Assembly: GCA_964597845.1 (NCBI GenBank)
Contig: CAZQZR010000001.1
Coordinates: 6,722 to 70,721 of the forward strand
Reading direction: 5' to 3'
DNA from: an uncultured bacterium
Lineage (GTDB): Bacteria > Hydrothermota > Tepidihabitantia > Tepidihabitantales > Tepidihabitantaceae
Length of the DNA stretch: 64,000 nucleotides
The stretch's first letter is position 1; the number at the start of each line of letters is the position of its first letter. The position numbers and the translations under genes are program-made. Shown in pieces: positions 1 to 64,000 of this stretch. The notes below the pieces were generated by a model, which saw nothing but the letters and a program-made list of their open reading frames with translations, was not told where the DNA came from and did not search any database.

Positions 1-816
1 GTCGTAGTTACAGCGGGTGTTGCAGGTGGCGTCCTGTTTGTACACGACCCGCGACTGGTAGGGGCTGTAGCCGTCGATCGAGTCCGACATCTCCACCGCC
101 CGCGTCAGCGGCACGACGTAGCTGCCGGACGTGTCCCGCACCGAGTAATCGATGCGGTAGACCGCGACCCTCCAGATCCGGTGGTTGATCTTGTCATCCA
201 GCCGGCAGATAAGATCGACGGTGCCGTGGACGCTGTCCTTGGTCTGGTAGGTGCTCGTGTTATTGAGACAGATGGCAAAGCGCTGCCCGGAGTAGGCGTT
301 AAGGAACGTCGGCACCGTTGAGTCGTTGTTGGGCGAGAGGTCGAGCAACGGGTTGTGGTAGAACGCACCGAAGTCCGACCAGATGACACCGGAGTTATGG
401 TTCGCCGAGAAGTGGTTGTGGTGGAACCCGGCCACGGTCCAGGTAGCGATGAAACCGAGCGTATCGCCGACCGCGATCGTGTCGCCCTCCTGCACCTGGA
501 TGGTCGTGTCATCGATGTGGTAGTACATGTACCCGGAACAGAACGCCGCGCCCGCAGAATCGGCGACCGTCACGCCATTGTACATCGGGCTGCCGCCGAA
601 CCAGACCTTCTTCACATAGCCGGGCTTGCTCGCCACGGCCGGCGACTGCGCCGGAACCATGATGTCCTGCCCGTTGTGGCAGTAGGGAGACGAGCTGTAG
701 TTCTGGTAGTTACCCCAGGAGTTGCCGATGGGATGGACCGAATCCATCGGCAGGGACGGCCAGGGCAACGCGAAGCCGGTTGCGAGCAAGGCGACGAAGA
801 TGAGAAGTCGCTTCAT
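1..816 (-). CDS. M23/LytM-family metallopeptidase, N-terminal 272 codons (3' end lies beyond the left window edge)
   Basis: Not in the ORF track because no stop lies inside the window. Hand translation from ATG 816 gives MKRLLIFVALLATGFALPWPS (signal peptide), then CHNGQDI (HxxxD) and GFHHNHF (HxH). AGGAGG lies just upstream, inside the end of the preceding gene. Confidence 0.7.
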   Translation of the reverse strand, partial: MKRLLIFVALLATGFALPWPSLPMDSVHPIGNSWGNYQNYSSSPYCHNGQDIMVPAQSPAVASKPGYVKKVWFGGSPMYNGVTVADSAGAAFCSGYMYYHIDDTTIQVQEGDTIAVGDTLGFIATWTVAGFHHNHFSANHNSGVIWSDFGAFYHNPLLDLSPNNDSTVPTFLNAYSGQRFAICLNNTSTYQTKDSVHGTVDLICRLDDKINHRIWRVAVYRIDYSVRDTSGSYVVPLTRAVEMSDSIDGYSPYQSRVVYKQDATCNTRCNYD

Positions 817-1785
817 CTACTCCTCCTTGTATCGGTACTCACGCACCGCATCGGCAGTCCTCACCCCGAACGTGCTGCCGGGCTCGAACCGGACGGCCGG
901 CACGGCGGTGTTCCACTTTGTGTACGTCAGTTCCTGCTGCCAGGCTGGCGCGCCGGCCGAGTCAAGCAGGACCACGAGCCCGCGCCGGTGACGGCCAACC
1001 GTGCCCCGGCCGCCGTCGTTGTCGAGGCCGGCGACCACAAGGTCGTTGCCGACGTCGAGCGAGATGAACTGCCGTCTCGCGTCAGCGGGATGGTACACGA
1101 ACTCCCGGAACGCGTCCCGGACCCGGAACACGTGAAGCGCGCGCCGCTCGCAGTACCCGAAGCGCTCTCCGTCCGGCGAGAATGCCATCCCGCGAACGAA
1201 GGGCGACGCAATCGGTATGCTGGCCGTCCGCACGCCCACTTCCAAGAGCAGTATTGCCTCATCGGTTGCCAGCGCGACACGCCGTCCGTCGGCCGAAACC
1301 GCGAACCGATTGCAGCGCCCGGCATTGTAGAGCTCTTTCCCTTCGGAAGTAAAGACCCGGAGCCCCCGCCTGCCATCCTGCACGCAGTAGACGCTGCCGT
1401 CGGCCGAGAACCCGTGGCGGTCCCAGAAACCGACATCGGCGGTGCCGCGCTCTCTGCCTTGCGCGTCGTAGAAGTGCAGCTTCGCCCGTCCCGACACCGG
1501 GCCGTCGAAGTCGACTCCGACCACGAGCCCGTTGTCCGAGATGTCGAGGACCGTGTGCCCGCCGCCGCTCCTTGCGTACACCGTCTTCCCGGTCGCGTCT
1601 AGTAGCTCGAACCACGCGAACGGGACGAACTCGGTGTTGCCGGACGCGTATTCTACGTTGGCGCTATAGTTGCCGGTCGGCGAGCGGAACTGCCATACGT
1701 CAGCGCCAACCGGCCGCTCGCTGACCAGTGTCGGCGCGAGGGCCAACACCAAAACGGGCATCAGCAACAGAACCAAAATTCTCAT
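817..1785 (-). CDS. secreted PD40/TolB-like beta-propeller repeat protein
   Basis: ORF 817..1854 trimmed to ATG 1785 (MRILVLLLMPVLVLALA signal peptide; GGAGGAG about 6 nt upstream). Recurring FSADG/VSADG/FSPDG blade motifs. The stop codon directly abuts the M23 start. Confidence 0.6.
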   Translation of the reverse strand: MRILVLLLMPVLVLALAPTLVSERPVGADVWQFRSPTGNYSANVEYASGNTEFVPFAWFELLDATGKTVYARSGGGHTVLDISDNGLVVGVDFDGPVSGRAKLHFYDAQGRERGTADVGFWDRHGFSADGSVYCVQDGRRGLRVFTSEGKELYNAGRCNRFAVSADGRRVALATDEAILLLEVGVRTASIPIASPFVRGMAFSPDGERFGYCERRALHVFRVRDAFREFVYHPADARRQFISLDVGNDLVVAGLDNDGGRGTVGRHRRGLVVLLDSAGAPAWQQELTYTKWNTAVPAVRFEPGSTFGVRTADAVREYRYKEE

Positions 1786-1961
1786 TTTCTCCTCCTTTGA
1801 TCGGTCCATCCTGCCGGACGAATCCGACCTCACGCGTGGTCCGGTCCGGGCCACGGCCGCCGCGTTGACCGGTGCACGCCTCTTAGCATAGGCGCTACCG
1901 GGCCGCCGTCAAGCCTCGGCAGCCTGCTTCCGTTCGATGAGCGCGGATGCGGCACCCGCAG

Positions 1962-2999
1962 TCATCCTGCGCCTTCGCCCTCGCCGAGCCATACGTCGAA
2001 CCCGTGCTTCCGGCCGATTCGGCCAATCTCCTCTACCTTGTCCGGGATGATGTTGTAGCCCAGCGAGAAGTTCTCTATCCTGCCCTCGAGCGCCAGGGCC
2101 ATGGTTTCAGCCATGCACGCGTACACCACGCCCCGAGACAAACCGATGTTGACGCTGAACTCCGGCTTGCCCGGAAGCTTCACGCGTCCTCCGTCGACCA
2201 CCTTCACGTCATCGCGCTGGTTCTCGGCCTTGGAGATATTCTTGGGCACAGAAACATCCGCCACGATGCTGCCGGACCTGAGTTCATCGACCCTGAACAG
2301 CGCGTCCGGCGCGCTCGTTGTCGTAATAATGAAGTCGGCCGCGGCAACAGCCTTGTGCGCGTCCATCTCAATGCATACTTCGGTCGGGCCGGACTGCGCG
2401 AGTTCGCCGCGCAGCCGCTCAAGCTTATCCTGGTGCCGAGCGGTGATGATGACCTTCCGGACCGAAGGCGCCAGCACCTTTGTGCAGAGCGAGCCGATTG
2501 AGCCGGACGCGCCGATGACGGCCAGCGTGGAACGACCCGGGTCAACGCCGCGCTGTGCCGCCAGGCGGCGGATTGCCTCGACCGCGGACCAGGCAGTCAT
2601 CGCGCTACCGCTCGTTACCGCGATACTGAGTCGCGACGCTACCGCGCGGCCTTTGTCGCCGACGATTGACGTATATCCACCTAGGCCAAGAATCTTCGCC
2701 CCTAGTCGCTCGGCAATCCGGCCGGCGCCCACTATCCGCGCCAGCACCGACTCGGTATCCAGCTCCAGCATCTGCTTCGGCAGCAGCGGGCAGACGACAA
2801 AGAAACCCTGGACCTCGTGTCCTAATACCGAACTCACCTTCCGAACACGCGATATGAGATACGGCTTCTGGAGCTTGATAAGGGAAACAACTATGCCGTC
2901 CGGTACAAAGCGCATCGCCGGCATCGCTTTGCGCACGTGCCTGAGGGTTGGCGGGTGCACGACGAACCCGAAGGACACCGGCGTACCTGTCGTCGTCAT
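1962..2999 (-). CDS. acyl-ACP reductase (AAR)-like NAD(P)-dependent oxidoreductase
   Basis: 345 aa with FGFVVHP N-terminus, LGLGGYTSIV, Rossmann VAVIGASGSIGS, ITARHQDKLERL and C-terminal YACMAETMALALEG..NFSLGYN..VEEIGRIGRKHGF. Collinear with cyanobacterial AAR as I recall it. ATGA overlap with the upstream gene. Confidence 0.6.
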   Translation of the reverse strand: MTTTGTPVSFGFVVHPPTLRHVRKAMPAMRFVPDGIVVSLIKLQKPYLISRVRKVSSVLGHEVQGFFVVCPLLPKQMLELDTESVLARIVGAGRIAERLGAKILGLGGYTSIVGDKGRAVASRLSIAVTSGSAMTAWSAVEAIRRLAAQRGVDPGRSTLAVIGASGSIGSLCTKVLAPSVRKVIITARHQDKLERLRGELAQSGPTEVCIEMDAHKAVAAADFIITTTSAPDALFRVDELRSGSIVADVSVPKNISKAENQRDDVKVVDGGRVKLPGKPEFSVNIGLSRGVVYACMAETMALALEGRIENFSLGYNIIPDKVEEIGRIGRKHGFDVWLGEGEGAG

Positions 3000-3535
3000 T
3001 GTCCTGTACGCCCCAGCGAGCGGATGAGATCAGGGTCGAGTTGTCCCTTCGCTCCCCAGCCCTTCACGCCGTCGGGAATCTGGGGCCGGAACTGCGCGTA
3101 CAGGGCAAAGGCCCGCGCTGCCAGCACGTCAGGCTTCATCGACCGGGCCAGTTCTTCCATCGCCGCTCGTACCACTGCCAGATGCTCCCCGAATTTGGAC
3201 TCTAAGTACGCTTCCATGCTCTTGCCCGAGACCGGTACGCCCTTGTTTAGTGCCCGGACCCCGTCCGGCGTCCGCACGACCGGAATCTCCCGCCCCATTA
3301 ACTCCACCGCATCTCTCGCCTCTCGCTTCTCGCCTCTCGCCTCTCGCTTCTCGCTTCCCGCCTCTCGCTTCGTGTATATCCCCAGCCGCTGTCCCTTGCT
3401 CTGCGCGTTCAGGCCGGTCACCGCCTTGCCGAGCGACAGCGCCTCATCGCGGCCGAACCCCAGCCGCTCGGCAACGACCGATGCCCACAAAGCCAGCACC
3501 GGTGCGCGGTTAATCAGCATCGCTTCACCTGCCAT
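2996..3535 (-). CDS. conserved hypothetical protein translationally coupled to the AAR-like gene; carries an in-frame repeat insert
   Basis: 179-aa ORF whose stop overlaps the AAR-like ATG (ATGA). Residues SEKREARGEKREAR are encoded by the tandem TCTCGC(C/TT) array at 3312-3372. Confidence 0.55.
   Translation of the reverse strand: MAGEAMLINRAPVLALWASVVAERLGFGRDEALSLGKAVTGLNAQSKGQRLGIYTKREAGSEKREARGEKREARDAVELMGREIPVVRTPDGVRALNKGVPVSGKSMEAYLESKFGEHLAVVRAAMEELARSMKPDVLAARAFALYAQFRPQIPDGVKGWGAKGQLDPDLIRSLGRTGQ
3312..3372. repeat. tandem 7-8-nt array TCTCGCC/TCTCGCTT inside a CDS
   Basis: TCTCTCGCCTCTCGCTTCTCGCCTCTCGCCTCTCGCTTCTCGCTTCCCGCCTCTCGCTTCG. Its reverse complement shares the GAGGCGAGAAGC word with 53300-53320 and 54160-54175. 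Confidence 0.85.
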
Positions 3536-3545
3536 GCTTCCCTAT

Positions 3546-4511
3546 CTAGCGCACCACCACGACCTTGCGGACAGCTTGGGCTTGAGCTTCTCGCACAAAG
3601 TAAACCCCGCGCCCCAGCGAGCTGGCACTTCCGGTAACATCCGCGCCTGACTCGTCGTAGACAGTCGAACCCTGCGGCACGACTGTCATTCCGAGCGTAG
3701 CGAGGAATCTCGCCCTCGCAGGACCACGGACCGACGGCGCTTCGGCAATGCCTGATACGGTCTGCCACGCGACGCCCTGGCAGAATCGCGCGACCTCCGG
3801 GCTCAGGCCGCCGTAGAACTCAAGGCCCACCGGGCTCGCTCCATACAGCACCGCGTAGAACACGCACGCCCCGAGGTACGTACCTTCAAGCGTGGCATGG
3901 CAATAGTCAACCTGCCACAAGTCCACGAGCGAGTCAATCTGGCGGGCGCGGGCAAACGCTATCCCGACCGGTGACATGGTTGCGCCCAGCTCTGTAGCAA
4001 TCTCCTGGTACGCCACGCGCACGCTCTCTTGCATCTCAAAGTAGTCGCGGAAATCCGGACTTGTCGAGTCCTCGTAGCTGTGCTGGCCGCCGTACTTCCA
4101 GCCCCATGTCATGTAAAAGACCGTCTGCGCGCCCTGGAGCCGGATGAGCGAATCGAGCAGCCGCGCCGCCGGGTACATGCCGTTGTAGCACCAGTAGTGG
4201 ATGGTCGGGATAACGCTCTGCTCCTGAAGCGCGACATAGTCCCACGAATCCTGCGCAATTTTGTCAAGCGTCGCCTGGGTGTTCGTGTGGTCTTCGAGTG
4301 AGTAGCCGCTGATTGCGCTCATGTCTGCCCTCGCCGGCCTGCCCCCCGCCTCGGAGAGCCCTGCGAACAGGCCGGGCAGGTCATTGACGTAGGTGTGGCT
4401 GTTGCCGACGAAGAGAACGCGGAGCGAATCATCCGCCCAAGCCGTGCCTGCCCCAAAAAATATGGCAACGACAGCAACCAGATGCAGAACCACGACGTGA
4501 TTGTCCGGCAC
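3546..4511 (-). CDS. secreted SGNH/GDSL-like hydrolase with T9SS-type C-terminal sorting domain
   Basis: ORF 3546..4718 trimmed to GTG 4511 (VVVLHLVAVVAIFFGAGTAWA signal peptide). Block-I-like LFVGNSHTY. C-terminal tail ends GVYFVREAQAQAVRKVVVVR. A plus-strand promoter for the next gene occupies 4585-4612. Confidence 0.55.
   Translation of the reverse strand: MPDNHVVVLHLVAVVAIFFGAGTAWADDSLRVLFVGNSHTYVNDLPGLFAGLSEAGGRPARADMSAISGYSLEDHTNTQATLDKIAQDSWDYVALQEQSVIPTIHYWCYNGMYPAARLLDSLIRLQGAQTVFYMTWGWKYGGQHSYEDSTSPDFRDYFEMQESVRVAYQEIATELGATMSPVGIAFARARQIDSLVDLWQVDYCHATLEGTYLGACVFYAVLYGASPVGLEFYGGLSPEVARFCQGVAWQTVSGIAEAPSVRGPARARFLATLGMTVVPQGSTVYDESGADVTGSASSLGRGVYFVREAQAQAVRKVVVVR
3685..3714. repeat. 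REP-like word GTCATTCCGAG-N-CGAGGAATCTCGCC (copy 1, inside a CDS)
   Basis: GTCATTCCGAGCGTAGCGAGGAATCTCGCC; a second copy lies at 53828-53866. Confidence 0.7.
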
Positions 4512-4584
4512 GAAAGGCCCCTCGTCAAGTCGCGCGCAAGAAGGCAAGAGCTTTGTGCGCGGCGCTGGTTCGGCGAGACTGGTA

Positions 4585-4612
4585 TTGACACGCCCTGTCG
4601 GCGGGTTAGAAT
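4585..4612 (+). promoter_or_regulatory. sigma-70-type promoter for the 4767 gene
   Basis: TTGACA (4585-4590), 16 nt, TAGAAT (4607-4612). Confidence 0.55.
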
Positions 4613-4766
4613 GAGTCACTCTGGAGCCCGGTAAGAAGTCACTGCAGAGTGGCAGAGCGCCGTGGTCTACCGTTCTCTGAAGAATCGTTGCGTCCGGCAT
4701 GATGCGTGACGCGCCCACGTCAACGCTTTCTGCTCTTGAAGCATGGCGTATTTGATAAGGAGTTTT

Positions 4767-6704
4767 GTGCGATTCAAAGTCACGTTCGTAGCGTCCGCAC
4801 TTTTCCTCTGCTTCGCGACGCTGTTCGCGTCGGTTCCGACGGTACTTCCCGCAGGCATTGAAAGGCTACCCAATGGCAATACGCTCATCTGTGACGCCGG
4901 CGCGATGGGACAACCCACGGCTAGAGTCATCGAGGTCGACAGCAACGAACACCTGGTCTGGGCCTACGTCCGCAGCGACATCCAGTGGGCGCATACCGCC
5001 CGCCGACTTGCCAATGGCAACACGCTTGTCACCGCCACCGACAGCAACCGTGTCTTCGAGGTCACTCCCCGCGGTGACGTTGTCTGGGAAATGAGGTCGG
5101 GCCTGAACTACCCGAACGAGGCCTACCGCCTTGCCAACGGCAACACTCTTATCACCCAGAAGAACTCCGACCGGGTTACCGAGGTTAACACCGACCGCAA
5201 CATAGTCTGGAGCTACACCTGCTTGGCCGGTCCTCACAACGGGACTCGGCTGGCCAACGGAAATACCACCATATGCGACTCGGACCTGGACCGGGTGATC
5301 GAGGTCGACTCGTCAGGCACGATCGTCTGGCAGTACGCGACGGGTCTGGACTGGGCACGCTGCGTCCAGCGCCTGCCGAATGGCAACACGCTGATAACCG
5401 ACAGCCAGCACAACCGGGTTATCGAAGTCGACTCGGCGGGAAACATCAAGTGGACTCTCTCATCCGGGCTATCAATGCCGTACCAAGCAACCCGTCTCGA
5501 TAATGGGAACACTGTCGTATCCACCGGCAAACGTGTCATCGAAGTCGATTCGGCCCGGACCATCGTCTGGCAGTACCCGCCAAGCGCCTCCGCTGTTGCC
5601 GTCGAGACGCTCTGGGTTACCAATCCAACATCCGGCTGCAGCCTCTACGTCCACATCCACCGGCCGGCGAGCGCGGGGCCCGACAACAAGGTCCCTGCGG
5701 TCGTGTTGATACCGCGCGAGAGTAATGCCGGAACGCAAATGGACCAGAACGGCCTCGCCGACCGGGTGGCGTCCGACGGGTTCGCGGCGCTTCACTTCGA
5801 CGCCGAGGGACGCGGCCTAAGCAGCGGCACCGAGGACTACAACGGTTACTTCCACCAAGACGGCCTGCAGGCCTGCGTCCTCGAGCTTGCCACCAGGCAA
5901 TACGTTGACACTGCGAAGATAGGAATCTACGCGCGCGGGTACGGCGTCGTGATGGCAGCGGGCATGATTGACCGCCACCCGCAACCGAGAATCAAGTTCC
6001 TGATGGACTTGGAAGGTCCGTCCGACCGGTACGGAACCAACAGCGACTCCGGCGGCCACGTGCCGGTGCCTGTAGACTCGGAGTCATTTTGGGCCGAGCG
6101 CGAGGCAGGCCGGTTCATGAAGAGCGTGCCCGCGGCCTACCTCCGAATCCAGACCGAAACCGACTACACCGGCCGCATCCCGGACAACCACCACGCCATT
6201 GCGCTCATTGACAGCGCAACCTCGACCGTGTATGGTGGCTCTGGCATAAGCGTCTGGACTCGAGTCAATGACTCGGTAATGAACCCGGAGGACAACACCT
6301 ACATGCTGGCGGATCCGCCTCAGTGGATTGCGGAGAAAGAGGAACGCAACCTGGTGTGCCGCGAGCTTCTCTATCTTCACGAGCTCGCCGGTCGCGACTT
6401 CGAGAGCGCGGTGAGGACTTCCCTGCTTCCGGCACCACGCACCTCAGGTCTCTCGCTGGACCTGTCCCCAAACCCTTTCAGGCATCAGGCCCGGGTCGAG
6501 TTCCTCGCCCCGGTTTCCGGCTGGATGCAACTCAAGACTTTCTCGACGGACGGCAGGCTCGTCGCCAGCCAGGCTCAGACCGCGACCCTTGGGCAGCGGA
6601 TGTCCTTCAGACTCGATGGCACAAAGCTCGCGAACGGCATCTACCTGGTGCAGCTGGTGACGTCCGCCGGCGTCTACGCCCAGAAAACCGCGGTTCTGAA
6701 GTAG
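4767..6704 (+). CDS. secreted six-bladed beta-propeller plus alpha/beta-hydrolase protein with T9SS C-terminal sorting domain
   Basis: ORF 4743..6704. GTG 4767 preceded by AAGGAG (4757-4762) gives signal peptide MRFKVTFVASALFLCFATLFA. Six ~42-aa repeats RL(A/P)NGNTLI..D..RVIEVD..G.IVW. C-terminus LDLSPNPFRHQARVEF...GIYLVQLVTSAGVYAQKTAVLK. Confidence 0.7.
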   Translation: MRFKVTFVASALFLCFATLFASVPTVLPAGIERLPNGNTLICDAGAMGQPTARVIEVDSNEHLVWAYVRSDIQWAHTARRLANGNTLVTATDSNRVFEVTPRGDVVWEMRSGLNYPNEAYRLANGNTLITQKNSDRVTEVNTDRNIVWSYTCLAGPHNGTRLANGNTTICDSDLDRVIEVDSSGTIVWQYATGLDWARCVQRLPNGNTLITDSQHNRVIEVDSAGNIKWTLSSGLSMPYQATRLDNGNTVVSTGKRVIEVDSARTIVWQYPPSASAVAVETLWVTNPTSGCSLYVHIHRPASAGPDNKVPAVVLIPRESNAGTQMDQNGLADRVASDGFAALHFDAEGRGLSSGTEDYNGYFHQDGLQACVLELATRQYVDTAKIGIYARGYGVVMAAGMIDRHPQPRIKFLMDLEGPSDRYGTNSDSGGHVPVPVDSESFWAEREAGRFMKSVPAAYLRIQTETDYTGRIPDNHHAIALIDSATSTVYGGSGISVWTRVNDSVMNPEDNTYMLADPPQWIAEKEERNLVCRELLYLHELAGRDFESAVRTSLLPAPRTSGLSLDLSPNPFRHQARVEFLAPVSGWMQLKTFSTDGRLVASQAQTATLGQRMSFRLDGTKLANGIYLVQLVTSAGVYAQKTAVLK

Positions 6705-6727
6705 CGACAGACCGATAGCGTCAAGGA

Positions 6728-6745
6728 GGCGGCCACAAGGCCGCC
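6728..6745 (+). terminator. GC hairpin after the 4767..6704 gene
   Basis: GGCGGCC ACAA GGCCGCC, 24 nt after the stop; no U-tract. Confidence 0.5.
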
Positions 6746-7390
6746 CCCTTCCTATATGTTGTATGCTCCCTACGCCCACGCTCTGCAATTTTGCGCGGGT
6801 TGTTGTTTTACCTCCCTTTGACAAGTCGCGGTGTGCCAGTCCTACGCCGACACCGTAGAGGAACGGGGGCGTGTTTCAGAAAACGAGGTGTTATTCGGGG
6901 GTCGAGTAATGCCGAGTGAGACACCCAGATCGGAACTAGGGGATAGAGTGTGCAACGACCGGCCAAGATGCTGTCGCAGACGCTTGAGGACGGGCTGGAG
7001 TAGTGGTTGTAGGTTATGTTGTTACAGGAGCAGGGGTAGCTACAGTTCGTCGTCCCTAAGCGGTGGCTGGAGCGCGCCCCGCTGCGGCGGCAGAAGGAGG
7101 TGTTGTTCCGGTCGCCGGCGCATATGGCGGCGTTGCGGTTGTTGCGACTCTATGGCCGGGTGCTACTCAGGGCGCAGATGAAGCATCGGGGGCAAGCGTC
7201 GTTGTGGCTAAACGAACGGAGGCTGATGCGGGTTCTGGTTATAGGACTGGAACCAGGGCAATTACAACGCCAAGTGTAATTGCTGTTGCGGCGTTTGCAC
7301 TGGCTGCCAGAGCAAGGACCGCTCCGGGGGCGGGCACTCCCCGAACCGTCCAGAGGATGGAGCGAAAGAGAGAGCGGAATGCTAACTAGA

Positions 7391-7463
7391 TGGGCCGTGC
7401 GGGATTCGAACCCGCGACCACCGGATTAAAAATCAGGTGCTCTGCCAACTGAGCTAACGGCCC
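7391..7463 (-). tRNA. tRNA-Lys (anticodon UUU)
   Basis: Reverse complement reads GGGCCGTTAGCTCAGTTGGCAGAGCACCTGATTTTTAATCCGGTGGTCGCGGGTTCGAATCCCGCACGGCCCA. 7-bp acceptor, TTCGAAT T-loop, anticodon loop TTTTTAA. CCA not encoded. Confidence 0.9.
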
Positions 7464-7472
7464 TAACCACTT

Positions 7473-7501
7473 CAGATTGCAGATTGTAGATTGCAGATTG
7501 C
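7473..7501. repeat. heptamer array CAGATTG x4 in the tRNA-Lys/tRNA-Leu spacer
   Basis: CAGATTGCAGATTGTAGATTGCAGATTGC; a related CAGATTGTAGACTACAGATTAGAG lies at 7645-7668 in the next spacer. Confidence 0.85.
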
Positions 7502-7542
7502 CGAAGTCAAAGGGAAATCAGGAATCAACAATCTTGAGCTGA

Positions 7543-7630
7543 TGCCGGGGGCCGGACTTGAACCGGCACGACCCGTATTCGGGTCAAGGGATTTTAAGTC
7601 CCTGGCGTCTGCCTGTTCCGCCACCCCGGC
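7543..7630 (-). tRNA. tRNA-Leu (anticodon UAA), long variable arm
   Basis: Reverse complement reads GCCGGGGTGGCGGAACAGGCAGACGCCAGGGACTTAAAATCCCTTGACCCGAATACGGGTCGTGCCGGTTCAAGTCCGGCCCCCGGCA. Anticodon stem AGGGA/TCCCT, loop CTTAAAA. Confidence 0.9.
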
Positions 7631-7733
7631 CATAACGGACATTTCAGATTGTAGACTACAGATTAGAGAAGTCAAAGAGACGGGGCCCAACCGGGGAATC
7701 GAGAATCGCCAGCCCAAAACCGACAATGAAAAG

Positions 7734-7805
7734 AGGCGGCTTCGGGATTTGCACCCGAGCGTAACGGTTTTGCAGACCGTCGCCTTACTGCTTGGCTAAG
7801 CCGCC
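7734..7805 (-). tRNA. tRNA-Cys (anticodon GCA) with non-canonical D-loop/T-loop
   Basis: Reverse complement reads GGCGGCTTAGCCAAGCAGTAAGGCGACGGTCTGCAAAACCGTTACGCTCGGGTGCAAATCCCGAAGCCGCCT. Perfect 7-bp acceptor, anticodon stem ACGGT/ACCGT with loop CTGCAAA, U73 discriminator typical of tRNA-Cys. T-loop is TGCAAAT rather than TTCRANT. Confidence 0.75.
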
Positions 7806-7887
7806 GCTCCGGAAAGGGTAGAAAACGAAGTGCAAGGGACAAACTGGAAACTCCGGCGTTCGGAGTTCGCACTTCGCACTTGAAACA

Positions 7888-7960
7888 AGCGGGAGACGGG
7901 ATTTGAACCCGCGACCCCTACCTTGGCAAGGTAGTGCTCTACCAACTGAGCTACTCCCGC
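7888..7960 (-). tRNA. tRNA-Gly (anticodon GCC)
   Basis: Reverse complement reads GCGGGAGTAGCTCAGTTGGTAGAGCACTACCTTGCCAAGGTAGGGGTCGCGGGTTCAAATCCCGTCTCCCGCT. Anticodon stem CTACC/GGTAG, loop TTGCCAA. Confidence 0.9.
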
Positions 7961-8070
7961 AACAACGGGACAATAGTGAATTGAGGGCAGTGAAGAGTGA
8001 AGTTCGTTCCGGTGCCGTGTGCTGCTTCACTATTCTCTACTCCATATTCCCCACTCCCTATCCTTGTATC

Positions 8071-8143
8071 CGGCCCCAACGGGAGTCGAACCCGTGTCTT
8101 CACCTTGAAAGAGTGATGTCCTGAACCGCTAGACGATGGGGCC
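8071..8143 (-). tRNA. tRNA-Glu (anticodon UUC)
   Basis: Reverse complement reads GGCCCCATCGTCTAGCGGTTCAGGACATCACTCTTTCAAGGTGAAGACACGGGTTCGACTCCCGTTGGGGCCG. Anticodon loop CTTTCAA. Layout resembles E. coli tRNA-Glu. Confidence 0.9.
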
Positions 8144-8210
8144 ACCACTCTTCCGGGCCCGGGTGCGAAGCCGCCCGGCCCGGGTAAATCTAGCCCGCCG
8201 GGGCGGGTTG

Positions 8211-10001
8211 TCAATACGCCAGCGCGTCCCGGTAATCTTTAATTTCGGGCTGCTTGAGCATTTCCTGCATCAGGTCCTGAGCGACCTGCTGCCGGCGCTG
8301 CTGGACATAGGCTGCCGGATCGAGCGTCGAAGTTGGCGTTCGCTCGTCGCAACGGACGATAAACGCGCCCCAGCTTGCCTCAACCACGCCGTACTCCTCC
8401 CCGGGGTTGAGTACGGCAGCCGTGCCGGCAAATTCCGGGCCTTTCTTGCGGCGGCAATCAAGCAACCCGTCGAACTCCTCGGTTTTAAGCTCGACGTCAG
8501 AGTCTCCCTTGGCGTACTCCTCGAGGCCCTTACCTGCTTTAATTGCAGCCAGCGCCTCTTCGGCCTTGGCCAGCCAGATACGTTTCTGTTTATCCTGCTG
8601 TACCTGCCAGGTCGCGGGCGTCTTGGCTTTGTCGAACTCCTGAATTCCGGCCGGCTTCGCTTCGACTAGCGCGAACACGTAGTAACCTTTGGCGCCCTGC
8701 TGCGGCTTGTCGAAAACTTGCCCGACCTTCGCTTTCTTCGCCCAATCGACGAGCTGCGTTGGGCTCTCAAGATTCAGGTAGTTGTAGTAGTCGTCCACGT
8801 TGGTGGCCATCGTGCGCGCCAGCGTTATCGGCAAGTTGAACTGGCTGGCGGCGCTGTCGAACGTCGTGGCCTCCGCCTTGTCCACGAAACTGCGCACCGA
8901 ATCTCTTGCCGTCGCTACCGCCTCGGTTCCCATTGTCACACGGACGAGTATCCGACGGTAGGCAACCGAGTCCTTGTTGGTGCTGTCGAGCAGGGCAATC
9001 TGCCAGCCGTACGCGGCCAGGAAAGGCGGACTGAACGCGCCGGGCTTGAGTCTGCTCACCACGCTGTCGGTCGGCTTGTCCAACTGGCTGCGCGGGACCA
9101 TGACCGACAGGGTTTCACCCTCAAGGTCGCTGTAGTCGAGCATGGCCAGGTTGAACGTCTCGCCCTTGAGGAGCTGGTCGTAGGCCCGATCGATTGTCTC
9201 TTTCGCCGCTACCGAGTCGTCTCGGGTCACGCCCAGCGGGAAGAAGACGTACCGGACCTGCCGGGTTTCCTTCGCACGGAAGTTTTCCTGGTGAGCGTCA
9301 TACCAGGCGCGCACCTCCGAATCGGACGGCTCAACCGGAGCTTTCCCCTTCCCCGGCCGGGGCCCGAAAAAAAGCGCCGTGACTTTCCACTTCGTATTGG
9401 CGGCGGCGAGCGCGTCGTCGGTTTCCGCCTTCGTCACCCGGTAGGCGTTGACGAGGTCGATCCGGAATTTCTCTTTGGGCAGCATGTCCAGGAGGTCCCG
9501 GTAGTACTTGCTGAAATACGCCCGGTTCTCGGGCGAGCTGATGACCTGAAGGTACTTCTGCTGGTCGAACTTGCCGTCGGTCATTAGTTCGGGTTTGTTG
9601 CGGAGTTCCTCGGGCGGGTTCGACTGGATGATTTCCATCACCTCGTCCTGCGTGACGCTGATGTTCTCTGCTTTCAGCACTTTGGCCCAAGTGATTTCGG
9701 AAAGCAGAAACTGCCACGCCTGCTGCTGGACGGTCTGATAGTCTTGACTGGACAAATCGCGCAAACGGTTGTCGCTCTTGTACTTGTCGGTGATGTAGCT
9801 GACGGCGGCTCGATACTCCTCCGGGGTTATGTTGTGTTTCCCGACTTGGCCGACGTAGCCGTGGGTATCCTGGGTTCGACCCCGGCTGCCCCGGGTTGCG
9901 AGCATTCGCCAGATCTCGCTCATCAGGAAGCCGGCGATGAATGCCGCGGCAACAATAAACATCACGACGCGGACGCGCTTGCGCATATCACTAAGCATCA
10001 T
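8211..10001 (-). CDS. PpiD/SurA-N-like membrane-anchored periplasmic chaperone
   Basis: ORF 8211..10037 (TTG) trimmed to ATG 10001. MMLSDMRKRVRVVMFIVAAAFIAGFLM (N-terminal TM anchor) is followed by a long soluble domain, as in PpiD-type chaperones. Confidence 0.5.
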   Translation of the reverse strand: MMLSDMRKRVRVVMFIVAAAFIAGFLMSEIWRMLATRGSRGRTQDTHGYVGQVGKHNITPEEYRAAVSYITDKYKSDNRLRDLSSQDYQTVQQQAWQFLLSEITWAKVLKAENISVTQDEVMEIIQSNPPEELRNKPELMTDGKFDQQKYLQVISSPENRAYFSKYYRDLLDMLPKEKFRIDLVNAYRVTKAETDDALAAANTKWKVTALFFGPRPGKGKAPVEPSDSEVRAWYDAHQENFRAKETRQVRYVFFPLGVTRDDSVAAKETIDRAYDQLLKGETFNLAMLDYSDLEGETLSVMVPRSQLDKPTDSVVSRLKPGAFSPPFLAAYGWQIALLDSTNKDSVAYRRILVRVTMGTEAVATARDSVRSFVDKAEATTFDSAASQFNLPITLARTMATNVDDYYNYLNLESPTQLVDWAKKAKVGQVFDKPQQGAKGYYVFALVEAKPAGIQEFDKAKTPATWQVQQDKQKRIWLAKAEEALAAIKAGKGLEEYAKGDSDVELKTEEFDGLLDCRRKKGPEFAGTAAVLNPGEEYGVVEASWGAFIVRCDERTPTSTLDPAAYVQQRRQQVAQDLMQEMLKQPEIKDYRDALAY

Positions 10002-10058
10002 AGGGGTGAATTCTATTGTCATTGTCCCGAAAGTCAACGATTGCCCGGCTGCACCTCC

Positions 10059-10086
10059 TTGACTTAGTTCCCTGCGGTCATATCAT
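10059..10086 (+). promoter_or_regulatory. sigma-70-type promoter; transcript would be (nearly) leaderless
   Basis: TTGACT, 16 nt, TATCAT; the -10 element ends 8 nt before GTG 10095. Confidence 0.5.
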
Positions 10087-10094
10087 CCTGCGAC

Positions 10095-11558
10095 GTGAAA
10101 TCCCGGTTAGGCGTCCGGCGCGGCGGCAGCGTGTGGCTGCTGTATGCCGGCGCTGCCCTGTACGTGCTCACTTTCCTGGTCCTCTACCCGCGGACTTTCG
10201 CTATCGTTGATGAAGACGCCTACTTGACCCAGACCTTCCTGTTTCGCGCGGGCCGGCTCGCCTATGACGGCTCGGGAATCCCGGCTCCGCACATGACGGT
10301 TGAGACCGCAGGTCGCGAGGTTAGTAAGTACCCGCCCGGTAACGCGCTCTTCCTGTTACCGTTCGCGCTTTTCGGCTGGCGGACGGTCTTCGTCTCCGGG
10401 CTCTTGCTCTCGCTGGCCGGGGTCGTGTTCTTCAGCTTGATACTCAAACGGCTCCTGCCTGAGGCCGATCCGGCGTGGTCGCTGCTGTATCTCTTCTACC
10501 CGGCGATAGTCCTTTTCTCCCGGACAATCATGAGCGACCTGCTCGCGGCAACGCTGGTGCTGACCGCGTTCTACTGCCTGCTTCGCCGTCGCGCTTGGCT
10601 GGTCGCTTCCGGGTTCATGCTCGGGCTCGCCTGCCTGGTGCGGTACTCCAACGCAGTGTTCGTACCTGTGTTTCTGGCTCTACTGGCACGGCCGGTGGGT
10701 GTCTGGCGGACGAAGACGGACAAGCACGGACGGACAGATACCGGACGCATGATGTTGTTATTCGTCGGTGGTTTCGCGCCTTTGGCCGGGCTGATACTCG
10801 CGTATAACGCCTATGCCTACGGCGCGCCTTTCTCGTTTCCCATGTACCTAACCGGCCACTTCTCCCCCGCCTATTTCTTTCACAACGGATGGTACTACGG
10901 AACCTGCCTGCTTATGCTCTATCCGCTGATGCTCGTTACGCCGCTGACCGCAGGCAAGGGCCTGCGGGTGCTGCTCGGCCTGCCCGCCGGAACGCTGCTT
11001 ATCCTCTACTGCTTCTTTTCTTACACTTACGACGTTCCGAACCTGCCGGAACGGCTGACCGTCGGCATACGCTATCTGCTGCCGGCGCTCCCTTTTTTCA
11101 TCCTCGCTTTCGTTGCGACCGCAGACCGCCTGACCCGACAACTCCGCGGTACCAACTGGTTGAAGTACGCGGCGCTGGCGATAATGGCATTGCTGAGCGT
11201 CGCCATCCAGTTACGCCATGACCGCTACCTCCTGGTGCAGGCAAAGTACCAGCAACTGCTCCGGGACAACGTACCCGACTCCGCCCTGCTCCTGTGCGAC
11301 AAGGATGTGTCGGAACTGATCAGTTACGCGTGGGGCTGGCGCGAGTATCGGCACATCTCGGAATTCAACGTCCCGAGCCAACTGGACTCGACGCTTGCCG
11401 GCAACCGACCGCTGTACGCGGCCCTGGTTGAGAAACCCGGTCATGAGAACATGGTAGAGGTAACGCTGTTTGAGACCCTGCTTGCACGTTTCCCGGACCG
11501 TGTCTCCGTCGTCGAGACACGGAACCCGTGGCGGTTCCGGCTCTACCGGCTCAGGTAG
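10095..11558 (+). CDS. GT-C-fold (ArnT/PMT-like) integral-membrane glycosyltransferase
   Basis: 487 aa with at least 10 hydrophobic segments and an acidic first-loop motif AIVDEDAYL. Low-complexity insert VWRTKTDKHGRTDTGR is encoded by the ACGGAC word repeat at 10705-10748. Confidence 0.5.
   Translation: MKSRLGVRRGGSVWLLYAGAALYVLTFLVLYPRTFAIVDEDAYLTQTFLFRAGRLAYDGSGIPAPHMTVETAGREVSKYPPGNALFLLPFALFGWRTVFVSGLLLSLAGVVFFSLILKRLLPEADPAWSLLYLFYPAIVLFSRTIMSDLLAATLVLTAFYCLLRRRAWLVASGFMLGLACLVRYSNAVFVPVFLALLARPVGVWRTKTDKHGRTDTGRMMLLFVGGFAPLAGLILAYNAYAYGAPFSFPMYLTGHFSPAYFFHNGWYYGTCLLMLYPLMLVTPLTAGKGLRVLLGLPAGTLLILYCFFSYTYDVPNLPERLTVGIRYLLPALPFFILAFVATADRLTRQLRGTNWLKYAALAIMALLSVAIQLRHDRYLLVQAKYQQLLRDNVPDSALLLCDKDVSELISYAWGWREYRHISEFNVPSQLDSTLAGNRPLYAALVEKPGHENMVEVTLFETLLARFPDRVSVVETRNPWRFRLYRLR
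10705..10748. repeat. ACGGAC-word low-complexity insert inside the glycosyltransferase CDS
   Basis: GGCGGACGAAGACGGACAAGCACGGACGGACAGATACCGGACGC; similar CCGGACGGAACGGACGCGGAGACAAGG lies at 53737-53763 in the kinase. Confidence 0.7.
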
Positions 11559-14256
11559 CGCGCGGTTTCTCTCTTTTGCTGCCGCCGTCCGCGGGTCGGC
11601 GGCGGCGCACCTTGACCTCGCGTAGGAATCCGAGCAGGTACAGCTTGCCAGCCAGCGAATACGTGCTGACGGTGATTTCGACCTCGACGGGCGAACTGTC
11701 ACGCCGAAGTCCCTGGAAACGGTAGCAGGTTGGCGCCGGTTCGCCCCGCGCCCTTGCTTTCGAGTATTCCGCGACGCGGTCGCGATCCTCGGGACCAACG
11801 AAGTCAGCAATCGGTCGCCCGGTGACTTGGTCCGAGTCGTCGTATCCGTAGAGCTCGGCGAACCGCCGGTTCGCGTAGACAAGCACGCCGTCGCATTCGG
11901 CGGCGATGCCGTCTGGTGAATTGGCGAGCAATGCCAGCATCTGCGTTGTTGCCTCCGCGGCCGCCCGAGCCAGTTCTTTGCGTCCGGAAATGTCGCGCAC
12001 CACTACCTGCACCGCCGGCTTTCCCTGCCAGTAGAAAGGCGCGTTGATGACTTCGACCGGCACATAGGACCCGTCCTTCCGCTGGAACCGTTCCTCGGTC
12101 ACCTCGCCCGGCCTGCCCAGCTGCAGCACCCGAGTGATCCGGGCGAGCACCGCCGGTTGGTCGTCGGGATGCACGAAGTCAAGCACGGGCCTGCCGACCA
12201 GTTCCTCGGGCCGCTCGTACCCGAGCACGCTGGCACCGGCAGGGTTGACAAGCACGAGCCTGCCGTCCTGGTGTACCGCGATTCCGTCCGGCGACATCTC
12301 GACCAGGCGGCGGAATCGCTCTTCCGACTCCTGCAGCCGCTTCTCGGCCGCTTTGCGTTCGGAGACGTCACGGAAAACCACCTGCACCCCCGGTTTTCCT
12401 TTCCACTCCTCGATCCGCGCGTTCGTCACTTCCAGCAGCACGTAAGCCCCGTCGCGCCGCCGGAAGCGCGCCTCGGCCGGATTGCCGGTCGGGCCGACCT
12501 CCGCGACTTGACGCATCCGGTTCAGTACCGCGGCCATCTCGTCCGGATGCAGGAACTCCCGTACCGGCATTCCGGTCACCTCGGCCGGGTCGTCGTACCC
12601 CAGGATCCGCGCCCCGGCCGGGTTCATCAGCACGACCTTGCCGTCCTGGTGCACCGCAATCCCGTCGGGCGAGCTCTCCAGCAACCCGCGGAACCGATCC
12701 TCGCTCTCGCCGAGCGCCCGTTGGGCCAGCGTCCGCTCGGTGATGTCCTCGACCGTGGCCAGCGTGTAGCGGGGCCGCCCGGTATCATCACTGACCGGGA
12801 AAACCGTGGTCCGGGCGATTACCTCGCCGCCGTCACGACGGATGTAGCGCTTCTCTGTCGCATAGTACTTCCGCTTTCCCGCGAACATCTCGGCCACCGC
12901 CGCGCGGTCTTGCTCCACGTTCTCCGGGTGAGTGATGTCGATGATGGCCAACTTCTTCAGCTCTTCCTCGGCGTAACCGAGCATCTCGCAGAACCGGCTG
13001 TTGGCCGTGGTGAACCGGAAGTTGGGGTCCGCGGTCACAATCCCGACGGCGCCGCTGTTCACAATCTGCCGGTAGCGTTCCTCGCTCTCACGCAACGCCC
13101 ACTGGGCTTTCGTGCGCTCGGTGATGTCCCGCACGATTGCCAGCACGGCTGTTCTGCCGTCCAGTTCCATCGTGGATGTGCTTGTTTCCACCGGAATCTG
13201 ACGGCCGCTCTTGTGGACATTGACGGCCTCGGCCCGGAATGTCCCGTCCCTTAGAGTCGCATCGGTCACGTGCGGCAGCCAGGCACGCGCATCGGCAGGA
13301 ACCAGGTCCGCCACGGTCATTTTCAGGAGCTCTCTCTTCGTATACCCGAGCATCTCGCAGGCGTTCCTGTTAACGTCGAGAATAAGTCCGCCCATGCTCT
13401 CAATAAACACCGCGTCGCCTGCCGACTCGAACACCAGCCGGTACTTTTGTTCCGACTCTCGCGTTGCCTGTTCGGCGCGGGTCCGCTCCGTGACGTCCCG
13501 CGTGACCGCGAGCACCCGCCGCTCACCCTTGACCGACACGACGGAAGCTACCAGGTCGGCCACGAATTGCGTCCCGTCTTTCCGGAGCATCTTGATGGTC
13601 TTTGTTACCGTTTTGCCCGCCGCTAGGTCGGCCATCGCTTCCGCGGCTTCCGCGCGGTGTTCGGGTGCGACAATGTCGGCCAGGTTCATCTGTTGGATCT
13701 CGTCGGCGGTGTAACCGTAGAGCCGCAGGCAGGTGGGATTTGCTTCGAGCACTCGCCCTTCGACGTCGGCGATTGCCAGCGCATCCAACGAGTGGTCGAA
13801 CAGCAGCCGATACTTATCCGCCGCCGTACGCACGGCCTGCTCGGCGCTCCAGAACGGGGTTACATCACGCGCCACGAAGACGACCCCGGCCGCGGCACCG
13901 GACTGGTCCCGGCCGGCGGTCGCGTACATGTACAGCGCAACTTCCCTCCCGGACTTGTCGGAGCACCGCATGCCGCCGGCAAAGTCGCTGCCGGAGAGTA
14001 TTGAGGGCAGGTCGACTCCGGAACCACCCGGCGCTGTCGTGCAGATGACTTCAAACGGACTGCCAAGGACTTCCTCGGCGGAATAGCCGAAGAGTTGCTC
14101 AGCTTCTTTGTTCCAATATACCAGCCGCCCGCGCTTGTCCGCGGCGAACACTACATCCCCGCGCTGGAACGTCATGTCGGCGACGAAGGGGAAAGGTTGG
14201 GTCAAGTTCTCGTTACTCACCTGAATCAGTCCGTCTGGCCGAAGCCCCGCGCGCAC
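11551..14256 (-). CDS. multi-PAS (about seven PAS/PAC modules) signalling protein without recognisable output domain
   Basis: 901 aa with six recurring inter-PAS linkers of the type RD(V/I)TER(T/K).A(E/Q).AL.ESEE(R/K)(Y/F)R. Start (GTG 14256) is uncertain; alternatives are 14220 and 14175. Confidence 0.7.
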   Translation of the reverse strand: MRAGLRPDGLIQVSNENLTQPFPFVADMTFQRGDVVFAADKRGRLVYWNKEAEQLFGYSAEEVLGSPFEVICTTAPGGSGVDLPSILSGSDFAGGMRCSDKSGREVALYMYATAGRDQSGAAAGVVFVARDVTPFWSAEQAVRTAADKYRLLFDHSLDALAIADVEGRVLEANPTCLRLYGYTADEIQQMNLADIVAPEHRAEAAEAMADLAAGKTVTKTIKMLRKDGTQFVADLVASVVSVKGERRVLAVTRDVTERTRAEQATRESEQKYRLVFESAGDAVFIESMGGLILDVNRNACEMLGYTKRELLKMTVADLVPADARAWLPHVTDATLRDGTFRAEAVNVHKSGRQIPVETSTSTMELDGRTAVLAIVRDITERTKAQWALRESEERYRQIVNSGAVGIVTADPNFRFTTANSRFCEMLGYAEEELKKLAIIDITHPENVEQDRAAVAEMFAGKRKYYATEKRYIRRDGGEVIARTTVFPVSDDTGRPRYTLATVEDITERTLAQRALGESEDRFRGLLESSPDGIAVHQDGKVVLMNPAGARILGYDDPAEVTGMPVREFLHPDEMAAVLNRMRQVAEVGPTGNPAEARFRRRDGAYVLLEVTNARIEEWKGKPGVQVVFRDVSERKAAEKRLQESEERFRRLVEMSPDGIAVHQDGRLVLVNPAGASVLGYERPEELVGRPVLDFVHPDDQPAVLARITRVLQLGRPGEVTEERFQRKDGSYVPVEVINAPFYWQGKPAVQVVVRDISGRKELARAAAEATTQMLALLANSPDGIAAECDGVLVYANRRFAELYGYDDSDQVTGRPIADFVGPEDRDRVAEYSKARARGEPAPTCYRFQGLRRDSSPVEVEITVSTYSLAGKLYLLGFLREVKVRRRRPADGGSKREKPRAT

Positions 14257-14310
14257 GCTGCGGCACGTTGAGTAAACGGCCCATCACCCGGAAGCCCGTC
14301 ATCAACCTGG

Positions 14311-14338
14311 ATTCTATGGTCTGGCCACACAGAGTCAA
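14311..14338 (-). promoter_or_regulatory. sigma-70-type promoter upstream of the multi-PAS gene
   Basis: Minus strand reads TTGACT (14338-14333), 16 nt, TAGAAT (14316-14311). Confidence 0.5.
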
Positions 14339-14522
14339 GCCGCGGCGGCGGCCCGACAAACGTCCGGATCACCGTCAGAAGAGACCTGCCGTTTCCGAGC
14401 CCGCATAGGCCCCTCCTCCCCAGCCACGCCTTAACCGCCAGCGGGCCCGCGGCCGGCTGCTGGTGCAGGCCCACCTTACCAGCTTCATACTCCCCGCGAC
14501 CTCTCGCGAACCGTGTATATAG

Positions 14523-14537
14523 GCAAGTTTCGTGCCA
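14523..14537 (-). promoter_or_regulatory. sigma-54 (-24/-12) promoter
   Basis: Minus strand reads TGGCACGAAACTTGC, an exact match to TGGCACG-N4-TTGC. It points toward the multi-PAS gene. Confidence 0.65.
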
Positions 14538-14666
14538 CGGCTGGCTTTCACTCTGCCGGTGCTTTTTCCCACAAGCGTACCACTTGGTCGTCTACCCTAG
14601 ACTGCGTGTGCGACGGCCTCGGTCGGTGCGGCATTGTGCGGCAGCGGTTGCCGTACGCGCCGGCGG

Positions 14667-15410
14667 TTATGTGCTCGGCCGACAGAGGTCCGAGACAACA
14701 ATCGGAACAACATCTGTAACTCTCGAAACGAGGAAGTCGGGGCGAAAAGACCGCAGGAACCAGGCCGGCCTGAACCCGTAGGTCACGGCGCACGTATCAA
14801 CCCTGGCCGCCTTTGCGGATTCAACGTCCTGCTCGGTATCCCCGACCATGATCGCCGCGCCGGGCTCTACGCACAGTTGTCCCAGCGCTATCAGTACCGG
14901 TTCCGGATGCGGTTTGTGCTGACGGCCTTCCTGCCAGCCGTGCACGTAGTCGAAGTAGCGAGCGAGTCCAAAGGCCTGAACCGTAAAGTCGGCCTGCGTC
15001 TGGTGCTTCGCTGTCACCAGCGCCAGCTTGACCCCCGTAGTCCTCAGGTAGCCAAGCACGTCTTCGACGCCCGGATATAACCTGGTGTGTTCGTTGAAGT
15101 GCTCAGCATAGTGGGCGCGATACGTGTCGACGAACCGGCCCGTAATTGCTTCGCCGGTCGGGTAGCCGAGTTCGCGCAGGATGACCTCAAGCGGTTTGCC
15201 CACCTGCACCAGAATGTCGTCTGCTTCAGGCGGCTCCCGGTCAGGGGCGACGCATTTTAGAGCATACCGAACTGAGGCAATGAGGTCCTGCGCCGAGTCA
15301 ATCAGGGTGCCGTCAAGGTCGAACAGGACGGCGGCGTAGCGGAGGACGGGGTCGGAAGATGAGGGTCGGGGCTGGCTACGCTTGCCGATAGTACTTGTCG
15401 AGGTAGGCAT
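14667..15410 (-). CDS. HAD-superfamily hydrolase (phosphoglycolate-phosphatase-like)
   Basis: Motif [11 protein letters not shown] and late motif [15 protein letters not shown] 15410 chosen (ORF track start is GTG 15419). Overlaps the 3' end of atpB. Confidence 0.7.
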
Positions 15411-16749
15411 CACGGACACGCTTTAGTTCGCTGCGCGGAAATACGGCAAGCAGCTTCCACCCGAGGTCCAGCGTCTGCTCAATGGTGCGGTTCTCGTGTT
15501 CGCCCTGGGATATGTACTGCTCCTCGAACTCCCGCGCGAATCGAAGGTACACTTTGTCCATGTCGGACAGCGCCGCATCCCCAAGGATGACCTCTAACTC
15601 TGCGGCTTCCTTGCCGCGCGCGTAGCAGGCATAAAGCTGATTGAAGAGATCCGCGTGATCCTCACGTGTCTTGTCCTTGCCTATTCCCTTATCCTTCAGG
15701 CGTGAGAGCGAAGGCAGCACGTCCACGGGCGGGTAGATCCTACGCCGGTGCATTGCGCGGGAGAGGATAATCTGGCCTTCGGTGATGTAGCCGGTCAGGT
15801 CCGGGATCGGGTGGGTCTTATCGTCTTCGGGCATCGTTAGCACCGGCATCGTTGTGATCGATCCTTTGCGGCCTTTGATTCTGCCGCAACGCTCATAAAG
15901 CGATGACAAGTCGGTATAGAGATAACCCGGGAACCCACGCCGTCCCGGTATTTCCTTGCGTGCTGCCGATACCTCGCGTAGTGCTTCACAATAGTTGGTC
16001 ATGTCGGTCAACACCACTAACACGTGCATCCCCAGTTCAAAAGCCAGATACTCGGCCGCAGTCAGGGCAACGCGTGGGGTGGCAATCCGTTCAATTGCCG
16101 GTTCATCCGCCAGGTTGAGGAACAGCACGGTTCGTTCTATTGCGCCCGACTGCGTGAAGTCGCGGATGAAAAACTCGGCCTCCTCAAACGTGATTCCCAT
16201 CGCCCCAAAAACGACCGCGAACGGCTCACTCGTGCCAAGCACCCGCGACTGCCGGACAATCTGCGCGGCCAGGCGGTTATGTGGCAGGCCCGAACCGGAG
16301 AATATCGGGAGCTTCTGCCCGCGCACGAGCGTGTTCAAGCCATCAATCGGAGAGATCCCAGTCTGGATAAACTCGTTTGGATACTCCCGCGCGTATGGGT
16401 TAATCGGTGCGCCGTTAACGTCGGTGCGTTTGTCCGGAATTATCGCCGGCCCGCCGTCGCGGGGTCGCCCCAGTCCGCCGAACACGCGCCCGAGTATCTC
16501 CGGCGAGAGGTCAATCGTGATGCCGCGGCCCATGAATCGCGCTTTGGTCGCGGGCACATCGATGCCGGTCGTGCCCTCGAACACCTGCACCAAGGCTCTG
16601 TCTTTCTCAACCTCAAGCACTTGCCCGCGCCGCACCTGGCCCGACGGCAGCGTAATCTGTACCAACTCTTGATATTTGACGCCGGCGACACCCTCAACCA
16701 GCATGAGCGGCCCGGCAATGGACGCAACGGTCCGATACTCTCTGATCAT
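15376..16749 (-). CDS. atpB: V/A-type ATP synthase subunit B
   Basis: 457 aa. [21 protein letters not shown]..., non-catalytic B-subunit layout. ATGA overlap with subunit A. Confidence 0.92.
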
Positions 16750-18524
16750 GCCGCCTCCAGCGCAGCAATCTCGCGTTCCATCTCGGTGCGCGTCTGAACA
16801 ATGGCTGCCGGCGCGTCGGCCTCGGCCAGGTACTTCATGCGCGCAATCCGGTCGCGTACTGCGGTTTTCTCGATCGCCTCCATGTCCACCCCCCGCCCCA
16901 ATGCTGCCTTACCGAGGCTGTGGAAGAGAAGAATCGCGCTAAGCATGGCGGCTTGCTTGCGAAGGGACGTGTACGTATCTACTTCGTGGAACGCGTTCTG
17001 ATGCAGGAAATCCTCGCGGATCGACCGCGCGACCTCAAGCACGAGCCGGTCCTGCGGTGAGAGCGTATCCTTCCCCACCAGCCGCACAATCTCCTCCAAC
17101 TCCGCCTCCTTCTCCAGTAGCTGCATGGCCGCAGCCGCGTCTTTCACGAACTCCGGCCCGGCGAGTTTCTCGAAGGCCTCACGCAGAACGTCGGCGTACA
17201 ACGAATAGGAGTTCAGCCACGATATCGCCGGAAAGTGACGCTGAAACGCGAGTCTGTCCTCCAATGACCAGAAAACCTTGACTACGCGCAGCGTCGCCTG
17301 CACCACCGGGTCGTTCAGGTCGCCACCTGGCGGCGAAACCGCTCCGACCACCGACAGTGCGCCCTCCTGCTCCTGACCGTCTGGCGTCCGCCCCAGGCAC
17401 ACAACCCTTCCGGCGCGCTCGTAGAATTCGGCTACGCGGGTCGCCAAGTACGCCGGGTAACCTTCCTCGCCCGGCATTTCCTCCAGGCGGCCGGAGATCT
17501 CGCGCATTGCCTCGGCCCAGCGTGAAGTCGAATCGGCCTGCAGCGCCACCGAGTAGCCCATGTCGCGGTAGTACTCGGCCAGGGTAATGCCGGTGTAGAT
17601 TGAGGCCTCGCGCGCTGCTACCGGCATGTTCGATGTATTGGCGATCAGCACGGTGCGTTTCATTAACGGTTCGCCGGACTTCGGGTCTACAAGGTGCGGG
17701 AATTCCATGAGCACATCGGTCATCTCGTTGCCGCGCTCCCCACACCCGACGAAGATGATGATTTCCGCGTCCGACCACTTCGCGAACTGGTGTTGGATAA
17801 CCGTCTTGCCGGACCCAAACGGCCCCGGCACGGCCGCAGTCCCGCCCTTGGCAATCGGGAAGAACGTATCAACCACACGCTGGCCGGTGACGAGTGGAGT
17901 CTCCGGCTGCAACTTCCGCCGGTAGGGCCGTGCCTTGCGCACCGGCCAACGTTGCACCATGGTCAACTGCCTCTCGCCCTCTCCGGTTCGCACGACCGCG
18001 ACCACTTCGTCGACCTTAAACTCACCCGGACCAATGCGCACAACCTCGCCGGAAACATCCGGTGGCACCATCACCCGGTGCTTCACGAGAACCGTCTCTT
18101 GTACCTCCCCAAGCACGTCGCCCGGTTCCACCATGTCTCCTGGTTGCCGCAGCGGCACGAACCCCCACCGCCGCTCACGGTCCAGCGGCGGCGCCTCAAC
18201 GCCGCGGCTGATGAAGTCGCCGACCTGCCGTTGGATAACATCCAGGGGACGTTGAATGCCGTCGTAGATGGACTCGATCAAGCCGGGCCCGAGCTCGACC
18301 GACAAGGGTTCGAAAGTAGGGAACACGGGCTCCCCGGGGCCTACCCCACCGGTTTCCTCGTACACCTGGATTGACGCCTGCCCGCCCTCCAGTTCGATAA
18401 TCTCGCCAATGAGCCGTTTCTTGCTTACCTTGACGACATCGTACATCCTCGCGCCGGACATGCCGTCGGCAACAACCAGTGGTCCTGAAACCTTGACAAT
18501 CGTGCCGACTTTACTCTCCGTCAT
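16746..18524 (-). CDS. atpA: V/A-type ATP synthase catalytic subunit A
   Basis: 592 aa. Walker [10 protein letters not shown] and signature [19 protein letters not shown]. Confidence 0.95.
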
Positions 18525-18626
18525 CGCTCGACTCCTTCGGCGCCGTACGACGCCCTTGGCTCATCAGACAAACCGCTGACCAACGCCCGTGTCGACGAAG
18601 CAGTTGGTCGCGGCTCGTGGAAGCCG

Positions 18627-18986
18627 TCATTCCGCCGGCCCCTGACCGAACACATCCGCACCGACAGATCGTTTAACCAGTTCGCTGAGCCGGGTAAGCC
18701 CGTGCCGCTCCGCACCCATCGGCAACATCACCAGGCAGGGCGTTGCGGTACGGCTGTACCGACCGAGTACTCCGGTCAAGTACGGGTACAAGTCCTCGGT
18801 GTAGAACAAGACCGTCAACCCGGAACCGGCAAGCTCCTCGACCCTGGCGGCCGCCTCCGGCCCGGGCTCCACGGGGTACACCGCGAGCCCGGCAGCCCGG
18901 AACGGCGACACTACCTCGGCCCTTCCAACAACCCCGACCTGCGTCCCGGGACCCCCGCCTTTGGCCACCGGAGAATCACTCGACAT
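18627..18986 (-). CDS. atpF: V/A-type ATP synthase subunit F
   Basis: 119 aa lying between subunits C and A. VGVVGRAEVVSPFRAAGL...VLFYTEDLY pattern of V-type F subunits. Confidence 0.7.
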   Translation of the reverse strand: MSSDSPVAKGGGPGTQVGVVGRAEVVSPFRAAGLAVYPVEPGPEAAARVEELAGSGLTVLFYTEDLYPYLTGVLGRYSRTATPCLVMLPMGAERHGLTRLSELVKRSVGADVFGQGPAE

Positions 18987-19968
18987 ATGCCACCAGCTCT
19001 TGTGCTATTTCTTCCGCTACACCCGCGAGTTTCGCCGCGTGAAGCTGCCGCAGGTTGCGGACCTCGTTTCTCTGCAGCAGAAAATATGTTACCAGCGGTT
19101 CGTACCCGAACGTCGCATAGCGAGTCTGCCGCAGGTACCCGAGTTCCATTTCGCGACCATACCGCTCCATACGGGCAAACGAACGTTTGTCGACGACCGC
19201 GGCAGTCCCCTGTTCAAGGTACTCGAAAAAGACTTCGCTTCCGGCCCCGTGGGGCGGCGCTTTGGCAAACCGGTCCACGACTGCGTCCCAGGGTTCAGCG
19301 ATGGTCGCGGCGAAATCTGTCAATGCTAACCTGCCGCCGGGGAGATACGCAGCGCCCATATCCCTGCGCGGATCTCCCCCACCGCCTAACTGAGCCTTAA
19401 TCCTAACCAGTGTTCGGAGGTTCTCCAGGTCGGCGTGCAAGCCCAGATACTCGATCATGAATTCGCTTGGTTCAGCCGTCTGCAATTGTAGTTCCTGCAT
19501 CAGTCGGTCCACCACCACGTCAACGGCAGCCGAATCTCGCTCTTTTTCAAAACTGGCCGTAACCTCAGCCACGACGGCGTCGACGCGTGAGGCGAACTTC
19601 GGACTGGCAAGTTCATCCGGAATTGTGAATTCCGGTCCGTTGTGTGACAGGCTGTTCTTGAACGCTGTTTTCAATCCGAGAAAGGCGGCCGGCAGTCGGA
19701 ATAGGTCAAGCAACCAACGGTCCAGCGCGTACTGAGCGAGGAACGCGACGCTCTCAACCGTGGCTTTGTCGAGTGCCTGCGGAACGTCGGTCGTTCCGCC
19801 TTCGAGAAACCTGGAGTACGCCGTTTCGGCCAAGGACGCAACGAACTCTCGGACTCCCGGCGCCCTAATAAGCCGCTCGTACCGCGCCCGGTCGAACAGG
19901 GCCGTTTCGAGCGCGCGGACACGCCCGACCGCAAACCCGTACTCCGGGTTTTCGCTCAATCGCGCCAT
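18976..19968 (-). CDS. atpC: V/A-type ATP synthase subunit C (V0 d-type)
   Basis: 330 aa. N-terminus MARLSENPEYGFAVGRVRALETALFDRARYERLI is typical of A/V-type subunit C. Operon context. Confidence 0.8.
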   Translation of the reverse strand: MARLSENPEYGFAVGRVRALETALFDRARYERLIRAPGVREFVASLAETAYSRFLEGGTTDVPQALDKATVESVAFLAQYALDRWLLDLFRLPAAFLGLKTAFKNSLSHNGPEFTIPDELASPKFASRVDAVVAEVTASFEKERDSAAVDVVVDRLMQELQLQTAEPSEFMIEYLGLHADLENLRTLVRIKAQLGGGGDPRRDMGAAYLPGGRLALTDFAATIAEPWDAVVDRFAKAPPHGAGSEVFFEYLEQGTAAVVDKRSFARMERYGREMELGYLRQTRYATFGYEPLVTYFLLQRNEVRNLRQLHAAKLAGVAEEIAQELVAYVE

Positions 19969-20021
19969 TACGTAGTTAATATCTTTCTATGTTTGCCGGG
20001 CCGCGCCTCGGACCGAGGGTA

Positions 20022-20049
20022 ATGATAGTCGCGCAGTAGGGCGTGTCAA
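20022..20049 (-). promoter_or_regulatory. sigma-70-type promoter of the V-ATPase C-F-A-B operon
   Basis: Minus strand reads TTGACA (20049-20044), 16 nt, TATCAT (20027-20022); about 50 nt upstream of atpC ATG 19968. Confidence 0.55.
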
Positions 20050-20497
20050 TGTCCTACCTGATGATACCGCTCAGGATTGATACTGAGTTGACCGTTCTTT
20101 CCCTGCAGTCGTGAACCGCTCCTCAACATCTCTTCTCGCTGTGTGTCCTTGTCTTGAGTCCGAAAGACCAGTACTCCAGACGTACCACCCGTTGGCGCCT
20201 GCGCGGATATCATGTCTGTTTAACGCGCGCGTATCAACGGCCGAGAGAGAGGGTTTCCAATTAGTAACAAATAGTGTATGTTTACAAGAAGATGAACCGG
20301 TGTCACGGCAGAGACAATTCACTTTCATACTTTCCAACAATATCTGGTAGAGTAATATTGCTGTTGTTGTTGGGTTGTGAGTTTGTGTGGACTGAATGGA
20401 AAGCTGTTATGTACCGTCACTTCTGTTCGGCGGAGACGGGCGCTCGAAGTAGTCTAGTTGTGGACAGAAAGAAGGAACGTCGTTACCCACTGGTGGT
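20050..20497. other. candidate replication-origin region (AT-richer non-coding gap downstream of dnaA)
   Basis: About 450 bp with no convincing ORF. AT-rich stretches at 20260-20370 (AATTAGTAACAAATAGTGTATGTTTACAAG; CAACAATATCTGGTAGAGTAATATTGCTGTTGTTGTT). Degenerate DnaA boxes TGTGGACTG (20386-20394) and TGTGGACAG (20459-20467). Confidence 0.3.
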
Positions 20498-21883
20498 TCA
20501 ACGTGGTTCTCCCCCGCTTATTCCCCTCTTTAACTTCTCCAGACGTGCCGCAAAGGCCGGGTCCTTTTCTCGGAGTTCGTTCACCCTCTTGATGGCATGC
20601 ATCACGGTTGTGTGGTCTTTGTCGTCGAACAGTGAGCCGATTTCTTTCAGTGATAGACTAAGCGTTGTCCGGAGTACATACATCGCAACTTGTCGCGCCA
20701 GAGCAAGCTGCTTAGTTCGGCCGCCGTTGGTTATTTCATTGAGGGAAACCCCGAAGTGGTCGGCGCAGGCCTTAATGATCCGGTTGTGGTCAATCGGTTC
20801 ATCCTCTTTGACCAGGTCCTTGAGTGTCTCTTGAGCAAGTTGAATCGTAATGGGCCGACTGTCGAGCGAGGCAAGCGCAAGCAGCCTCACCCAGCTTCCT
20901 TCAAGCGCCCGTACGCTGGACCGGACCCGTGCGGCAATGAAGTACGCGACGTCATCGGGCAGGTCAGCGCGGTCCTGGACCGCTTTCTGCTTCAGAATGG
21001 CAATCCGGGTTTCAAGTTCAGGAGGCTGGATATCGACAACCAGGCCGGAACCAAGCCGGGAAGCCAGCCGGCTTTCCAGCGTGGGTATATCCTGTGGCGG
21101 GCGGTCACTGGTAAACACAACTTGGCTACCGGCATCGTGGAGCGAGTTGAAGATGTAAAACACCTCTTCCTGCAGGCGTTCCTTGCCGACCAGGTAGTGG
21201 ACGTCGTCGAGCATCAACAAGTCCAGCCCGCGGTACTTGTTCTTAAACTCAAGCCGGGTGTTTTTCTCGATTGCTTGAATCAGCTCGATGAACAAGTCAT
21301 CGGCGGCGGTGTAGTAAACCTTGAGGCTGGGTTTCACCGAGAGAGCCATGTTGCCGATGGCCTGCACCAGGTGGGTCTTGCCCAGGCCGACGCCACCGTA
21401 GATGAAAAGCGGGTTGTAGCTGGCCCCGGGGCGCTCTGCCACGCTGCGGGCGGCCGCCGCTGCGAACCGGTTTGACTCGCCGACTACGAAACTGTCAAAA
21501 GTGAGGTGGGCCTGGAGTCGGTACCCGTTCGGTCTCAAGACGGGACGGCGCACCGGAGAGCGTCGTATCACGAGGCCTGAGTCGCCAGCGTCGCGCGGCT
21601 GGAAGGACACGGCCATTTCCTGTCCAGAGACGCCGGTTAGCGCTGCCCGGACCTCGGCAGAGTACCGCTGGCTGATCCAGTCGGCGAAAAAGGAGTTGGG
21701 GACTTCTACCTCCAATGTGCCGTTCCTTACGGCGCGTCCCCTGGTTGGCGCAAGCCAAGTCTCGAAACCCTCTTGGCTTATGCGCGGTCGTACATAGTCG
21801 AGGATATCAGTCCACAGTTTTCCAGCATCAGGCACAGCATCATGCCCGATGCGCGATTGCACTTCGCTGTCAGCCACACCCAT
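20498..21883 (-). CDS. dnaA: chromosomal replication initiator protein DnaA
   Basis: ORF 20498..21979 trimmed to ATG 21883 (MGVADSEV...). Walker A GGVGLGKTHL. C-terminal DnaA-box-binding domain ARQVAMYVLR...KDHTTVMHAIKRV. Confidence 0.9.
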   Translation of the reverse strand: MGVADSEVQSRIGHDAVPDAGKLWTDILDYVRPRISQEGFETWLAPTRGRAVRNGTLEVEVPNSFFADWISQRYSAEVRAALTGVSGQEMAVSFQPRDAGDSGLVIRRSPVRRPVLRPNGYRLQAHLTFDSFVVGESNRFAAAAARSVAERPGASYNPLFIYGGVGLGKTHLVQAIGNMALSVKPSLKVYYTAADDLFIELIQAIEKNTRLEFKNKYRGLDLLMLDDVHYLVGKERLQEEVFYIFNSLHDAGSQVVFTSDRPPQDIPTLESRLASRLGSGLVVDIQPPELETRIAILKQKAVQDRADLPDDVAYFIAARVRSSVRALEGSWVRLLALASLDSRPITIQLAQETLKDLVKEDEPIDHNRIIKACADHFGVSLNEITNGGRTKQLALARQVAMYVLRTTLSLSLKEIGSLFDDKDHTTVMHAIKRVNELREKDPAFAARLEKLKRGISGGEPR

Positions 21884-21957
21884 CTGCAGCCCCTTTCGGA
21901 TGATAGCACAAATAAACTTAGGCGGCCCTACGAAAGGAAACCCACAAACCCAGCATG

Positions 21958-21978
21958 TTATCCACAGAGTTGTCCACA
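21958..21978 (+). promoter_or_regulatory. two DnaA boxes in the dnaA leader
   Basis: TTATCCACA (21958-21966, perfect consensus) and TTGTCCACA (21970-21978, 8 of 9), separated by 3 nt. Confidence 0.7.
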
Positions 21979-22075
21979 TCGTCGCTCAGCATGTTGCTGA
22001 GGCGAAAAGCAAAACGCCCGCGGCGTAGGTCTGTTCAACGAACCGGATTGTAGGGGTCGCTAGTTGCCTAAGGGC

Positions 22076-22103
22076 ATACTAAGTCAGCAAAGCCGGATGT
22101 CAA
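22076..22103 (-). promoter_or_regulatory. sigma-70-type promoter of dnaA
   Basis: Minus strand reads TTGACA (22103-22098), 16 nt, TAGTAT (22081-22076); the DnaA boxes lie in the resulting leader. Confidence 0.5.
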
Positions 22104-22187
22104 GCTCGACGTGGGGCCGGGGTCGAAATTTCAACAAAGTGGCGGGGAGACGCAGCGAGGGGCTCGCCCAGTGAGCCTGCAGTTCCG

Positions 22188-24551
22188 CTAACGCGTCAGA
22201 ATTCCTGCGCCGCCGGCGGCAGCGACTTGACCCAGCGCGACGCCTCCGTCGTTGAGCGGTACCAGGTGGTTCCAGTAGACTCGGCGGCCGGGATGGCGAA
22301 GTCTGGAGGAAACGCAATGGCGAAGCAGGGAATTCTGAAAGGAGCCGCCGGAAAGGCACACCGTCTTAACGTGGTGCCATTGGCAGAGAACTTCGGCAAG
22401 ACGAACGGCTGCCAAGGCAATTGTGTTGTGGAACTTGGCCGAAATAGTGGCGGGACTAACGCCGGCGGATGTTTCACGTGAAACGTCAACAAGCAACGGC
22501 TCGGGTCGAATGAGAGAGGGGGAGACCGACACATCCAACACGTCAGGCGTAAACCAATGGCCAACCTCTTTCCGGTCTGCGATAGCCTCCAAGGCTGTTG
22601 GCGCCTGTCCATCGAAGGACGCGGACGAGGCTACACCGACGGTGGCGGCAACGGCGTCGAAGAGGCGACCGAGAGAGGAGGTGCGCAGACCGGTTGGGTT
22701 CGGCCGACGGTCATGCAGTCGCCCACGCATGGGACTCACAGCGCCGCTCACCTGCCGCATGTATGCGCGAGCCACCCGGGACGGATCGGCCACTTCGTCG
22801 CCGGCCCCGGCGAATCGTAGATAGCCCAAGTGCCCGACTCTGGCCCAGTTAAGGTCTTCCTGCACCAGAAGAAACTCGCAACCCCACACAGCACCGTCAG
22901 TTCCGTACCCGTTCCCGTCGAAGGCGAGACCCAGCACCGGCCCGGCCAGGCCATGCTCCGCCATCACCGACAGTATGTGCGCGTAGTGGTGCTGGATCCT
23001 GACCAGCGGTAACCCCAGCTTGCGGCCCAAGCTCTCGGCAAGGCGGGTTGACGCGTAGTCCGGGTGCGAGTCACACGCAATGACCTCAGGCTGTATACCG
23101 GTCCACTTTGTATAGCGCGCGAACGTATCAAGCCAGAATCTCTCGCCTTGGCCGGTGGCGACCGTACCGATGTGCGGACTCATGAACGCCCGGGTTCCTT
23201 TCGCCAAAGCGAAAGCGTTCTTGAACTCGGCACCGACTGCGAGGACGGCATGTTTCACGTGAAACATCTCGGCAAGCGCAAGTGGCTGGGGCGCGAAGCC
23301 GCGGGCCCGGCGGACTAGGCTAAGCCATGGACTGGCGCTACCTGATGAATCTCGGGCCCCGGCGCGGCCCGGCGAGCAATTGGAGCCCTTGCCGTCGTCG
23401 TCGACGAGGACGACGGAGTCGTCGCAGCGGTTGGCAATCGGTCGGTTGTGGGTCAGAATCAGGTCGGGCACACCGCCCACTTCCTTTGCCAAATCCGCAT
23501 CGTCTGCGGTGATGGGGTTGTCTTTGCGGTTGGCGCTTGTCATCACAAGGACCGCCGGCTTCCCGGTGAGTCGTCGCAGGTGGTCGAAGAGGAGGGCGTG
23601 CAGTGGGGTGTAGCAGAGCATGACGCCCAGGCGGGAGTTGCCCGGTGCTACCGAATCGGCGAGATGGAGCGCGGGCGCCGGCCTTCTTGGTAGTAGGACA
23701 ATCGGGGCGGCGGGGGAGAGCAGTGTCCTGCGGGCGCGAGCGCTGACGCGGGCGATTAGGCGGGCGACCGCCGGAGTCTGGCACATGAGCGCGAGGGGTT
23801 TGTCCGGTCGGTTCTTGCGTTTTCGCAGGCGTGCGACGGCACGGTCGTTGGTGGCGTCGCAGGCGAGATGGAAGCCGCCGAGGCTCTTGATTGCGAGTAT
23901 CCGGCCGTGGAGTAGTGCCCGCGCCGCGTCTTCGATGGGAGTTGTTGTTGGCCTGGGGTTGGCACGCGGGCCGAGGAGTTGCAGTCTTGGTCCGCAGTGC
24001 TGGCAGGCGATTGGCTGCGCGTGGTAGCGCCGGTCCGAGGGGTCGGTGTATTCGCGCCGGCACTGGGGGCACATGTGGAAGCGTGCCATGGTTGTGCGCG
24101 GCCGGTCGTATGGGAGCGCCTGGATAATGGTGTAGCGGGGGCCGCACTGGGTACAGTTGGTGAATGCGTAGCCGTGTCGCCGGTCGTGCGGGTCGGATAT
24201 TTCTCTGCGGCAGTCCGGGCAGGTGGCAAGGTCGGGGAGGACGTGGATTGGCGAGTTGCGAGTCACGAGTTGCGAGTTGCGAGTTGGTTTGATGGTGAAG
24301 GTCGCGTAGCGGCGCGTCCGCACGCGCGCGACACGGTATGAGGAGTAGGCCGCGAGCGGCGGGGGGTCGGCTTTCAGCCGATCCAGGAGTCGCCGCGCTT
24401 GTCCGCCCTGCGCGATGATGATGACGCCCCGGGTGGAGTTGGCGACGTACCCGCGGACGCGTAGGGAGTTAGCCAGGCGGTAGACGTAGGGCCGAAATCC
24501 GAGGCCCTGGACCTGGCCCCGGACGAGAGCCTTAAGAGCCGGGACGGTCAC
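22188..24551 (-). CDS. hypF: [NiFe]-hydrogenase maturation carbamoyltransferase HypF
   Basis: Acylphosphatase domain VRGQVQGLGFRPYVYRLA, two zinc-finger pairs (CPDCRREI..CTQCGPRY; CPQCRREY..CQHCGPR), then YrdC-like and Kae1-like domains. Confidence 0.9.
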   Translation of the reverse strand: MTVPALKALVRGQVQGLGFRPYVYRLANSLRVRGYVANSTRGVIIIAQGGQARRLLDRLKADPPPLAAYSSYRVARVRTRRYATFTIKPTRNSQLVTRNSPIHVLPDLATCPDCRREISDPHDRRHGYAFTNCTQCGPRYTIIQALPYDRPRTTMARFHMCPQCRREYTDPSDRRYHAQPIACQHCGPRLQLLGPRANPRPTTTPIEDAARALLHGRILAIKSLGGFHLACDATNDRAVARLRKRKNRPDKPLALMCQTPAVARLIARVSARARRTLLSPAAPIVLLPRRPAPALHLADSVAPGNSRLGVMLCYTPLHALLFDHLRRLTGKPAVLVMTSANRKDNPITADDADLAKEVGGVPDLILTHNRPIANRCDDSVVLVDDDGKGSNCSPGRAGARDSSGSASPWLSLVRRARGFAPQPLALAEMFHVKHAVLAVGAEFKNAFALAKGTRAFMSPHIGTVATGQGERFWLDTFARYTKWTGIQPEVIACDSHPDYASTRLAESLGRKLGLPLVRIQHHYAHILSVMAEHGLAGPVLGLAFDGNGYGTDGAVWGCEFLLVQEDLNWARVGHLGYLRFAGAGDEVADPSRVARAYMRQVSGAVSPMRGRLHDRRPNPTGLRTSSLGRLFDAVAATVGVASSASFDGQAPTALEAIADRKEVGHWFTPDVLDVSVSPSLIRPEPLLVDVSRETSAGVSPATISAKFHNTIALAAVRLAEVLCQWHHVKTVCLSGGSFQNSLLRHCVSSRLRHPGRRVYWNHLVPLNDGGVALGQVAAAGGAGILTR
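24251..24287. repeat. octamer array GAGTTGCG inside hypF
   Basis: GCGAGTTGCGAGTCACGAGTTGCGAGTTGCGAGTTGG encodes TRNSQLVTRNS between the acylphosphatase and zinc-finger domains. Near-identical to 35830-35853. Confidence 0.85.
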
Positions 24552-24605
24552 GAGGCCGCGCTTCGCGTTCTAAGTGCTTGGCAGTGCGATGGTTATCGCC
24601 GGTCT

Positions 24606-25796
24606 CTATTGTTCTTCTTTCGCTGATTGCTCGCTCGCTGGCTTGGGGGCGAGGTCCTTCAGTTCTTCGTTCGGTACCGGCTCGAGGAGGTCTTCGTCGT
24701 CCTCCGGCAGCTCGAGGACGTTCTTGTCGTCTTTCTTGTAGGCGAGCACCGCGAAGTTGAGGGTCATGCCCGAGAACCAGACCGCAAGTCCGTACCCAAC
24801 CACCATCAGCGCTACGAGGTAAAGCAGGACACCGAGCAGCATGGCGGCGACGTCTACGCTCCAGCCCAGGGGCAGGTAGTCACCCGGCAGGTAGACCTGC
24901 GGCAGGCCGTAGGCGTGCATTTCGGCGATGAAGGTCTGCTGGAGGATCTGGGGGCACCAGTCCGGGGCCGACAGCTTGAAGTAGTACGCCGCATTGCTCA
25001 TGACGTCGGCCAGCTTGCCGCCCATGAACGTGCCGGTGATCGCGTAGCCGATTCTGCCTGCGGCGCTCGCGGCCAGTCCGAGGAGAAAAGACCCGACCTT
25101 GGCGAGGAATGCGACGATTGCGGTATACCAGAGGAGCCGGGCGGGTTGCTCGTTCACGCAGGAGAAGACCTCGAAGAGCGTGTCGAACGTGTCGGAGCGG
25201 GTTGCGCCGACCACAGAGGGCCCGATGAGTATCGAGTACGCGAGGACGATCAGTAGGTAGACGATGAAGAGCGAGGCGATGAAGCCGACCACCGCCAGCA
25301 GGCCGACAATAATTTCTCCGGCCAGGGGTATCGCGCCCAGCAGGCTGAGGATGAGCCCACCTACCACTATCAGCGCGATGAAGGCGAGGATCAGGAGCGG
25401 GCTGGCGAGTACCGCGGAGCTGTTCTTGAAGGCAAAGCGAAACGCCTCCTTCGACTCGTAGAACTCGTCGCCCCGGAGCTGCTCGTACGCGACCTTGGAG
25501 ACCGCCGTGCCGGTTATCATGAGGACGCACAGGACCCACGCGACACCGGCGGCAAAGATGAGCCACGAGTACCATGGGAACGCGTAGTCGAGCGGTGACG
25601 GGAACGGTAGCAGGCGGAATGTCTGCCAGACGGTCAGTACGTCGGTGCCGGCGACGGCGTAGGCGACGTAGGTGAGGATCGAGTAGCCGGCAAACCCGAA
25701 GAGCAGGCCGAGGGACATCATCCAGACTTTCTTTGCCGAGAAACCGAGCCGCAGGGCGCGGAACACATCCCGGTAGTTCCAGTGAAGTTTCGTCAT
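24606..25796 (-). CDS. polytopic integral membrane protein, function unknown
   Basis: 396 aa with about 8 hydrophobic segments and an acidic C-terminal tail. AAGGAG upstream of ATG 25796. Confidence 0.6.
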   Translation of the reverse strand: MTKLHWNYRDVFRALRLGFSAKKVWMMSLGLLFGFAGYSILTYVAYAVAGTDVLTVWQTFRLLPFPSPLDYAFPWYSWLIFAAGVAWVLCVLMITGTAVSKVAYEQLRGDEFYESKEAFRFAFKNSSAVLASPLLILAFIALIVVGGLILSLLGAIPLAGEIIVGLLAVVGFIASLFIVYLLIVLAYSILIGPSVVGATRSDTFDTLFEVFSCVNEQPARLLWYTAIVAFLAKVGSFLLGLAASAAGRIGYAITGTFMGGKLADVMSNAAYYFKLSAPDWCPQILQQTFIAEMHAYGLPQVYLPGDYLPLGWSVDVAAMLLGVLLYLVALMVVGYGLAVWFSGMTLNFAVLAYKKDDKNVLELPEDDEDLLEPVPNEELKDLAPKPASEQSAKEEQ

Positions 25797-25830
25797 CTGT
25801 AACTCCTTTTTACGTCAACGCAGTCCGGCC

Positions 25831-25956
25831 TTACTTTAGTAGCTTCATGTAAACCGCGAAAATCAGAAAGAGCAGCGCGACCGTGCCCCAAAGCACCCAG
25901 CGCAGGGGCAGGCGGTATCGCCTTTCCGGGAAGAAACGGCGCTTGAATTGAATCAC
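25831..25956 (-). CDS. possible small single-pass membrane protein (41 aa)
   Basis: Hand-found ORF (GTG start): IQFKRRFFPERRYRLPLRWVLWGTVALLFLIFAVYMKLLK. Basic N-terminus plus one TM. Lies 34 nt upstream of the membrane protein gene. No clear SD. Confidence 0.3.
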   Translation of the reverse strand: MIQFKRRFFPERRYRLPLRWVLWGTVALLFLIFAVYMKLLK

Positions 25957-26081
25957 GGATAGAACTCAACACGCGTTCGGCCGCATAGAGACCGGACGAA
26001 GGAATGCCGATGGTGCTCCTGCACACAGTTATGCTATTCGTCACGGCTCCTTTGTCAAGACGAATAGGGATTGGGTGCGGA

Positions 26082-27080
26082 TCACGCGGGTTTGTCGCCA
26101 AGGATTTCGTCGAGCTGCTGACGGAGAATATTCCCGCCCGAAACCAGACAGACTGACAGGCCGCGCTCGTCCAGCGGCGTATCCATAGCCGCAGCCAAGG
26201 CCAGAGCGCCCGCGCCTTCTGACACAACCCGGCTTTCCATTGCCAGGACGCGGACCGCCGCGCGCACCTGCGCCTCGGACACCACCGAAACACCGTCCAC
26301 GGTCTCCCGGAGCAGGGGATACAGTTGGTCGGTGGTGAAGGGAACCGCCACGCCGTCGCAGATGGTTGGTTTCGGCTCGACCCAGACCGGCCGGCCGTGA
26401 CGAAAGCTCTGTGCTAGCGACGGGTACGACTCGGTCTGAACCCCGACAATCCTGGTTCCCGCGTTGAACTTCTTGATCGCGCAGCCTACCCCGCAGGCCA
26501 GCGCCCCGCCGCCGACCGGCACGAAGACGGTCTCGACATCGGGCAGGTCTTCGATGATTTCGAGACCAATGGTTGCGTGGCCGGCAATCATCGCGGGATC
26601 GGTCCACGGGTGGAGAAAGGCATAAGGCTCGTCTCGCCACCCGGTGTCGAAGATGTATTCAACCAGTTGCTCGAAGGGAACCAGGAGGATTTCGACGCCG
26701 CGTTCGCGCAGGGCGGCGACCTTGTTCTCGGGCGCGTAGTCGGGCAGGATGCTGCGGCAGGTCGTGCCGAAGGCCCGGGCAGCGTGTGCCAGCGCCAGCG
26801 CGGTATTGCCCGCGCTGAACGTGGAGAACCCGTGCCCGACTTCGTCCGGCGATAGACGGGCGGCCCAGTTGTACACTCCGCGAATCTTGAACGAGCCGGT
26901 CGGCTGTCCGACCTCGGATTTCAGCAAGATTCGGCTGCCCGGCGGGCCGAACGGCACCAGCGGTGTGCGGTTCACGACGCCCTTGAGCCGCTCCTTAGCT
27001 TCGCGAACAGCGTCAATGGTCGGGGCGACTACCGGCGGGTCGCCCCAGCCGGTCGGCCGCCGGCCCAATACGTGGTCCAT
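26082..27080 (-). CDS. fold-type-II PLP enzyme, threonine/serine dehydratase-like
   Basis: ORF 26082..27626 trimmed to ATG 27080 (MDHVLGRR...). PLP-lysine motif GSFKIRGVYN and glycine loop VPVGGGALACG. The 180-aa N-terminal extension in the track has no recognisable similarity. Confidence 0.7.
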   Translation of the reverse strand: MDHVLGRRPTGWGDPPVVAPTIDAVREAKERLKGVVNRTPLVPFGPPGSRILLKSEVGQPTGSFKIRGVYNWAARLSPDEVGHGFSTFSAGNTALALAHAARAFGTTCRSILPDYAPENKVAALRERGVEILLVPFEQLVEYIFDTGWRDEPYAFLHPWTDPAMIAGHATIGLEIIEDLPDVETVFVPVGGGALACGVGCAIKKFNAGTRIVGVQTESYPSLAQSFRHGRPVWVEPKPTICDGVAVPFTTDQLYPLLRETVDGVSVVSEAQVRAAVRVLAMESRVVSEGAGALALAAAMDTPLDERGLSVCLVSGGNILRQQLDEILGDKPA

Positions 27081-27772
27081 ACCGCCCAGATGATAGGCTC
27101 CCGGCTCGGTCTTGTCCAGACCGAGCGGGCCGGACCGGATGCGAAAAGAGTTGCTCGACCCGAAGCGCCTTGGCCGCCGCGAGTCCTGCTCGCTTTCCGA
27201 AGTACCACGGGCCCCGCCGGCGGGTATCTTCTTGCGCCTCGGGCCGCAGCCGTTATACTTGCTCTGCATCAGGAGCGGCCGGCGGTCCTTGTCGGGTTGC
27301 CGGTACGGCAACCGACTTAGAAGGTGCTGCGGTGCCCGGGCCGTCGCCGTAGAGACCGAGGCTCGAACGCCGGACGTCGCACTTTGCCTGGCCCAAGTGC
27401 GGTCAGTTGGGCAGAAGGACCCCAGCCGGCAGGTCGCCTGATACGCAGGGCGGCGTTTTGTTGGCGCCCGAGGAGTGACTTTGCACGTTACCGAGCTTAT
27501 CACCCAGCGGAAGCAACCGCTGGTTTCACTCGAAACCACACCGCCCGAGAGGTGGCGGTCGATTCCCGCGCTGTCCAGTTCGGTCGACCAGTTGCTCCAG
27601 TTCCAACCGACGTTCGTCACCGGCACCTGTCACCAGCATGCGGATTGTTTACGAGGATGCGGGTGTCCGGTTTCAAGGAGTTGATCTCGCAGCCGGGCGG
27701 AGGTGCCATGCAAGGGATGCGCTTGAAGGACTGAGAATAATGCAGGCCATTACGGGCCGGAAGAGGAGTAAG

Positions 27773-28573
27773 ATGCCAAACACCAAGAAGCAGATGGAGA
27801 CGAACAGGCCGAAGGCGGAACCCGGTCCGGTCGTGCGCAGGAGGGAAGTCGGCGCGACCGCAGTGTGGAACCGGCCGCGCGTTGATGCCGGGTTTGCCCG
27901 CGCGCTTACCAAGATAGTCCACGTGGAAATCCGGCGCTACGCGCCCTACATCGACCGGGACGCGTTATTCAGCAAACGCTGGCGCATACTCGGCGCCAAT
28001 CCGACAAGGGCGGCCCGGCTCGAGGCGGACTGGAACCTAGACCAGATGCTGGCTGACGCCCACCGGCGCGGGCTGTGGCACGGTGCGCTGGTATACGGTT
28101 TGTTTGTGGCCCGCATCGATGGGCGGGACCTGGCGGTTCTTCACCCCGGAACCGGCCAGGAGCTGACCCGGCTACGGTTCGCTCCTTCCTTTACCCGCCG
28201 GCTTTCCCGGCAACACGGGTCGGCGCGCTTCCACATCGCCCTGCAGGTCGTGACCACGGGCGGCCGGGCTGTGGAGGAAGGCCAAGCACTGGCCGAGCAG
28301 GGCCGGGTTCACGACCAGTTCCTGCTCCATGGTCTCGGCGCCGAGCTGACCGAAGTGCTCGCCGGGTACAGCCAGTCCCGGCTGCCGAAACTACCGGGCT
28401 GGCGCAAGGTCGTTCGCTACAGTCCGGGCTGTCCGGTCTGGCCGGACCTGTCGGAACAGCAGAAGATATTCACCCTGCTCCGGCCTGAACGTATCGGGGT
28501 TACGCTTGCCGAGAGCTTCCAGCTGGTGCCGGAGTATTCGACCAGCGCGATTGTGCTGCCCCTGCCGCGGTAA
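27773..28573 (+). CDS. stand-alone methionine-synthase (MetH) activation-domain-like protein
   Basis: ORF 27638..28573 trimmed to ATG 27773 (GAGGAG at 27764-27769). YAPYIDRDALF and RYSPGCPVWPDLSEQQKIFTLLRPERIGVTLAESFQLVPEYSTSAIV resemble the AdoMet-binding reactivation domain. Confidence 0.55.
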   Translation: MPNTKKQMETNRPKAEPGPVVRRREVGATAVWNRPRVDAGFARALTKIVHVEIRRYAPYIDRDALFSKRWRILGANPTRAARLEADWNLDQMLADAHRRGLWHGALVYGLFVARIDGRDLAVLHPGTGQELTRLRFAPSFTRRLSRQHGSARFHIALQVVTTGGRAVEEGQALAEQGRVHDQFLLHGLGAELTEVLAGYSQSRLPKLPGWRKVVRYSPGCPVWPDLSEQQKIFTLLRPERIGVTLAESFQLVPEYSTSAIVLPLPR

Positions 28574-28586
28574 GAATGACGAGCAA

Positions 28587-29651
28587 GTGAGCGAGCAGCC
28601 GGTCCGGTTCGCCGGGATACTGACGCACGAGCGGCCACACCTCGACGAAATTGTGGCAGTCTGGTTGTTGCGTAAGTTCGGCGAGCAGCGGTTTCCCGGG
28701 GTGGCGAGCGCCACGGTTTCATTTACCAGCGCCCGGAAGCTGGCCGATGCCGGCGCGAAGCCCGAAGACTACGAGGCACGAGGTGTGCTCCTGCTGGGCA
28801 TCGGCGGCGGCCGGTTCGATGAACACCCGACCATGGAAGAAGGCCGAAAGGCGGACGACTGCGCGACCACGCTTGTGGCCAGGGAACTCGGCATCAGCGA
28901 AGACCCCTCGCTGGCCAAGATTCTGCGGTTCGTCCGGGCCGCGGACGTCCAGGGCAACGCTTCCCCGTTCGACATTTCCTACGTCGTCAAACTGCTTCAC
29001 TCCCGGTACCCGGCCGACCCGTCCCGGGCAATCGAGTGGGCATTGGTCGCAATCGAGGCCAAGTACGAAGAACAGCTCCGGTTCTTTACCGTGGTCAAGC
29101 CGGAGTTCGATGCCAAGGCCAGAGTTGAAGAGGCCACGGTCGGACAACGCCGGTTGAAGATGGTAACCATTGACTCGGATGAGGATGGAATCCACAAGTA
29201 CGCCCGGTCCGAATATGGCGCCCGTGCCGCGGTCGTAATCCAGCGGCGCTCAACGGGAAACGTCGTCGTATTCGGCAACAAGCAGGCGGGCGTTGACCTG
29301 CGCGAGGCGGCAAAACTGGTGCGACTGGCGGAGCAGGCGGCTAAGGGTCAGGTGGTTACGACCGACGAAGGGCGGCTGACGGCCGAGGGCCAGGTGCCGG
29401 GCGCGGCAGAGTGGTTCTACCATCAGCAGGGGCAGATGCTCATGAACGGCAGCCTCACCCAGACGGACGTGCCGGCGACCCGGCTCGGCCTTGACCAGAT
29501 TGCCGAACTGGTCAAAGTCGGCATAGACCCGACCCGGCTCAAACCGCTGTGTCAGTCAACCGGCCGGTGCATCGGCGACGTCTGCGACTGGTACGGATGG
29601 TCGCTTGCACGCTGCATCGCCCTGCGGCGACCAGCCCCGGACGCGGGCTAG
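28587..29651 (+). CDS. MYG1/UPF0160-like metal-dependent hydrolase with Cys-rich C-terminal tail
   Basis: ORF 28506..29651 trimmed to GTG 28587. THERPHLDEIVAVWLL (H-x4-H-x-DE), LGIGGGRFDEH and WFYHQQGQMLMNG parallel the MYG1 motifs. Tail CQSTGRCIGDVCDWYGWSLARC. Confidence 0.45.
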   Translation: MSEQPVRFAGILTHERPHLDEIVAVWLLRKFGEQRFPGVASATVSFTSARKLADAGAKPEDYEARGVLLLGIGGGRFDEHPTMEEGRKADDCATTLVARELGISEDPSLAKILRFVRAADVQGNASPFDISYVVKLLHSRYPADPSRAIEWALVAIEAKYEEQLRFFTVVKPEFDAKARVEEATVGQRRLKMVTIDSDEDGIHKYARSEYGARAAVVIQRRSTGNVVVFGNKQAGVDLREAAKLVRLAEQAAKGQVVTTDEGRLTAEGQVPGAAEWFYHQQGQMLMNGSLTQTDVPATRLGLDQIAELVKVGIDPTRLKPLCQSTGRCIGDVCDWYGWSLARCIALRRPAPDAG

Positions 29652-29712
29652 AACTCCGGGGAGCCCCGCGGTTCTACGTGAACGTCGCGGCCCGGTTTTC
29701 CCTCCTAAGCAG

Positions 29713-29744
29713 GACGCCCCAAGCCGAGGCTGGCGTGGGGCGTC
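29713..29744. terminator. hairpin between convergent genes
   Basis: GACGCCCCA, 14-nt loop, TGGGGCGTC. Confidence 0.5.
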
Positions 29745-29764
29745 AAAGTGGCCAGCGGGTGACG

Positions 29765-31759
29765 TTACTTCAGGAAGTACACCTCGCGGAACTGGGGCCG
29801 GGTTACTGCATCGATTGCGGCCTTGAGTTTCGGGAACTCGCTGGCTGCGTAGTTCTCCTTTATCACCCGGACGGCGTAGTAGAAACTGACACCGTCGGCG
29901 GTCTTCGCCCAGCCGCCTTCGGAAGAACCGCTGGTGTCGCTGACCATCACGCTGTCGGGCAGGATGTCTACCTTCAAACCGGGCGGCAGCTTGATATTGC
30001 AGTTGTGGACGTAGACGCGGGAAGGCCGGGTCTCGACCGGGTTGATGCGCCTCGTACCCGAAGCAATTCCGAATAGCGGCTCGCCGACCACGGCCGGGGA
30101 TGGTACGCGCATCGAGACTTCGCCCTTCTGGGTTACAGCGTAGCGCGGCGCCGTGAAGTGGAAGCCGGCCCTCACCGGTCTGGACAGGTCATTCAAGTCC
30201 GAAAACCAGAACGTATCCATCTGCGCACCGGTCTTGATACTCGACGCGGTCTGCGCCATCGAACGCTTCCGGTCGGTCGGCGTCTGGTCCCGCCATCTCG
30301 AACGAATCTGGTTGTCGTAGAATCCGCCCGCTTCGGTCGAGACCGTGCCGGAGAGGTCGCCGCCGTCGTTCAGCGTAAGGTCGGCAGTAGTGATGGCAAG
30401 GTCGCTCTGGGCGTTCCCCTTGCCCGGCACAGCAGTTAGCCCGCCGGACTCGCCGTCGAGGAGGAGCGCGTCGGACCCTGCTTCATCCTCGGGTATTGTG
30501 CCGTACAGGTTGTATTCGGCAAACGGGTCCAGGAAGATGGGCGATTGCCGACTGCCGATATCCGATTTGGCGGACGCGGTATCAGGCACGAAGGCCATTG
30601 TCGCGAGCCAGTCGAACGCGTCGGGTGACGGGACGTTCTGAACAGCGGGAAGGACCCGGCTGACGACCACGGGGATTGCGTCGATGCCGGCTGCCCGGAG
30701 CAGGCTTATCAGCAGGCAGTTCTTATCCCGGCAGTCGCCGTATTTCCACGAGAGCACCTGCGTTGGCTTGTGGGTATCGTACCCGGCGTCGCCGTAGTCG
30801 AGCGGGACGCTTCGGAACTTCTGGGTAACGTAGAGGTAGATAGCCTGTACCGCGTAACTCCTGGTGTTGGTGTTGAGCATGCCGGAGAGCGGGTTAGTGG
30901 TGAGGGAATCAGCCAGCCGCTTGATTTCCGGCGACTGGACCAGTCCCTTGTCAAACTCCTTCTTCAGCTTGTCCGCGACCTGCTTCCAGTTCTGGTACGA
31001 CGAATATGAGAGCACCGGGATCAACTTGGCGATGTCAGGCATGCCCGGTTCCCGGATTATCTGTGGCGTGTTGGTCAATGTCCACGTGTACGAGACCTGG
31101 GAGGGGAGAGTCTCGACTCGAGGCTCCACTCCGGCCATGGTCCAGGCGTATTTGAATGCCGCGTTCCTGGGCACCACCAACGTGAACTCACGTTTCTGTG
31201 CCGGGTAGAAACTACCGAACCGGACCACGCCCGAAAACCCGTCTTCCTTGCTGCTCTTCTTCGGCTTCACGCGCACGCGGTACTCGATGACCGCGTTTCT
31301 TTCGAGCGCCGGGAACGAAACGACCTTGAGCATCGCGTTGGTGTAGGCCATCGCGCCAAAGACCTCGGGCGCGCTCACGTCTGAAATGGCGCGGGCCTCG
31401 GGCTTGACGACCGAGCCGTCCGGCTTATGGGTGCGGGCTTCGAGGACTTCGCAGACCTGTCCGTCCTTGTTGAACCGCTGGGAAACCTCGCCGAAGTCAT
31501 CCCGGCCCCGGTCTTCGAATATCTTCACCACCAGGGACCATTCCATCGTCGCGCTATTGTTCTTGTCTACGGTCACGACCTTGCGGTCGAGCAGGACCAG
31601 CGCGCCCGCCTCAGGATAGGCCTCGTGCCCCGGCGCGGCTTTGATGATGCTATCAATCTCGCTACCAAAGGACAGAGTCACGAGGACAAGGGACAAAACG
31701 ACCAGCCATTTTGCACTTTGCATTTTGCATTCTGCATTTTGAATTGACTTGGTTGCCAT
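29765..31759 (-). CDS. DUF3857 plus transglutaminase-like cysteine-protease-fold protein (secreted)
   Basis: 664 aa. Transglutaminase core YGDCRDKNCLLISLLRAAGIDA. GAGGAG upstream of ATG 31759. N-terminal residues NAECKMQSAK are encoded by an octamer array. Confidence 0.7.
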   Translation of the reverse strand: MATKSIQNAECKMQSAKWLVVLSLVLVTLSFGSEIDSIIKAAPGHEAYPEAGALVLLDRKVVTVDKNNSATMEWSLVVKIFEDRGRDDFGEVSQRFNKDGQVCEVLEARTHKPDGSVVKPEARAISDVSAPEVFGAMAYTNAMLKVVSFPALERNAVIEYRVRVKPKKSSKEDGFSGVVRFGSFYPAQKREFTLVVPRNAAFKYAWTMAGVEPRVETLPSQVSYTWTLTNTPQIIREPGMPDIAKLIPVLSYSSYQNWKQVADKLKKEFDKGLVQSPEIKRLADSLTTNPLSGMLNTNTRSYAVQAIYLYVTQKFRSVPLDYGDAGYDTHKPTQVLSWKYGDCRDKNCLLISLLRAAGIDAIPVVVSRVLPAVQNVPSPDAFDWLATMAFVPDTASAKSDIGSRQSPIFLDPFAEYNLYGTIPEDEAGSDALLLDGESGGLTAVPGKGNAQSDLAITTADLTLNDGGDLSGTVSTEAGGFYDNQIRSRWRDQTPTDRKRSMAQTASSIKTGAQMDTFWFSDLNDLSRPVRAGFHFTAPRYAVTQKGEVSMRVPSPAVVGEPLFGIASGTRRINPVETRPSRVYVHNCNIKLPPGLKVDILPDSVMVSDTSGSSEGGWAKTADGVSFYYAVRVIKENYAASEFPKLKAAIDAVTRPQFREVYFLK
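31707..31748. repeat. octamer array CATTTTGC at the 5' end of a CDS
   Basis: CATTTTGCACTTTGCATTTTGCATTCTGCATTTTGAATTG. Confidence 0.85.
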
Positions 31760-31762
31760 GTC

Positions 31763-33700
31763 CTACTCCTCTGCCTTCAGCATCACGTGCTGCCGTTCGA
31801 TCTCTTCGGTGGCGGCGAGCAGGCCGCGCAGCGCCGGGTATTCGGCCACCGTTACCAGCGGGTCGTTGAGGCTGAACCGGGCCTCGTTTACCACCCGGTT
31901 GCCGACTGCCTTGGTTTCCGACGTTGCGCTGGCCCGGCCCGCGGACTGCACCAGCGGGTCCGGCATCAAGACTGCCTTGTACCCCCAGGGCAGGGTCATC
32001 TCGTGAACCATGTGCCAGGCCTGGGTCGAGTGGAAATCGATGTCGTACTTGCGGATGGGCATCGACGACGCCCAAGTGAAGACGTTGGATACGAACGTCC
32101 CGTTGCCGGCCTTGGGAAGAGTGAAACGAATCGTCGGCTTGCGGGTGCCGGTTTTCGGTTTGAGCACGGTGGCGAAGTCGCCTACCGTGAAGTGGAGCTG
32201 AATCACGAGCGGCAGGTTCAGGTCGCGCGGGTCGGTCATCGTGATGGTGTCGAGCCGCGCGCCGGGCCCGAAAGCGCGCAGGACACGCTCGAATGTCTGT
32301 TTCTGCTGCTCGGGCGGCAGGTACTGGAGCAGCGAGCGCAGGCGCAGTTCCTGCAGCCCGACCGGCGTCAACTCGGCAGCCCCGGACAGCGCACCGCCGG
32401 CAGTAAGCGTGTCGTAGATGCGTATCTCAAGCAGGTTCGAGTCCGCCGGAATCATCGGCGTGTAGCGCAGATCGTCGCCCACTTTCGTGGCCACGAGTAT
32501 GCCGCGGTTCATCTCGGGCGCGGCGTAGTACTGGCGCGAATTCTCGACCGTCGGGTCGAGATAGTAGATACTGCCGTCCGCGCGCTTGACCGCGACCGTG
32601 GCGTGGTTGAACTGGTCGACCGGCAACTCCTTGTCGGTCTGGGTGCCGCCGTTGGTCAGGGTGATGTACGCGTCGATGCCGACGTGGCGCAGCATGCCCG
32701 CAAGCAGCGCGGCCTTGTCCCGGCATACGCCGTACCGCTTCTGGTAAGTCAGACTGGTTTTCTCCGGCTGGTACCCGCCCTTCTTGCCCGAAAGCGCCGT
32801 CTCGACGTAGCGTATCTTCTGGTCGACAAAGTTGTAGAGCGCACGCACCTTGGCGTTCTCGGTCGTTGCGCCTGCGACGAGCGAATCGATGGCGTGCGCC
32901 AGCGAGGAATCGACCTCGTACTGAGTCGAACAGAGGTCGTAGTACCAGCGCGACCATGTCTGCCAGTCCGGCTGGGTGCAGACAAGGAGCCGGGTCATCG
33001 ACTCGACGTACGGCATCAGCGGCTCGTAGACCACCTTGGGTACGTCGTGCGCCGACCACGTCATTCGCTGCCGGTTGCCGCTGGTCGCGAAGGAAGTATC
33101 CACCGACCCGGACTTGACCAGCCAGCGGAACTTCATCGCGGCCGGTGCGTCAATCGTGTAGGTCGTTGCGACCGCCGGGTCCCCGGTTTCGAAAAGGACC
33201 TCGCCGTCGTACTGGCCTTCCATCACCGGGTTGTGGGTGACGTCCTCGGTGATCCACTCGACCGCGGAGCCGAGATCCAGGCCCGGGAACTGGATGGACT
33301 TGACCCGCACGTTGGGCATAACGAACTTCGAGCCTTCCCAGAGCGGCATCGGTACGTCCATGATGTCCTTCTTCGGTACGTTCACCACCTTGCCCTGCGG
33401 GGTTATCACCCGCGCGAGGCGGATTTCGAGCTTCGAATAGGTCTGGAAGTACGAGTCGAAGCTGGTCGCGTATCTTTTCTTCCCTTCGTCGGTCAGTACC
33501 TTGATCAACCGATGCTCGCGGGTCACGTTCCGGCCGTCGGCCTGCAGCGTAACCACGGTCGAATCGAAGACGACGACGGCGTTGGCGTCGGGGTAATTCT
33601 CGGCCGTGATGCTCTTAAGCAGCGCGACCGGCGGCGCGGCCGCGACAGCAACGCCGGCCAGAATCAGCAGCGCGGAAACGAGACCTGTGAAACGAATCAT
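31763..33700 (-). CDS. DUF3857 plus transglutaminase-like protein (paralogue of the downstream gene)
   Basis: ORF 31763..33946 trimmed to ATG 33700 (MIRFTGLVSALLILAGVAVAAA signal peptide). Core RYGVCRDKAALLAGMLRHVGIDA. Confidence 0.7.
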   Translation of the reverse strand: MIRFTGLVSALLILAGVAVAAAPPVALLKSITAENYPDANAVVVFDSTVVTLQADGRNVTREHRLIKVLTDEGKKRYATSFDSYFQTYSKLEIRLARVITPQGKVVNVPKKDIMDVPMPLWEGSKFVMPNVRVKSIQFPGLDLGSAVEWITEDVTHNPVMEGQYDGEVLFETGDPAVATTYTIDAPAAMKFRWLVKSGSVDTSFATSGNRQRMTWSAHDVPKVVYEPLMPYVESMTRLLVCTQPDWQTWSRWYYDLCSTQYEVDSSLAHAIDSLVAGATTENAKVRALYNFVDQKIRYVETALSGKKGGYQPEKTSLTYQKRYGVCRDKAALLAGMLRHVGIDAYITLTNGGTQTDKELPVDQFNHATVAVKRADGSIYYLDPTVENSRQYYAAPEMNRGILVATKVGDDLRYTPMIPADSNLLEIRIYDTLTAGGALSGAAELTPVGLQELRLRSLLQYLPPEQQKQTFERVLRAFGPGARLDTITMTDPRDLNLPLVIQLHFTVGDFATVLKPKTGTRKPTIRFTLPKAGNGTFVSNVFTWASSMPIRKYDIDFHSTQAWHMVHEMTLPWGYKAVLMPDPLVQSAGRASATSETKAVGNRVVNEARFSLNDPLVTVAEYPALRGLLAATEEIERQHVMLKAEE

Positions 33701-33995
33701 AGCTTGACTCCCATTAGATTTCCCTCTGACTATAATCAGCGCCCGCCAAAAGTCAAAGACAGAGCCCGGCCGTACTTGGCCAGCCGTCGAGGTAAGAGTA
33801 ACCGCTGACATCGGCGGTCTTCCCGCCCTCCGCCCCTTGCCCTTGACGGGATTTGGTTGAGTAGTCAATCTACGGTTCTTCCAGTTTACTATATGTCCTC
33901 CGGCAATCGGCCCCCGGAATCCGCCAACTTCGACATTTTCCGTCACTTAGCCCCCTTGTCTGAAAGTACCCTACCCCATCCCCCATGCTGCTTTG

Positions 33996-34337
33996 GAGAT
34001 TATCGGCAGAATCGCGTGGAGCGCGATCCGGAAGACCGTTTGCGAGATCGTCCGGCACACAATCATGAACGCCGTCCAGGCGACCGTGGAGATGACCGTC
34101 AGCAAGACAATCTCCCGCGGAATCTCGCGGACAGTCTTGACCACCGCGTCGAGAGCCGTTCAACAGAAGACTCCGCAGACGGCCCGAAGAGTCATCAGAT
34201 GGGCAATCGGGAGAGCAATTCGGTCGGCAACCTGCTCAATCATTCGACAGGCTGCCGAGGAGATTACTCATCGAACTGCGGGAAGAATCGCCTGCGAAAT
34301 TCCATCCCGAATCGGCAATCGACACCGCCAGCGATGA
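33996..34337. repeat. 12-nt-period degenerate tandem array (about 28 units), type 'RTC'
   Basis: An RTY/RCN triplet recurs at 34002+12k (ATC 34002, ATC 34026, GTT 34038, GTC 34050, ATC 34062, GTC 34074, GTG 34086, GTC 34098, ATC 34110, ATC 34122, GTC 34134 ... ATT 34242). All frames on both strands stay largely open. Confidence 0.8.
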
Positions 34338-34480
34338 AGAGGTCGAGCCGTTAGTCGTCGACGGCCTACCGTAAACCGCAGTTACATCCCCCGTTCGCGG
34401 AGATCGACACTCGTCAATCGGCAGTCGGAAAGAGCGACACCGGCAACTCGGGCGTTCCGCATCCGTGCCTTCTCCTCTGT

Positions 34481-34509
34481 TTGACATCTGCCCGATTCGC
34501 CGTTATAAC
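34481..34509 (+). promoter_or_regulatory. sigma-70-type promoter
   Basis: TTGACA, 17 nt, TATAAC. Confidence 0.5.
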
Positions 34510-34635
34510 CTCCGCGTGTTTGTCAGAGGTTCTGCCTGATGGGATTGACCCCTGCTGCCGTCCATACTCGACCGCGCGTTTAGGGGCGAGCTGTAACGGG
34601 CGTGAAGGCGAAGTCAAACAGGTGAGGTGCATACA

Positions 34636-35064
34636 ATGACCAAGAATACAGGCGAAGGTAAAGGGCGTCGGAAGGCGCGAACCCCGGCTGCGAAGCGCGA
34701 GCCGGAGAGGTTGTCCAAGGCGGAGTTTGAAGCATTGGCCGTTCTGTTCGGTCTCGGACGCACATCGGTTCGGAGGAAGCACATTGCCCCCGGAACCAAG
34801 CTGCGGCTCACGCTCAACGATGAGGAACGGAAGTTGATACTGAACACCTGGTCGATATCCGGCGGGCTGACCGACGTGCAGTTGCGGGCCCTGGAGATAG
34901 CCCCGAAGCCGGAGCTGCTTCTGACCCTCGGTGATTGGGATGACCTGGCCGGCTGGGTTGCAGCGACCAGGAATCACGCTCGCGGCGGCAGCAAGCTGCA
35001 ACGCCGCGCCGACGCGCTCTCCGACCGGATTCAGGCGCTGCTGGATAGTCACACGGACGAGTGA
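34636..35064 (+). CDS. hypothetical basic-N-terminus protein
   Basis: ORF 34627..35064. ATG 34636 lies 8 nt after GGTGAGG. A promoter-like TTGACA-17-TATAAC sits at 34481-34509. No family recognised. Confidence 0.5.
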   Translation: MTKNTGEGKGRRKARTPAAKREPERLSKAEFEALAVLFGLGRTSVRRKHIAPGTKLRLTLNDEERKLILNTWSISGGLTDVQLRALEIAPKPELLLTLGDWDDLAGWVAATRNHARGGSKLQRRADALSDRIQALLDSHTDE

Positions 35065-35131
35065 GCGATCAATTCTGCGGCCCCTGCCGGACCAGCGCGG
35101 CGGGCACGCTGAACATGAGCTGAGGTGATAC

Positions 35132-35389
35132 ATGGAAGAAGATGGCCAGAGGCTGAAGGCGACTATACTCGAGGTGGTGGAGAATCAGCTACGGGACGGA
35201 GACCCGCCTGAAACCCGCGAGACGCTCGACCGGCTGATGCGTGAGGGGCACTCCGAGGCCGACGCCAGGCTGTTGCTCGGACAGGTAGTTACTGTCGAGG
35301 TGTACTGCATGTGGAAGGAGAGGAAGCCGTTCAACCGCGAGCGGTTCGTCCGCAATCTCAAGGGCCTTCCTGCTGAGCCGCAGGAATGA
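35132..35389 (+). CDS. small DUF1841-like hypothetical protein
   Basis: 85 aa. GAGGTG 4 nt upstream. ILEVVENQLRDGDPPETRETLDRLMREGHSEADARLLLG resembles the DUF1841-type motif. Confidence 0.5.
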   Translation: MEEDGQRLKATILEVVENQLRDGDPPETRETLDRLMREGHSEADARLLLGQVVTVEVYCMWKERKPFNRERFVRNLKGLPAEPQE

Positions 35390-35565
35390 ACCTTGATGCG
35401 ACTTCCTGCGACACGACAGGCGATTCCTGACGCGCGGGTAGCTGCCGACCAAGAGACCATCTCGCTTCGCTCATGGCGGCTCAGCGCCGTCTATATGTAG
35501 TGGTCAGGAACGGCCTGAGGCACAATTTCCCCGTAGGGGGTACGGACTGGAGACCGCCCCCCGGG

Positions 35566-35825
35566 TTGCTTTCAAGCGAGGTTTTGAACGAGGTTTGAAA
35601 TGTGCTTTGAACCGAGCTTTTGATTAAGCTTTTCCGCGAGCTTTGAACCAAGCTTTGAAACAAGCTGTTTCTTGAGCTTTTCCTTGAGCTTTGAGTCGAG
35701 CTTTGCGAGAAGCTTTGAAGTAAGCTTTTGTCCGAGCTTTGAAATGAACTTTCAAGTGAGTTTTTCAAGAAGCTCTTGAGTGAGCTTTCTCGGGAGCTTT
35801 CCGGCGAGCTTTGTGGAAAGCTGTT
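35566..35825. repeat. 12-nt-period array (about 21 units) of GAGCTTTS octamer plus 4 variable nt
   Basis: GAGGTTTTGAAC GAGGTTTGAAAT GTGCTTTGAACC GAGCTTTTGATT AAGCTTTTCCGC GAGCTTTGAACC ... GAGCTTTCCGGC GAGCTTTGTGGA. Preceded by CCCCCCGGGTT and followed directly by an octamer array. Confidence 0.85.
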
Positions 35826-35867
35826 GCGGGTTGCGAGTTACGAGTTGCGGTTGGCGGGTTGTGGGTG
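35823..35867. repeat. octamer array GAGTTGCG (intergenic copy)
   Basis: GTTGCGGGTTGCGAGTTACGAGTTGCGGTTGGCGGGTTGTGGGTG. Confidence 0.85.
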
Positions 35868-35981
35868 ATGAAAGGGCGCGGGCGCCGAAGTGGGGGAAAA
35901 TGGACGGTGATGATTCAGCGGTCGGCCGGGTTGACACATGGGCGAGAATCGGTAGGCTATTGCCAGCCAGAGAAGGCTCAT

Positions 35982-36431
35982 TTGCATAAATACTTCGTTC
36001 CCTTCGCAGTTCTTGCCGGGCTGTTGCTCGCAGTATCCGCATGTCAGCGCTACACGCACGAGGAGGTGTCGTTCCGCGCGCCGGTGGTCGTGCTCATAAA
36101 CGGCCTGTACGACCCGGGCCGGGTGGTGTCCTTCACGGCGACCAAGATGAAGGAGGGCGGTGCTGAAGTCGCCGGCTCGAGCCTGACCGGCGACCGGTTT
36201 ACCGATCTCCTGGGCCACGCCGACTTCGTCTTCGGCTACAGCCTGGAGTACGATGCGGGCGAGGACGAAGCAGAAGCGGCCTTCGTTGAGGGCGCGCGTG
36301 TCGTGGCGACGCTGGAGTACAATGGTAATATCTTCACCGATACGGTAGGTGTCTACCCGCCGTTCAAGTGGCCTCTGCAGGGACCGGAGCGCATTACCGA
36401 CACGCTGCGAATTTACCTGCTCGCCAAGTAG
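35982..36431 (+). CDS. lipoprotein, function unknown
   Basis: ORF 35811..36431 trimmed to TTG 35982. (M)HKYFVPFAVLAGLLLAVSAC has lipobox VSAC. The upstream part of the track ORF is repeat-array sequence. Confidence 0.5.
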   Translation: MHKYFVPFAVLAGLLLAVSACQRYTHEEVSFRAPVVVLINGLYDPGRVVSFTATKMKEGGAEVAGSSLTGDRFTDLLGHADFVFGYSLEYDAGEDEAEAAFVEGARVVATLEYNGNIFTDTVGVYPPFKWPLQGPERITDTLRIYLLAK

Positions 36432-36515
36432 AACCACCCGGCGGTGTCCTGAGGGTACGTCGGGTCGGGCTCGGAACGCCAGAAGTCGGAGGCTGACCGT
36501 TTGCCGTCCACGTTC

Positions 36516-36543
36516 TTGCGGAGGAGTGCGGTTGGGTTATACT
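36516..36543 (+). promoter_or_regulatory. sigma-70-type promoter of the nitroreductase gene
   Basis: TTGCGG, 16 nt, TATACT. Confidence 0.4.
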
Positions 36544-36629
36544 GCTCCATGGAGAACCATCAATGAAGTTCATGACTGCGATTTCCGTCGAGGGCCGGGG
36601 CGGGGCCATCGCCCGGCACGGGTAGCCTG

Positions 36630-37136
36630 ATGGACAAACGTCTTTCCGTCTTATTCTCACGGCGCAGCGTGCGCGGCTATACGGGCGAGCCGGTTTCCGA
36701 GGATGACGTCACGGCGTTGCTTGAAGCGGGAATGGCTGCGCCGTCCGCGAGCAACCGGAAGCCGTGGCACTTTGTGGCGGTCACGGAGCGGGCGAAACTC
36801 GACCAGCTCGCCACAATCCATCCTTACGGTAAGATGCTTTCAACCGCCGGGCTTTGCATCGGGGTCTGCGGGGACCGGGATATCAGCCCGGATTTCTGGG
36901 TACAGGACTGTTCGGCCGCGACCGAGAACATCCTCGTGGCAGCGGCGATGCTCGGCTTGGGGTCTGTCTGGCTCGGGGTTCATCCGCGCGCGGAGCGCGA
37001 GGGCGAGCTGAAGCAATTCTTCGGTATTCCCGACCACGTCGGCCTGCTATGCCTGGTTGCGGTCGGGCATCCGGTCGAGCCGCCGGCGCCGCGCACCCAG
37101 TACGACGAGCCCCGGGTTCACCTTACACGCTGGTAG
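36630..37136 (+). CDS. nitroreductase-family oxidoreductase
   Basis: 168 aa. RRSVRGYTGEPVS, APSASNRKPWHFV and AAAMLGLGSVWLG are typical of the family. Confidence 0.8.
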   Translation: MDKRLSVLFSRRSVRGYTGEPVSEDDVTALLEAGMAAPSASNRKPWHFVAVTERAKLDQLATIHPYGKMLSTAGLCIGVCGDRDISPDFWVQDCSAATENILVAAAMLGLGSVWLGVHPRAEREGELKQFFGIPDHVGLLCLVAVGHPVEPPAPRTQYDEPRVHLTRW

Positions 37137-37451
37137 GGCCGGGCCGCAAGGTAGTCCGGGCCGAAGTCGGGGCGCCTTCCGGTTTCAAGCGTATCAAGCG
37201 CAGCGCGCGAGTCAGTATGTCAGCAGCGAACCGTCAGCCCGCACCGCACGCGCCGGCTTGTCGCCTCCGAGATTCGCGAATCGCGGCCAGTAGTTCCCGT
37301 CGCGTAGTTCCTCCGTCCACGCCGGGCACAACGAAGAGTTCAGGTCGAGACACAGTCGCGGACGCGCGTGCCGACGTACCGCACGACGCAATCGAGTACA
37401 CGACTAGACATACGCCGAGAGATACGTCCGGAAACGCGAGGAACGTTTCCG

Positions 37452-40400
37452 CTAGCGGCTGAGCACCACCTTTGCGCTGGTGCGGCTGTTGCCTGATGCG
37501 AGCGTGACGAAGTAAAGGCCGGGAGCGACGTTGCGACCGGCGTTGTCGCGGGCGTCCCAGGCGAGTGACAAGGGACGAGGGACGGAGGACGCGGCGACCG
37601 GCAGTGAGCGGACGAGGCGGCCCTGCGCATCGTAGACGTGCAGGGAGGAGTTAGCAGGTAGCAGTGAGCAGACTATGCGGAGGGTCTTGCGGAAGGGATT
37701 GGGAAACAGGTTAAGCGTCAGGCGTGATGCGTCGAGCGGGGAGCGTTCCGAGACACCGAGCCCGGTGGCGAGGAAAATCGAGACGTTGTTACTGCCGTAG
37801 TTGGTGGTCGCGAGGTCGAGCGCGCCGTCCCGGTTGAAGTCGGCCGTGCCGATGGTCCACGTCCCGCTGCCGGTTGTGTACGACGCCGCGGTGCCGAACG
37901 TGCCGTCGCCGTTGTTGAGCAGGACATAGGCAGACGTGCCGTTGCTCGAGGCGACGCCTAAGTCGATGTCGCCGTCGCCGTCGAAGTCTCCACCTTCGAT
38001 TGTGTGGGCAGCGGAAGGAATGGTATAGGTTGCCGGGGCGTAGTAGCCGCCGCCGTTGTTAAGCAGGATTGCGACCGATGCGGTTGAGGTGGACACGACC
38101 GCGATGTCGGCCCCGCCGTCGCCGTTCAGGTCGTTAACGCAGAGTGCCTCGGGCCCGGCTACGGCGGTGAAGTTGGCCAGCCGGGAGAACATGCCCGCCC
38201 CGTCGTTGTATAGAACGCTGATGTTGTCGTTGCCCTGGTTGCAGCAGGCGATGTCGAAGTCGCCGTCGTTGTCGACGTCGAACGCGGTCACGCCGTGTGC
38301 CCACGACCCGGCCGAGTAGCTCGTTGGTCCGGCGAAGGTCCCCGAGCCGTTGTTGACCATCACTTTCACATTGTCAGCCGAGCCCCAGCCGTCGGTGAGG
38401 ACGATGTCCACGTCGCCGTCGCCGTCAAAGTCGGCGCCGGATATGTACTGGCCAAGGGTCGCCGGTATGTAGGTGCCGGCATTGGTGAACGTGCCGGAGC
38501 CGTTGTTCTTAAGGATTTCGAGGCGGGACGAGCCCGGCTCGTTGTGGAACACGGCGAGGTCGACGTCATGGTCCGAGTCGAAGTCGGCGGCGAATACCGC
38601 TATCGGGTCGTCGTTCACCGTAGTGTAGGAAGGCGAGGCGAACGTGCCGTCGCCGTTGTTGCGCAGCAGGGCGGCTGCGGCAGGGGAATTGCAGGTGGTG
38701 ACTACGTCAACGTCGCCATCCCCGTCGAAGTCGGCGCCGGTCAGGCCGCGCGGCTGGGCGCCGGTGGGGAAGGCGTTCTGGGTCGCGAACGTGCCGCTGG
38801 ATGCGAAGGGTATAGCGGTGGTGAAGGTCCAGCCGAACCCGCCAAGGTATGTGCCGTTGCTGCCGCGAATGCTCTTTGTCAGGGTGGCGACAACCGGCTC
38901 GCCGGTCATGAAGTTGGCTGCCGGGTCGAGCCAAGCTACCCGCCCCACGCTGTCATAGCTGACCGCGCCGTGGCGCAGGCCAGTGCGCGCCCCGCGTACG
39001 ATGAAGCTGGTCGAATCGAGCGTGGACGGGTCCAATCCGAGATTGAAGCCGGCAGACACGCCGGTAGTTTCCGGCGCTGCGGTCGCGTATTGCTCGGGGA
39101 TGGTGGCGCTGACCCGGAGCGCGTTGTCGTTCAGCAGCACCGAGTAGTCGTCTGAGAGGTAGTTGGTAGTGGCAAGGTCCAGGTCGCCGTCCGAGTCAAA
39201 GTCACCCGACGTGACCGAGGAAGGTTCGTCGCCGGTTCGGAAACCAACGCCGGGAGAGAATGCGCCGCTGCCATTATTCAGGAATACCATCGCTCGGTCG
39301 TTGTTGGCGTTGGCCGACACCAGGTCGAGCGCGCCGTCGCCGTTCAGGTCAGCCAGCGCCAGACCGGTCGGTTCACCGGGGTCGGCGTACTTGGTTCGGG
39401 TACCGAGGCCGCCCTGGCCGTCGCCCATCAGCACCGATATGCTGTCTGCGTCTATGTTGGTCACGGCCACGTCGATGCTGCCGTCCGCGTTCAGGTCGCC
39501 GGCAACAACCGCGACCGGAGACAGGCCGGCGGCGAAATCGGCCGCCGGGACAAACGTCCCGTCACCACGGCCCAGCAGCAGGGAAACGCTGTTGGAGATG
39601 TCGTTGGCCGTAATCAGGTCGGGCCAGCCGTCGTTGTTGAAGTCTGCGGACGCGACCGACACCGGCGCAGTGCCGGTCGTGCAGTAGGCTGCGGCAGCGA
39701 ATGTCCCATCCCCGTTGCCGAGCAGCAGGGCGACCCGGTTGTCGCCGGCACAGGTGGACGCCAGGTCGAGGAAGCCGTCGAGATTCAGGTCGGCCGCACA
39801 GAGACCGAACGGATTCAGGCCGGTCGGGTAGGTAACCGGTGCGGCGAACGTCCCGTCGCCGTTACCGAGCAGCACCGCGACGTAGTTGGGGCCGGACACG
39901 GCCACGGCGATATCCAGGATACTGTCGGAGTCGAAGTCCCCGGTGCACGCCGTGCGCGGCGTCGAGCCAAGCGGGTAAGATGCGAGCGTATCGAAACTCC
40001 CGTTGCCCTGCCCGAGCAAAATCGTGATATCTTGGGCACTCAGACTGACGACCGCCAGATCGAGATTACCGTCGCGGTTGAAGTCGGCGGAGATGACGCT
40101 ATACGGTGCCAGGTGCGTGGAGATGGCGGTGTGGGTTGCGAACTGACCGGAGCCGCCATCGACCGCGGTGAAGAACTGCCACGCGCAGCCGGGGAAGGTA
40201 TCGCCGCCCGCGGAACGGACGGCATTGGTCAGTTCTACCGTGACCAGTTCGCCGGGCCGGAGTTCTTCGTCCGGGTCGAGTCCGGCCACGTGACCGACCG
40301 AGTCGTAGGTTACCGCGCCGAACCGCCAGCCGGTGAACTGTGAGTACATCCGGAACGATGCGGCCGATAGGGTCGCCGGGTCCATCGGAACATTGAAGCC

Positions 40401-41342
40401 GGCCAGGGCCGATGTCGCGACGGACACGGCCAGCGCGTTACGGGTCGGGACAAGCGATGTAACCATGGGCAGGTCCGAGACCGCGCCGGGACCGCCGTAC
40501 GCGCCCATGTCGTTTCGGGTTCCGTCCGGGTCGTTGTACTGCGGGGCGGGATTGCCGTAGTCGATGCAGGGCGAGCCGGCCTGCAGGTGGAAGTTACGCG
40601 CGGCGCTGTCGACGTATACCGGGTCGACTGAGTCGGAGCCGACGCCCGGGGTTGCCTGCTGGTAGTTGGTCGCATTGTTCCAGACGTCGTTGTAGGTCAG
40701 CGCGGGCGGTGTGCCGCCGCCCGGACCGTAAACACCGTACATCGAGCAACCCGTGACGATGTTGTTCATGAATACCGGGCCGTAACCCGAGTTGTCGGAG
40801 AAGCCGATGCGACAGTTGTGAATCGTGTTATTGACCACGGTCGCGCCTGCACCGGTCGAAACGCCGTTGTAGAGGTTATCCGTAATCACGTTGTTGGTAA
40901 TGACGGCGGCGCTGCCGTTCCAGAGCGCGATGCCGCAGTCGTTGCCGGTGATGCGGCAGTTGGCGATTTCCGGCCGCGCGCCTGTGTTGCAGAACACGCC
41001 GCCGCCGCCGGGCATGCTGCCGCCGTTGAGCGCGCCGGTTACTGTGAATCCCTTCAGCTTCGTATCGGACGTGATGGCGTTGCCGATGGCGCGGACCACG
41101 TCGCCCGCATTGCCGCCGCCGTCGATAGTCGAGAGACCTTCGCCCGCGCCCTGCACTACGACGCCGGCTTTCAGGTTGATTTCCTCGACGTAAGTGCCGG
41201 GGGCGACCATCACGATATCGCCGGCGTTCGCGGCATCAATGCCCTGCTGGATAGTCGGGTACTGACTCGGCACGTAGACGATGTCGGCCCGGGCCGGCAC
41301 CGCCGCGGCTAGGAATACAAGGACGAGCACAAGACGGTTCAT
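37452..41342 (-). CDS. giant secreted protein: right-handed beta-helix, Ig-like domains, many FG-GAP/VCBS repeats and a T9SS C-terminal sorting domain
   Basis: 1296 aa with signal peptide MNRLVLVLVFLAAAVPARA. Parallel beta-helix repeats (NNVITDN, NNTIHNC), more than 10 repeats of (A/G)DFN.DG..D(L/I) type, and tail LNLFPNPFRKTL...GLYFVTLASGNSRTSAKVVLSR. Confidence 0.8.
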   Translation of the reverse strand: MNRLVLVLVFLAAAVPARADIVYVPSQYPTIQQGIDAANAGDIVMVAPGTYVEEINLKAGVVVQGAGEGLSTIDGGGNAGDVVRAIGNAITSDTKLKGFTVTGALNGGSMPGGGGVFCNTGARPEIANCRITGNDCGIALWNGSAAVITNNVITDNLYNGVSTGAGATVVNNTIHNCRIGFSDNSGYGPVFMNNIVTGCSMYGVYGPGGGTPPALTYNDVWNNATNYQQATPGVGSDSVDPVYVDSAARNFHLQAGSPCIDYGNPAPQYNDPDGTRNDMGAYGGPGAVSDLPMVTSLVPTRNALAVSVATSALAGFNVPMDPATLSAASFRMYSQFTGWRFGAVTYDSVGHVAGLDPDEELRPGELVTVELTNAVRSAGGDTFPGCAWQFFTAVDGGSGQFATHTAISTHLAPYSVISADFNRDGNLDLAVVSLSAQDITILLGQGNGSFDTLASYPLGSTPRTACTGDFDSDSILDIAVAVSGPNYVAVLLGNGDGTFAAPVTYPTGLNPFGLCAADLNLDGFLDLASTCAGDNRVALLLGNGDGTFAAAAYCTTGTAPVSVASADFNNDGWPDLITANDISNSVSLLLGRGDGTFVPAADFAAGLSPVAVVAGDLNADGSIDVAVTNIDADSISVLMGDGQGGLGTRTKYADPGEPTGLALADLNGDGALDLVSANANNDRAMVFLNNGSGAFSPGVGFRTGDEPSSVTSGDFDSDGDLDLATTNYLSDDYSVLLNDNALRVSATIPEQYATAAPETTGVSAGFNLGLDPSTLDSTSFIVRGARTGLRHGAVSYDSVGRVAWLDPAANFMTGEPVVATLTKSIRGSNGTYLGGFGWTFTTAIPFASSGTFATQNAFPTGAQPRGLTGADFDGDGDVDVVTTCNSPAAAALLRNNGDGTFASPSYTTVNDDPIAVFAADFDSDHDVDLAVFHNEPGSSRLEILKNNGSGTFTNAGTYIPATLGQYISGADFDGDGDVDIVLTDGWGSADNVKVMVNNGSGTFAGPTSYSAGSWAHGVTAFDVDNDGDFDIACCNQGNDNISVLYNDGAGMFSRLANFTAVAGPEALCVNDLNGDGGADIAVVSTSTASVAILLNNGGGYYAPATYTIPSAAHTIEGGDFDGDGDIDLGVASSNGTSAYVLLNNGDGTFGTAASYTTGSGTWTIGTADFNRDGALDLATTNYGSNNVSIFLATGLGVSERSPLDASRLTLNLFPNPFRKTLRIVCSLLPANSSLHVYDAQGRLVRSLPVAASSVPRPLSLAWDARDNAGRNVAPGLYFVTLASGNSRTSAKVVLSR

Positions 41343-41453
41343 GGCGACCTTCCTTTCAAGTCCGGTAGCGAACAGTATGGCGCTTCACGGTATGCTCAGC
41401 TTAGGACAGAGCAGCGGCGCTGTCAACAACGCAGCCGGCCGCCCCCGACGCTG

Positions 41454-41482
41454 TTGACATGTCAGGGCTGCGCGCCTATTCT
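41454..41482 (+). promoter_or_regulatory. sigma-70-type promoter of the NTase/nuclease pair
   Basis: TTGACA, 17 nt, TATTCT. Confidence 0.5.
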
Positions 41483-41571
41483 TGAGCATCCCGGTTCGGC
41501 CCGCAGGGCCGGGATGCAGACGTCGTTAATTCGATACTTTCCCGGCGCGGGACGGCGCTGGAGGAGGCACG

Positions 41572-42333
41572 ATGTTACCGGATGCATACGTCCGTTCGAT
41601 TCTGGCCAAGTACGAACTGCCGAGCGGCGAGGGCTCGCCGGCTGAGCTCGCCGCGGCCGAGCTGAGGCAACCGATTACCGAATGGGCCGGTCGGTTCCTG
41701 CTGGACATTCGGTTCTGCGGGTCGTATGCGAAGGAAACACGGATCCGGGGCGCGACCGACATCGACCTGTTGATTTCGCTCGGACCGCGCACGCCGCTGG
41801 ACATCGACAAGCTCTACGACCGCTTCTTCGACTTCATGAAGCGCCGCGGCTACAAGCCCCGACGCCAGAGCGTCACCGTCGGCGTGACGCATCACGGTCT
41901 GATGGTGGACCTGATACCGGCCAAGCAGGAATGGGGCGGCGCGAACGACCACCGGATTTTCGAGACCGAACATCAGCGAATCACCCGAACCAATTTCGAC
42001 ACGCACCTCCAGGTTGTGAAGGAATCGGGCACCATCGAGGAAATCCGTCTGCTGAAAATCTGGCGCACCCTGCGTAACCTCCGCCTGCCGTCGTTATGCC
42101 TCGAACTGGCCGTGATGGACGCCCTGCGCCGTCAGGCGCGTCACCAGCCGGCGGCAAACATGGAGGTCGTGCTGCGGTATCTTAAGGACGTCCTGCCGAG
42201 CGCGCCGATTCGGGACCCGGCCAATTTTGAGAACCTTGTCTCCGACGACCTGCTGAAGCACGAGAAACTGGCTATCTCCGAGGCTGCGGCCGAGAGCCTG
42301 AAGCACTCCGACTGGGCCAAGATCGTCTGGTGA
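41572..42333 (+). CDS. minimal Pol-beta-fold nucleotidyltransferase, CD-NTase/OAS-like
   Basis: 253 aa. GGAGGAGG SD. GSYAKETRIRGATDIDLLISL (GS..DxD), third acidic strand MVDLIPA, then IRLLKIWRTLRNLRLPSLCLELAVMDAL, resembling the OAS/CD-NTase helical lobe. Confidence 0.6.
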   Translation: MLPDAYVRSILAKYELPSGEGSPAELAAAELRQPITEWAGRFLLDIRFCGSYAKETRIRGATDIDLLISLGPRTPLDIDKLYDRFFDFMKRRGYKPRRQSVTVGVTHHGLMVDLIPAKQEWGGANDHRIFETEHQRITRTNFDTHLQVVKESGTIEEIRLLKIWRTLRNLRLPSLCLELAVMDALRRQARHQPAANMEVVLRYLKDVLPSAPIRDPANFENLVSDDLLKHEKLAISEAAAESLKHSDWAKIVW

Positions 42334-42378
42334 CCGCGGGCGGAAGAGACTCAAGGGACAGAGAGATAAAGGGATAGA

Positions 42379-42840
42379 GTGCCGAACCCGGACGAGGTCG
42401 CGCGCCGGCGCGTCGTCCGTCGTCGGCTCGTGGAGAACCGGATTGCGTGGTCGCGCCACGCAAAGGCAGTGGCCGCGCAGCGCGCGACCGGCTGTCCCGG
42501 CCGGGCGTACAACCAGCTTGAGGCACGGCTGGCGAAACTACTCGACGAAGCCAAGATTGATTACCGCTGGCAGTTCCCGCTGGGGCCGTACGTGTACGAT
42601 TTCCTGCTGCCGAACCGAACGCTGGTCGAAGTCCATGGCACGTACTGGCACGCCGACCCGCGCCGCTACGACCCCAAAGCCCTCACGCCGGACCAGCGCC
42701 GCAACCTGCTGCACGACATTGACAAACGGCTCTTTGCCGCGCGGAAGGGCTACCGGCTGAAAGTCGTCTGGGAAGCGGATTTGCGCAAGGATGACCTTAC
42801 GATCGAGGAGCTGCTCGGCCCCGGCCGGCTCGAAGCCTGA
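42379..42840 (+). CDS. Vsr/DUF559-like PD-(D/E)xK endonuclease-fold protein
   Basis: 153 aa. LEARLAKLLDEAKIDYRWQFPLGPYVYDFLLPNRTLVEVHGTYWHADP matches the DUF559/Vsr core layout. Lies 45 nt after the NTase gene. Confidence 0.55.
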   Translation: MPNPDEVARRRVVRRRLVENRIAWSRHAKAVAAQRATGCPGRAYNQLEARLAKLLDEAKIDYRWQFPLGPYVYDFLLPNRTLVEVHGTYWHADPRRYDPKALTPDQRRNLLHDIDKRLFAARKGYRLKVVWEADLRKDDLTIEELLGPGRLEA

Positions 42841-42884
42841 GCCGATTTCTTTGATTTCGACCCCGGTTTCCATATCCTCGTTCG

Positions 42885-43586
42885 GTGCGCGTGACACTAC
42901 TGACGGCCGTCCTGGCCCTGGCCGGGACGACGTGCTATGCGAGTATCGCCTCGTCGGTCATGCTCGGGTATCGTGGCGAACCGGGCGTTGAGTCGAAGCT
43001 GGTCGCGACCGCGATGGCCGACATCGTCCCGGTTCAATACCTGAAGGTAGACGCCGGGTTGTCGTTCAACGTATTTCAGAACAACGGTGTGGGCGCGGTC
43101 GGCCTGGGTCTCGGCGCGGTGCTGTTCCGTCCTGCCGGGCTCTCAATCAGGTTCGCGGCCCAGCACCAGCAGTGGAACGACTGGCAGGCAGGGGAGAACC
43201 GGGCGCTGGCTACAGTCGAAGCGGGGCCGGTCTATGGTTTGGAGGCCGGCTTCGGAGTCGCCCGCCGCGTGTCGGTGTTCGGCGCGGACGACTACCGGTC
43301 GCCGTTCGTGTGGAAGAGCGACGCGGCCGAGTGGAACTACGCGTACCGCCTGACGTGGAAGTTCCTGCGCAGAGAGAGTTGGTGGCTCAAGGCGGGCTTC
43401 TCAAGCTACGACCTGTTCACCGTCCACAACCCGCAGCAGTTCCCTCTCTGCCTGAGCGGGGCGTACTCCTTGAAGGACAACCTAGACCTGGTCATGGACG
43501 CCGGCACAGCCATCGTCGGATATTCGGGCGGTCTTGCCTCGTTCCACGAAATGACGCTGAACGTCGGGGTGAGGTATGAGTTCTAG
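42885..43586 (+). CDS. outer-membrane beta-barrel protein
   Basis: 233 aa. Signal peptide MRVTLLTAVLALAGTTCYA, alternating-hydrophobic strands, C-terminal LNVGVRYEF. Confidence 0.6.
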   Translation: MRVTLLTAVLALAGTTCYASIASSVMLGYRGEPGVESKLVATAMADIVPVQYLKVDAGLSFNVFQNNGVGAVGLGLGAVLFRPAGLSIRFAAQHQQWNDWQAGENRALATVEAGPVYGLEAGFGVARRVSVFGADDYRSPFVWKSDAAEWNYAYRLTWKFLRRESWWLKAGFSSYDLFTVHNPQQFPLCLSGAYSLKDNLDLVMDAGTAIVGYSGGLASFHEMTLNVGVRYEF

Positions 43587-44421
43587 GCGCGCCGGGATAC
43601 TTTGCCTTGCGGCCCTGCTCGCACTTTGCGCCTGCGAGTGGGACCTCTGGGCAATAGCCACTCGTCCAACCGTGGAAGACCGCGTGCGCGAGAACCTGAC
43701 CGGCGAGCCGCCCGCGCCCGGTCCGGTTCCGGTCAACCCGGACTCGTTCCAGTTCGCGGTGTTCGGCGACCCCCAGATCGGGCACGACAACGTGAACAAC
43801 CTTGGCCGGTTCAGGCAGGACGTCGCGGCCAGGGGTATTGACTTCTTCTGCGTGCTCGGCGACCTGACCAACGACGCGACAACGGACGAGGTAGACAGCA
43901 TCAAGCTGGACCTCGACCGGGTCGGCATCCCTTACTACGCCACCATCGGCAACCACGACCTGTTCCAGGCCGATGGCTGGGAACGCTTCAAGCAGAACTA
44001 CGGGCCGAGCTGTTTCCCGGTAGTCATCGCCGACCGCATCAAGCTGATATTCCTCGATACCGCCGACGGCACCGTCGGCCCGACCCAGTTTGCCTGGCTC
44101 GAAAGCGAGTTGCAGGACGACCGGTTCATCAAGATCCTCCTCACGCACTACCCGGTCTATGACGGCGAGGAACCGACCATGTGGCGGCTGGCCAGCCCGT
44201 CCGAGCGGATCAAACTTCAAAGCCGGCTGGGAAAGTACGGCGTCTACGCCTGGTGTGCCGGCCACATCCATGCGTGGCGACACGCGGTGGTCGACGGCGT
44301 CAACCATTTCACCTGCGGCACGATGGCTCCGGGCGCGCCCGACTACGGCACCGGCAAGGGCTACCTCCTGTTCACCTTCGCCCACGACTCGCTCTCGTGG
44401 CAGCGGGTCGTCTTCGAGTAG
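43576..44421 (+). CDS. calcineurin-like metallophosphoesterase lipoprotein
   Basis: Lipobox LLALCAC. Motifs FGDPQIG, VLGDLTND, GNHD, LTHYP and GHIH. Confidence 0.8.
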   Translation: MSSRRAGILCLAALLALCACEWDLWAIATRPTVEDRVRENLTGEPPAPGPVPVNPDSFQFAVFGDPQIGHDNVNNLGRFRQDVAARGIDFFCVLGDLTNDATTDEVDSIKLDLDRVGIPYYATIGNHDLFQADGWERFKQNYGPSCFPVVIADRIKLIFLDTADGTVGPTQFAWLESELQDDRFIKILLTHYPVYDGEEPTMWRLASPSERIKLQSRLGKYGVYAWCAGHIHAWRHAVVDGVNHFTCGTMAPGAPDYGTGKGYLLFTFAHDSLSWQRVVFE

Positions 44422-44532
44422 CCACACACCGGACGTACTCCGCCGCAAGCCGGCCGCACGAACCCGCACCCCGTCTTCGTCGTGGACGGCGGCCACCCAG
44501 ACTCTGCCTCTAACAGAACCCGAAAATAGTTG

Positions 44533-44573
44533 TTGACACCCAGTGGAACATTAGTAGTATCTAGCTAGTAATA
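44533..44573 (+). promoter_or_regulatory. promoter plus overlapping palindromic operator (copy 1)
   Basis: TTGACA (44533-44538), 16 nt, TAGTAT (44555-44560). Inverted repeat CATTAGTA (44549-44556), 9 nt, TAGTAATA (44566-44573). Confidence 0.55.
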
Positions 44574-44742
44574 GTTTCGCAAGGAACCAGCCCGACTGCG
44601 GGCACACAAAACAACACAGCCGCCGCGCCAGGAAGATGGATGAGCCGACCAGCCTCCACTCGGGCAACCGGTCGACCCGGCCACTCTCTGCGCGGCGATA
44701 AACCAGCGGGCACAGCCCGCTCAACAACCTTAAGGAGGTTGC

Positions 44743-45438
44743 GTGATACGTTCTCTAATGGTCTGTCTTCTGACGGCGGCGATCGCGGGCAGCGCGCTCG
44801 GCGCTGATGCGGTGAATGGCCGGTTCATCGGCGTCGGCCCCACCGTCCTCTTCGGTGACTTCTCCGGGTTGAATGATGCCTTTGCCCGGCAGGGCATCGG
44901 CAAGCTCAGCTCGACGCACGCGACGACGGGCTGCTCCGGGTTTAGCGTGTTTGGTCGCGCCGTCTTCGGCTTCGCCGGGTGGGATGGGGACCAGACGGTC
45001 AGTTCGGAAAGCCTGACTGCCAAGGTCACAATCCGCGGCGGCGAGTTCAACATCGGGTACTGCGTCGTGAAACAAGCGCACCTGCTTGTCGCTCCGGTGC
45101 TCGGTATCGGCGGCAACGTCTACGATATCGCGTTGGCTCCCGTCAACAGCGACTTCTCCAGCTTCGACAACCTGCTCCAGCACCCGCGGCGGACGAGTTC
45201 GGCTTCGTCCGCGGCCTTGCTCCTGTCGCCGCAGTTGATGGTCACGGTGCCGATTTCATTCGTTGGTCTGCAGCTTCGCGGCGGGTATCAGTATCAGCCG
45301 GCGAACTCAAAGTGGGAGCTGTCTGAAGGCGGCCAGCTGCGGGAAGGGCCCTCGATTGCCAAGGGTACGCCCTTCGTGGCACTGAGCGTCGTCTTCGGCC
45401 CCACGAGCAAGTTACACAGGAACCGCAGCAACGGCTAG
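44743..45438 (+). CDS. putative outer-membrane beta-barrel protein
   Basis: 231 aa. AAGGAGG SD. Signal peptide MIRSLMVCLLTAAIAGSALGA. Followed by a strong hairpin at 45458-45486. Confidence 0.55.
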   Translation: MIRSLMVCLLTAAIAGSALGADAVNGRFIGVGPTVLFGDFSGLNDAFARQGIGKLSSTHATTGCSGFSVFGRAVFGFAGWDGDQTVSSESLTAKVTIRGGEFNIGYCVVKQAHLLVAPVLGIGGNVYDIALAPVNSDFSSFDNLLQHPRRTSSASSAALLLSPQLMVTVPISFVGLQLRGGYQYQPANSKWELSEGGQLREGPSIAKGTPFVALSVVFGPTSKLHRNRSNG

Positions 45439-45457
45439 CGCGGCAGTCCGCGAGAGA

Positions 45458-45486
45458 GCACGGGCGGGCATCCTGCCCGCCCGTGC
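45458..45486 (+). terminator. perfect 13-bp GC-rich hairpin after the OMP-like gene
   Basis: GCACGGGCGGGCA TCC TGCCCGCCCGTGC. Confidence 0.65.
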
Positions 45487-45636
45487 CGCTGCTCCGGGCC
45501 GCCTGATGCACGAGCAGGGTCCTGACCATCTGCTGCTCGGCGCCGTCCTAAGCGTGGTGAAGTAGACTCCCGGGCCCAGCCTGCAGCCGCGGCTACGGCG
45601 TGTCGATGATTCAGTCGAATAATGAAAGACACACTT

Positions 45637-46587
45637 ATGAAAGCAATCGTATGCACGAAGTACGGGCCACCGGAAGTTCTTCAGCTCAAAGAGGTAGAGA
45701 AGCCTACTCCCAAGAGCAATGAAGTCCTGATAAAGATTCATGCGGCAGCAGTAACAGTCTCGGACTGTATAGTTCGAAGTGGCAAAGTGAATATCCTGCT
45801 ATGGATCCCCATGCGCATATTTGTTGGTTTCAGAAGGCCAAGAAAACCGATACTGGGGTTGGAGTTAGCCGGGGAAATTGAAGCAATAGGCAAGGACGTA
45901 AAACGATTCAAGAAAGGTGACCAGGTTTTTGCATTTGCCGGCAAGCGTTTTGGTGCTTATGCCGAGTACACTTGTCTGCCGGAAGACGGATTGTGCATGC
46001 CTGCAGACAGTCTTGTGGCACTAAAACCATCCAATGCGACCTATGAGGAAGCCGCCGCTGTTCCTTCCAGGGGAACTCTAGCATTGTATTTTCTTAGAAA
46101 AGGAAATATCCAAAACGGGCAAAGAGTTCTCATCTATGGAGCTTCCGGAGGGGTAGGTACTTTTGCGGTACAGCTTGCCAGGTACTATGGGGCAGAAGTT
46201 ACCGGGGTGTGCAGTACCGCGAATCTAGAATTAGTGAAATCGCTGGGAGCCGACAAGGTAATTGACTACACAAAAGAGGACTTTACGAACAGAGGAAAGT
46301 CCTATGACCTTATTTTTGATGCCGTCGGAAAGAGATATGGCTCAAAACTACAGCGCAAGAAAGCGCTGACTCCGACCGGGAAATACATGTCAGTCGATGA
46401 TGGAACACCAAAGATATGTGTCGAGGATTTGGTTTCACTCAAGGAGCTGGTTGAAGCGGGAAAGATAAGACCAGTCATTGATAGAACGTATCCCCTGGAG
46501 CAAATTGCCGAAGCTCATAGATATGTTGACAAAGGGCACAAAAAGGGAAATGTAGTGATAACCGTGGGGCACAACAATAAGATCTGA
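45637..46587 (+). CDS. zinc-type/MDR-family NAD(P)-dependent alcohol dehydrogenase or quinone oxidoreductase
   Basis: ORF 45622..46587; homologue-like start [15 protein letters not shown] at 45637. Rossmann [16 protein letters not shown]. Markedly lower GC than its neighbours. Confidence 0.8.
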
Positions 46588-46588
46588 T

Positions 46589-46690
46589 AGAAAGTAAGCC
46601 TTCGAGTAAGCCTTGGAAGGAACAATCCAGGAGACAGTGCGGCGAGGTTTCTAGTGAGCATTCAGAGGAGCTTTGAAGAGAGCTCTTGCG
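46589..46690. repeat. short 12-nt-period array related to the GAGCTTT family
   Basis: GAGTAAGCCTTC GAGTAAGCCTTG GAAGGAACAATC ... GAGGAGCTTTG AAGAGAGCTCTTG, immediately after the ADH stop codon. Confidence 0.6.
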
Positions 46691-46733
46691 CGTCCGTAGT
46701 CCTGACTTCTGCCGTTTGAAACCGGGCCTCTGA

Positions 46734-46795
46734 CTTGGCCCCGACCCCAAGCCCCGATTCCCTCACACCTGGCCCCAATCCCTGGCCCCTCCCGG
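46734..46795. repeat. C-rich word repeat (GGCCCC/CCCCAA)
   Basis: CTTGGCCCCGACCCCAAGCCCCGATTCCCTCACACCTGGCCCCAATCCCTGGCCCCTCCCGG. Confidence 0.6.
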
Positions 46796-46850
46796 CTCGC
46801 GCCGAACGCCGTCCCACACTGCCGCCTCTAACAGGGCGCGAAGATACTTA

Positions 46851-46891
46851 TTGACAACCGGGATAACATTAGTAGTCTTTTATTACTAATG
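46851..46891 (+). promoter_or_regulatory. promoter plus overlapping palindromic operator (copy 2), upstream of the TrmB-family regulator
   Basis: TTGACA (46851-46856), 16 nt, TAGTCT (46873-46878). Perfect inverted repeat CATTAGTA (46867-46874), 9 nt, TACTAATG (46884-46891). Confidence 0.6.
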
Positions 46892-46927
46892 GTCGTGCCA
46901 AACAACAATGAACCTAAGGACTAGCAG

Positions 46928-47854
46928 ATGAAAGAAAGTGTGATTGACCATCTCAGCGAACTTGGTTTCTCGGGCGCCGAGGCGGCCGTGTACGTGGCCC
47001 TGCTGCAGGAGCCGAAGGCCACCGGGTACCGGATTGCACGGCTCGCAAGCAAGCCGGTCCCGAATACCTACAAGGCGCTGGACGCCCTGCACAAGAAGGG
47101 CGCGATTATCGTGGATGAAACCGGCCGGGGCCGGACCTACACCGCTCTGCCGGTGAGGGAGTTCTTCGAGGCGATGAAGCGGCGGCTGGATACGATGCGC
47201 GTCCATCTGGAGGAAGAGTTGAAGGGGTTGACCGCGGGCACGGTCGAGGGCGGGATATACCAGCTTACTACACCGGACCAGGTCTACGGCCGGGCAAAAA
47301 CGATGCTGCGCGAGGCCAAGGGCGTTGCTCTGGTCGACATCTTCCCGAGGCCGCTTGTGCGCCTGCGGGGTGACCTGGAGGCGGCGGCGAAGCGGGGCCT
47401 GAAGATATGGATGATGATCTACGAGCCGGGCGAAGTGAAAGGCTGCGAGGTGATTGCGCCGAAGAAGCCGGCTTCGCAACTCGAAGTCTGGAAGGTGGAC
47501 TGGATGAACGTCGTCGTGGACAGCCGCGAGGCGCTGTACTCGCTGCTGAAGAAGGACGGGGCCGCGGTCGAACGGGCGGTGTGGATAAAGGACCCGCACC
47601 TGGCGCTGCAGGCGTTCAGCGGCATGTTCCACGAGTTCGCCTTTGACCGGGCCAAGCAGTTGATCTGGGCCGGGAAGTCCAAGGACGAAGCCACGGCCGA
47701 GGTAATGAGATTCAGCCGTCGGTACGTGAGCGACGACAATTTCTACGAGGTCATCGGGCCATGGATAGATATGGAGAAGATTCGCGAACTGCGACGCCGG
47801 GCCGAACGCGAGGTGGCGGCGCGCCGGCGCAACACGGCGAAAGAGAAGAAATGA
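46928..47854 (+). CDS. TrmB-family transcriptional regulator
   Basis: 308 aa. N-terminal winged HTH LSELGFSGAEAAVYVALLQEPKATGYRIARLASKPVPNTYKALDALHKKGAI. Confidence 0.75.
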   Translation: MKESVIDHLSELGFSGAEAAVYVALLQEPKATGYRIARLASKPVPNTYKALDALHKKGAIIVDETGRGRTYTALPVREFFEAMKRRLDTMRVHLEEELKGLTAGTVEGGIYQLTTPDQVYGRAKTMLREAKGVALVDIFPRPLVRLRGDLEAAAKRGLKIWMMIYEPGEVKGCEVIAPKKPASQLEVWKVDWMNVVVDSREALYSLLKKDGAAVERAVWIKDPHLALQAFSGMFHEFAFDRAKQLIWAGKSKDEATAEVMRFSRRYVSDDNFYEVIGPWIDMEKIRELRRRAEREVAARRRNTAKEKK

Positions 47855-48297
47855 AGGCAGCATTCCTGATGGCGGCGATGGGGACGCTTGCACTGCTGGC
47901 GTGCGGCACGCAGCCGCAGCCCAAGCCGGTGGCCAGTACCGAGGTCCCTCCCAAGACGGAGAGCCTGGCACAGCCTGCCTATCCCGAAGAGGCGCGCAAG
48001 GCTGGCGTCGAGGGCAAGGCGATCGTGGAAGTGACGGTCGGCGCCGACGGCGTGATGCGCCGGTGCAGCCTCGTCGTCAGTTCGGGCAATGCGCAGCTCG
48101 ACGAAGCCGCTTTGCAGGCGGTGCATGTGTCGAAGTTCGCACCCGGCACCAAGGACGGGAAGCCGGTCGAGATGAAAGTGAGAGTTCCATTCCAGTTCAA
48201 GCTTGCTGACAAGCAGATAGAGCAACGCGGTGAGGCGCATGGTATCCCGGGCTGGGCCGGGCGGCACGAGCCGGTCATGCCGGCAATGGAGGTCTGA
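47851..48297 (+). CDS. TonB C-terminal-domain lipoprotein
   Basis: ORF 47761..48297 trimmed to ATG 47851 (ATGA overlap with the TrmB stop). MKAAFLMAAMGTLALLAC lipobox. YPEEARKAGVEGKAIVEVTVGADG is a TonB_C motif. Confidence 0.7.
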   Translation: MKAAFLMAAMGTLALLACGTQPQPKPVASTEVPPKTESLAQPAYPEEARKAGVEGKAIVEVTVGADGVMRRCSLVVSSGNAQLDEAALQAVHVSKFAPGTKDGKPVEMKVRVPFQFKLADKQIEQRGEAHGIPGWAGRHEPVMPAMEV

Positions 48298-48935
48298 TGG
48301 ACGCTACCGGCAAACCATATCCAGTCAGCCTGACCGTCGACTACCCGGAGGGATCGCGCAATCGCGCGTCCGTATTCTTCCGGTTGGTCTTGGTGGTGCC
48401 GATAACGGTGATGGTCGCCCTGCTCGTCGGGACGGAGTACCGCTGGGGTTTTGATGGGGCCGGGCGAGAACTCGCGTGGGCCACAGCCGGGTGTGTGGTC
48501 GCGCCGACGCTGCTGATGATTCTCTTCCGTCGCAAGTACCCGCGCTGGTGGTTTGACTGGAACCTGAACCTCAACCGCTTCCTGTTCCGCGTAAGCGCCT
48601 ACCTGGGGCTGCTCCGGGACGAGTATCCGTCCACCGATGATGAACAGGCACTTCACCTCGAGGTGGTCTACCCCGACGCCAAGATAGAACTCAATCGCTG
48701 GCTACCGCTGGTCAAGTGGTTCCTGGTTATCCCCCATATCATCGTCCTTTGCTTCCTCGACGTCGCCGCGTACGTTTGTGTCATCATCGCCTGGTTCGCG
48801 ATTCTCTTTACCGGCCGGTACCCGGGCGCTCTGTTCGACTTCGTGGTTGGAGTGATGCGCTGGCAGGCGCGGGTGATCTGGTACGCGGTGCTGTTCTCGA
48901 CCGACCATTACCCGCCGTTCAGCCTGGAAGCCTGA
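48297..48935 (+). CDS. DUF4389-family membrane protein
   Basis: 212 aa. The start overlaps the previous stop (TGATG). LVKWFLVIPHIIVL...WFAILFTGRYP pattern. Confidence 0.7.
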   Translation: MDATGKPYPVSLTVDYPEGSRNRASVFFRLVLVVPITVMVALLVGTEYRWGFDGAGRELAWATAGCVVAPTLLMILFRRKYPRWWFDWNLNLNRFLFRVSAYLGLLRDEYPSTDDEQALHLEVVYPDAKIELNRWLPLVKWFLVIPHIIVLCFLDVAAYVCVIIAWFAILFTGRYPGALFDFVVGVMRWQARVIWYAVLFSTDHYPPFSLEA

Positions 48936-48996
48936 GGAATGTCCGCGATTTAGGGAGGCGCGTTCAGTAGCCCAGCACCGCCCGCTGGAATCAGAT

Positions 48997-49073
48997 AGGG
49001 GTTCTGGGTTTCAGGGGTTCCGGGGTTCGGGTCGGGCACTAGAACCCTTGAACCCGCGAACCCCTGAACCCTG
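48997..49073. terminator. long imperfect hairpin built from inverted GGGGTTC / GAACCCC octamer arrays between convergent genes
   Basis: Left arm GGGGTTCTGGGTTTCAGGGGTTCCGGGGTTCGGGTCGGG, loop CACTAG, right arm AACCCTTGAACCCGCGAACCCCTGAACCCTG. Lies between the DUF4389 stop (48935) and the YfiM-like stop (49077). Confidence 0.6.
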
Positions 49074-49076
49074 TTC

Positions 49077-49502
49077 TTAGAAGCGGTGGATGAAGGCGAA
49101 GTAGCCGACGCAGATACCGGCGGCATCAGCCACCAGGTCCTTCCATGAGAAGTGTCTCGACGGCCCGGCCAGGTCGTTGAATTCCTTGCAGACACCCAGC
49201 GTCAGAGTGCCGCCCAGGGCAATACCGGTCGGCCAGGGAGATGGCATGTTGACCCGGTTGGCGCTCAGGTGATACGCCGCGCCGACGGTGACGAAGCTGG
49301 CCGAAAAGTGCCAGAACTTGTCCATCGCGAACCAGCGGTCGGTCTCGGACCGTGGTCGAGTGGTCGAAAGGGCAAGTGACCTAGTGGTCGAGTGGTCGAG
49401 TGGTCTAGTGGCGGACGAGCAGGGGAGCGGGCGAGGAAGGGAGTCGCGCAGGCTGGCCGGAACCGACTGGGCGAGGACGGTCAGCACAAGGAGCAGATTC
49501 AT
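49077..49502 (-). CDS. YfiM/DUF2279-like small envelope protein with repeat-derived linker
   Basis: 141 aa. DKFWHFSASF...CKEFNDL...FSWKDLVADAAG resembles YfiM. The linker SSATRPLDHSTTRSLALSTTRPRS is encoded by the AGTGGTC array at 49351-49414. Confidence 0.55.
   Translation of the reverse strand: MNLLLVLTVLAQSVPASLRDSLPRPLPCSSATRPLDHSTTRSLALSTTRPRSETDRWFAMDKFWHFSASFVTVGAAYHLSANRVNMPSPWPTGIALGGTLTLGVCKEFNDLAGPSRHFSWKDLVADAAGICVGYFAFIHRF
49351..49414. repeat. AGTGGTC octamer array inside the YfiM-like CDS
   Basis: CGTGGTCGAGTGGTCGAAAGGGCAAGTGACCTAGTGGTCGAGTGGTCGAGTGGTCTAGTGGCGG. Confidence 0.85.
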
Positions 49503-49656
49503 CGTCTGATTGTCGCAAGTCCCGCCGCCGAGTCAAGCTGAGGCGTCCGGAAACCGACATACAACCGCCGAGACCCGGAACGGAGCATCCGCAGATTACG
49601 CAGGCTACACGGATTCCGCTCCACTTTCCGCCAATCGACATCGACAATCGGGAAGC

Positions 49657-49926
49657 GAAAGCTCGCTAGAAAGCTCACCGGAAAGCTCCCTGGAAAGCTC
49701 ATCAGAAAGCTCCTTCAAGAGCTCATTTCAGAGCTTAGTCCAAAGCTCAATCCAAAGCTCATTTCACCGCTCAGCGCATAGCTCACGCCAAAGCTCAGGC
49801 CATCGCTTCTTCCATCGCTCAGCGCAAAGCTTCGCCGAAAGCTCCGGTCAAAGCTCTTCTGAAAGCTGGACTCAAGGCTCATTTTAGAGTTCTTTTCAAG
49901 GCTTGGCTGAAAGCTAGCTCGAAAAC
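49657..49926. repeat. 12-nt-period array (about 22 units) of SAAAGCTC octamer plus 4 variable nt (reverse orientation of the 35566-35825 array)
   Basis: GAAAGCTCGCTA GAAAGCTCACCG GAAAGCTCCCTG GAAAGCTCATCA GAAAGCTCCTTC AAGAGCTCATTT CAGAGCTTAGTC CAAAGCTCAATC CAAAGCTCATTT ... GAAAGCTAGCTC. Followed by AACCCGGGGGG. Confidence 0.9.
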
Positions 49927-50241
49927 AACCCGGGGGGTACGGGAGGGTATTCTGCTGGAAGCGAGGATAGTGGATTGAGAATAGGGAAGTTAGGACCCGT
50001 CTCGGGAAGCGGGGGAATGTGTGCTATGATACACATCTGAGAAGACGAAAACGAGTGGGAAGCCTGACCGGGGATTTCAGGAGATGCGGAGACTCCTGAC
50101 GCGCGGCTGCCGATGGAGGAACGTGACCGCTGCCCGTATGCCGTTAGCTGTAAGCCGCTAGCCGTCGGCCGCTCGTGCCGCGTGATTGTGCGCTGACTGG
50201 AACTGCAGACTCCCGGCGAAGCCGCGCCTCCCCGTCCGTTT

Positions 50242-50276
50242 CCTCTCACTAGACCACTGGACCACTCGATCACTTC
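50242..50276. repeat. GACCACT octamer array (inverted partner of 49386-49410)
   Basis: CCTCTCACTAGACCACTGGACCACTCGATCACTTC; its reverse complement GATCGAGTGGTCCAGTGGTCTAGTG matches GGTCGAGTGGTCGAGTGGTCTAGTG at 23 of 25 positions. Confidence 0.8.
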
Positions 50277-50560
50277 TTTCTGTATCCTTTTTCTGACACG
50301 AGAGTTGCGCGAATCAGACACATTGACCTTCTGCCTTTCGCGGCCCAGATTCTAACCATCATCTTCTCGGGCAGTTACACAAGCACCTGACCGGCTCCTT
50401 GTCAGGCACGGGCCGTGCTCTACTTCCGTCCGATGAGGCACGAAAATCAAGACCTCGGCACAAGTCGTAGGTCCGTGCTTCATCCGGCTGCACCGAACCG
50501 AGGCGACAGGGACATCCGCGGTGCAGGATGTCCGAAGACGCGATACCCAAGGAGGAACGC

Positions 50561-51370
50561 GTGAAACAGATAGCAGTGTTCGTGTGCGTGGCCATCTGTC
50601 TTGCAGCAAGCTCTGCAAGCGCCGAGGGGCTACGCAATCCGGGATTCGACAGTGATCTCACCTACTGGTTCACCTGCTACGAGAACGACAACAGCGGGAC
50701 TCTCACACCCGGAACGGCCACGTGGGACGCGACCTACGGCGGCAGCGCGCGGTTGGATGTCGACGGAGCCCCTGGCGTTATCGGCATGTGCGCACCCACA
50801 TGCTCCACGATGTACGCTGGAGATTCTGTCTGGCTGGACGTGCACACATCGGACATGGGGAATTTCGCCGGATTCCATCTTGCCTTGGGCGACGTGTGGG
50901 GGAATGGCCAGGTGACAGATCTCCAAGGGCCGGCCGGGGACTACCACATGGCCATCATGGCTAACAAGACATATCCACAAGGGACGATAGTCTACTTCTG
51001 GCTTGCCACTTGGCCGGGCGCAGCCACATGCTGGGTCATAGGTGGGCACGCATCTTCGATTCTCGAACGAGAAGCAGGCACGTTGCCGGCGGTTCGCCCT
51101 GCCATGGAAGTGAATCCCAACCCTGCAACTGGCAGGACGAAGATATCCTTCAATACACCGCAGTCGTGCCGTGCCCGCCTTGCCGTATACGACGCCGCGG
51201 GCAGCCTCGTGAAAGAGATCGAGGAGAAACGCTATGGTGCGGGCCAGCATTCAGCCTTCTGGAATGGTCGGGGCGAGAACGGACATGCTGTCAGCCTCGG
51301 AACCTACTTCATAAAGCTGGCGACCGAAGATGGTCGCTGTGAAACGACCTCAGTAGTTGTGACTCGCTGA
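50561..51370 (+). CDS. secreted protein with T9SS C-terminal sorting domain
   Basis: ORF 50528..51370 trimmed to GTG 50561 (AAGGAGG at 50549-50555). Signal peptide VKQIAVFVCVAICLAASSASA. Tail VNPNPATGRTKISF...GTYFIKLATEDGRCETTSVVVTR. Confidence 0.7.
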   Translation: MKQIAVFVCVAICLAASSASAEGLRNPGFDSDLTYWFTCYENDNSGTLTPGTATWDATYGGSARLDVDGAPGVIGMCAPTCSTMYAGDSVWLDVHTSDMGNFAGFHLALGDVWGNGQVTDLQGPAGDYHMAIMANKTYPQGTIVYFWLATWPGAATCWVIGGHASSILEREAGTLPAVRPAMEVNPNPATGRTKISFNTPQSCRARLAVYDAAGSLVKEIEEKRYGAGQHSAFWNGRGENGHAVSLGTYFIKLATEDGRCETTSVVVTR

Positions 51371-51474
51371 GTTCTGCGCATCGGACTCAGTTCATGGTCG
51401 ACGGAGATGGGGCGAGAACCGGCGCTGCCGGGCTCGCCCCTCTTCTACCCCTGAAGTCCTATGCTTGCCCGGTG

Positions 51475-51502
51475 TTGACAGACCAGCCTAACCGGCTACG
51501 AT
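51475..51502 (+). promoter_or_regulatory. sigma-70-type promoter of the kinase gene; (nearly) leaderless
   Basis: TTGACA, 16 nt, TACGAT; the -10 element ends 8 nt before ATG 51511. Confidence 0.45.
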
Positions 51503-51510
51503 TCGCTGAT

Positions 51511-54141
51511 ATGTGGCGCGCGCTTGTTCTGCTCATGCTGCCCCTAGTGCTCGCGTGCCACCGCCGAGTTCCCCCGGTTGAAATCAACCTGCTCTGGCAG
51601 CGAGACTATCTCAACATTACGCCGGCGGACGTTAATGGCGACTCGACGGACGAATTCGTCTCCATAACAGATGACTATGTCCTTAACCGTATCAGTTCGG
51701 ACATGCGAGCCGCAGGCAAGACCATCTGGACGGATCGCGGGACATTCACCCCCTACAGCGTTGTTGGGGAGTCGAAGAAAACCGGCTTCTGGTACACACA
51801 CGTCCGGCACGACTCTCTGCTCCTATTCAGCTCGCTAGCGGGTCGAGACCTCCTTGTCACCTGTGGGCATGACTCCCTTCCACCGGCTGGCTGGGATGGC
51901 TCAGCCTCCGGCGTGACCCTGCTGGACATCGACAACGACGGCCGGCTCGATGCCATAGTGAGCTTCGGCAGCGGCTATGACGCCAGGCCGCGTGGGATGT
52001 GCGCCATCGACTATGCCGCAGGTGGCACAATCTGGACGTACCTGACCGGCCCGAATATTGACGAACCGCCGACCTTCGCTGACATTGACCACGACGGCCA
52101 GACGGAGATTCTCTTCGGGTCGCTGGCACAAAGGAACGGCAATGTGGCCAATGGGACAGCGGACGACAGCACCTATGTGTTCCTGCTTGACTGCCGAGGC
52201 AGACTGCGGTGGGCTAGACGAATCGGGCGATATTCCTCCATCGCCCACTCTGCGTTCGCACCGGCGAGTAGAGGAATGCCCGGCCGAGTAGTCGTCTACG
52301 AAACCGGCAGTGAGGAAGACGGCCGCTCGGGCGACAGCGCGTTCATCCTCGACTGGCGAACTGGAGAAGTCCTTGTGCGGCGTCAGTACGGTAGGTATTC
52401 GAGCTGCGGCACGACAGCCAGGGGCGCAGATGGACGGACACGTACCGTGCTCGGCGGCTCGGATGACACCCTGCGAGTCCTTGATGATTCGCTGAGGCTC
52501 ACGCGGAGTGCCTGGTTTCGCGGCGGCATCCGTCAGGTTATCGCCGGCAGCTTCTCGGATCGAGGCCAAGACGAGTTGGTCGTGCTGACGAATGATGGGC
52601 TCATGATTCTGCTTGACACACTGCTCCGAACCCGTGCCGTCAAGCCCTGTCCGTCTACCGCTGTCACCACCACGTTCCGGCTCGTGCGGTACGAAGGGAA
52701 GAACCGTCTGCTCGGGGCGAACTCAAACGGTCCCGGACGTACTTGGCAATTGTATGACTTCAGGACGGTCCCGGTGATCCAGCGACGCGTCCCGCTCACA
52801 TCTGTTCTTACGGGACTCGGATTCCTGCTGGCTACCTTCGTGGCCGTTCTGCTCTTGCTCCAAAGTCGTCAGACCCGCGACATCCGGGCGGTAATTCGCG
52901 GCCTGACCGGCCAAGCCGGTGTGGTTGAGTTGAACCTGCGCGGTGACGTGAAGCGAACCAACCCGAAGGCACGCGAGCTACTTGGGGGTGAGACCATTCC
53001 GTACGGTCCGCTGGCTCAGGCAGTTAAGGCGGCGCTGGGTGGCATAGCAGGAACCAACCCGAGGGAACTTCCAGTTGCCCTCGACAATGGCAAGACTGTG
53101 CTCGCACGGGCGGCGCGCGTGCGCACCGGCGTCATGCTCACACTGGAGGACATCTCGGCGGTCGAGTATCTGCAGTGGGTCAAGGCCTGGGCGCCGGTGG
53201 CGCAGAAGTTGGCGCACGGCATCAAGAATCCCCTCGGTACAATCATGGGCGCGGTCGAGCAGATAGAGACAGAGGTGAATAGGAGGCGGACGAAGTCAGA
53301 AACGAGAGGCGAGAAGCTAGAGGCTAGAAGTGCGGAAGAAGGGAGCGCGGAGGAAGTCAAGAGCCAGAAGCCAGAAGCCAAAAGCCAAGACGATACGGAG
53401 AAGGCGGACGAGCGGGTGAAGAAGTACATCGGATATGTGAAGGACGAAGTTGCCAGGCTGAAGAAGATGACCGACGCATTCATGCGGTTCACCAAGCTGA
53501 ACCCGCCTGCGCTCGAACCGAAGAACGTCAACGAGCTTGTCCGGAAGGTCGTAGCCAAGTACGAGGGCGCGCTGGCCAAGGGCATCTCGCTTGAGCTGAG
53601 TCTCGATGACCGGCTGCCGTTGGTGGCACTGGATGAAGAGGGAATCGCGAATGTGCTGGACATCGTGGTCGAGAACGCCGTCGAGGCGATGACGGTGAAC
53701 CCGAAGTCAACCACCGAGATACCAAGTCACCAAGCTCCGGACGGAACGGACGCGGAGACAAGGCAACACGGGGATGCGGCGAGGGCACTGAGGACTCGGA
53801 CGTCGGTCGGCGACAGCGAAAGCGAGTGTCATTCCGAGGGAGTCCGACGAGTCGAGGAATCTCGCCTGAGTGACCCCTCGACTCCGCTCGGGGTGACTAA
53901 AGGAGGCGGGTCGTATGTCCGAATCGAGGTCGAGGATACCGGAATGGGCATCCCGCAAAAGTACCTGGACAAGGTCTTCGAGCCCTATTTCACGTATGGC
54001 AAGGCTGACGGGACCGGATTGGGACTCGCCTTGGCCAAGAAGATAGTGGAGGACCACAAGGGGCGGATGGAGATGCAGAGCAAAGAAGGAGTCGGAACGA
54101 CGGTTACCATCGTGCTGCCGGCTAAGGGGAATGGTGAGTAG
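51511..54141 (+). CDS. sensor histidine kinase with FG-GAP/VCBS-like periplasmic domain and two low-complexity inserts
   Basis: ORF 51394..54141 trimmed to ATG 51511 (MWRALVLLMLPLVLA). H-box LAHGIKNPLGTIMG, N-box VVENAVEAM, G1 VEDTGMGIP, G2 GTGLGLA. Inserts at about 53287-53400 and 53700-53905. Confidence 0.8.
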   Translation: MWRALVLLMLPLVLACHRRVPPVEINLLWQRDYLNITPADVNGDSTDEFVSITDDYVLNRISSDMRAAGKTIWTDRGTFTPYSVVGESKKTGFWYTHVRHDSLLLFSSLAGRDLLVTCGHDSLPPAGWDGSASGVTLLDIDNDGRLDAIVSFGSGYDARPRGMCAIDYAAGGTIWTYLTGPNIDEPPTFADIDHDGQTEILFGSLAQRNGNVANGTADDSTYVFLLDCRGRLRWARRIGRYSSIAHSAFAPASRGMPGRVVVYETGSEEDGRSGDSAFILDWRTGEVLVRRQYGRYSSCGTTARGADGRTRTVLGGSDDTLRVLDDSLRLTRSAWFRGGIRQVIAGSFSDRGQDELVVLTNDGLMILLDTLLRTRAVKPCPSTAVTTTFRLVRYEGKNRLLGANSNGPGRTWQLYDFRTVPVIQRRVPLTSVLTGLGFLLATFVAVLLLLQSRQTRDIRAVIRGLTGQAGVVELNLRGDVKRTNPKARELLGGETIPYGPLAQAVKAALGGIAGTNPRELPVALDNGKTVLARAARVRTGVMLTLEDISAVEYLQWVKAWAPVAQKLAHGIKNPLGTIMGAVEQIETEVNRRRTKSETRGEKLEARSAEEGSAEEVKSQKPEAKSQDDTEKADERVKKYIGYVKDEVARLKKMTDAFMRFTKLNPPALEPKNVNELVRKVVAKYEGALAKGISLELSLDDRLPLVALDEEGIANVLDIVVENAVEAMTVNPKSTTEIPSHQAPDGTDAETRQHGDAARALRTRTSVGDSESECHSEGVRRVEESRLSDPSTPLGVTKGGGSYVRIEVEDTGMGIPQKYLDKVFEPYFTYGKADGTGLGLALAKKIVEDHKGRMEMQSKEGVGTTVTIVLPAKGNGE
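53287..53400. repeat. word-repeat insert in the kinase DHp region (GAGAAGC/CTAGAAG/CCAGAAGC words)
   Basis: CGGACGAAGTCAGAAACGAGAGGCGAGAAGCTAGAGGCTAGAAGT ... GAGCCAGAAGCCAGAAGCCAAAAGCCAAGACG. The first 45 nt duplicate the intergenic 54151-54188. Confidence 0.85.
53828..53866. repeat. REP-like word GTCATTCCGAG-N-CGAGGAATCTCGCC (copy 2, inside the kinase ATPase domain)
   Basis: GTCATTCCGAGGGAGTCCGACGAGTCGAGGAATCTCGCC. Confidence 0.7.
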
Positions 54142-54150
54142 CAGAAACAC

Positions 54151-54251
54151 CGGACGAAGTCAGAGGCGAGAAGCTAGATGCTAGAAGTCAGAAATGCCGA
54201 TTCTGAGGCTGGACAGGGTGAATCTGTGCTAATCTGTGGAATCTGTGGATG
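54151..54251. repeat. intergenic word repeats between kinase and response-regulator genes
   Basis: CGGACGAAGTCAGAGGCGAGAAGCTAGATGCTAGAAGTCAGAAATG ... GTGAATCTGTGCTAATCTGTGGAATCTGTGGATG. Confidence 0.85.
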
Positions 54252-54271
54252 TTTCTCCGGAAGGAGGACCT

Positions 54272-55618
54272 GTGGCTGAGAGAGTGCTGGTTGTGGACGA
54301 CGAACCGAGGGCCCGAGATATCATGGCCGACATCCTGTCGGGCGCTGGAATGGAGGTGTTGCAGGCCGGTGACGGAGAAGAGGCGGTGAGGCTTGCGGGC
54401 GAGCATGAGCTGAACCTTGTGTTCCTGGACCTGATGTTGCCGGACATGAACGGCGCTCAGGTTCTGGAGACAATCCTCGCCGGTAAACCAACCCTGCCGG
54501 TCGTCATGATCTCCGGGCAAGGCTCTATTCAAGATGCAGTCAAGGCCACGAAGCTGGGAGCTTATGACTTCCTGGAGAAGCCGGCGGAGCGGGAGAAGAT
54601 ACTACTGGCTGCGCGGAACGCCTTGGAGCGGGACCGAATGTGGCGCGTGCTGGCCGGGCTGCGGGAGGAGTCGTTGCGTCGGTACCAGATGGTCGGCGCG
54701 AGTACGGCGATGCACGAGATCTTCCAGAAGATAGACGAAATCTCCCCGACCCGTGCGCCCGTACTTGTGACCGGCGAGAGTGGCGGCGGGAAAGAACTGG
54801 TAGCCCGTGCAATCCACCTCAAGAGTGACCGTAAGGACAAGGCCTTTGTGAAGCTGAACTGCGCGGCCATTCCTGAGGCCCTGATAGAGAGTGAGCTGTT
54901 CGGCTATGAGAAGGGCGCGTTCACAGGAGCTTTGACCCAGAAGAAGGGCAAGCTTGAGACCGCCCATGAGGGCACCCTGCTGCTGGATGAGGTCGGAGAC
55001 CTGTCGCCTGCCAGTCAGGCCAAGCTGTTGCGATTCCTGCAGGAGAACGAGTTTGAGCGTCTGGGGGCGACGACCACGATGCGGGTTGACGTGCGGGTAA
55101 TCTCAGCCACCAACAAGAACCTGCGTCAGGAGATCGTCGAGAGGCGGTTCCGCGAAGACCTGTACTTCCGCCTGAACGTGATTCACATACACGTGCCGCC
55201 GCTGCGCGAACGCAAGGACGACATCCCCTTGCTTGCCGACCACTTCCTTGGGCAGCAGTGCGAGGAGAACGGTGTACCTAAGAAGCAGCTAACGCCTGAG
55301 GCGGTCGCGTTTCTGAAGAGCGCGGATTGGGCGCACAACAATGCGCGTGAGCTTGAGAATCTCATGAAGCGGGCCGCGATTCTCGTGAAGGCTCAGGACA
55401 TCACGCCACGTGACCTGGTGCCCCTCATGGAACCGATGGGTACAGCGCCGTCTCACGCCGAGGCCAGCCTGCGCGATGCCCGGGACGAGTTTGAGCGTGA
55501 GTTCATCAGAGCATCGCTGGCCCGAAATAACTGGGACAAGACCAGAACCGCGGAACAGCTCGGCATAGAACGGACGCACCTGCATCGGAAGCTGAAAGAC
55601 CTGGGACTAACCGAGTAG
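54272..55618 (+). CDS. sigma-54-dependent response regulator (NtrC family)
   Basis: GTG 54272 follows AAGGAGG (54261-54267). REC domain VLVVDDE..FLDLMLPDMNG. AAA+ domain GESGGGKE with GAFTGA loop. C-terminal Fis-type HTH TRTAEQLGIERTHLHRKLK. Confidence 0.9.
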   Translation: MAERVLVVDDEPRARDIMADILSGAGMEVLQAGDGEEAVRLAGEHELNLVFLDLMLPDMNGAQVLETILAGKPTLPVVMISGQGSIQDAVKATKLGAYDFLEKPAEREKILLAARNALERDRMWRVLAGLREESLRRYQMVGASTAMHEIFQKIDEISPTRAPVLVTGESGGGKELVARAIHLKSDRKDKAFVKLNCAAIPEALIESELFGYEKGAFTGALTQKKGKLETAHEGTLLLDEVGDLSPASQAKLLRFLQENEFERLGATTTMRVDVRVISATNKNLRQEIVERRFREDLYFRLNVIHIHVPPLRERKDDIPLLADHFLGQQCEENGVPKKQLTPEAVAFLKSADWAHNNARELENLMKRAAILVKAQDITPRDLVPLMEPMGTAPSHAEASLRDARDEFEREFIRASLARNNWDKTRTAEQLGIERTHLHRKLKDLGLTE

Positions 55619-55640
55619 ACGCCTTCACCTGTGACGGTCG

Positions 55641-55818
55641 GAAGTGATCCAGTGGTCTGGTGGCCCAGTGGTCGGGCGGTGTAGTGGTCAAGTGGTCTTG
55701 TGGTCCAGTGATCTAGTGAGGAAGAGACGGCGGCTATCGGTTCAGGAGAGTTCTGATGAAATTCGAGCCATGCACGAGACCGGTCGGAGGTGGTCTAGTG
55801 GTCCAGTGGTCTAGTGAG
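55641..55818. repeat. two AGTGGTC(N) octamer arrays (55641-55720, 55789-55818) downstream of the ApgM-like gene
   Basis: GAAGTGATCCAGTGGTCTGGTGGCCCAGTGGTCGGGCGGTGTAGTGGTCAAGTGGTCTTGTGGTCCAGTGATCTAGTGAG ... GGTGGTCTAGTGGTCCAGTGGTCTAGTGAGG. The second array contains the gene's stop codon. Confidence 0.9.
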
Positions 55819-57064
55819 GAGCGGACGCAAGCTCGCGACCGAGGAGAGTCCGGATGAAAGCAGACCCGCGGAGTAGGCCAAGGGAACCGGAAGCGCAGGC
55901 GACCTCGTCGTAGGACTGAACCGAGTCCGGCTCAAGGCGCGGGTTGAGTATGGCGACCGGAACCGGGCCGTGAACGTGATTGCCCTTCGCGACTGGCGTG
56001 AGGTGGTCGGTCAGGACGGCCACTGTGGCCTCGATCCCCTTGTCTTCAATCCCGTTCATCACGCGCGCGACCAGGCGCGAGTCGAGATACTCGATGCCAA
56101 GCACCTTCTGTTTCACATCCCGCGCGTGGCCGGCTTCGTCCGTCGCCTCGACGTGCACGTAGACAAAGTCATGGTCCTCAAGAACGTTCAGGCAGGCGTC
56201 GGCTTTGCCCTCGTAGTTGGTGTCAATCAGGCCGGTTGCACCGGGGACGTCAATCACGTCGAGCCCGGCATAGACGCCCAGCCCCTTAATCAAGTCAACC
56301 GCAGAGATGACCGCGCCGCTGATGCCGTACTGCTCTCTCATGGTCTTCATCTTCGGCTTGCGGCCCTGGGACCAGAACCAGATCGAGTTAGCCGGGTCCT
56401 TGCCGGCCTTGACTCGGGCTTCGTTGACTGAGTGTCGGGACAGCAAATCCCATGAGCAGCGAATCATGTCGTTCAGCCGGTCGACCGTCGGCTTGGCCTC
56501 GTCGGACTTCGGGACAATCATCAGGTCCTCGACCAACTCGCCGACGTGGTCGTGGGGCGGAAAGCACTCGAAGTCGGTAGAGAGAGTGGGACCAAGTGGC
56601 TGAGGGTCATCTGACGAGAGAAGGAGGAGGTGGCGGTAGGAGATACCGGGGAAGAAGCGAACCTCGTCACAACCAAGGTAACGGTCAACATGACGGATGA
56701 GTTTGTGGGCCTCCTCAGTGGAGATGTGACCCGCCGAGTGATTCTTGATGCGGCCGTCGGCAATGCAGATAAGGTTACAGCGCATGGCGATGTCGGTGTC
56801 GCGCAACTTGACGCCCATTGAGGCGGCCTCGATGACGCCGCGGCCCTGGTAGCATTCGCGCGGGTCGTAACCGAGCACGGTGAGATTCGCGACTTCCGAG
56901 CCGGGCGGCATGTCGTCGTCCACCGTGATGAATGAGCCGCAGCGGCCGAGACGAGCAATGCGGTCGATGGCAGGCTTATTCGCGACTTGGAGTGGAGTCT
57001 TATCGCCGAGTTCGGGGATGGGGAAATCGGCCGCGCCGTCGGCGAGGAAGATGATGGAACGCAT
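55811..57064 (-). CDS. cofactor-independent phosphoglycerate-mutase homologue (ApgM family; proposed homoserine kinase type)
   Basis: 417 aa. MRSIIFLADGAADFPIPELGDKTPLQVANKPAIDRIA is typical of ApgM-like metalloenzymes. Located in an operon with thrC. Confidence 0.75.
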   Translation of the reverse strand: MRSIIFLADGAADFPIPELGDKTPLQVANKPAIDRIARLGRCGSFITVDDDMPPGSEVANLTVLGYDPRECYQGRGVIEAASMGVKLRDTDIAMRCNLICIADGRIKNHSAGHISTEEAHKLIRHVDRYLGCDEVRFFPGISYRHLLLLSSDDPQPLGPTLSTDFECFPPHDHVGELVEDLMIVPKSDEAKPTVDRLNDMIRCSWDLLSRHSVNEARVKAGKDPANSIWFWSQGRKPKMKTMREQYGISGAVISAVDLIKGLGVYAGLDVIDVPGATGLIDTNYEGKADACLNVLEDHDFVYVHVEATDEAGHARDVKQKVLGIEYLDSRLVARVMNGIEDKGIEATVAVLTDHLTPVAKGNHVHGPVPVAILNPRLEPDSVQSYDEVACASGSLGLLRGSAFIRTLLGRELASAPH

Positions 57065-57197
57065 AGTGGTCTAGTGGTCCAGTGGTCTAGTGGTCGAGTG
57101 AAGGGAGAAGAATGTGGACGAGTGGTCCAGTGGTCTAGAGGTCAAGTGACGGGAGAAGACAGTGGTTAAGTGGTCCAGTGGTCGAGTGAGCACGTGG
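57065..57197. repeat. AGTGGTC(N) octamer arrays filling the whole M42/ApgM-like spacer
   Basis: AGTGGTCTAGTGGTCCAGTGGTCTAGTGGTCGAGTGAAGGGAGAAGAATGTGGACGAGTGGTCCAGTGGTCTAGAGGTCAAGTGACGGGAGAAGACAGTGGTTAAGTGGTCCAGTGGTCGAGTGAGCACGTGGTC; shows a higher-order unit of about 50 nt. Confidence 0.9.
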
Positions 57198-58256
57198 TCA
57201 GCGCTTCCTGCCGTTCGGCTCAACGTAAGCGAGAACCAGCCGCACGGTCGCGGCCAGCGCCTTGCGGTGGGTCCTTTCTAGGTTGTGCGAAGCGTTGATT
57301 CCCGGACCAATCAGTCCTGTGATGGCGTCCAGCCCGGCCCGCACCGCCACCGCTGCGTCCGAGCCATAAAACGGGTAGATGTCGACTTTGTATGGTATCT
57401 TCTGCGTCCGGCACAGCTTCACCAACCGCTGCCGTAGTGCGTAGTCAAACGGCCCGGTCGAGTCTTTGGCGCAGATGCAGACCGAGTATTCATCCGATTC
57501 CTGTCCCTTGCCGACTGCGCCCATGTCAACGGCAACCAACTCGCCGACTTCCGGCGGGATGCCGGCCGAAGCGCCGAAACCCACTTCCTCCGACGTGCTG
57601 AAGAGAAAGTGTGTGGCTAGTCGCGGCCGCGAACCGGAATCGGCTAGAGCCTTGAGCGCGCCGAGCAGGCAGGCAACCCCGGCCTTGTCGTCGAGGTGGC
57701 GGGTCTTGATGAACCCGGTTTCGGTCACCTCGCAGCGCGGGTCGAAATGGACGTAGTCGCCGACCGCGACGCCGAGCTTGGCGACCTGCTTTTCGTTCCG
57801 CACCTCGGCATCGAGCCGGATTCTCATGTTATCGAATTCCCGCTTGGCATCGGATATCTTCTTGCTGACATGGGCAGACGGCTCATCGAACAGAATGGTG
57901 CCGCGGAAGAGCTTGCCTGCGCTGGTCTCGACCGTGACGTACTCGCCCTCGACCGTGGCCAGCGCGTAGCCGCCGACCGCCGTGAATACGAGCGACCCGT
58001 CACTGCCGAGTTCCTTCACCATCGCGCCTAGGGTGTCGACATGGGCGGTGAGCGCCCGATGCGGGCCGGTCTCCCGGCCCTCAAGCGTTGCCAGCAGCGC
58101 ACCACGTCCGGTGCGCTTGTGCCCCACGCCCATCCGGGTCAGTTCCTTTTCGACATAGCTGACAGCCACGTCGGTGTGGCCGGCCAGGCTCGGCGTCTTC
58201 ACCAGCCGCACGACCTGTTCGACAACGTAATCGGTCAGGCGGTTATCATTTGGCAT
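57198..58256 (-). CDS. M42-family aminopeptidase/endoglucanase-like metallopeptidase
   Basis: 352 aa. LTAHVDTLGAMVKEL, RHLDDKAGVA and FSTSEEVG motifs. Confidence 0.75.
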   Translation of the reverse strand: MPNDNRLTDYVVEQVVRLVKTPSLAGHTDVAVSYVEKELTRMGVGHKRTGRGALLATLEGRETGPHRALTAHVDTLGAMVKELGSDGSLVFTAVGGYALATVEGEYVTVETSAGKLFRGTILFDEPSAHVSKKISDAKREFDNMRIRLDAEVRNEKQVAKLGVAVGDYVHFDPRCEVTETGFIKTRHLDDKAGVACLLGALKALADSGSRPRLATHFLFSTSEEVGFGASAGIPPEVGELVAVDMGAVGKGQESDEYSVCICAKDSTGPFDYALRQRLVKLCRTQKIPYKVDIYPFYGSDAAVAVRAGLDAITGLIGPGINASHNLERTHRKALAATVRLVLAYVEPNGRKR

Positions 58257-58340
58257 AGTGGTCTAGTGCTCCAGTGGTCTAGTGGTTAAGTGATAGGAGG
58301 AGATAGTGGTCAAGTGGCCCAGTGGTCACGTGATCAAGTG
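58257..58340. repeat. AGTGGTC(N) octamer array between the four-helix ORF and the M42 gene
   Basis: AGTGGTCTAGTGCTCCAGTGGTCTAGTGGTTAAGTGATAGGAGGAGATAGTGGTCAAGTGGCCCAGTGGTCACGTGATCAAGTG. Confidence 0.9.
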
Positions 58341-58757
58341 TCGGAAGCGGAGGAGAGTTTTCTCTCGAGCGCCCGGATAAGGGCCTTGGTAAGACGTTCG
58401 GTGTCACCGATTGACTGCAGCAGCCGGCCCGCTTCCTGGTCCGGCAGGTAGCAGAGCTTTATCGCCAGAAGTGCCTGAGTCTGTACCTCACAGATAGAGC
58501 CGTAAGCGATATAGAGCGAACGCAGGAAATCCGCAGTCGTGCGTCGTCCGAACCCCTCGGCGATGTTCGAGGGTATCGAGACCGCCGCACGCTGCACCTG
58601 TGCTGAGAGACCGTACGCTTCGGCCCTAGGGAAGCTCTTTGTCGCACGGTATACGTCGAGGCAGAGGTCGAAAGCCTTCTGCCACGCGGTCAAGTCCTGG
58701 TAGGTTCTTACTCGCTTTTTCTCTGTCACTGGATCACTGGACCACTGGGTCACTTGA
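58311..58757 (-). mobile_element. putative IVS-like cassette: four-helix-bundle ORF enclosed by ~30-nt imperfect inverted repeats made of AGTGGTC octamers
   Basis: Left arm 58311-58340 is CAAGTGGCCCAGTGGTCACGTGATCAAGTG. The reverse complement of right arm 58727-58757 is CAAGTGACCCAGTGGTCCAGTGATCCAGTG(A). About 26 of 30 positions match by eye. Confidence 0.45.
58334..58729 (-). CDS. four-helix-bundle protein (23S rRNA intervening-sequence protein / Avd family)
   Basis: ORF 58334..58786 trimmed to GTG 58729, just past the thrC stop. YQDLTAWQKAFDLCLDVY...YGLSAQVQRAAVSIPSNIAEGFGRRT..DFLRSLYIAYGS..E is the family signature. Confidence 0.8.
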   Translation of the reverse strand: MTEKKRVRTYQDLTAWQKAFDLCLDVYRATKSFPRAEAYGLSAQVQRAAVSIPSNIAEGFGRRTTADFLRSLYIAYGSICEVQTQALLAIKLCYLPDQEAGRLLQSIGDTERLTKALIRALERKLSSASDT

Positions 58758-60105
58758 ACACTCTCTGCAGGAAGCCCTTGAACCAATGGTAGTCATTCGG
58801 CCCGTGTTCGTAGTGCTCGGGTCTGGCATCAAGCCCGGCGAGCGACGGCGGCAGCGGCGGGTCGACGCCTAGCAGGTGTTGAATCTCCTCCGGGAACTTG
58901 GCCGGGTGAGCGGTTTCGATGGAGATGGCCAGAGGAGAGTTGCGAGTGGTCAAGGATTCCAAGTAGCGCTCGAGGCCGGCCCAGCCGACCGCGCCGTGCG
59001 GTTCGAGCATGGTTTTGTAATTGCTCCAGGCGTCCTTGATTGCCTGCCGGGTCCCCTCGTCGTCAATGCTCACCGGATATATGTCGCGCCGCATGGCCGC
59101 AAAGTCGGGCGGCTTCGAGATGCTGCCCTGTTCATCCATCACCCCGCCGTACAAGGCGACAAGCCGCGGCAGGTTGGATGGATGACCGACGTTCATCGCG
59201 TTGGAAATGCAGACACGCGACGGCACAATCCTCTCGTACCTGCCGGTGGCGACAAACTTCGGGAACTCATCGTTCGCGTTGGTCGCGATGACGAACCGGT
59301 CGACCGGCAGGCCCATGCGCCGGGCAATCAGGCCGCCGCAGATGTCGCCGAAGTTGCCGGACGGGACCGAGATGATTGCCGCTTCGTCGTTCTCCTGCAG
59401 CCGGGCCCAAGCGTACAGGTAGTAGACCGCCTGCGGCAGGAGCCGGCCGATGTTGATGGAGTTGGCCGAGGAGAACCGGATGCGCCCGAGTTCCGGGTCG
59501 GTGAAAGCGCGCTTGACCAGAGCCTGACAGTCGTCGAACTGGCCGTCGACGCCGATGACCGTAACATTGCCGCCGAGCGTCGTCATCTGCTTGCGCTGGC
59601 GGTCCGAGACTTCCTTAATAGGAAAGAGGACGACCATCGAGATGCGGTCGACGTTATGGAACGCGTGGGCGACCGCGGAGCCGGTATCGCCGGACGTGGC
59701 GGTCAGGATAACCAACTCGCCGCCTTCCTGCGCGAGGAAGTAGCGCATCATCCGAGCCATCATCCGGGCCGCGAAGTCTTTGAAGCTCGCGGTCGGGCCT
59801 TGGTCGAGGCGCATGAGGAACGTGCGGCCATAGACGCGTTCGAGCGGCACCGCGTAGTTGTAGCACTCGGCGCAGAGCCGCATCAGTTCATCGTCGGGAA
59901 TCAGGCCTTCCGTGTAGCGCCGCAGCACGGCAAAGGCGATTTCCGGGTACGGCTTCTCGCGGAACCCGATTATCTCGTCGAGCGGTATGCGAGGAATCTC
60001 GCGCGGCATGTACAGGCCCTTGTCCGGGGCTTGGCCGGTGAGAAGCGCGGTGCGTAAGTCGACGTCGGGGGAGGACAGGTTGGTGCTGTATAGAAGAGGG
60101 TTCAC
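58750..60105 (-). CDS. thrC: threonine synthase
   Basis: 451 aa. PLP-lysine motif GPTASFKDFAARMM, SGDTGSAVAH and SGNFGD. AGGAG 7 nt upstream of GTG 60105. Confidence 0.9.
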   Translation of the reverse strand: MNPLLYSTNLSSPDVDLRTALLTGQAPDKGLYMPREIPRIPLDEIIGFREKPYPEIAFAVLRRYTEGLIPDDELMRLCAECYNYAVPLERVYGRTFLMRLDQGPTASFKDFAARMMARMMRYFLAQEGGELVILTATSGDTGSAVAHAFHNVDRISMVVLFPIKEVSDRQRKQMTTLGGNVTVIGVDGQFDDCQALVKRAFTDPELGRIRFSSANSINIGRLLPQAVYYLYAWARLQENDEAAIISVPSGNFGDICGGLIARRMGLPVDRFVIATNANDEFPKFVATGRYERIVPSRVCISNAMNVGHPSNLPRLVALYGGVMDEQGSISKPPDFAAMRRDIYPVSIDDEGTRQAIKDAWSNYKTMLEPHGAVGWAGLERYLESLTTRNSPLAISIETAHPAKFPEEIQHLLGVDPPLPPSLAGLDARPEHYEHGPNDYHWFKGFLQRVFK

Positions 60106-60512
60106 GGCTTGGCTCCTGGAGGATTCGAGGATTCAAGGATTCGAGGATTCGAGTGCCGGCGTTCCAGTGACTTTATCAGTGACATCATCATTCGTTCCAC
60201 TTCGCGGATATCCTCGGATAGCTTGCCATATTCATCCAGCTTGAGGTATTCAAGGTCGCGAGCTAGCATCGTCTGGGTCTCCAGTTCGCTGTTCGAAGCG
60301 TACGCGAAGCGCAGCGAACGTAGGTAGTCACCAGTCGTGCTGCGGCTGTATCCCTCCGCGATATTGGACGGAACCGAGACCGCGGCCCGGCGCATCTGAG
60401 AGGTTAGGCCGTAGCGCTCGTCGGCCGGGAACTTCCTTGTCGACCGATAGACCTGCAGGCAGATTCGGTACGACTTCTGCCAGACCAGCAGGTCGCGGTA
60501 ATTCCTTAGCAC
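60102..60512 (-). CDS. four-helix-bundle protein (23S rRNA intervening-sequence protein / Avd family), second copy
   Basis: 136 aa. YRDLLVWQKSYRICLQVY...YGLTSQMRRAAVSVPSNIAEGYSRST..DYLRSLRFAYAS..E. The C-terminal RHSNPRILESSNPPGAKP is read-through of the AGGATTC array. Overlaps the thrC start by 4 nt. Confidence 0.8.
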   Translation of the reverse strand: MLRNYRDLLVWQKSYRICLQVYRSTRKFPADERYGLTSQMRRAAVSVPSNIAEGYSRSTTGDYLRSLRFAYASNSELETQTMLARDLEYLKLDEYGKLSEDIREVERMMMSLIKSLERRHSNPRILESSNPPGAKP

Positions 60513-60555
60513 GCTCCGCCCACTGGAATCCTAGAATCCTCGATTCCTCGAACCC
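60118..60555 (-). mobile_element. putative IVS-like cassette: second four-helix-bundle ORF enclosed by inverted AGGATTC octamer arrays
   Basis: Left arm 60118-60155 is GGAGGATTCGAGGATTCAAGGATTCGAGGATTCGAGTG. The reverse complement of right arm 60521-60555 is GGGTTCGAGGAATCGAGGATTCTAGGATTCCAGTG. About 23 of 27 positions match in the aligned core. Confidence 0.45.
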
Positions 60556-60558
60556 TTC

Positions 60559-61968
60559 CTACTTCACCGCTCCCAGCGCTTGGTCTAGGTCCCCGATGAT
60601 ATCATCCGGGTGTTCCGCACCTACCGACAGCCGAATCAGGTCCGCAGGGACGTCGGCCTTCTTGCGTGCTTCTTCGCCCTGGAGGAGATGCGTCGAGATG
60701 GCCGGGATGGTGGCAACGGTCTTGACCCGGCCTAGGTCGGTGGCGCGCCAGATCATTTCGAACCGGTCGAACGCCTTGCGCGCCGCGTCCGGGCCGCCCT
60801 TCACCCGAAACGACATCATGTGGGTGTAACGGTTGACCGGCTTGCCGTAGTGCTCGTCGTGCTCGGCGTCGACGAGCCACAAGTACTTCTTCGCCAGTTC
60901 GTGCAGGGGGTAGCTTTCGAGCCCGAGGTAATTGACCGCGAGCACGGCCGCGTGACCTTCGAGGAACCGTGCCACTGTCATCGCGGTCTGGCTCCAGGCG
61001 TCGACGCGGGCGCGCAGCGTGCGCAGGTCGGACATCGTCATCGTGGCCTGAAACGGGTGCAGGCAGCCGCCCTGCTCGCGCTGGGGGTAGCGCTTGAGGT
61101 AGAGCGCGAAGTTGGCTTTCAGTTCGTCGTTCGGAATGTTTGAGACAATCGGCATACGAGCGATAACCGCGCCGGCCATCCCGAGACCGGAGCAGCTCAT
61201 CACCTTGGTCGCAGAGTGAATTACCACGTCGGTGCCGTGCAGCAGCGGCCGCATCAGGGCGGGCGAGGCGATGGTCGCGTCGAGCACGAGCGGGATGCCG
61301 TGTTCGTGGGCCAGCGCGGCGACCGCCGCGATGTCGAAGAAGGCAAGGCCCGGGTTGGACGGCATTTCGCCATAGAGGAAGCGGGTATTCTTGTCGATGG
61401 TGCGGCGCCACTCGTCAAGGTTGCTGGAATCGACCACCATCCGGACGTCCATGCCGCGCTCGCACTTCAGGCGCGCGTCGAAGAGTTGGTAGGTGCCGCC
61501 GTAGAGCTGGCAGGTGGAAACGAAATTCGGCGGCTTGGTGCCGGGCAGGGCCATCAGCGCATCGACCGTGTTGCCGATGGCGGCCATGCCGGAAGAGTAG
61601 ACGCAGCACCCGGCCTCGATGTCTGAACCGTAGGTTTCCAGCAGGGCGAGCTTGTCTTCAAGGAACCCGAGCGTCGGGTTGTGGATGCGGGTGTAGCACC
61701 AGGTTGGTATTTTGTAGCCAAGGGCAAGCTCCATTTCGTCCGAGTCGCGGTAGGCCTGCGCCGACGAGAAAAGGGTCGGCTCCATTATCGCGCCGTGATT
61801 GTGGTCGAGCGACTCCGCGACCGTGTAGAGTCCGTGGACGGCAATCGTGTCGAAGCGGAGCTTGCGGGCGCGGACGATGTCGCGCTGACGTGCGGCCAGC
61901 GCCTGGTCTGCCCGGTCAATATACTTCTTCAGGCCTTCGCTGTGCGAAGGCGGGGTCGAATGGTCCAT
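60559..61968 (-). CDS. Cys/Met-metabolism PLP enzyme, O-acetylhomoserine sulfhydrylase-like
   Basis: 469 aa. FDTIAVHG, MAAIGNTV and PLP lysine in VIHSATKVMS. Operon with thrC. Confidence 0.75.
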   Translation of the reverse strand: MDHSTPPSHSEGLKKYIDRADQALAARQRDIVRARKLRFDTIAVHGLYTVAESLDHNHGAIMEPTLFSSAQAYRDSDEMELALGYKIPTWCYTRIHNPTLGFLEDKLALLETYGSDIEAGCCVYSSGMAAIGNTVDALMALPGTKPPNFVSTCQLYGGTYQLFDARLKCERGMDVRMVVDSSNLDEWRRTIDKNTRFLYGEMPSNPGLAFFDIAAVAALAHEHGIPLVLDATIASPALMRPLLHGTDVVIHSATKVMSCSGLGMAGAVIARMPIVSNIPNDELKANFALYLKRYPQREQGGCLHPFQATMTMSDLRTLRARVDAWSQTAMTVARFLEGHAAVLAVNYLGLESYPLHELAKKYLWLVDAEHDEHYGKPVNRYTHMMSFRVKGGPDAARKAFDRFEMIWRATDLGRVKTVATIPAISTHLLQGEEARKKADVPADLIRLSVGAEHPDDIIGDLDQALGAVK

Positions 61969-61980
61969 ATTTCCTCCTGA

Positions 61981-63189
61981 CTATGCGGTGCGGGACATGC
62001 CGAGCAGTTCGGCGATGACCCCGAAACCAACCGCCATGCTTGCGAGCCAGACTGCCCAGCCCGCGAACGGGATGGCGCACAGACCAAAGACGATTACGAT
62101 ACCTACCGGCGCGGCCCACCAGAGCGATATTTCAGGCGCGCCGAAGATACGGAACAGCAGCCGCCCGGTGAACAGGCCGGCAAGGACTTTGGCGAGGTAC
62201 AGCGAGACAATGTACGCGGCCGCGGCGATGAGTCCGGCCGGGATCGTGATGATGAGCGCAAAGGCGACGAGGATGCTCATCGGGCCGATAAGAAACCCGA
62301 TGGCGCCGAACCCGACGGTGCGACCCCAATGGCTAAGCGAGCGAGCGAGCCCCTCATTGAGCACGTGCTTCCAGATTGCCACAAGCAGGAACCCGACCAC
62401 GAGCGCGCCGAGTATCGAGAGAATCGTGAACGGCAGGAAGAACGTGACGAACATGCCGGGCCGGGGTTTCATATTCCGCATGTCTTCGATTTCTTTGGGT
62501 GACGGGAGCAGCACGTGGTCGATGTTGCCGAAGACCATGTCGGGGTTGCCGATATCGATCTTCTTGTTCGAACGGTAGCGCAGGTTGCCATAGACACGGG
62601 CGTCGGGCGTAAGCGTGAGTTTGTCGGCCACGGTTACGTCGACGTTGCCGTCAATCGAGCCGGAGATGACGACTTCGTTGGCAACCGCCTTGACGTCGCC
62701 GCGCACCGTGCCGGCGATTTCGAGCGACCGGCAACCGGCGGCGACGTCGCCCCGCACTTCGGAGTTCTTGCCGATGACGAGGTTTGCACAGCCGGCCAGC
62801 ACGTCCTGGCCAACCGCGCCGTTGATGTAGACTGTGCCGGCGCCGGTCCGGACCGCGCCGCCGACGCGACCGCTGACGTTCAGCGTCGCGCAGAGGGCGA
62901 CAACGTCGCCGGCAACAGCGCCCGCGACATCCACGCTCTGGGCGGCAAGGAAGAGGTTACGCGTGACCGGGCCGGAGACGTTGATGGACTGGGCCCCGGC
63001 GATGGCCGAACCGTCAAGCCGGCCCTCGATGCGGAGCATCGTGCCGCCGTAGTAGATGTCGCCGATGCGCGTTTCTTCTGCCGGCAGCGTATACCCCGGT
63101 TCACTGACGAACTGAGCGGCGAGGGAAAGAGTGAAGAGAGAAGAGAGAAGAGTGAAGAGGCGAACCGGACGGGACAGCAGCTCACTCAC
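61981..63189 (-). CDS. bactofilin-like (polymer-forming cytoskeletal repeat) domain fused to a polytopic membrane domain
   Basis: 402 aa. Repeated G.V.GDV/V.G.V.G beta-helix-like units (SGRVGGAVRTGAG..INGAVGQDV..), then 4-5 TM segments. The N-terminal FTLLSSLFTLS is encoded by a GAAGAG word array. Confidence 0.6.
   Translation of the reverse strand: MSELLSRPVRLFTLLSSLFTLSLAAQFVSEPGYTLPAEETRIGDIYYGGTMLRIEGRLDGSAIAGAQSINVSGPVTRNLFLAAQSVDVAGAVAGDVVALCATLNVSGRVGGAVRTGAGTVYINGAVGQDVLAGCANLVIGKNSEVRGDVAAGCRSLEIAGTVRGDVKAVANEVVISGSIDGNVDVTVADKLTLTPDARVYGNLRYRSNKKIDIGNPDMVFGNIDHVLLPSPKEIEDMRNMKPRPGMFVTFFLPFTILSILGALVVGFLLVAIWKHVLNEGLARSLSHWGRTVGFGAIGFLIGPMSILVAFALIITIPAGLIAAAAYIVSLYLAKVLAGLFTGRLLFRIFGAPEISLWWAAPVGIVIVFGLCAIPFAGWAVWLASMAVGFGVIAELLGMSRTA
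63121..63163. repeat. GAAGAG/GTGAAGAG word array at the 5' end of a CDS
   Basis: GAGGGAAAGAGTGAAGAGAGAAGAGAGAAGAGTGAAGAGGCG; related AGTGAAGAGTGAAG lies in the tRNA spacer at 7989-8003. Confidence 0.8.
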
Positions 63190-63652
63190 GGTTCTTCCTC
63201 ATCTCTTCGCGGATGCGTTCTTCTATCTTCCGGCCCAGTTCGTCCCAGTCCTGGTCGGATTCGGCCGGACGCTCCTGCGTGCGCCATGATGCAAGGCCTT
63301 CCTTGACGCTGTCGCCGATGTGCCGGCCGACTCGGTCCCAGTCGGGTTCGTGCCGGTGCTTGTGGCGGTGGGCGACGCTGCGTGCGCCGCTGCCGAGCGA
63401 AATCATGCAGCCGAGCAGGAAGCCGAGATTGTAGCCCCAGCCGACGTTGTTGGGTTCATAGACCCCGACGTCCTTCGTGAACAGGCTGACGACGAACGTG
63501 ACAATGATTATAAGCCCGTGCCAGAGCCCGGCCCAGAAGTTGGCGGGCCTGCCGGTCTCGGTGCTGTAGCGGACGTTGCCGGGCGCGCAGCTCGTGACCA
63601 GAAGCAGAAGCAGAAATCCGGCGAGCAGAATTTTCGGCCAGTTATGTGTCAT
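63182..63652 (-). CDS. lipoprotein/membrane protein with charged C-terminal tail
   Basis: 156 aa. GGAGGTG SD. LLLLLVTSCAP lipobox and two TM segments. Tail DWDELGRKIEERIREEMRKNRE. Confidence 0.6.
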   Translation of the reverse strand: MTHNWPKILLAGFLLLLLVTSCAPGNVRYSTETGRPANFWAGLWHGLIIIVTFVVSLFTKDVGVYEPNNVGWGYNLGFLLGCMISLGSGARSVAHRHKHRHEPDWDRVGRHIGDSVKEGLASWRTQERPAESDQDWDELGRKIEERIREEMRKNRE

Positions 63653-63683
63653 AGCGGCACCTCCATTACGATACGAATATCAT

Positions 63684-63711
63684 ACTCTACTGCGGCAAAT
63701 GTGGCGGTCAA
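63684..63711 (-). promoter_or_regulatory. possible promoter of the long minus-strand operon (63652 down to 55811)
   Basis: Minus strand reads TTGACC, 16 nt, TAGAGT. Confidence 0.35.
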
Positions 63712-63796
63712 GTGTCCGGTCAGTTCCCAAACCCGAGATTAACCACAAAGAGTTACAAAGCGAACCGGCCAGGACCCCGGAACCCGCGGTTGGCGC

Positions 63797-64000
63797 TAGT
63801 CATGGTGCTTGCGCATCTCTTCAAGGATGTGTTGCTCGATTCTGCGACTGAGATCATCCCAGTCGGTGTTTCCCTCATGCTCCGCGCTGCGCCACTCGGC
63901 CAGTCCCTGGCTGGTGCCGGTCTGGATGCGCTCGCTGATTCGCTTCCAGCCGGCCTCGGTGCGGCGCCGGTGGTGATGCCGGCGAGACGGACGCAGGAAG
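63797..64000 (-). CDS. C-terminal fragment of a paralogue of the 63182..63652 protein (5' end beyond the right window edge)
   Basis: Hand translation: ...HHHRRRTEAGWKRISERIQTGTSQGLAEWRSAEHEGNTDWDDLSRRIEQHILEEMRKHHD*, the same tail motif as the neighbouring gene. Confidence 0.5.

What the first reader, a model, noticed from the sequence alone, without database searches (positions are those of the whole stretch)
55641..58340. Every intergenic spacer of the ApgM-like/M42/four-helix operon segment is made of same-orientation AGTGGTC(N) octamer arrays
Arrays at 55641-55720, 55789-55818, 57065-57197 and 58257-58340 all read AGTGGTC(N) on the plus strand, which is GACCACU in the minus-strand mRNA. 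The only opposite-orientation array in the operon is the right arm of cassette 1 (58727-58757), so alternative long-range pairings are possible. The 133-nt M42/ApgM spacer consists entirely of the array and shows a higher-order unit of about 50 nt. The 20 nt before the ApgM-like ATG read CACTGGACCACTAGACCACT, with no Shine-Dalgarno. Many other genes in the window have AAGGAGG. The ApgM-like stop codon lies inside an array. This suggests the arrays act in RNA processing, translation coupling or protein titration rather than being neutral spacers.
Basis: seen in the sequence. Interest (0 to 1): 0.7.

Follow-up and report, generated by a model that had tools for sequence, protein, structure and literature searches.

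The report
Repeat arrays left by mobile cassettes
The eight-base repeat arrays between these genes are the paired arms, and leftover single arms, of small mobile cassettes carrying a 'four-helix-bundle' gene, the gene also found in the intervening sequences of 23S rRNA; the cassettes inserted exactly between genes of an operon that has almost no spacers in a close relative.

Summary
AGTGGTC(N) arrays fill every spacer of the ApgM/M42/IVP segment: 23 two-unit matches against 0.03 expected. The M42/ApgM spacer is 17 units in one 8-nt register, with a 48-nt higher-order unit.

Orthologous operons from eight related WOR-3 genomes explain them. One relative has no arrays and spacers of 3, 3 and 12 nt. 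Others carry a PF05635/TIGR02436 gene (IVP) flanked by inverted octamer arrays at different stop/start junctions. Decay intermediates also exist: an internally deleted cassette and an IVP-less hairpin.

The window's spacers are 48-nt copies of the cassette's 3' arm module. Their shared orientation therefore reflects history.

Across about 120 loci, solo arrays show no strand bias relative to transcription (24 vs 19). In 80 unrelated metagenomic IVP loci, 75 have tandem arrays within 150 nt, and 87% of those arrays have period 8 or 16.

The closest known element is the ORF-bearing 23S rRNA intervening sequence, which RNase III excises. RNase III cleavage of the paired arms here is inferred, not shown. 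The solo arrays are most likely tolerated remnants that now serve as unstructured leaders.

This is a new variant of a known kind.

The parts
55641..55720 (+). Solo octamer array block downstream of ApgM. It reads AGTGGTCN on + and GACCACU in the sense of the minus-strand operon. It is the 3'-arm type: its inner end is AGTGAGGAAGAGACGG, which is CCGTCTCTTCCTCACT in operon sense.
   Evidence: The same sequence follows the ApgM stop in L122 and L126.
55721..55788 (-). Relic of a second ApgM 3' end, a near-copy of the ...FIRTLLNR* ending of L122. It lies between the two array blocks.
   Evidence: Read. L126 carries several such relics, each followed by an array.
55789..55818 (+). Three-unit array that contains the ApgM stop codon (55811-55813). 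It encodes the extra ApgM tail.
   Evidence: ApgM homologues are 401 aa without the tail and 417 aa or more with it.
55811..57064 (-). ApgM-like cofactor-independent phosphoglycerate mutase. Its ATG directly follows ...GACCACT.
   Evidence: Pfam PF10143/PF01676. The N-terminus aligns with relatives from residue 1.
57065..57200 (+). M42/ApgM spacer: 17 octamers in one register, forming three 48-nt modules. In operon sense each module is a CT-rich tail, then TCACT, then four NGACCACT units. The modules are homologous to IVP-cassette 3' arms. The M42 stop lies in the last unit.
   Evidence: TRF period 48, alignment A2. L124 and L129 have an intact IVP cassette at this junction, and L126 an IVP-less hairpin.
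57198..58256 (-). M42 peptidase. Its ATG directly follows ...GACCACT.
   Evidence: Pfam PF05343.
58257..58352 (+). 3' arm of IVP cassette 1, made of two 48-nt modules. The proximal one (58305-58352) pairs with the 5' arm and overlaps the IVP1 C-terminus. The distal one (58257-58304) stays single-stranded in front of the M42 ATG.
   Evidence: Fold, duplex energies, alignment A2.
58334..58729 (-). IVP1, a four-helix-bundle protein (PF05635, TIGR02436). The likely start is the GTG of the inner AGTG motif at 58727-58729. An alternative GTG at 58753 overlaps the ThrC stop.
58722..58772 (-). 5' arm of cassette 1. On the minus strand it reads AGTGTTCA AGTGACCC AGTGGTCC AGTGATCC AGTGACAG. The ThrC stop TGA (58750-58752) lies in its second unit.
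   Evidence: The same ThrC/arm junction occurs in L123 and L127.
58750..60105 (-). Threonine synthase.
   Evidence: Pfam.
60106..60153 (-). 3' arm of cassette 2 (GAATCCTC x4 in operon sense), followed by CCAGGAGCCAAGCC, which supplies an SD for ThrC.
60102..60512 (-). IVP2, a four-helix-bundle protein 52% identical to IVP1. Its tail is encoded by the 3' arm.
60513..60556 (-). 5' arm of cassette 2 (GAGGATTC-type units, ending in AGTGGGCGGAGC before the GTG).
48997..49072 (.). IVP-less hairpin of the main octamer family (AGGGGTTC x4, 13-nt loop, GAACCCTT x4), between convergent genes.
49352..49411 (+). AGTGGTCN array lying in frame inside the linker of a VanZ-like ORF (49077-49502, minus strand).
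   Evidence: Ortholog comparison.
50247..50274 (-). Reverse-orientation AGTGGTCN array. It may be the partner of 49352-49411 across about 840 nt of non-coding DNA.

Best explanation
The arrays are the terminal arms, and the surviving single arms, of a family of small insertion cassettes.

A complete cassette has three parts: a 5' arm of about four tandem octamers ending in AGTG; a PF05635/TIGR02436 four-helix-bundle gene (IVP), whose GTG start is usually the GTG of that AGTG; and a 3' arm of the complementary octamers.

Shown:
- Cassettes sit co-directionally at stop/start junctions of operons. The upstream gene's stop lies in the first arm units, and the downstream start follows the last unit, either directly or after a short SD-bearing tail.
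- In this WOR-3 lineage the ancestral operon was tightly packed. Cassettes were gained at different junctions, exchanged, and decayed.

Inferred:
- The window's M42/ApgM spacer and the post-ApgM arrays are copies of the 48-nt '3' arm module' that remained after the 5' arm and IVP gene were lost. This is why they all read GACCACU in the mRNA.
- In the transcript, the two arms of an intact cassette pair into a stem of about 32-40 bp. As in ORF-bearing 23S rRNA intervening sequences, RNase III cuts this stem, splitting the polycistronic mRNA and releasing the IVP segment.
- The solo arms have no partner nearby. They act only as unstructured, C-rich, G-poor leaders containing stop codons in all three frames, and the downstream genes initiate on them without an SD.
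- As dispersed direct repeats, the solo arms also promote deletion and duplication.
For: (1) Presence/absence in orthologous operons (bactofilin-CysMet-ThrC-M42-ApgM).
- L125 has no IVP, no arrays, and spacers of 3, 3 and 12 nt.
- L122 and L128 have an IVP cassette at CysMet/ThrC only.
- L124 has one at M42/ApgM. L129 has one at both junctions. L123 has one between ThrC and ApgM, with M42 absent.

(2) Decay intermediates.
- The 165-nt ThrC/M42 spacer of L127 is a cassette with most of the IVP deleted.
- The 176-nt M42/ApgM spacer of L126 is a 5' arm, a short loop and a 3' arm, followed by extra 3' modules.

(3) Module homology. The window's three spacer modules align with the IVP 3' arms of L123, L124, L129 and of IVP1. 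The order of the 'variable' eighth base is conserved (T, A, G, A in operon sense) (A2).

(4) Mobility. The window and L122 share 95% identical CysMet and ThrC. Their IVPs at that junction are only 58% identical and have different arms (GAGGATTC vs AAGGGATA).

(5) Arm covariation. At the CysMet/ThrC junction the arms are GAGGATTC, AGGGTTCN, AAGGGATA or AGGGATCG. Each is complementary to its own 3' arm.

(6) Stems. Both window cassettes fold into a terminal stem enclosing the ORF (z = -4.9 and -4.2).

(7) Generality.
- 75 of 80 metagenomic IVP loci have tandem arrays within 150 nt: 5.1 per kb near the gene against 0.76 per kb further away.
- 123 of 141 nearby arrays have period 8 or 16, and the modal copy number is 4.
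- Neighbouring genes are co-oriented with IVP: 37 vs 4 upstream and 44 vs 9 downstream.
- IVP genes on cultured cyanobacterial and Gemmatirosa plasmids also carry flanking 7-8-nt arrays.

(8) Array pairs. Pairs of AGTGGTCN arrays in other genomes are ordered hairpin-wise 34 times and the other way 3 times. Gaps are either 4-205 nt or 378-419 nt, the latter being IVP-sized.

(9) Known relative. The Coxiella 23S IVS carries an S23p (PF05635) ORF preceded by 2-3 tandem heptamers, and RNase III cuts at the first repeat (PMC4990558).
Against: - RNase III cleavage of these mRNA stems is analogy only. No transcript data were available.
- A test for sense-RNA-specific selection was neutral. In 68 cassettes, G.U-type mismatches number 99 and A.C-type 99. 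Pairing could equally matter at the DNA level, or be maintained by gene conversion.
- Most AGTGGTCN arrays in other phyla are not next to an IVP gene (tblastn hits in only 3 of 113 scan loci). Arrays or hairpins may therefore be the primary element and IVP an optional cargo.
- No target-site duplication or transposase was identified, so the mechanism of mobility is unknown.
- Why the retained pieces in the window are all 3'-type, and why the period is 8, is not explained.
- A selected function for the solo arrays cannot be excluded from sequence alone.
Confidence: 0.75

Rival explanations
1. The same-orientation arrays are selected cis-acting RNA elements of the operon. Candidate roles are Rho loading (rut-like) sites, SD-independent translation enhancers or standby sites, or processing signals that uncouple the cistrons.
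For: - In the mRNA the arrays are C-rich, G-poor and unstructured.
- They directly abut the ATGs of ApgM and M42.
- One unit upstream of M42 is mutated to give GGAG.
- The array downstream of ApgM is shared with L122 and L126.
Against: - The array-free relative L125 runs the same operon with spacers of 3-12 nt.
- There is no orientation bias across lineages (24 vs 19).
- The modules are copies of cassette arms.
- No promoter-like or terminator-like sites lie in the arrays.
Confidence: 0.12
2. The arrays are binding sites for a repeat-reading protein, most plausibly the pentameric IVP itself. Solo arrays would then titrate or recruit it. The protein would be either an autoregulator that binds tandem RNA repeats as a ring or a mobility factor.
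For: - IVP genes and 7-8-nt arrays are tightly associated across phyla.
- Arms have a narrow copy-number distribution, with mode 4.
- Solved relatives 2gsc and 2rld have five chains each. The Xanthomonas protein is a homopentameric toroid (PMC4990558).
- The IVP start codon lies at the inner end of the 5' arm.
Against: - The octamer sequence varies freely and does not track IVP phylogeny. L077's IVP has AGTGGTCG arms but is only 41% identical to IVP1, whereas IVP2 with GAGGATTC arms is 51-52% identical.
- Mixed units occur within a single arm.
- Many arrays occur in genomes with no nearby IVP.
- In Coxiella the protein appears not to be made.
Confidence: 0.1
3. The arrays are ordinary slippage-generated microsatellites (STRR-like). 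They arise in situ in any intergenic DNA of this lineage and are unrelated to IVP cassettes.
For: - The window is full of other 7-, 8- and 12-nt arrays, for example in tRNA spacers and at 35583-35866.
- Arrays of different units abut each other in WOR-3 and other loci.
Against: - The order of the eighth base is conserved, and the 48-nt module is shared between junctions and genomes.
- Array density is 6.7-fold higher next to IVP genes, with period 8 dominant.
- Arms are complementary in each cassette.
- Copy number is identical in 8 independent assemblies.
Confidence: 0.05
4. The arms are DNA-level ends of a transposable element, recognised as hairpins or inverted repeats by a transposase acting in trans. 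IVP-less hairpins would be its MITE-like derivatives, and RNA pairing would be incidental.
For: - The G.U and A.C mismatch classes are symmetric (99 vs 99).
- Dozens of IVP-less hairpins occur in single Phycisphaeraceae MAGs.
- Different cassettes occupy the same site in near-identical backgrounds.
Against: - No target-site duplication appears when empty and filled sites are compared.
- No transposase was seen next to the cassettes.
- Strong co-orientation with host transcription is not expected for a purely DNA-level element.

This rival concerns how the cassettes move. It is compatible with the main explanation.
Confidence: 0.2

Closest known systems
ORF-bearing intervening sequences (IVS) of 23S rRNA (Coxiella, Leptospira, Xanthomonas, Brucella; PMC4990558)
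   Same: The cargo gene belongs to the same family (S23p = PF05635). Complementary ends enclose the ORF in a stem. Short tandem repeats lie directly upstream of the ORF (Coxiella: GACAGAT x2-3, copy number variable). The ORF is prone to internal deletion, distribution is sporadic, and horizontal transfer is suspected. RNase III excises the element.
   Different: Here the element lies between protein-coding genes of an mRNA operon, not in helix 25 or 45 of 23S rRNA. Both arms are built from about four octamers. The cassettes respect the neighbouring stop and start codons. Solo arms and IVP-less hairpins persist as intergenic spacers. RNase III processing has not been shown.
STRR (short tandemly repeated repetitive) heptamers of heterocystous cyanobacteria, including those that extend helices of RNase P RNA and the trnL intron P6b stem (own knowledge; PMC2858038 and PMC4476775 were seen only in search listings)
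   Same: Short tandem units occur in intergenic DNA and in RNA stems, with many unit types per genome and no known function. In a Nostoc plasmid an IVP gene is flanked by inverted heptamer arrays: GTAGGGA x8 and TCCCTAC x5.
   Different: The period is 8 rather than 7, and the phyla differ (WOR-3, Phycisphaerae). Here the arrays are explicitly tied to IVP cassettes and inverted arms. I found no such link described for STRR.
REP/BIME elements and MITEs (PMC3184786 was seen only in a search listing; otherwise own knowledge)
   Same: These are dispersed extragenic palindromes. Non-coding hairpin derivatives far outnumber coding copies. Mosaics with other repeat modules occur in a Phycisphaeraceae MAG. 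They can act as recombination substrates.
   Different: The arms are tandem octamers rather than a unique palindrome. No target-site duplication was seen and no RAYT or transposase was identified. There is an optional IVP cargo.
Rickettsia palindromic elements (own knowledge)
   Same: They insert into coding regions without destroying the reading frame. Here an array lies in frame in the VanZ-like linker, and arm-encoded tails are attached to ApgM, IVP and ThrC.
   Different: Unrelated sequence and organism. Here most copies are intergenic.
DGR accessory protein Avd
   Same: Homologous four-helix-bundle fold. There is a weak match to bAvd / NF033474.
   Different: The score is below the family cut-off (35.5 vs 80 bits). 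No reverse transcriptase or template/variable repeats are nearby.

Membership tests
23S rRNA intervening sequence (IVS) | Inserted in helix 25 or helix 45 of the 23S rRNA gene | tested here: not met
   The cassettes lie between CysMet/ThrC, ThrC/M42 and M42/ApgM. Rfam finds only 5 tRNAs in the window and no rRNA.
23S rRNA intervening sequence (IVS) | Complementary termini form a stem that encloses the element | tested here: met
   MFE folds close both cassettes with long terminal stems (z = -4.9 and -4.2). The cognate arm duplex is -53.7 kcal/mol.
23S rRNA intervening sequence (IVS) | Optional ORF of the S23p / PF05635 family | tested here: met
   PF05635 at 117.7 and 124.7 bits (cut-off 33.8). 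TIGR02436 at 114.8 and 123.8 bits (cut-off 24).
23S rRNA intervening sequence (IVS) | Excised from the transcript by RNase III without religation | not testable with these tools
   No transcript data. Shown for Coxiella in PMC4990558.
TIGR02436 / PF05635 four-helix-bundle protein | Profile score above the curated cut-off | tested here: met
   Closest solved structures are 2gsc (E = 6.6e-34) and 2rld, each with 5 chains.
Cyanobacterial STRR | Heptanucleotide unit, in heterocystous cyanobacteria | tested here: not met
   The unit is 8 nt. The organism is candidate division WOR-3.
MITE | Terminal inverted repeats plus a target-site duplication | tested here: not met
   Inverted arms are present. 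Comparison of empty (L125, L124, L123) and filled junctions shows no duplicated target.
REP/BIME | Imperfect palindrome of 20-40 nt mobilised by a RAYT transposase | not tested
   No RAYT search was done. The arms are tandem octamers with loops of 4-205 nt or an IVP-sized cargo.
Intrinsic terminator | GC-rich hairpin followed by a U run | tested here: not met
   No terminator-like site coincides with the paired arms, and there are no T runs after the arms.
Diversity-generating retroelement (Avd) | Avd equivalog score; adjacent reverse transcriptase and TR/VR repeats | tested here: not met
   NF033474 scores 35.5 bits against a cut-off of 80. No reverse transcriptase appears among neighbours in any locus.
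Phase-variable simple sequence repeat (contingency locus) | Unit-number variation between close strains that switches expression | tested here: inconclusive
   The 8 assemblies are the same strain and are identical. The conserved order of the eighth base across genomes argues against free slippage.

The most novel reading that the evidence does not exclude
IVP cassettes may be an autonomous, widespread class of mobile element that targets stop/start junctions of operons as well as rRNA helices. Under this reading, the tandem arms of 7-8 nt are produced or read by the pentameric IVP protein or by the mobility reaction. The classical 23S rRNA IVS, the many 'four helix bundle protein' paralogues, the STRR-type short tandem repeats of cyanobacteria, and the octamer hairpins of Phycisphaerae and WOR-3 would then all be products of one mechanism. 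Solo arrays would remain active as binding or recombination sites.
Probability: 0.2. Interest if true: 0.85.

Novelty: new variant of a known kind. Interest (0 to 1): 0.62.

Why it matters
Intervening sequences of rRNA and the very large 'four helix bundle protein' family (PF05635/TIGR02436) have had no known function or mode of spread for over 30 years.

This locus and its relatives show the same gene as part of a defined cassette:
- The cassette has octamer-array arms.
- It is gained, replaced and lost at exact gene junctions inside ordinary metabolic operons.
- It leaves recognisable scars, which account for otherwise puzzling tandem-repeat spacers in WOR-3, Phycisphaerae and probably cyanobacteria.

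This gives concrete, testable substrates. One can test RNase III cleavage of mRNA stems, IVP binding to repeat arrays, and insertion-site choice. It also gives a rule for annotating such spacers, and the artificial C-terminal tails they add to neighbouring genes.

The arrays also have demonstrable evolutionary consequences:
- apparent loss of M42 between two same-orientation arrays in one relative;
- duplicated gene-end relics;
- arm-encoded protein tails.

Tried and rejected
- Within-population polymorphism. The 8 contigs carrying the identical M42 protein are the same strain. Differences occur only at chimeric contig ends, so they are uninformative.
- Rfam gathering search of the whole window: only 5 tRNAs.
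- Sigma-70 promoter and intrinsic-terminator scan: nothing in the arrays.
- tRNA-derived origin. AGTGGTCTAGTGGT resembles eukaryote-type D-arm/A-box sequence from memory. No tRNA-like hit at any array by ARAGORN or Rfam, so this was dropped.
- Chi/KOPS-like polar DNA motifs. Considered because these are octamers. Arrays occur mostly as inverted pairs and without consistent polarity, so this was dropped.
- Test for RNA-specific selection by G.U versus A.C mismatches: 99 vs 99, no signal.
- Anti-phage defence: no PADLOC match.
- Phage carriage: only 6 viral contigs hold the three-unit pattern. Not followed up.
- IVP as a universal neighbour of AGTGGTCN arrays: rejected. Only 3 of 113 scan loci gave a hit.
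- Literature searches for a prior description of octamer or tandem-repeat arms around PF05635 genes outside rRNA found none. One search was wasted on the prefix 'bavd'.
- The cross-locus control was not independent, because arms from different loci share the same octamer family. It was replaced by the near/far TRF comparison.
- Gene calls for the orientation statistics are crude: long ORFs filtered by GC3-GC2.


Full report
OBSERVATION

The arrays are real and far beyond chance. TRF reports period-8 arrays at 55643-55718, 55790-55816, 57064-57200 and 58257-58340, all reading AGTGGTC(N) on the + strand. One array in the opposite orientation lies at 58726-58762. The two-unit pattern with up to one mismatch occurs 23 times in the window, against 0.03 expected from shuffles.

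The M42/ApgM spacer is 17 octamers in one register (57065-57200), with a 48-nt higher-order period of 2.5 copies at 84% matches. The ATGs of ApgM and M42 both follow ...TAGACCACT directly. The ApgM stop lies inside an array. The same contig with identical arrays was assembled in eight independent metagenomes.

GENE CONTEXT

All genes of the segment are on the minus strand (Pfam; NCBIfam):
- bactofilin-like protein;
- Cys/Met-metabolism PLP enzyme (CysMet);
- IVP2 (PF05635, TIGR02436 'four helix bundle protein');
- threonine synthase (ThrC);
- IVP1, of the same family and 52% identical to IVP2;
- M42 peptidase;
- ApgM.

Each IVP gene lies between inverted octamer arrays. IVP1 lies between AGTGGTCN-type arms. 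IVP2 lies between GAGGATTC x4 and GAATCCTC x4. Both cassettes fold into a long terminal stem that encloses the ORF (z = -4.9 and -4.2).

The organism belongs to candidate division WOR-3, according to the names sources give to close ApgM homologues.

THE DECISIVE COMPARISON

I fetched the orthologous operon from eight relatives whose ApgM is 77-86% identical.

- L125: no IVP and no arrays. Its spacers are 3 nt (CysMet/ThrC), 3 nt (ThrC/M42) and 12 nt (M42/ApgM).
- L122 and L128: an IVP cassette only at CysMet/ThrC, with arms AAGGGATA / TATCCCTT.
- L126: a cassette at CysMet/ThrC with AGGGTTCN arms. Its 176-nt M42/ApgM spacer consists of a 5' arm, a short loop and a 3' arm with no gene, followed by extra 3'-type units.
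- L124 and L129: an intact IVP cassette with AGTGGTCN arms at M42/ApgM. This is the junction where the window has its 133-nt array-only spacer.
- L127: a 165-nt ThrC/M42 spacer that is a cassette with most of the IVP gene deleted. What remains is the 5' arm, the first IVP codons fused to the last ones, and the 3' arm.
- L123: ThrC-IVP-ApgM, with M42 missing. I infer that this is the product expected from recombination between two same-orientation arrays like those flanking M42 in the window.

WHAT THE WINDOW'S SPACERS ARE

I aligned the three 48-nt modules of the M42/ApgM spacer, the two modules downstream of IVP1, the two blocks downstream of ApgM, and the IVP 3' arms of L123, L124, L126 and L129. 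They share one consensus: nTCTGCTTCCnTCACT TGACCACT AGACCACT GGACCACT AGACCACT. Even the order of the 'variable' eighth base is conserved (A2).

Each module is therefore a copy of 'end of IVP plus 3' arm', not a freely slipping microsatellite. This explains why every spacer reads GACCACU in the operon's mRNA.

The extra tail of the 417-aa ApgM (...GRELASAPH*) reads into such a module. Homologues without it are 401 aa. I infer, weakly, that the tail derives from an IVP C-terminus such as RKLSSASDT*.

The 68 nt between the two post-ApgM blocks (55721-55788) are a relic of a second ApgM 3' end, nearly identical to that of L122. L126 carries several such relics, each followed by an array. The arrays have therefore acted as recombination junctions.

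MOBILITY AND COVARIATION

The window and L122 have 95% identical CysMet and 95% identical ThrC. The IVPs between those genes are only 58% identical and have different arms. Different cassettes thus occupy the same junction in near-identical backgrounds.

Across the CysMet/ThrC cassettes the arm unit changes (GAGGATTC, AGGGTTCN, AAGGGATA, AGGGATCG). In every case the 3' arm is the complement of its own 5' arm. Pairing is therefore maintained while the sequence drifts.

In most cassettes the IVP start is the GTG of the conserved inner AGTG. The upstream gene's stop lies in the first arm units. The downstream start follows the last unit, either directly (AGTGGTCN type) or after a short SD-bearing tail (other types).

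GENERALITY

A profile scan of metagenome contigs returned 80 IVP loci that are 42-82% identical to IVP1.
- 75 of them have tandem arrays within 150 nt of the gene.
- Array density is 5.1 per kb near the gene and 0.76 per kb elsewhere.
- 123 of 141 nearby arrays have period 8 or 16, against 46 of 131 elsewhere.
- The modal copy number is 4.
- The arms are inverted and are mostly AAGGATTC, AAGGGTTC or AAGGGGTC. AAGTGGTC differs from AAGGGGTC by one base.
- Neighbouring genes are co-oriented with IVP: 37 vs 4 upstream and 44 vs 9 downstream (crude gene calls).

IVP genes on plasmids of cultured organisms show the same kind of arrays:
- Nostoc edaphicum: GTAGGGA x8 and TCCCTAC x5, between the two ribonucleotide-reductase genes.
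- Calothrix: inverted heptamers.
- Gemmatirosa: octamers.
- Pseudanabaena: AAAAGCT x17 and AAAAGCC x10 in direct orientation, between cas6 and cas4.

THE AGTGGTCN UNIT ELSEWHERE

- about 64 from Phycisphaerae and other Planctomycetota;
- 14 from WOR-3;
- the rest scattered over many phyla.

Neighbouring opposite-orientation arrays are ordered AGTGGTC...GACCACT 34 times and the reverse 3 times (p about 1e-7). Gaps are 4-205 nt or 378-419 nt. Only three of these loci encode an IVP. One is a Phycisphaerae locus, L077, where the gene sits between AGTGGTCG arms. Most copies are therefore IVP-less hairpins or solo arrays. In one Phycisphaeraceae MAG they form mosaics with other recurrent modules.

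- Orientation. Solo arrays between co-directional genes read AGUGGUC in the mRNA 24 times and GACCACU 19 times. WOR-3 loci alone are also mixed. There is no general strand rule.
- Structure. The solo spacers fold no better than shuffles (z = -0.02 and -0.69).
- Alternative pairings. The single 5' arm pairs best with its cognate module (-53.7 kcal/mol). It could also pair with every other array at -38 to -50 kcal/mol, against -15 to -24 for shuffles.
- SD. About 20 of 48 genes have an SD-like core. ApgM lacks one in the array-free relative too.
- RNA versus DNA. G.U-type and A.C-type mismatches in 68 stems are 99 and 99. This gives no evidence that pairing is selected on the sense transcript only.

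MECHANISM: SHOWN AND INFERRED

Shown:
- the arrays are cassette arms and their remnants;
- cassettes are gained, replaced and decay at exact junctions;
- arms stay complementary;
- cassettes are co-oriented with host genes.

Inferred by analogy with the ORF-bearing 23S rRNA IVS: the paired arms are cut by RNase III, which splits the operon mRNA and frees the IVP segment. In Coxiella, the S23p ORF is preceded by 2-3 tandem heptamers, RNase III cuts at the first repeat, and the ORF is decaying (PMC4990558).

Inferred from sequence:
- solo 3' arms are tolerated scars that now serve as unstructured, C-rich leaders carrying stop codons in all three frames;
- downstream genes initiate on these leaders without an SD;
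- as direct repeats, the solo arms drive deletions and duplications.

Unexplained:
- how the cassettes move;
- why the period is 8 and the copy number about 4;
- whether IVP touches the arrays.

The octamer does not track IVP phylogeny, which argues against a strict protein-sequence code.

COMPARISON WITH KNOWN SYSTEMS

The element works like an IVS but fails the defining location test, because it is not in 23S rRNA. It is not STRR sensu stricto (period 8, other phyla). It is not a MITE (no target duplication seen), not an intrinsic terminator, not a DGR Avd (below cut-off, no RT), and not a known defence gene. Seven literature searches found no description of tandem-repeat arms around PF05635 genes outside rRNA.

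VERDICT

The arrays are best filed as a new variant of a known kind: IVS-like IVP cassettes and their remnants inside protein-coding operons.

Interest is 0.62. The particular spacers are probably scars, but they expose a widespread and uncharacterised cassette architecture.

Noticed in passing
window 48997-49072: A hairpin made of AGGGGTTC x4, a 13-nt loop and GAACCCTT x4 lies between convergent genes (48297-48935 + and 49077-49502 -). It looks like an IVP-less member of the main octamer family. Similar hairpins follow ApgM in L124 and L127.
   Followed up: partly
window 49352-49411, inside ORF 49077-49502 (-): An AGTGGTCN array lies in frame in the linker between the N-terminal hydrophobic segment and the DKFWHF motif of a VanZ-like protein. 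It encodes ...ATRPLDHSTTRSLALSTTRPRS.... L124 and L127 orthologues also have array units there. L125 has a non-repeat linker of similar length.
   Followed up: partly
window 55721-55788; L126 7300-7420 and 11230-11440: Relics of ApgM 3' ends (...FIRTLLNR* and ...FIRTLLGRELASxPH* types) are stacked between arrays. The two types occur in opposite order in the window and in L126. L126 also has a 134-aa ApgM fragment next to the NtrC-like gene. This suggests repeated recombination at the arrays.
   Followed up: partly
L123 5500-6030: M42 is absent. ThrC-IVP-ApgM is joined through one AGTGGTCN-type 3' arm. This is the product expected from recombination between the two same-orientation arrays that flank M42 in the window.
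   Followed up: partly
window 7391-8144: A cluster of five tRNA genes (Lys, Leu, Cys, Gly, Glu; minus strand) has spacers that contain heptamer arrays (CAGATTG x4, TTCGCAC x2.3) and a 14-mer array.
   Followed up: no
window 49657-49910, 35583-35812, 46588-46700: A separate family of 12-nt arrays (GAAAGCTCnnnn and its complement GAGCTTTC...) occurs in opposite orientations at two sites. One lies in a non-coding stretch of about 1 kb (49503-50527), bounded by AGTGGTCN arrays of opposite orientation.
   Followed up: no
window 3313-3371, 24251-24286, 31707-31745, 63127-63159, 53305-53388: Heptamer arrays (CTCTCGC x8, GCGAGTT x5, CATTTTG x5.6, AAGAGAG x4.7, AGCCAGA) lie at or inside the ends of long ORFs. 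I did not check whether they are coding or whether the starts are mis-called.
   Followed up: no
L122-L129 versus the window, CysMet gene: CysMet falls into two types that are 64-69% identical to each other and 82-95% identical within a type. ThrC next door is 84-95% identical throughout. The operon is a recombination mosaic.
   Followed up: no
L026, L033, L035, L036, L042, L047, L058, L059, L081, L083, L094, L102, L111, L118, L119 (mostly Phycisphaeraceae MAGs CAZJMK and CAYRTH): AGTGGYCN arrays are followed by a few recurrent modules, for example ...acgccctcaccctaaccctctcccggagggagagggg..., ...ttagcgccgcgatttatcgcgtctg... and ...tttagcgcggacgctttgcgtcggc.... They form BIME-like mosaics.
   Followed up: no
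L211 (Nostoc edaphicum pNe_5), L212 (Pseudanabaena galeata pPg_01): In L211 an IVP gene with inverted heptamer arms sits antisense between the ribonucleotide-reductase beta and alpha genes. In L212 an IVP gene lies between cas6 and cas4, flanked by direct (not inverted) AAAAGCT x17 and AAAAGCC x10 arrays.
   Followed up: partly
L215-L220 (IMG/VR contigs): Six viral contigs contain three or more consecutive AGTGGTCN units. Their context was not examined.
   Followed up: no

Follow-up and report, generated by a model that had tools for sequence, protein, structure and literature searches.

A PF05635 cassette with inverted octamer arms at the metY–thrC junction: a probable turnover-prone element of the IVS type

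The metY–thrC junction of the window, i.e. the whole stretch of 64,000 nt analysed here, carries a small cassette (cassette 2, 60102–60556, minus strand) in which an ORF of the PF05635/TIGR02436 family lies inside two 36-nt arms. It is best described as a selfish, turnover-prone cassette of the IVS (intervening sequence) type, transcribed together with its host operon, and we assign this statement as a whole, mechanism included, a probability of roughly 60%. Its components differ in strength. Membership in a turnover-prone family of IVS-type cassettes, of which the arms are an integral part, is very likely; the steps that involve an RNA stem and RNase III were drawn by analogy and could go either way for cassette 2. 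In general terms, the cassette is a promoter-less PF05635 gene (S23p/Avd-like) of about 440 nt, widespread, and placed between inverted arrays of about four octamers.

Results and discussion

Architecture of cassette 2

The two arms (60120–60155 and 60521–60556) are 86% complementary, enclose 365 nt and span 439 nt from outer edge to outer edge. Both consist of four tandem octamers of the AGGATTCN type; the tandem array call gives GAGGATTC in 4.4 copies at 60119–60153 and GAATCCTC in 3.9 copies at 60526–60556. Read in the sense of the ORF, the 5′ arm (60521–60556, minus strand) is GGGTTCG AGGAATCG AGGATTCT AGGATTCC AGTG, that is, four octamer units followed by an inner AGTG anchor, and the 3′ arm (60118–60155, minus strand) is CACT CGAATCCT CGAATCCT TGAATCCT CGAATCCT CC. 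The TAG stop codon of metY (60559–60561) precedes the 5′ arm by 2 nt, and the junction that hosts the cassette is 3 nt wide. Independent assemblies from four ENA samples contain the identical sequence, so that it is not an artefact.

With the scoring used for 83 related cassettes, the arm pair reaches 23.5, as compared to a mean of 7.4 and a maximum of 13.5 for shuffled 3′ flanks. In the predicted fold of the whole minus-strand cassette RNA the arms are paired (z = −4.6), and none of 100 shuffled sequences was as stable. The inverted octamer arms noted in the preliminary description are thus borne out. The same holds for its observation that complementarity is kept within but not between cassettes 1 and 2: the predicted arm duplex of cassette 2 has −52.2 kcal/mol, whereas cross-pairing with the arms of cassette 1 yields only −19 to −20 kcal/mol.

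Arrays of 7–8-nt tandem units are abundant in the window, some of them solitary or inside genes, and generic simple-sequence repeats could flank a small ORF by chance. This reading is refuted by the arm scores relative to shuffles and by the spacing of the arrays. The inverted arms of cassette 2 score far above shuffled controls, as do those of 94% of the 83 homologous cassettes from unrelated samples (above the 99th percentile); the distances that separate the two types of array show a sharp peak at 350–450 nt (101 out of 133 pairs); and the arms are conserved among orthologues.

Scanning of positions 55000–64000 against Rfam 15 (E ≤ 1) returned no relevant match, be it riboswitch, leader or rRNA. 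Within the operon, no promoter-like site was detected and terminator-like sites occurred at the level expected by chance, while a PADLOC scan matched zero anti-phage defence families.

The cassette 2 protein

The ORF (60102–60512, minus strand) encodes 136 amino acids and matches PF05635 (E = 2.2e-36, 124.7 bits, cut-off 33.8), TIGR02436 (E = 3.4e-36, 123.8 bits, cut-off 24) and PDB entry 2gsc (8.6e-23). Its four-helix-bundle core comprises residues 1–119 (60156–60512, minus strand; GTG start at 60510–60512). The AlphaFold model shows four helices at a pLDDT of 90.3, and Foldseek gives TM values of 0.95 to 2gsc, 0.88 to 2rld and 0.87 to the Avd structure 4dwl. The ORF is 52% identical to that of cassette 1 over 121 amino acids (E = 2e-46), in agreement with the earlier proposal of a diverged paralogue. 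As judged from substitution rates among orthologues, with dN/dS values of 0.05–0.15, the ORF is under strong purifying selection and is not a pseudogene, a possibility that the preliminary description had raised. The arms diverge by 0.03–0.16, compared to 0.30–0.48 for synonymous sites.

Downstream of the core, the ORF runs through the 3′ arm. The resulting tail, RHSNPRILESSNPPGAKP followed by the stop codon TGA (60102–60104), occupies 60102–60155 (minus strand), ends in RRHSNPRILESSNPPGAKP and is predicted to be disordered, with pLDDT below 50 for residues 125–136. The arm is translated in this lineage because CGA replaces the in-frame TGA that the first unit usually provides; such a tail was found in 10 of 78 cassettes and is lineage-specific. 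The TGA overlaps the GTG of thrC (60103–60105) in the form of GTGA. Read-through and overlap had been pointed out before, and they hold in four orthologues, which share the arms, the ORF, the tail and the thrC overlap of cassette 2.

The ribosome-binding site of the ORF itself is poor, as GGAG is placed just 1 nt before GTG. A Shine-Dalgarno sequence for thrC, AGGAG (60113–60117, minus strand), directly adjoins the outer end of the 3′ arm and precedes the GTG by 7 nt. In relatives with an empty site thrC starts 3–30 nt after the metY stop codon, so that the insert supplies the thrC Shine-Dalgarno sequence here.

The family relationship invites an assignment as Avd, the accessory protein of diversity-generating retroelements (DGRs). 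The fold is homologous, S23p/Avd-like proteins are pentameric in crystals, the model resembles 4dwl and 8ube, and weak matches were obtained to the bAvd Pfam family, NCBIfam DivGenRetAVD and the PHROG “Avd protein of DGR”. The scores stay below the family cut-offs, however (35.5 against 80 for DivGenRetAVD, NF033474; 28.3 against 40 for bAvd, PF22296), and the neighbouring genes are metY, thrC, an M42 peptidase gene, apgM and a bactofilin-like gene. The Pfam families of the genes within about 5 kb are all metabolic or structural, without a reverse transcriptase, and no template/variable repeat pair was noticed. Based on scores and gene context, the DGR assignment is rejected as highly improbable.

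Companion elements in the window

Cassette 1 is built in a similar way. Its 5′ arm (58722–58766, minus strand) of AGTGGTCN-type units also supplies the stop codon of thrC (AAGTGA). Its PF05635 ORF (58334–58729, minus strand) likely starts at the GTG of the AGTG anchor (58727–58729), which gives 131 amino acids like its homologues. On the 3′ side, GACCACTN units form the arms as two 48-nt modules in tandem (58257–58345, minus strand), and the last unit directly adjoins the ATG with which the M42 peptidase gene begins. Three ORF-less 48-nt modules of 3′-arm-type GACCACTN units (57064–57200, minus strand) fill the spacer between the M42 gene and apgM; this junction holds an intact third cassette in one relative and a degenerate one in another. 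Further GACCACTN arrays (55643–55816, minus strand) follow apgM, where the operon ends; their first unit provides the apgM stop codon (CACTAG).

Outside the operon, an ORF-less hairpin (48995–49075) of four GGGGTTC and four GAACCC units around a loop of about 13 nt sits between convergent genes. Its build is that of the cassettes, of which it is a miniature relative. Between further arms at 49383–49410 and 50247–50274, a stretch of 836 nt contains neither a PF05635 homologue nor a convincing ORF.

Arms across the cassette family

A PF05635-family search gave at least 7992 matches among 8000 candidates scored. The arms were compared in 83 distinct related cassettes, which come from other metagenomes and phyla; some counts refer to 78 cassettes. 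The outer-edge span has a median of 445 nt (interquartile range 433–471 nt). The preliminary description treated AGGATTC as a word specific to cassette 2, which does not hold: it is the commonest arm unit of the 83 cassettes and of the whole sub-family, kept in exact 8-nt phase and found across WOR-3, Nitrospirae, Desulfobacterales and Zixibacteria. The unit consensus, AGG(A/G)(T/G)TC, and its exact 8-nt phasing are retained across phyla. The sub-families use the arm words AGGATTC, AGTGGTC, AGTGCTC, AGTGGCC, AGGGATA, GAGAGACC, TCAGGAG and AGTAGGG, complementary within each. In cassettes from cultured Nostoc, Anabaena, Picosynechococcus and Azospirillum, the arms consist of heptamers or octamers with different words. 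A Pseudanabaena cassette shows direct instead of inverted arrays, and four other cultured examples have a 3′ array alone.

In 99% of 78 cassettes, and in all word families encountered, it is the purine-rich, Shine-Dalgarno-like arm that lies 5′ of the ORF. Stop codons in two or three frames are present in 55 of 78 3′ arms, compared to 10 of 78 shuffled arms. Watson–Crick pairing of the stems averages about 81%.

Pairing versus shared consensus

The difference in arm words had been taken as an argument for selection on the stem rather than on a shared protein-binding site. Part of this argument stands: the words differ between cassettes and are complementary within each, and in an unbiased anchored test own arms match at 75.6% of positions, arms swapped between cassettes at 68.8% (P < 0.0002). 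Covariation in the unit interior is seen in c1-type elements. The other part is weakened, as the consensus is shared and the mean pairing score of swapped arms (14.6) comes close to that of own arms (17.4). Most of the arm complementarity (about 69 of 76%) comes from the shared unit consensus, with a covariation beyond it that is real but modest. As the complementarity derives mostly from a cross-phylum consensus, sequence-specific recognition would fit equally well. With AGGATTC widespread and swapped arms pairing nearly as well as own ones, a conserved sequence and hence a binding site is possible.

The covariation analysis proposed in the preliminary description gave no compensatory change at the 38 stem pairs of the four orthologues, a shallow set in which the arms are nearly invariant and 94.7% of the stem cells are paired. 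Mismatches of the G·U type outnumber those of the A·C type (120 versus 97), an excess that is not significant (p = 0.135), and the antisense duplex of the cassette 2 arms (−49.8 kcal/mol) is about as stable as the sense duplex. Without compensatory change or a significant G·U excess, and with an equally stable antisense duplex, sense RNA is not singled out over DNA.

These data bear on the alternative that the arms act as DNA, i.e. that the inverted octamer arrays are putative protein-binding sites comparable to transposon-like terminal repeats and the hairpins are MITE-like. They might be bound by the pentameric four-helix-bundle protein that the cassette itself encodes, by a nucleoid protein of the host, or by a recombinase acting in trans. 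Besides the consensus with its exact phasing, the near-equivalence of swapped arms and the results from the orthologues, this alternative accords with an arm evolution slower than that of synonymous sites, with ORF-less and internally deleted copies, with the direct arrays in Pseudanabaena, where a stem is impossible, and with the homologue Avd, a pentamer that binds nucleic acid and reverse transcriptase. The paired octamer sites of Geobacter metallireducens, read as IHF/HU-type sites that attract IS110 and IS481, point in the same direction (PMC2700814). Conversely, the words differ totally between sub-families, even in one genome, yet are complementary per element; own arms significantly outperform swapped arms at variable positions; no clear target-site duplication and no transposase was found in or near the element; and a pure double-stranded DNA palindrome needs no asymmetry of the kind seen in the purine-rich arm that always lies 5′ of the ORF. 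We therefore consider purely DNA-acting arms to be rather unlikely.

Host operons and turnover

Among relatives in candidate division WOR-3, the metY–thrC junction is either empty or occupied, in the latter case by cassette 2 or by a different paralogue, of which there are at least five (47–62% identical). Eight relatives have an empty site and at least six cassette types occupy it, while thrC remains 72–91% identical (tblastn values for the thrC of the window). One relative contains three cassettes in this operon. The same element was found in spacers of leu, tat, che, cas, nrd and further operons. Neighbouring genes are predominantly co-oriented with the cassette (55 of 64 upstream, 62 of 73 downstream), whose ORF follows the stop codon of the upstream gene at a median distance of 66 nt. 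Internally deleted copies, truncated copies and ORF-less hairpins occur as well. Comparison of occupied and empty sites revealed no clear target-site duplication; the gene ends are remodelled, which blurs the exact cassette boundaries. A mobility enzyme or transposase was not found in or near cassette 2, and the mode of movement, like the function of the protein, is something we infer.

Two insertions in one Thr/Met operon had been regarded as unlikely to be coincidence. The comparison favours insertion hot spots instead, since many relatives have no cassette at these junctions and the element turns up in numerous unrelated operons. A role in Thr/Met regulation is rejected on the same grounds; cassette 2 is best read as a selfish passenger of transcribed spacers. 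A related proposal would be a domesticated RNA module of benefit to the host, with stem-loops that segment the Thr/Met mRNA and tune the expression of metY, thrC, the M42 gene and apgM via processing, differential stability, or translational insulation or coupling. Cassettes or arm arrays at every junction of this operon fit such a module, as do the stop codons, start codons and Shine-Dalgarno sequences that the element gives to its neighbours, the overlap of ORF stop and thrC start in four out of four orthologues, and the multi-frame stop codons of the 3′ arms. Against it, many close relatives share the operon but have empty junctions, the site is taken in turn by paralogues whose arms differ, the element is spread over many unrelated operons and phyla, and no riboswitch, leader or other Rfam match was obtained. 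The module is accordingly judged improbable.

Comparison with known systems

The closest parallel to cassette 2 is found in the IVSs of 23S rRNA. The Coxiella IVS has 428–444 nt, a 28-bp terminal stem within which RNase III cuts, and an S23p ORF (PMC4990558); S23p-encoding IVSs of 23S rRNA are listed for Leptospira, Coxiella burnetii, Brucella and Haemophilus (Ralph & McClelland 1993, as cited in PMC4990558). Cassette 2 shares the PF05635 protein and, at 439 nt (family median 445 nt), the size of the Coxiella IVS, with IVS-type units covering about 430–760 nt. Shared features are also an ORF inside terminal inverted repeats with a stem of 28–36 bp (predicted for cassette 2), transcription inside a host RNA without an own promoter, and a sporadic distribution suggestive of horizontal transfer. 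Unlike these IVSs, cassette 2 resides in an mRNA operon junction and not in helix 9, 25 or 45 of 23S rRNA. Since an Rfam scan of 80 related loci found no copy inside rRNA (0/80), the link to true IVSs rests on protein family and layout. Arms of phased tandem octamers are a feature of cassette 2. Moreover, excision by RNase III was demonstrated for rRNA IVSs and is proposed for cassette 2, and the cassette 2 ORF is clearly under purifying selection whereas the Coxiella S23p appears untranslated.

The arms as such resemble paired sites in Geobacter metallireducens, where “predicted global regulator binding sites” of classes 1–3 comprise three to five tandem units of 7–9 nt, paired on opposite strands (Aklujkar et al. 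2009, PMC2700814). Class 1 has four octamers GTTGCTYN, class 2 has TCTCCGTS[Y], and class 3 has five heptamers MTYCTGA; sites lie between operon genes such as nifD|nifK, pdhA|pdhB and proB|proA (PMC2700814). Likewise, cassette 2 has about four tandem units per site, an opposite-strand pair, and a position between adjacent genes. In the cassettes of Nostoc punctiforme and Anabaena variabilis, the 3′ arm units (CTCCTGA/ATTCTGA) are identical to the class 3 consensus; no others match MTYCTGA. The Geobacter words differ from the units AGGATTCN and NGAATCCT of the window, and the sites were described without an enclosed four-helix-bundle gene and read as sites of IHF/HU-type proteins.

PF05635 genes were previously noticed in cas operons (cmr3|cmr2, cas6|cas4) and read as functional, CRISPR-related genes (Zhang & Ye 2013, PMC3936711). 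The resemblance lies in a PF05635 gene wedged between operon genes, which was re-observed in Picosynechococcus, Anabaena and Pseudanabaena; flanking repeats, however, are not reported by Zhang & Ye 2013 (PMC3936711). Our comparison suggests that the cas-operon genes are cases of promiscuous junction insertion. A literature search for the arm words, or for repeats flanking PF05635 genes, gave nothing beyond the Geobacter sites and this cas-operon note.

With MITEs and REPINs the cassettes have in common short intergenic units with inverted repeats, full-length and miniature forms, and presence or absence among strains. REPINs are REP doublets moved by RAYT transposases. The cassettes, by contrast, have no known transposase partner, show no clear target-site duplication, and lack the family-wide conservation of arm sequence that a transposase site would have; a “full-length” cassette encodes just a helical protein of 120 amino acids. 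Finally, cyanobacterial STRR heptamers, reportedly described by Mazel and co-workers in 1990, form tandem 7-nt intergenic arrays with an unexplained function in heterocystous cyanobacteria. The Nostoc and Anabaena cassettes are flanked by tandem heptamer arrays, whereas the period in the window is 8 nt.

Proposed mechanism

Cassette 2 would be carried along passively when the operon is transcribed. The arms may then pair into a stem of about 36 bp around the entire ORF, whose start codon would then lie directly within the upper end of this stem. Such a long, imperfect double-stranded RNA is a candidate substrate of RNase III, as in the excision of rRNA IVSs, and cleavage of the stem would free the cassette RNA and part the metY from the thrC message. 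The protein is probably made, and its ORF is under selection. In this lineage, ribosomes would cross the 3′ arm and stop on the thrC start codon, so that translation of thrC is possibly coupled, and the cassette provides the thrC Shine-Dalgarno sequence as well.

Implications

In a wider reading, the cassettes form a large class of small mobile elements that has so far gone unrecognised, a pentamer serves as their own factor, and repeats described long ago find an explanation. We put it forward tentatively, as it is possible but on balance doubtful. If it is true, PF05635 cassettes would colonise transcribed spacers, namely rRNA helix tips and operon junctions, in many phyla, and an Avd-like pentamer would bind the repeat arms as RNA or DNA. 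The Geobacter sites and the cyanobacterial heptamers would represent arms or ORF-less miniatures, and the cas-operon PF05635 genes would be accounted for as well.

For annotation, the position of a PF05635 gene beside some other gene should not be taken as a sign that the two act together. As the carriers include culturable and tractable cyanobacteria, among them Nostoc punctiforme PCC 73102 (pNPUN02, NPUN_RS35280), Anabaena variabilis ATCC 29413 (plasmid C, AVA_RS28115), Picosynechococcus PCC 7003 (AWQ21_RS15215, cmr2|cmr3) and Nostoc edaphicum (HUN01_RS02755, nrdB|nrdA), the questions of RNase III and mobility are open to direct test. To our knowledge, the S23p/four-helix-bundle family has thousands of members and, after 30 years, a function assigned solely in DGRs. 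Non-rRNA copies with IVS layout, phased arms, junction sites and turnover offer one explanation for the scattered observations on rRNA IVSs, PF05635 genes in cas operons and the paired octamer and heptamer sites of Geobacter, and reframe this family as mobile or selfish cassettes rather than housekeeping hypotheticals.

Architecture and coding capacity of cassette 2

Cassette 2 lies between metY and thrC at 60102–60556 on the minus strand, as do all genes around it, and consists of an ORF for a PF05635 four-helix-bundle (4HB) protein between two inverted arms. The element is real and statistically solid as first described: a repeat finder placed the arms at 60120–60155 and 60521–60556 (36 nt, 86% complementary, 365 nt apart), and Tandem Repeats Finder resolved both into octamer arrays, GAGGATTC ×4.4 and GAATCCTC ×3.9. 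Four separate samples yielded the identical sequence on assembly, so an artefact can be dismissed. Read in the ORF sense, the TAG of metY stands 2 nt before the 5′ arm (GGGTTCG AGGAATCG AGGATTCT AGGATTCC AGTG), the GTG start of the ORF 8 nt past it, and a core of 119 codons is followed by the 3′ arm (CACT CGAATCCT CGAATCCT TGAATCCT CGAATCCT CC). An AGGAG after this arm precedes the thrC GTG by 7 nt. The read-through of the arm and the overlap with thrC noted previously are both seen in the sequence, the ORF continuing across the 3′ arm to a TGA that shares bases with the thrC start (GTGA). No promoter-like sites were predicted in the window operon, and terminator-like sites occurred at chance level.

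The ORF product matches PF05635 “23S rRNA-intervening sequence protein” (2e-36) and TIGR02436 “four helix bundle protein” (3e-36). The closest solved structures are 2gsc (pentameric; E 9e-23) and 2rld. An AlphaFold model (pLDDT 90, four helices) superimposes on 2gsc with a TM-score of 0.95 and less closely on Avd (4dwl, 0.87); identity with the Avd protein of diversity-generating retroelements was rejected, scores falling under the Avd cut-offs. The arm-encoded tail (residues 125–136) is predicted to be disordered. With 52% identity to the ORF of cassette 1 (58334–58729, minus strand, downstream of thrC), the protein is indeed a diverged paralogue of that copy; tblastn detected no further copies in the window. 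Across four orthologues dN/dS is 0.05–0.15, i.e. under purifying selection, and the ORF is therefore a working gene and not the pseudogene that the preliminary description had allowed for.

Turnover at the metY–thrC junction

By its thrC, whose best match is a Lac Pavin MAG (91%), the window is assigned to candidate division WOR-3. Mapping the window operon genes onto the loci of relatives revealed three states of the metY–thrC junction. Orthologous cassettes, 87–95% identical, are present in L005, L006 and L010. Unrelated paralogues (47–62% identical) with other arm words occupy the junction in L011 (GGGTTC), L013 (AGGGATA), L014 (GGTGACC) and both L016 and L020 (GAGAGACC). The junction is empty in L012, L015, L017–L019 and L021–L023, where merely 3–30 nt separate the metY stop from the thrC start. 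Because thrC is still 72–91% identical across these loci, the differing cassettes represent independent arrivals or replacements rather than in-place divergence.

Cassette 1 follows the same pattern of turnover and is missing in L011 and L006; where found, it provides the thrC stop codon (AAGTGA) and adjoins the ATG of the M42 peptidase gene. In L013 an internal deletion has cut it to both arms plus about 25 codons. One further relative carries three cassettes, the third of them intact, in the order metY, 4HB, thrC, 4HB, M42, 4HB, apgM. At the third junction (M42–apgM) the window holds arm-type arrays alone (57064–57200), and L006 a degenerate copy. The window arrays comprise three solo 48-nt modules of AGTGGTCN (GACCACTN on the coding strand) that fill the spacer, and solo AGTGGTCN arrays go on past apgM at 55643–55816. 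The stop codon of apgM comes from array units, which also directly adjoin the ATGs of M42 and apgM; no Shine–Dalgarno sequence is visible there. Rich in C and poor in G, the arrays may, speculatively, also provide loading sites for Rho.

Two observations concern the host genes themselves. The metY protein (60559–61968) is just 66–69% identical to its counterparts in the closest relatives (L005, L006, L010, L011), in which the bactofilin-like, thrC and M42 genes around it are 84–95% identical to the window; to the metY of more distant relatives (L012, L013, L018, L020, L021) it is 82–90% identical. These identities suggest that metY was replaced by another allele, with a breakpoint adjoining the cassette. 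The M42 gene (57198–58256) stands between thrC and apgM in one subclade only (window, L006, L011, L013). As apgM directly follows thrC in most WOR-3 relatives, M42 was itself inserted into the operon.

The cassette family and its host junctions

Scanning metagenomes gave another 80 loci, none of them within rRNA, whose homologues are 52–66% identical to cassette 2, and family statistics were drawn from 83 distinct cassettes. In 94% of these the inverted arm pair exceeded the 99th percentile of shuffled controls (mean score 17.4 vs 7.4). Successive units are spaced exactly 8 nt apart in 127 of about 165 pairs, from outer edge to outer edge the cassettes span a median of 445 nt (IQR 433–471), and the 3′ arm usually starts some 3 nt past the core end. 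In 51 of 78 cassettes the stop codon is the TGA of the first 3′ arm unit, giving a typical protein of 123 aa; whole-arm read-through as in the window is limited to 10/78, the window cassette and its orthologues accounting for four of them. Purines predominate in the 5′ arm of 99% of 78 cassettes and of every word family, and its last unit often stands at Shine–Dalgarno distance from the start codon; two or all three reading frames of the 3′ arm contain stop codons in 55/78 cassettes against 10/78 shuffled.

Neighbouring genes are mostly co-oriented with the cassette (upstream 55/64, downstream 62/73), with a median of 66 nt from the upstream stop codon to the ORF. Host junctions are diverse, e.g. 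leuD–leuB (Zixibacteria), MCP–CheY (Nitrospirae), SDR–K+ channel (Desulfobacterales), tatA–tatC, FAD oxidase–ETF, formyltransferase–deacetylase and DegT–NAD synthase. Given this diversity and the many relatives with an empty metY–thrC junction, the earlier view that two insertions in one Thr/Met operon are no coincidence is not supported. At one Nitrospirae locus (L171, 1390–1500) the 5′ arm and about 25 nt upstream are tandemly duplicated ahead of the cassette, much as the 3′ arm modules of cassette 1 are duplicated, and at L131 a DUF3800-V RNA (Rfam, 69 bits; 295–392) lies about 90 nt upstream of the cassette on the opposite strand.

Arm pairing and covariation

Folding of the minus-strand RNA of cassette 2 is predicted to pair the arms (z = −4.6). 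The predicted duplex of its own arms reaches −52.2 kcal/mol, whereas pairing with the arms of cassette 1 would yield only −19 to −20 kcal/mol, in agreement with the claim that complementarity is kept within but not between cassettes. In the alignment of the four orthologues 94.7% of stem cells are paired; 29 of 38 stem pairs are invariant, 2 changed on one side, 7 are broken in some sequence and none shows a compensatory change. Arm pairing is conserved among the orthologues, without covariation at a depth of four sequences.

The main rival explanation, plausible though less probable, holds that the phased, sequence-conserved arm units are DNA binding sites or transposon ends. Arms vary at 3–16% of sites among the orthologues compared to 30–48% at synonymous sites; the changes, none of them compensated, concentrate at position 8 of the units. 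Mismatches show no bias toward the sense RNA (G·U 120 vs A·C 97, p = 0.135). Arms swapped between the 83 cassettes still pair well (mean score 14.6), although own arms do better (17.4, p = 3e-6). Private arm words had been taken to imply selection on the stem; AGGATTC units predominate across the family (76 occurrences, ahead of AGGGTTC with 63 and AGGGGTC with 50, one variable base following each word), hence the word of cassette 2 is the standard one and the argument holds only in part. What stands is the pairing preference: with arms picked solely by their own periodicity, complementarity was 75.6% for own arms vs 68.8% for permuted partners (P < 0.0002), and 55% vs 46% in the variable columns alone (P = 0.0014). 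Covariation of the arms is modest across the family, and the longer-range signal is clearer for elements of the cassette 1 kind, whose words are AGTGGTC/GACCACT in the window, AGTGCTC or AGTGCAC paired with GAGCACT or GTGCACT in L174 (tatA–tatC), and AGTGGCC/GGCCACT in L179 (thrC–apgM, complete WOR-3 genome).

Miniature forms and other repeat arrays

Across 1.1 Mb of retrieved loci, distances from a 5′-type to the next 3′-type array peak at 350–450 nt (101/133 pairs), and about seven ORF-less hairpins (loops 18–150 nt) carry the cassette-type inner anchors AAGTGA...CACTTGA. An ORF-less hairpin of the same unit type occurs in the window at 48995–49075 (AGGGGTTC ×4, loop of about 13 nt, GAACCC ×4), between convergent genes at 48297–48935 (+) and 49077–49502 (−). 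It lacks the paired CACT anchor and resembles either a miniature cassette or a bidirectional terminator. AGTGGTC arms at 49352–49411 and 50247–50274 (28 nt, 93% complementary, AGTG/CACT inner ends) enclose 836 nt devoid of PF05635 genes. A VanZ-like ORF carries the left array in its N-terminal part (repeating TRPLDH), and the interior contains 12-nt tandem repeats (GAAAGCTCNNNN, 49657–49856). These and the tract at 35583–35866 are 12/24/36/48-nt tandem repeats on AGCTTTC/GAAAGCT and mutual reverse complements. Further heptamer arrays are scattered at 3313–3371, 7473–7501, 24251–24286, 31707–31745, 35823–35866 and 63127–63159, with the words CTCTCGC ×8, CAGATTG, GCGAGTT, CATTTTG, GTTGCGG and AAGAGAG.

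Relation to known elements

Homologues of the ORF are encoded by the rRNA intervening sequences (IVSs) of Leptospira, Brucella and Haemophilus (PMC4990558). Cassette 2 is alike in protein family, size and layout, but is not located in rRNA. Cassettes of cultured organisms show the same arm design with other words: AGTAGGG ×8/TCCCTAC ×5 in Nostoc edaphicum (nrdB–nrdA, antisense), TCAGGAG-type/CTCCTGA-type heptamers in N. punctiforme and A. variabilis, ACAGGTG/CACCTGT in Anabaena 90 (cas6–cas4), AGGAGATA/TATCTCCT in Picosynechococcus 7003 (cmr2–cmr3) and GGACAGAG-type units in Azospirillum. PF05635 genes within cas operons were reported in 2013 (PMC3936711). Plasmid homologues, searched by tblastn, reside mostly in Nostocales. 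Exceptions to the design are Calothrix, Gemmatirosa and both Nostoc 7120 copies, where no array but the 3′ one was detected, and a Pseudanabaena galeata plasmid (L190, cas6–cas4) with heptamer arrays (TAAAAGC upstream, CCAAAAG downstream) that are direct instead of inverted and therefore cannot form a stem. The two Nostoc sp. PCC 7120 copies, on plasmids gamma and alpha, encode the identical protein WP_010994075.1, adjoin ISL3, IS200/IS605 and ISAzo13-like transposase genes and carry only the 3′ heptamer array CCTCTGC.

The genome paper of Geobacter metallireducens describes tandem-repeat sites that come in pairs, one on either strand, between neighbouring genes: four octamers GTTGCTYN (24 pairs), TCTCCGTS[Y] (21 pairs) and five heptamers MTYCTGA (8 pairs). 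They were interpreted as global-regulator sites (PMC2700814). MTYCTGA equals the 3′ arm units of the Nostoc and Anabaena cassettes. A literature search found no published link between a PF05635 ORF and tandem-repeat arms.

The best-supported reading is that cassette 2 is a selfish IVS-type cassette riding on host transcription and folding into a long stem round its ORF. Transcription of the host operon would carry the cassette along, its RNA would fold so that the stem encloses the ORF, and RNase III may cut this stem by analogy with rRNA IVSs. In this lineage, thrC expression would be maintained by the ORF ending on the thrC start and by the AGGAG that the cassette brings. Cassette 2 is a non-rRNA, tandem-octamer-armed, operon-junction form of the known S23p IVS element, and belongs to a very large, essentially undescribed cassette population.
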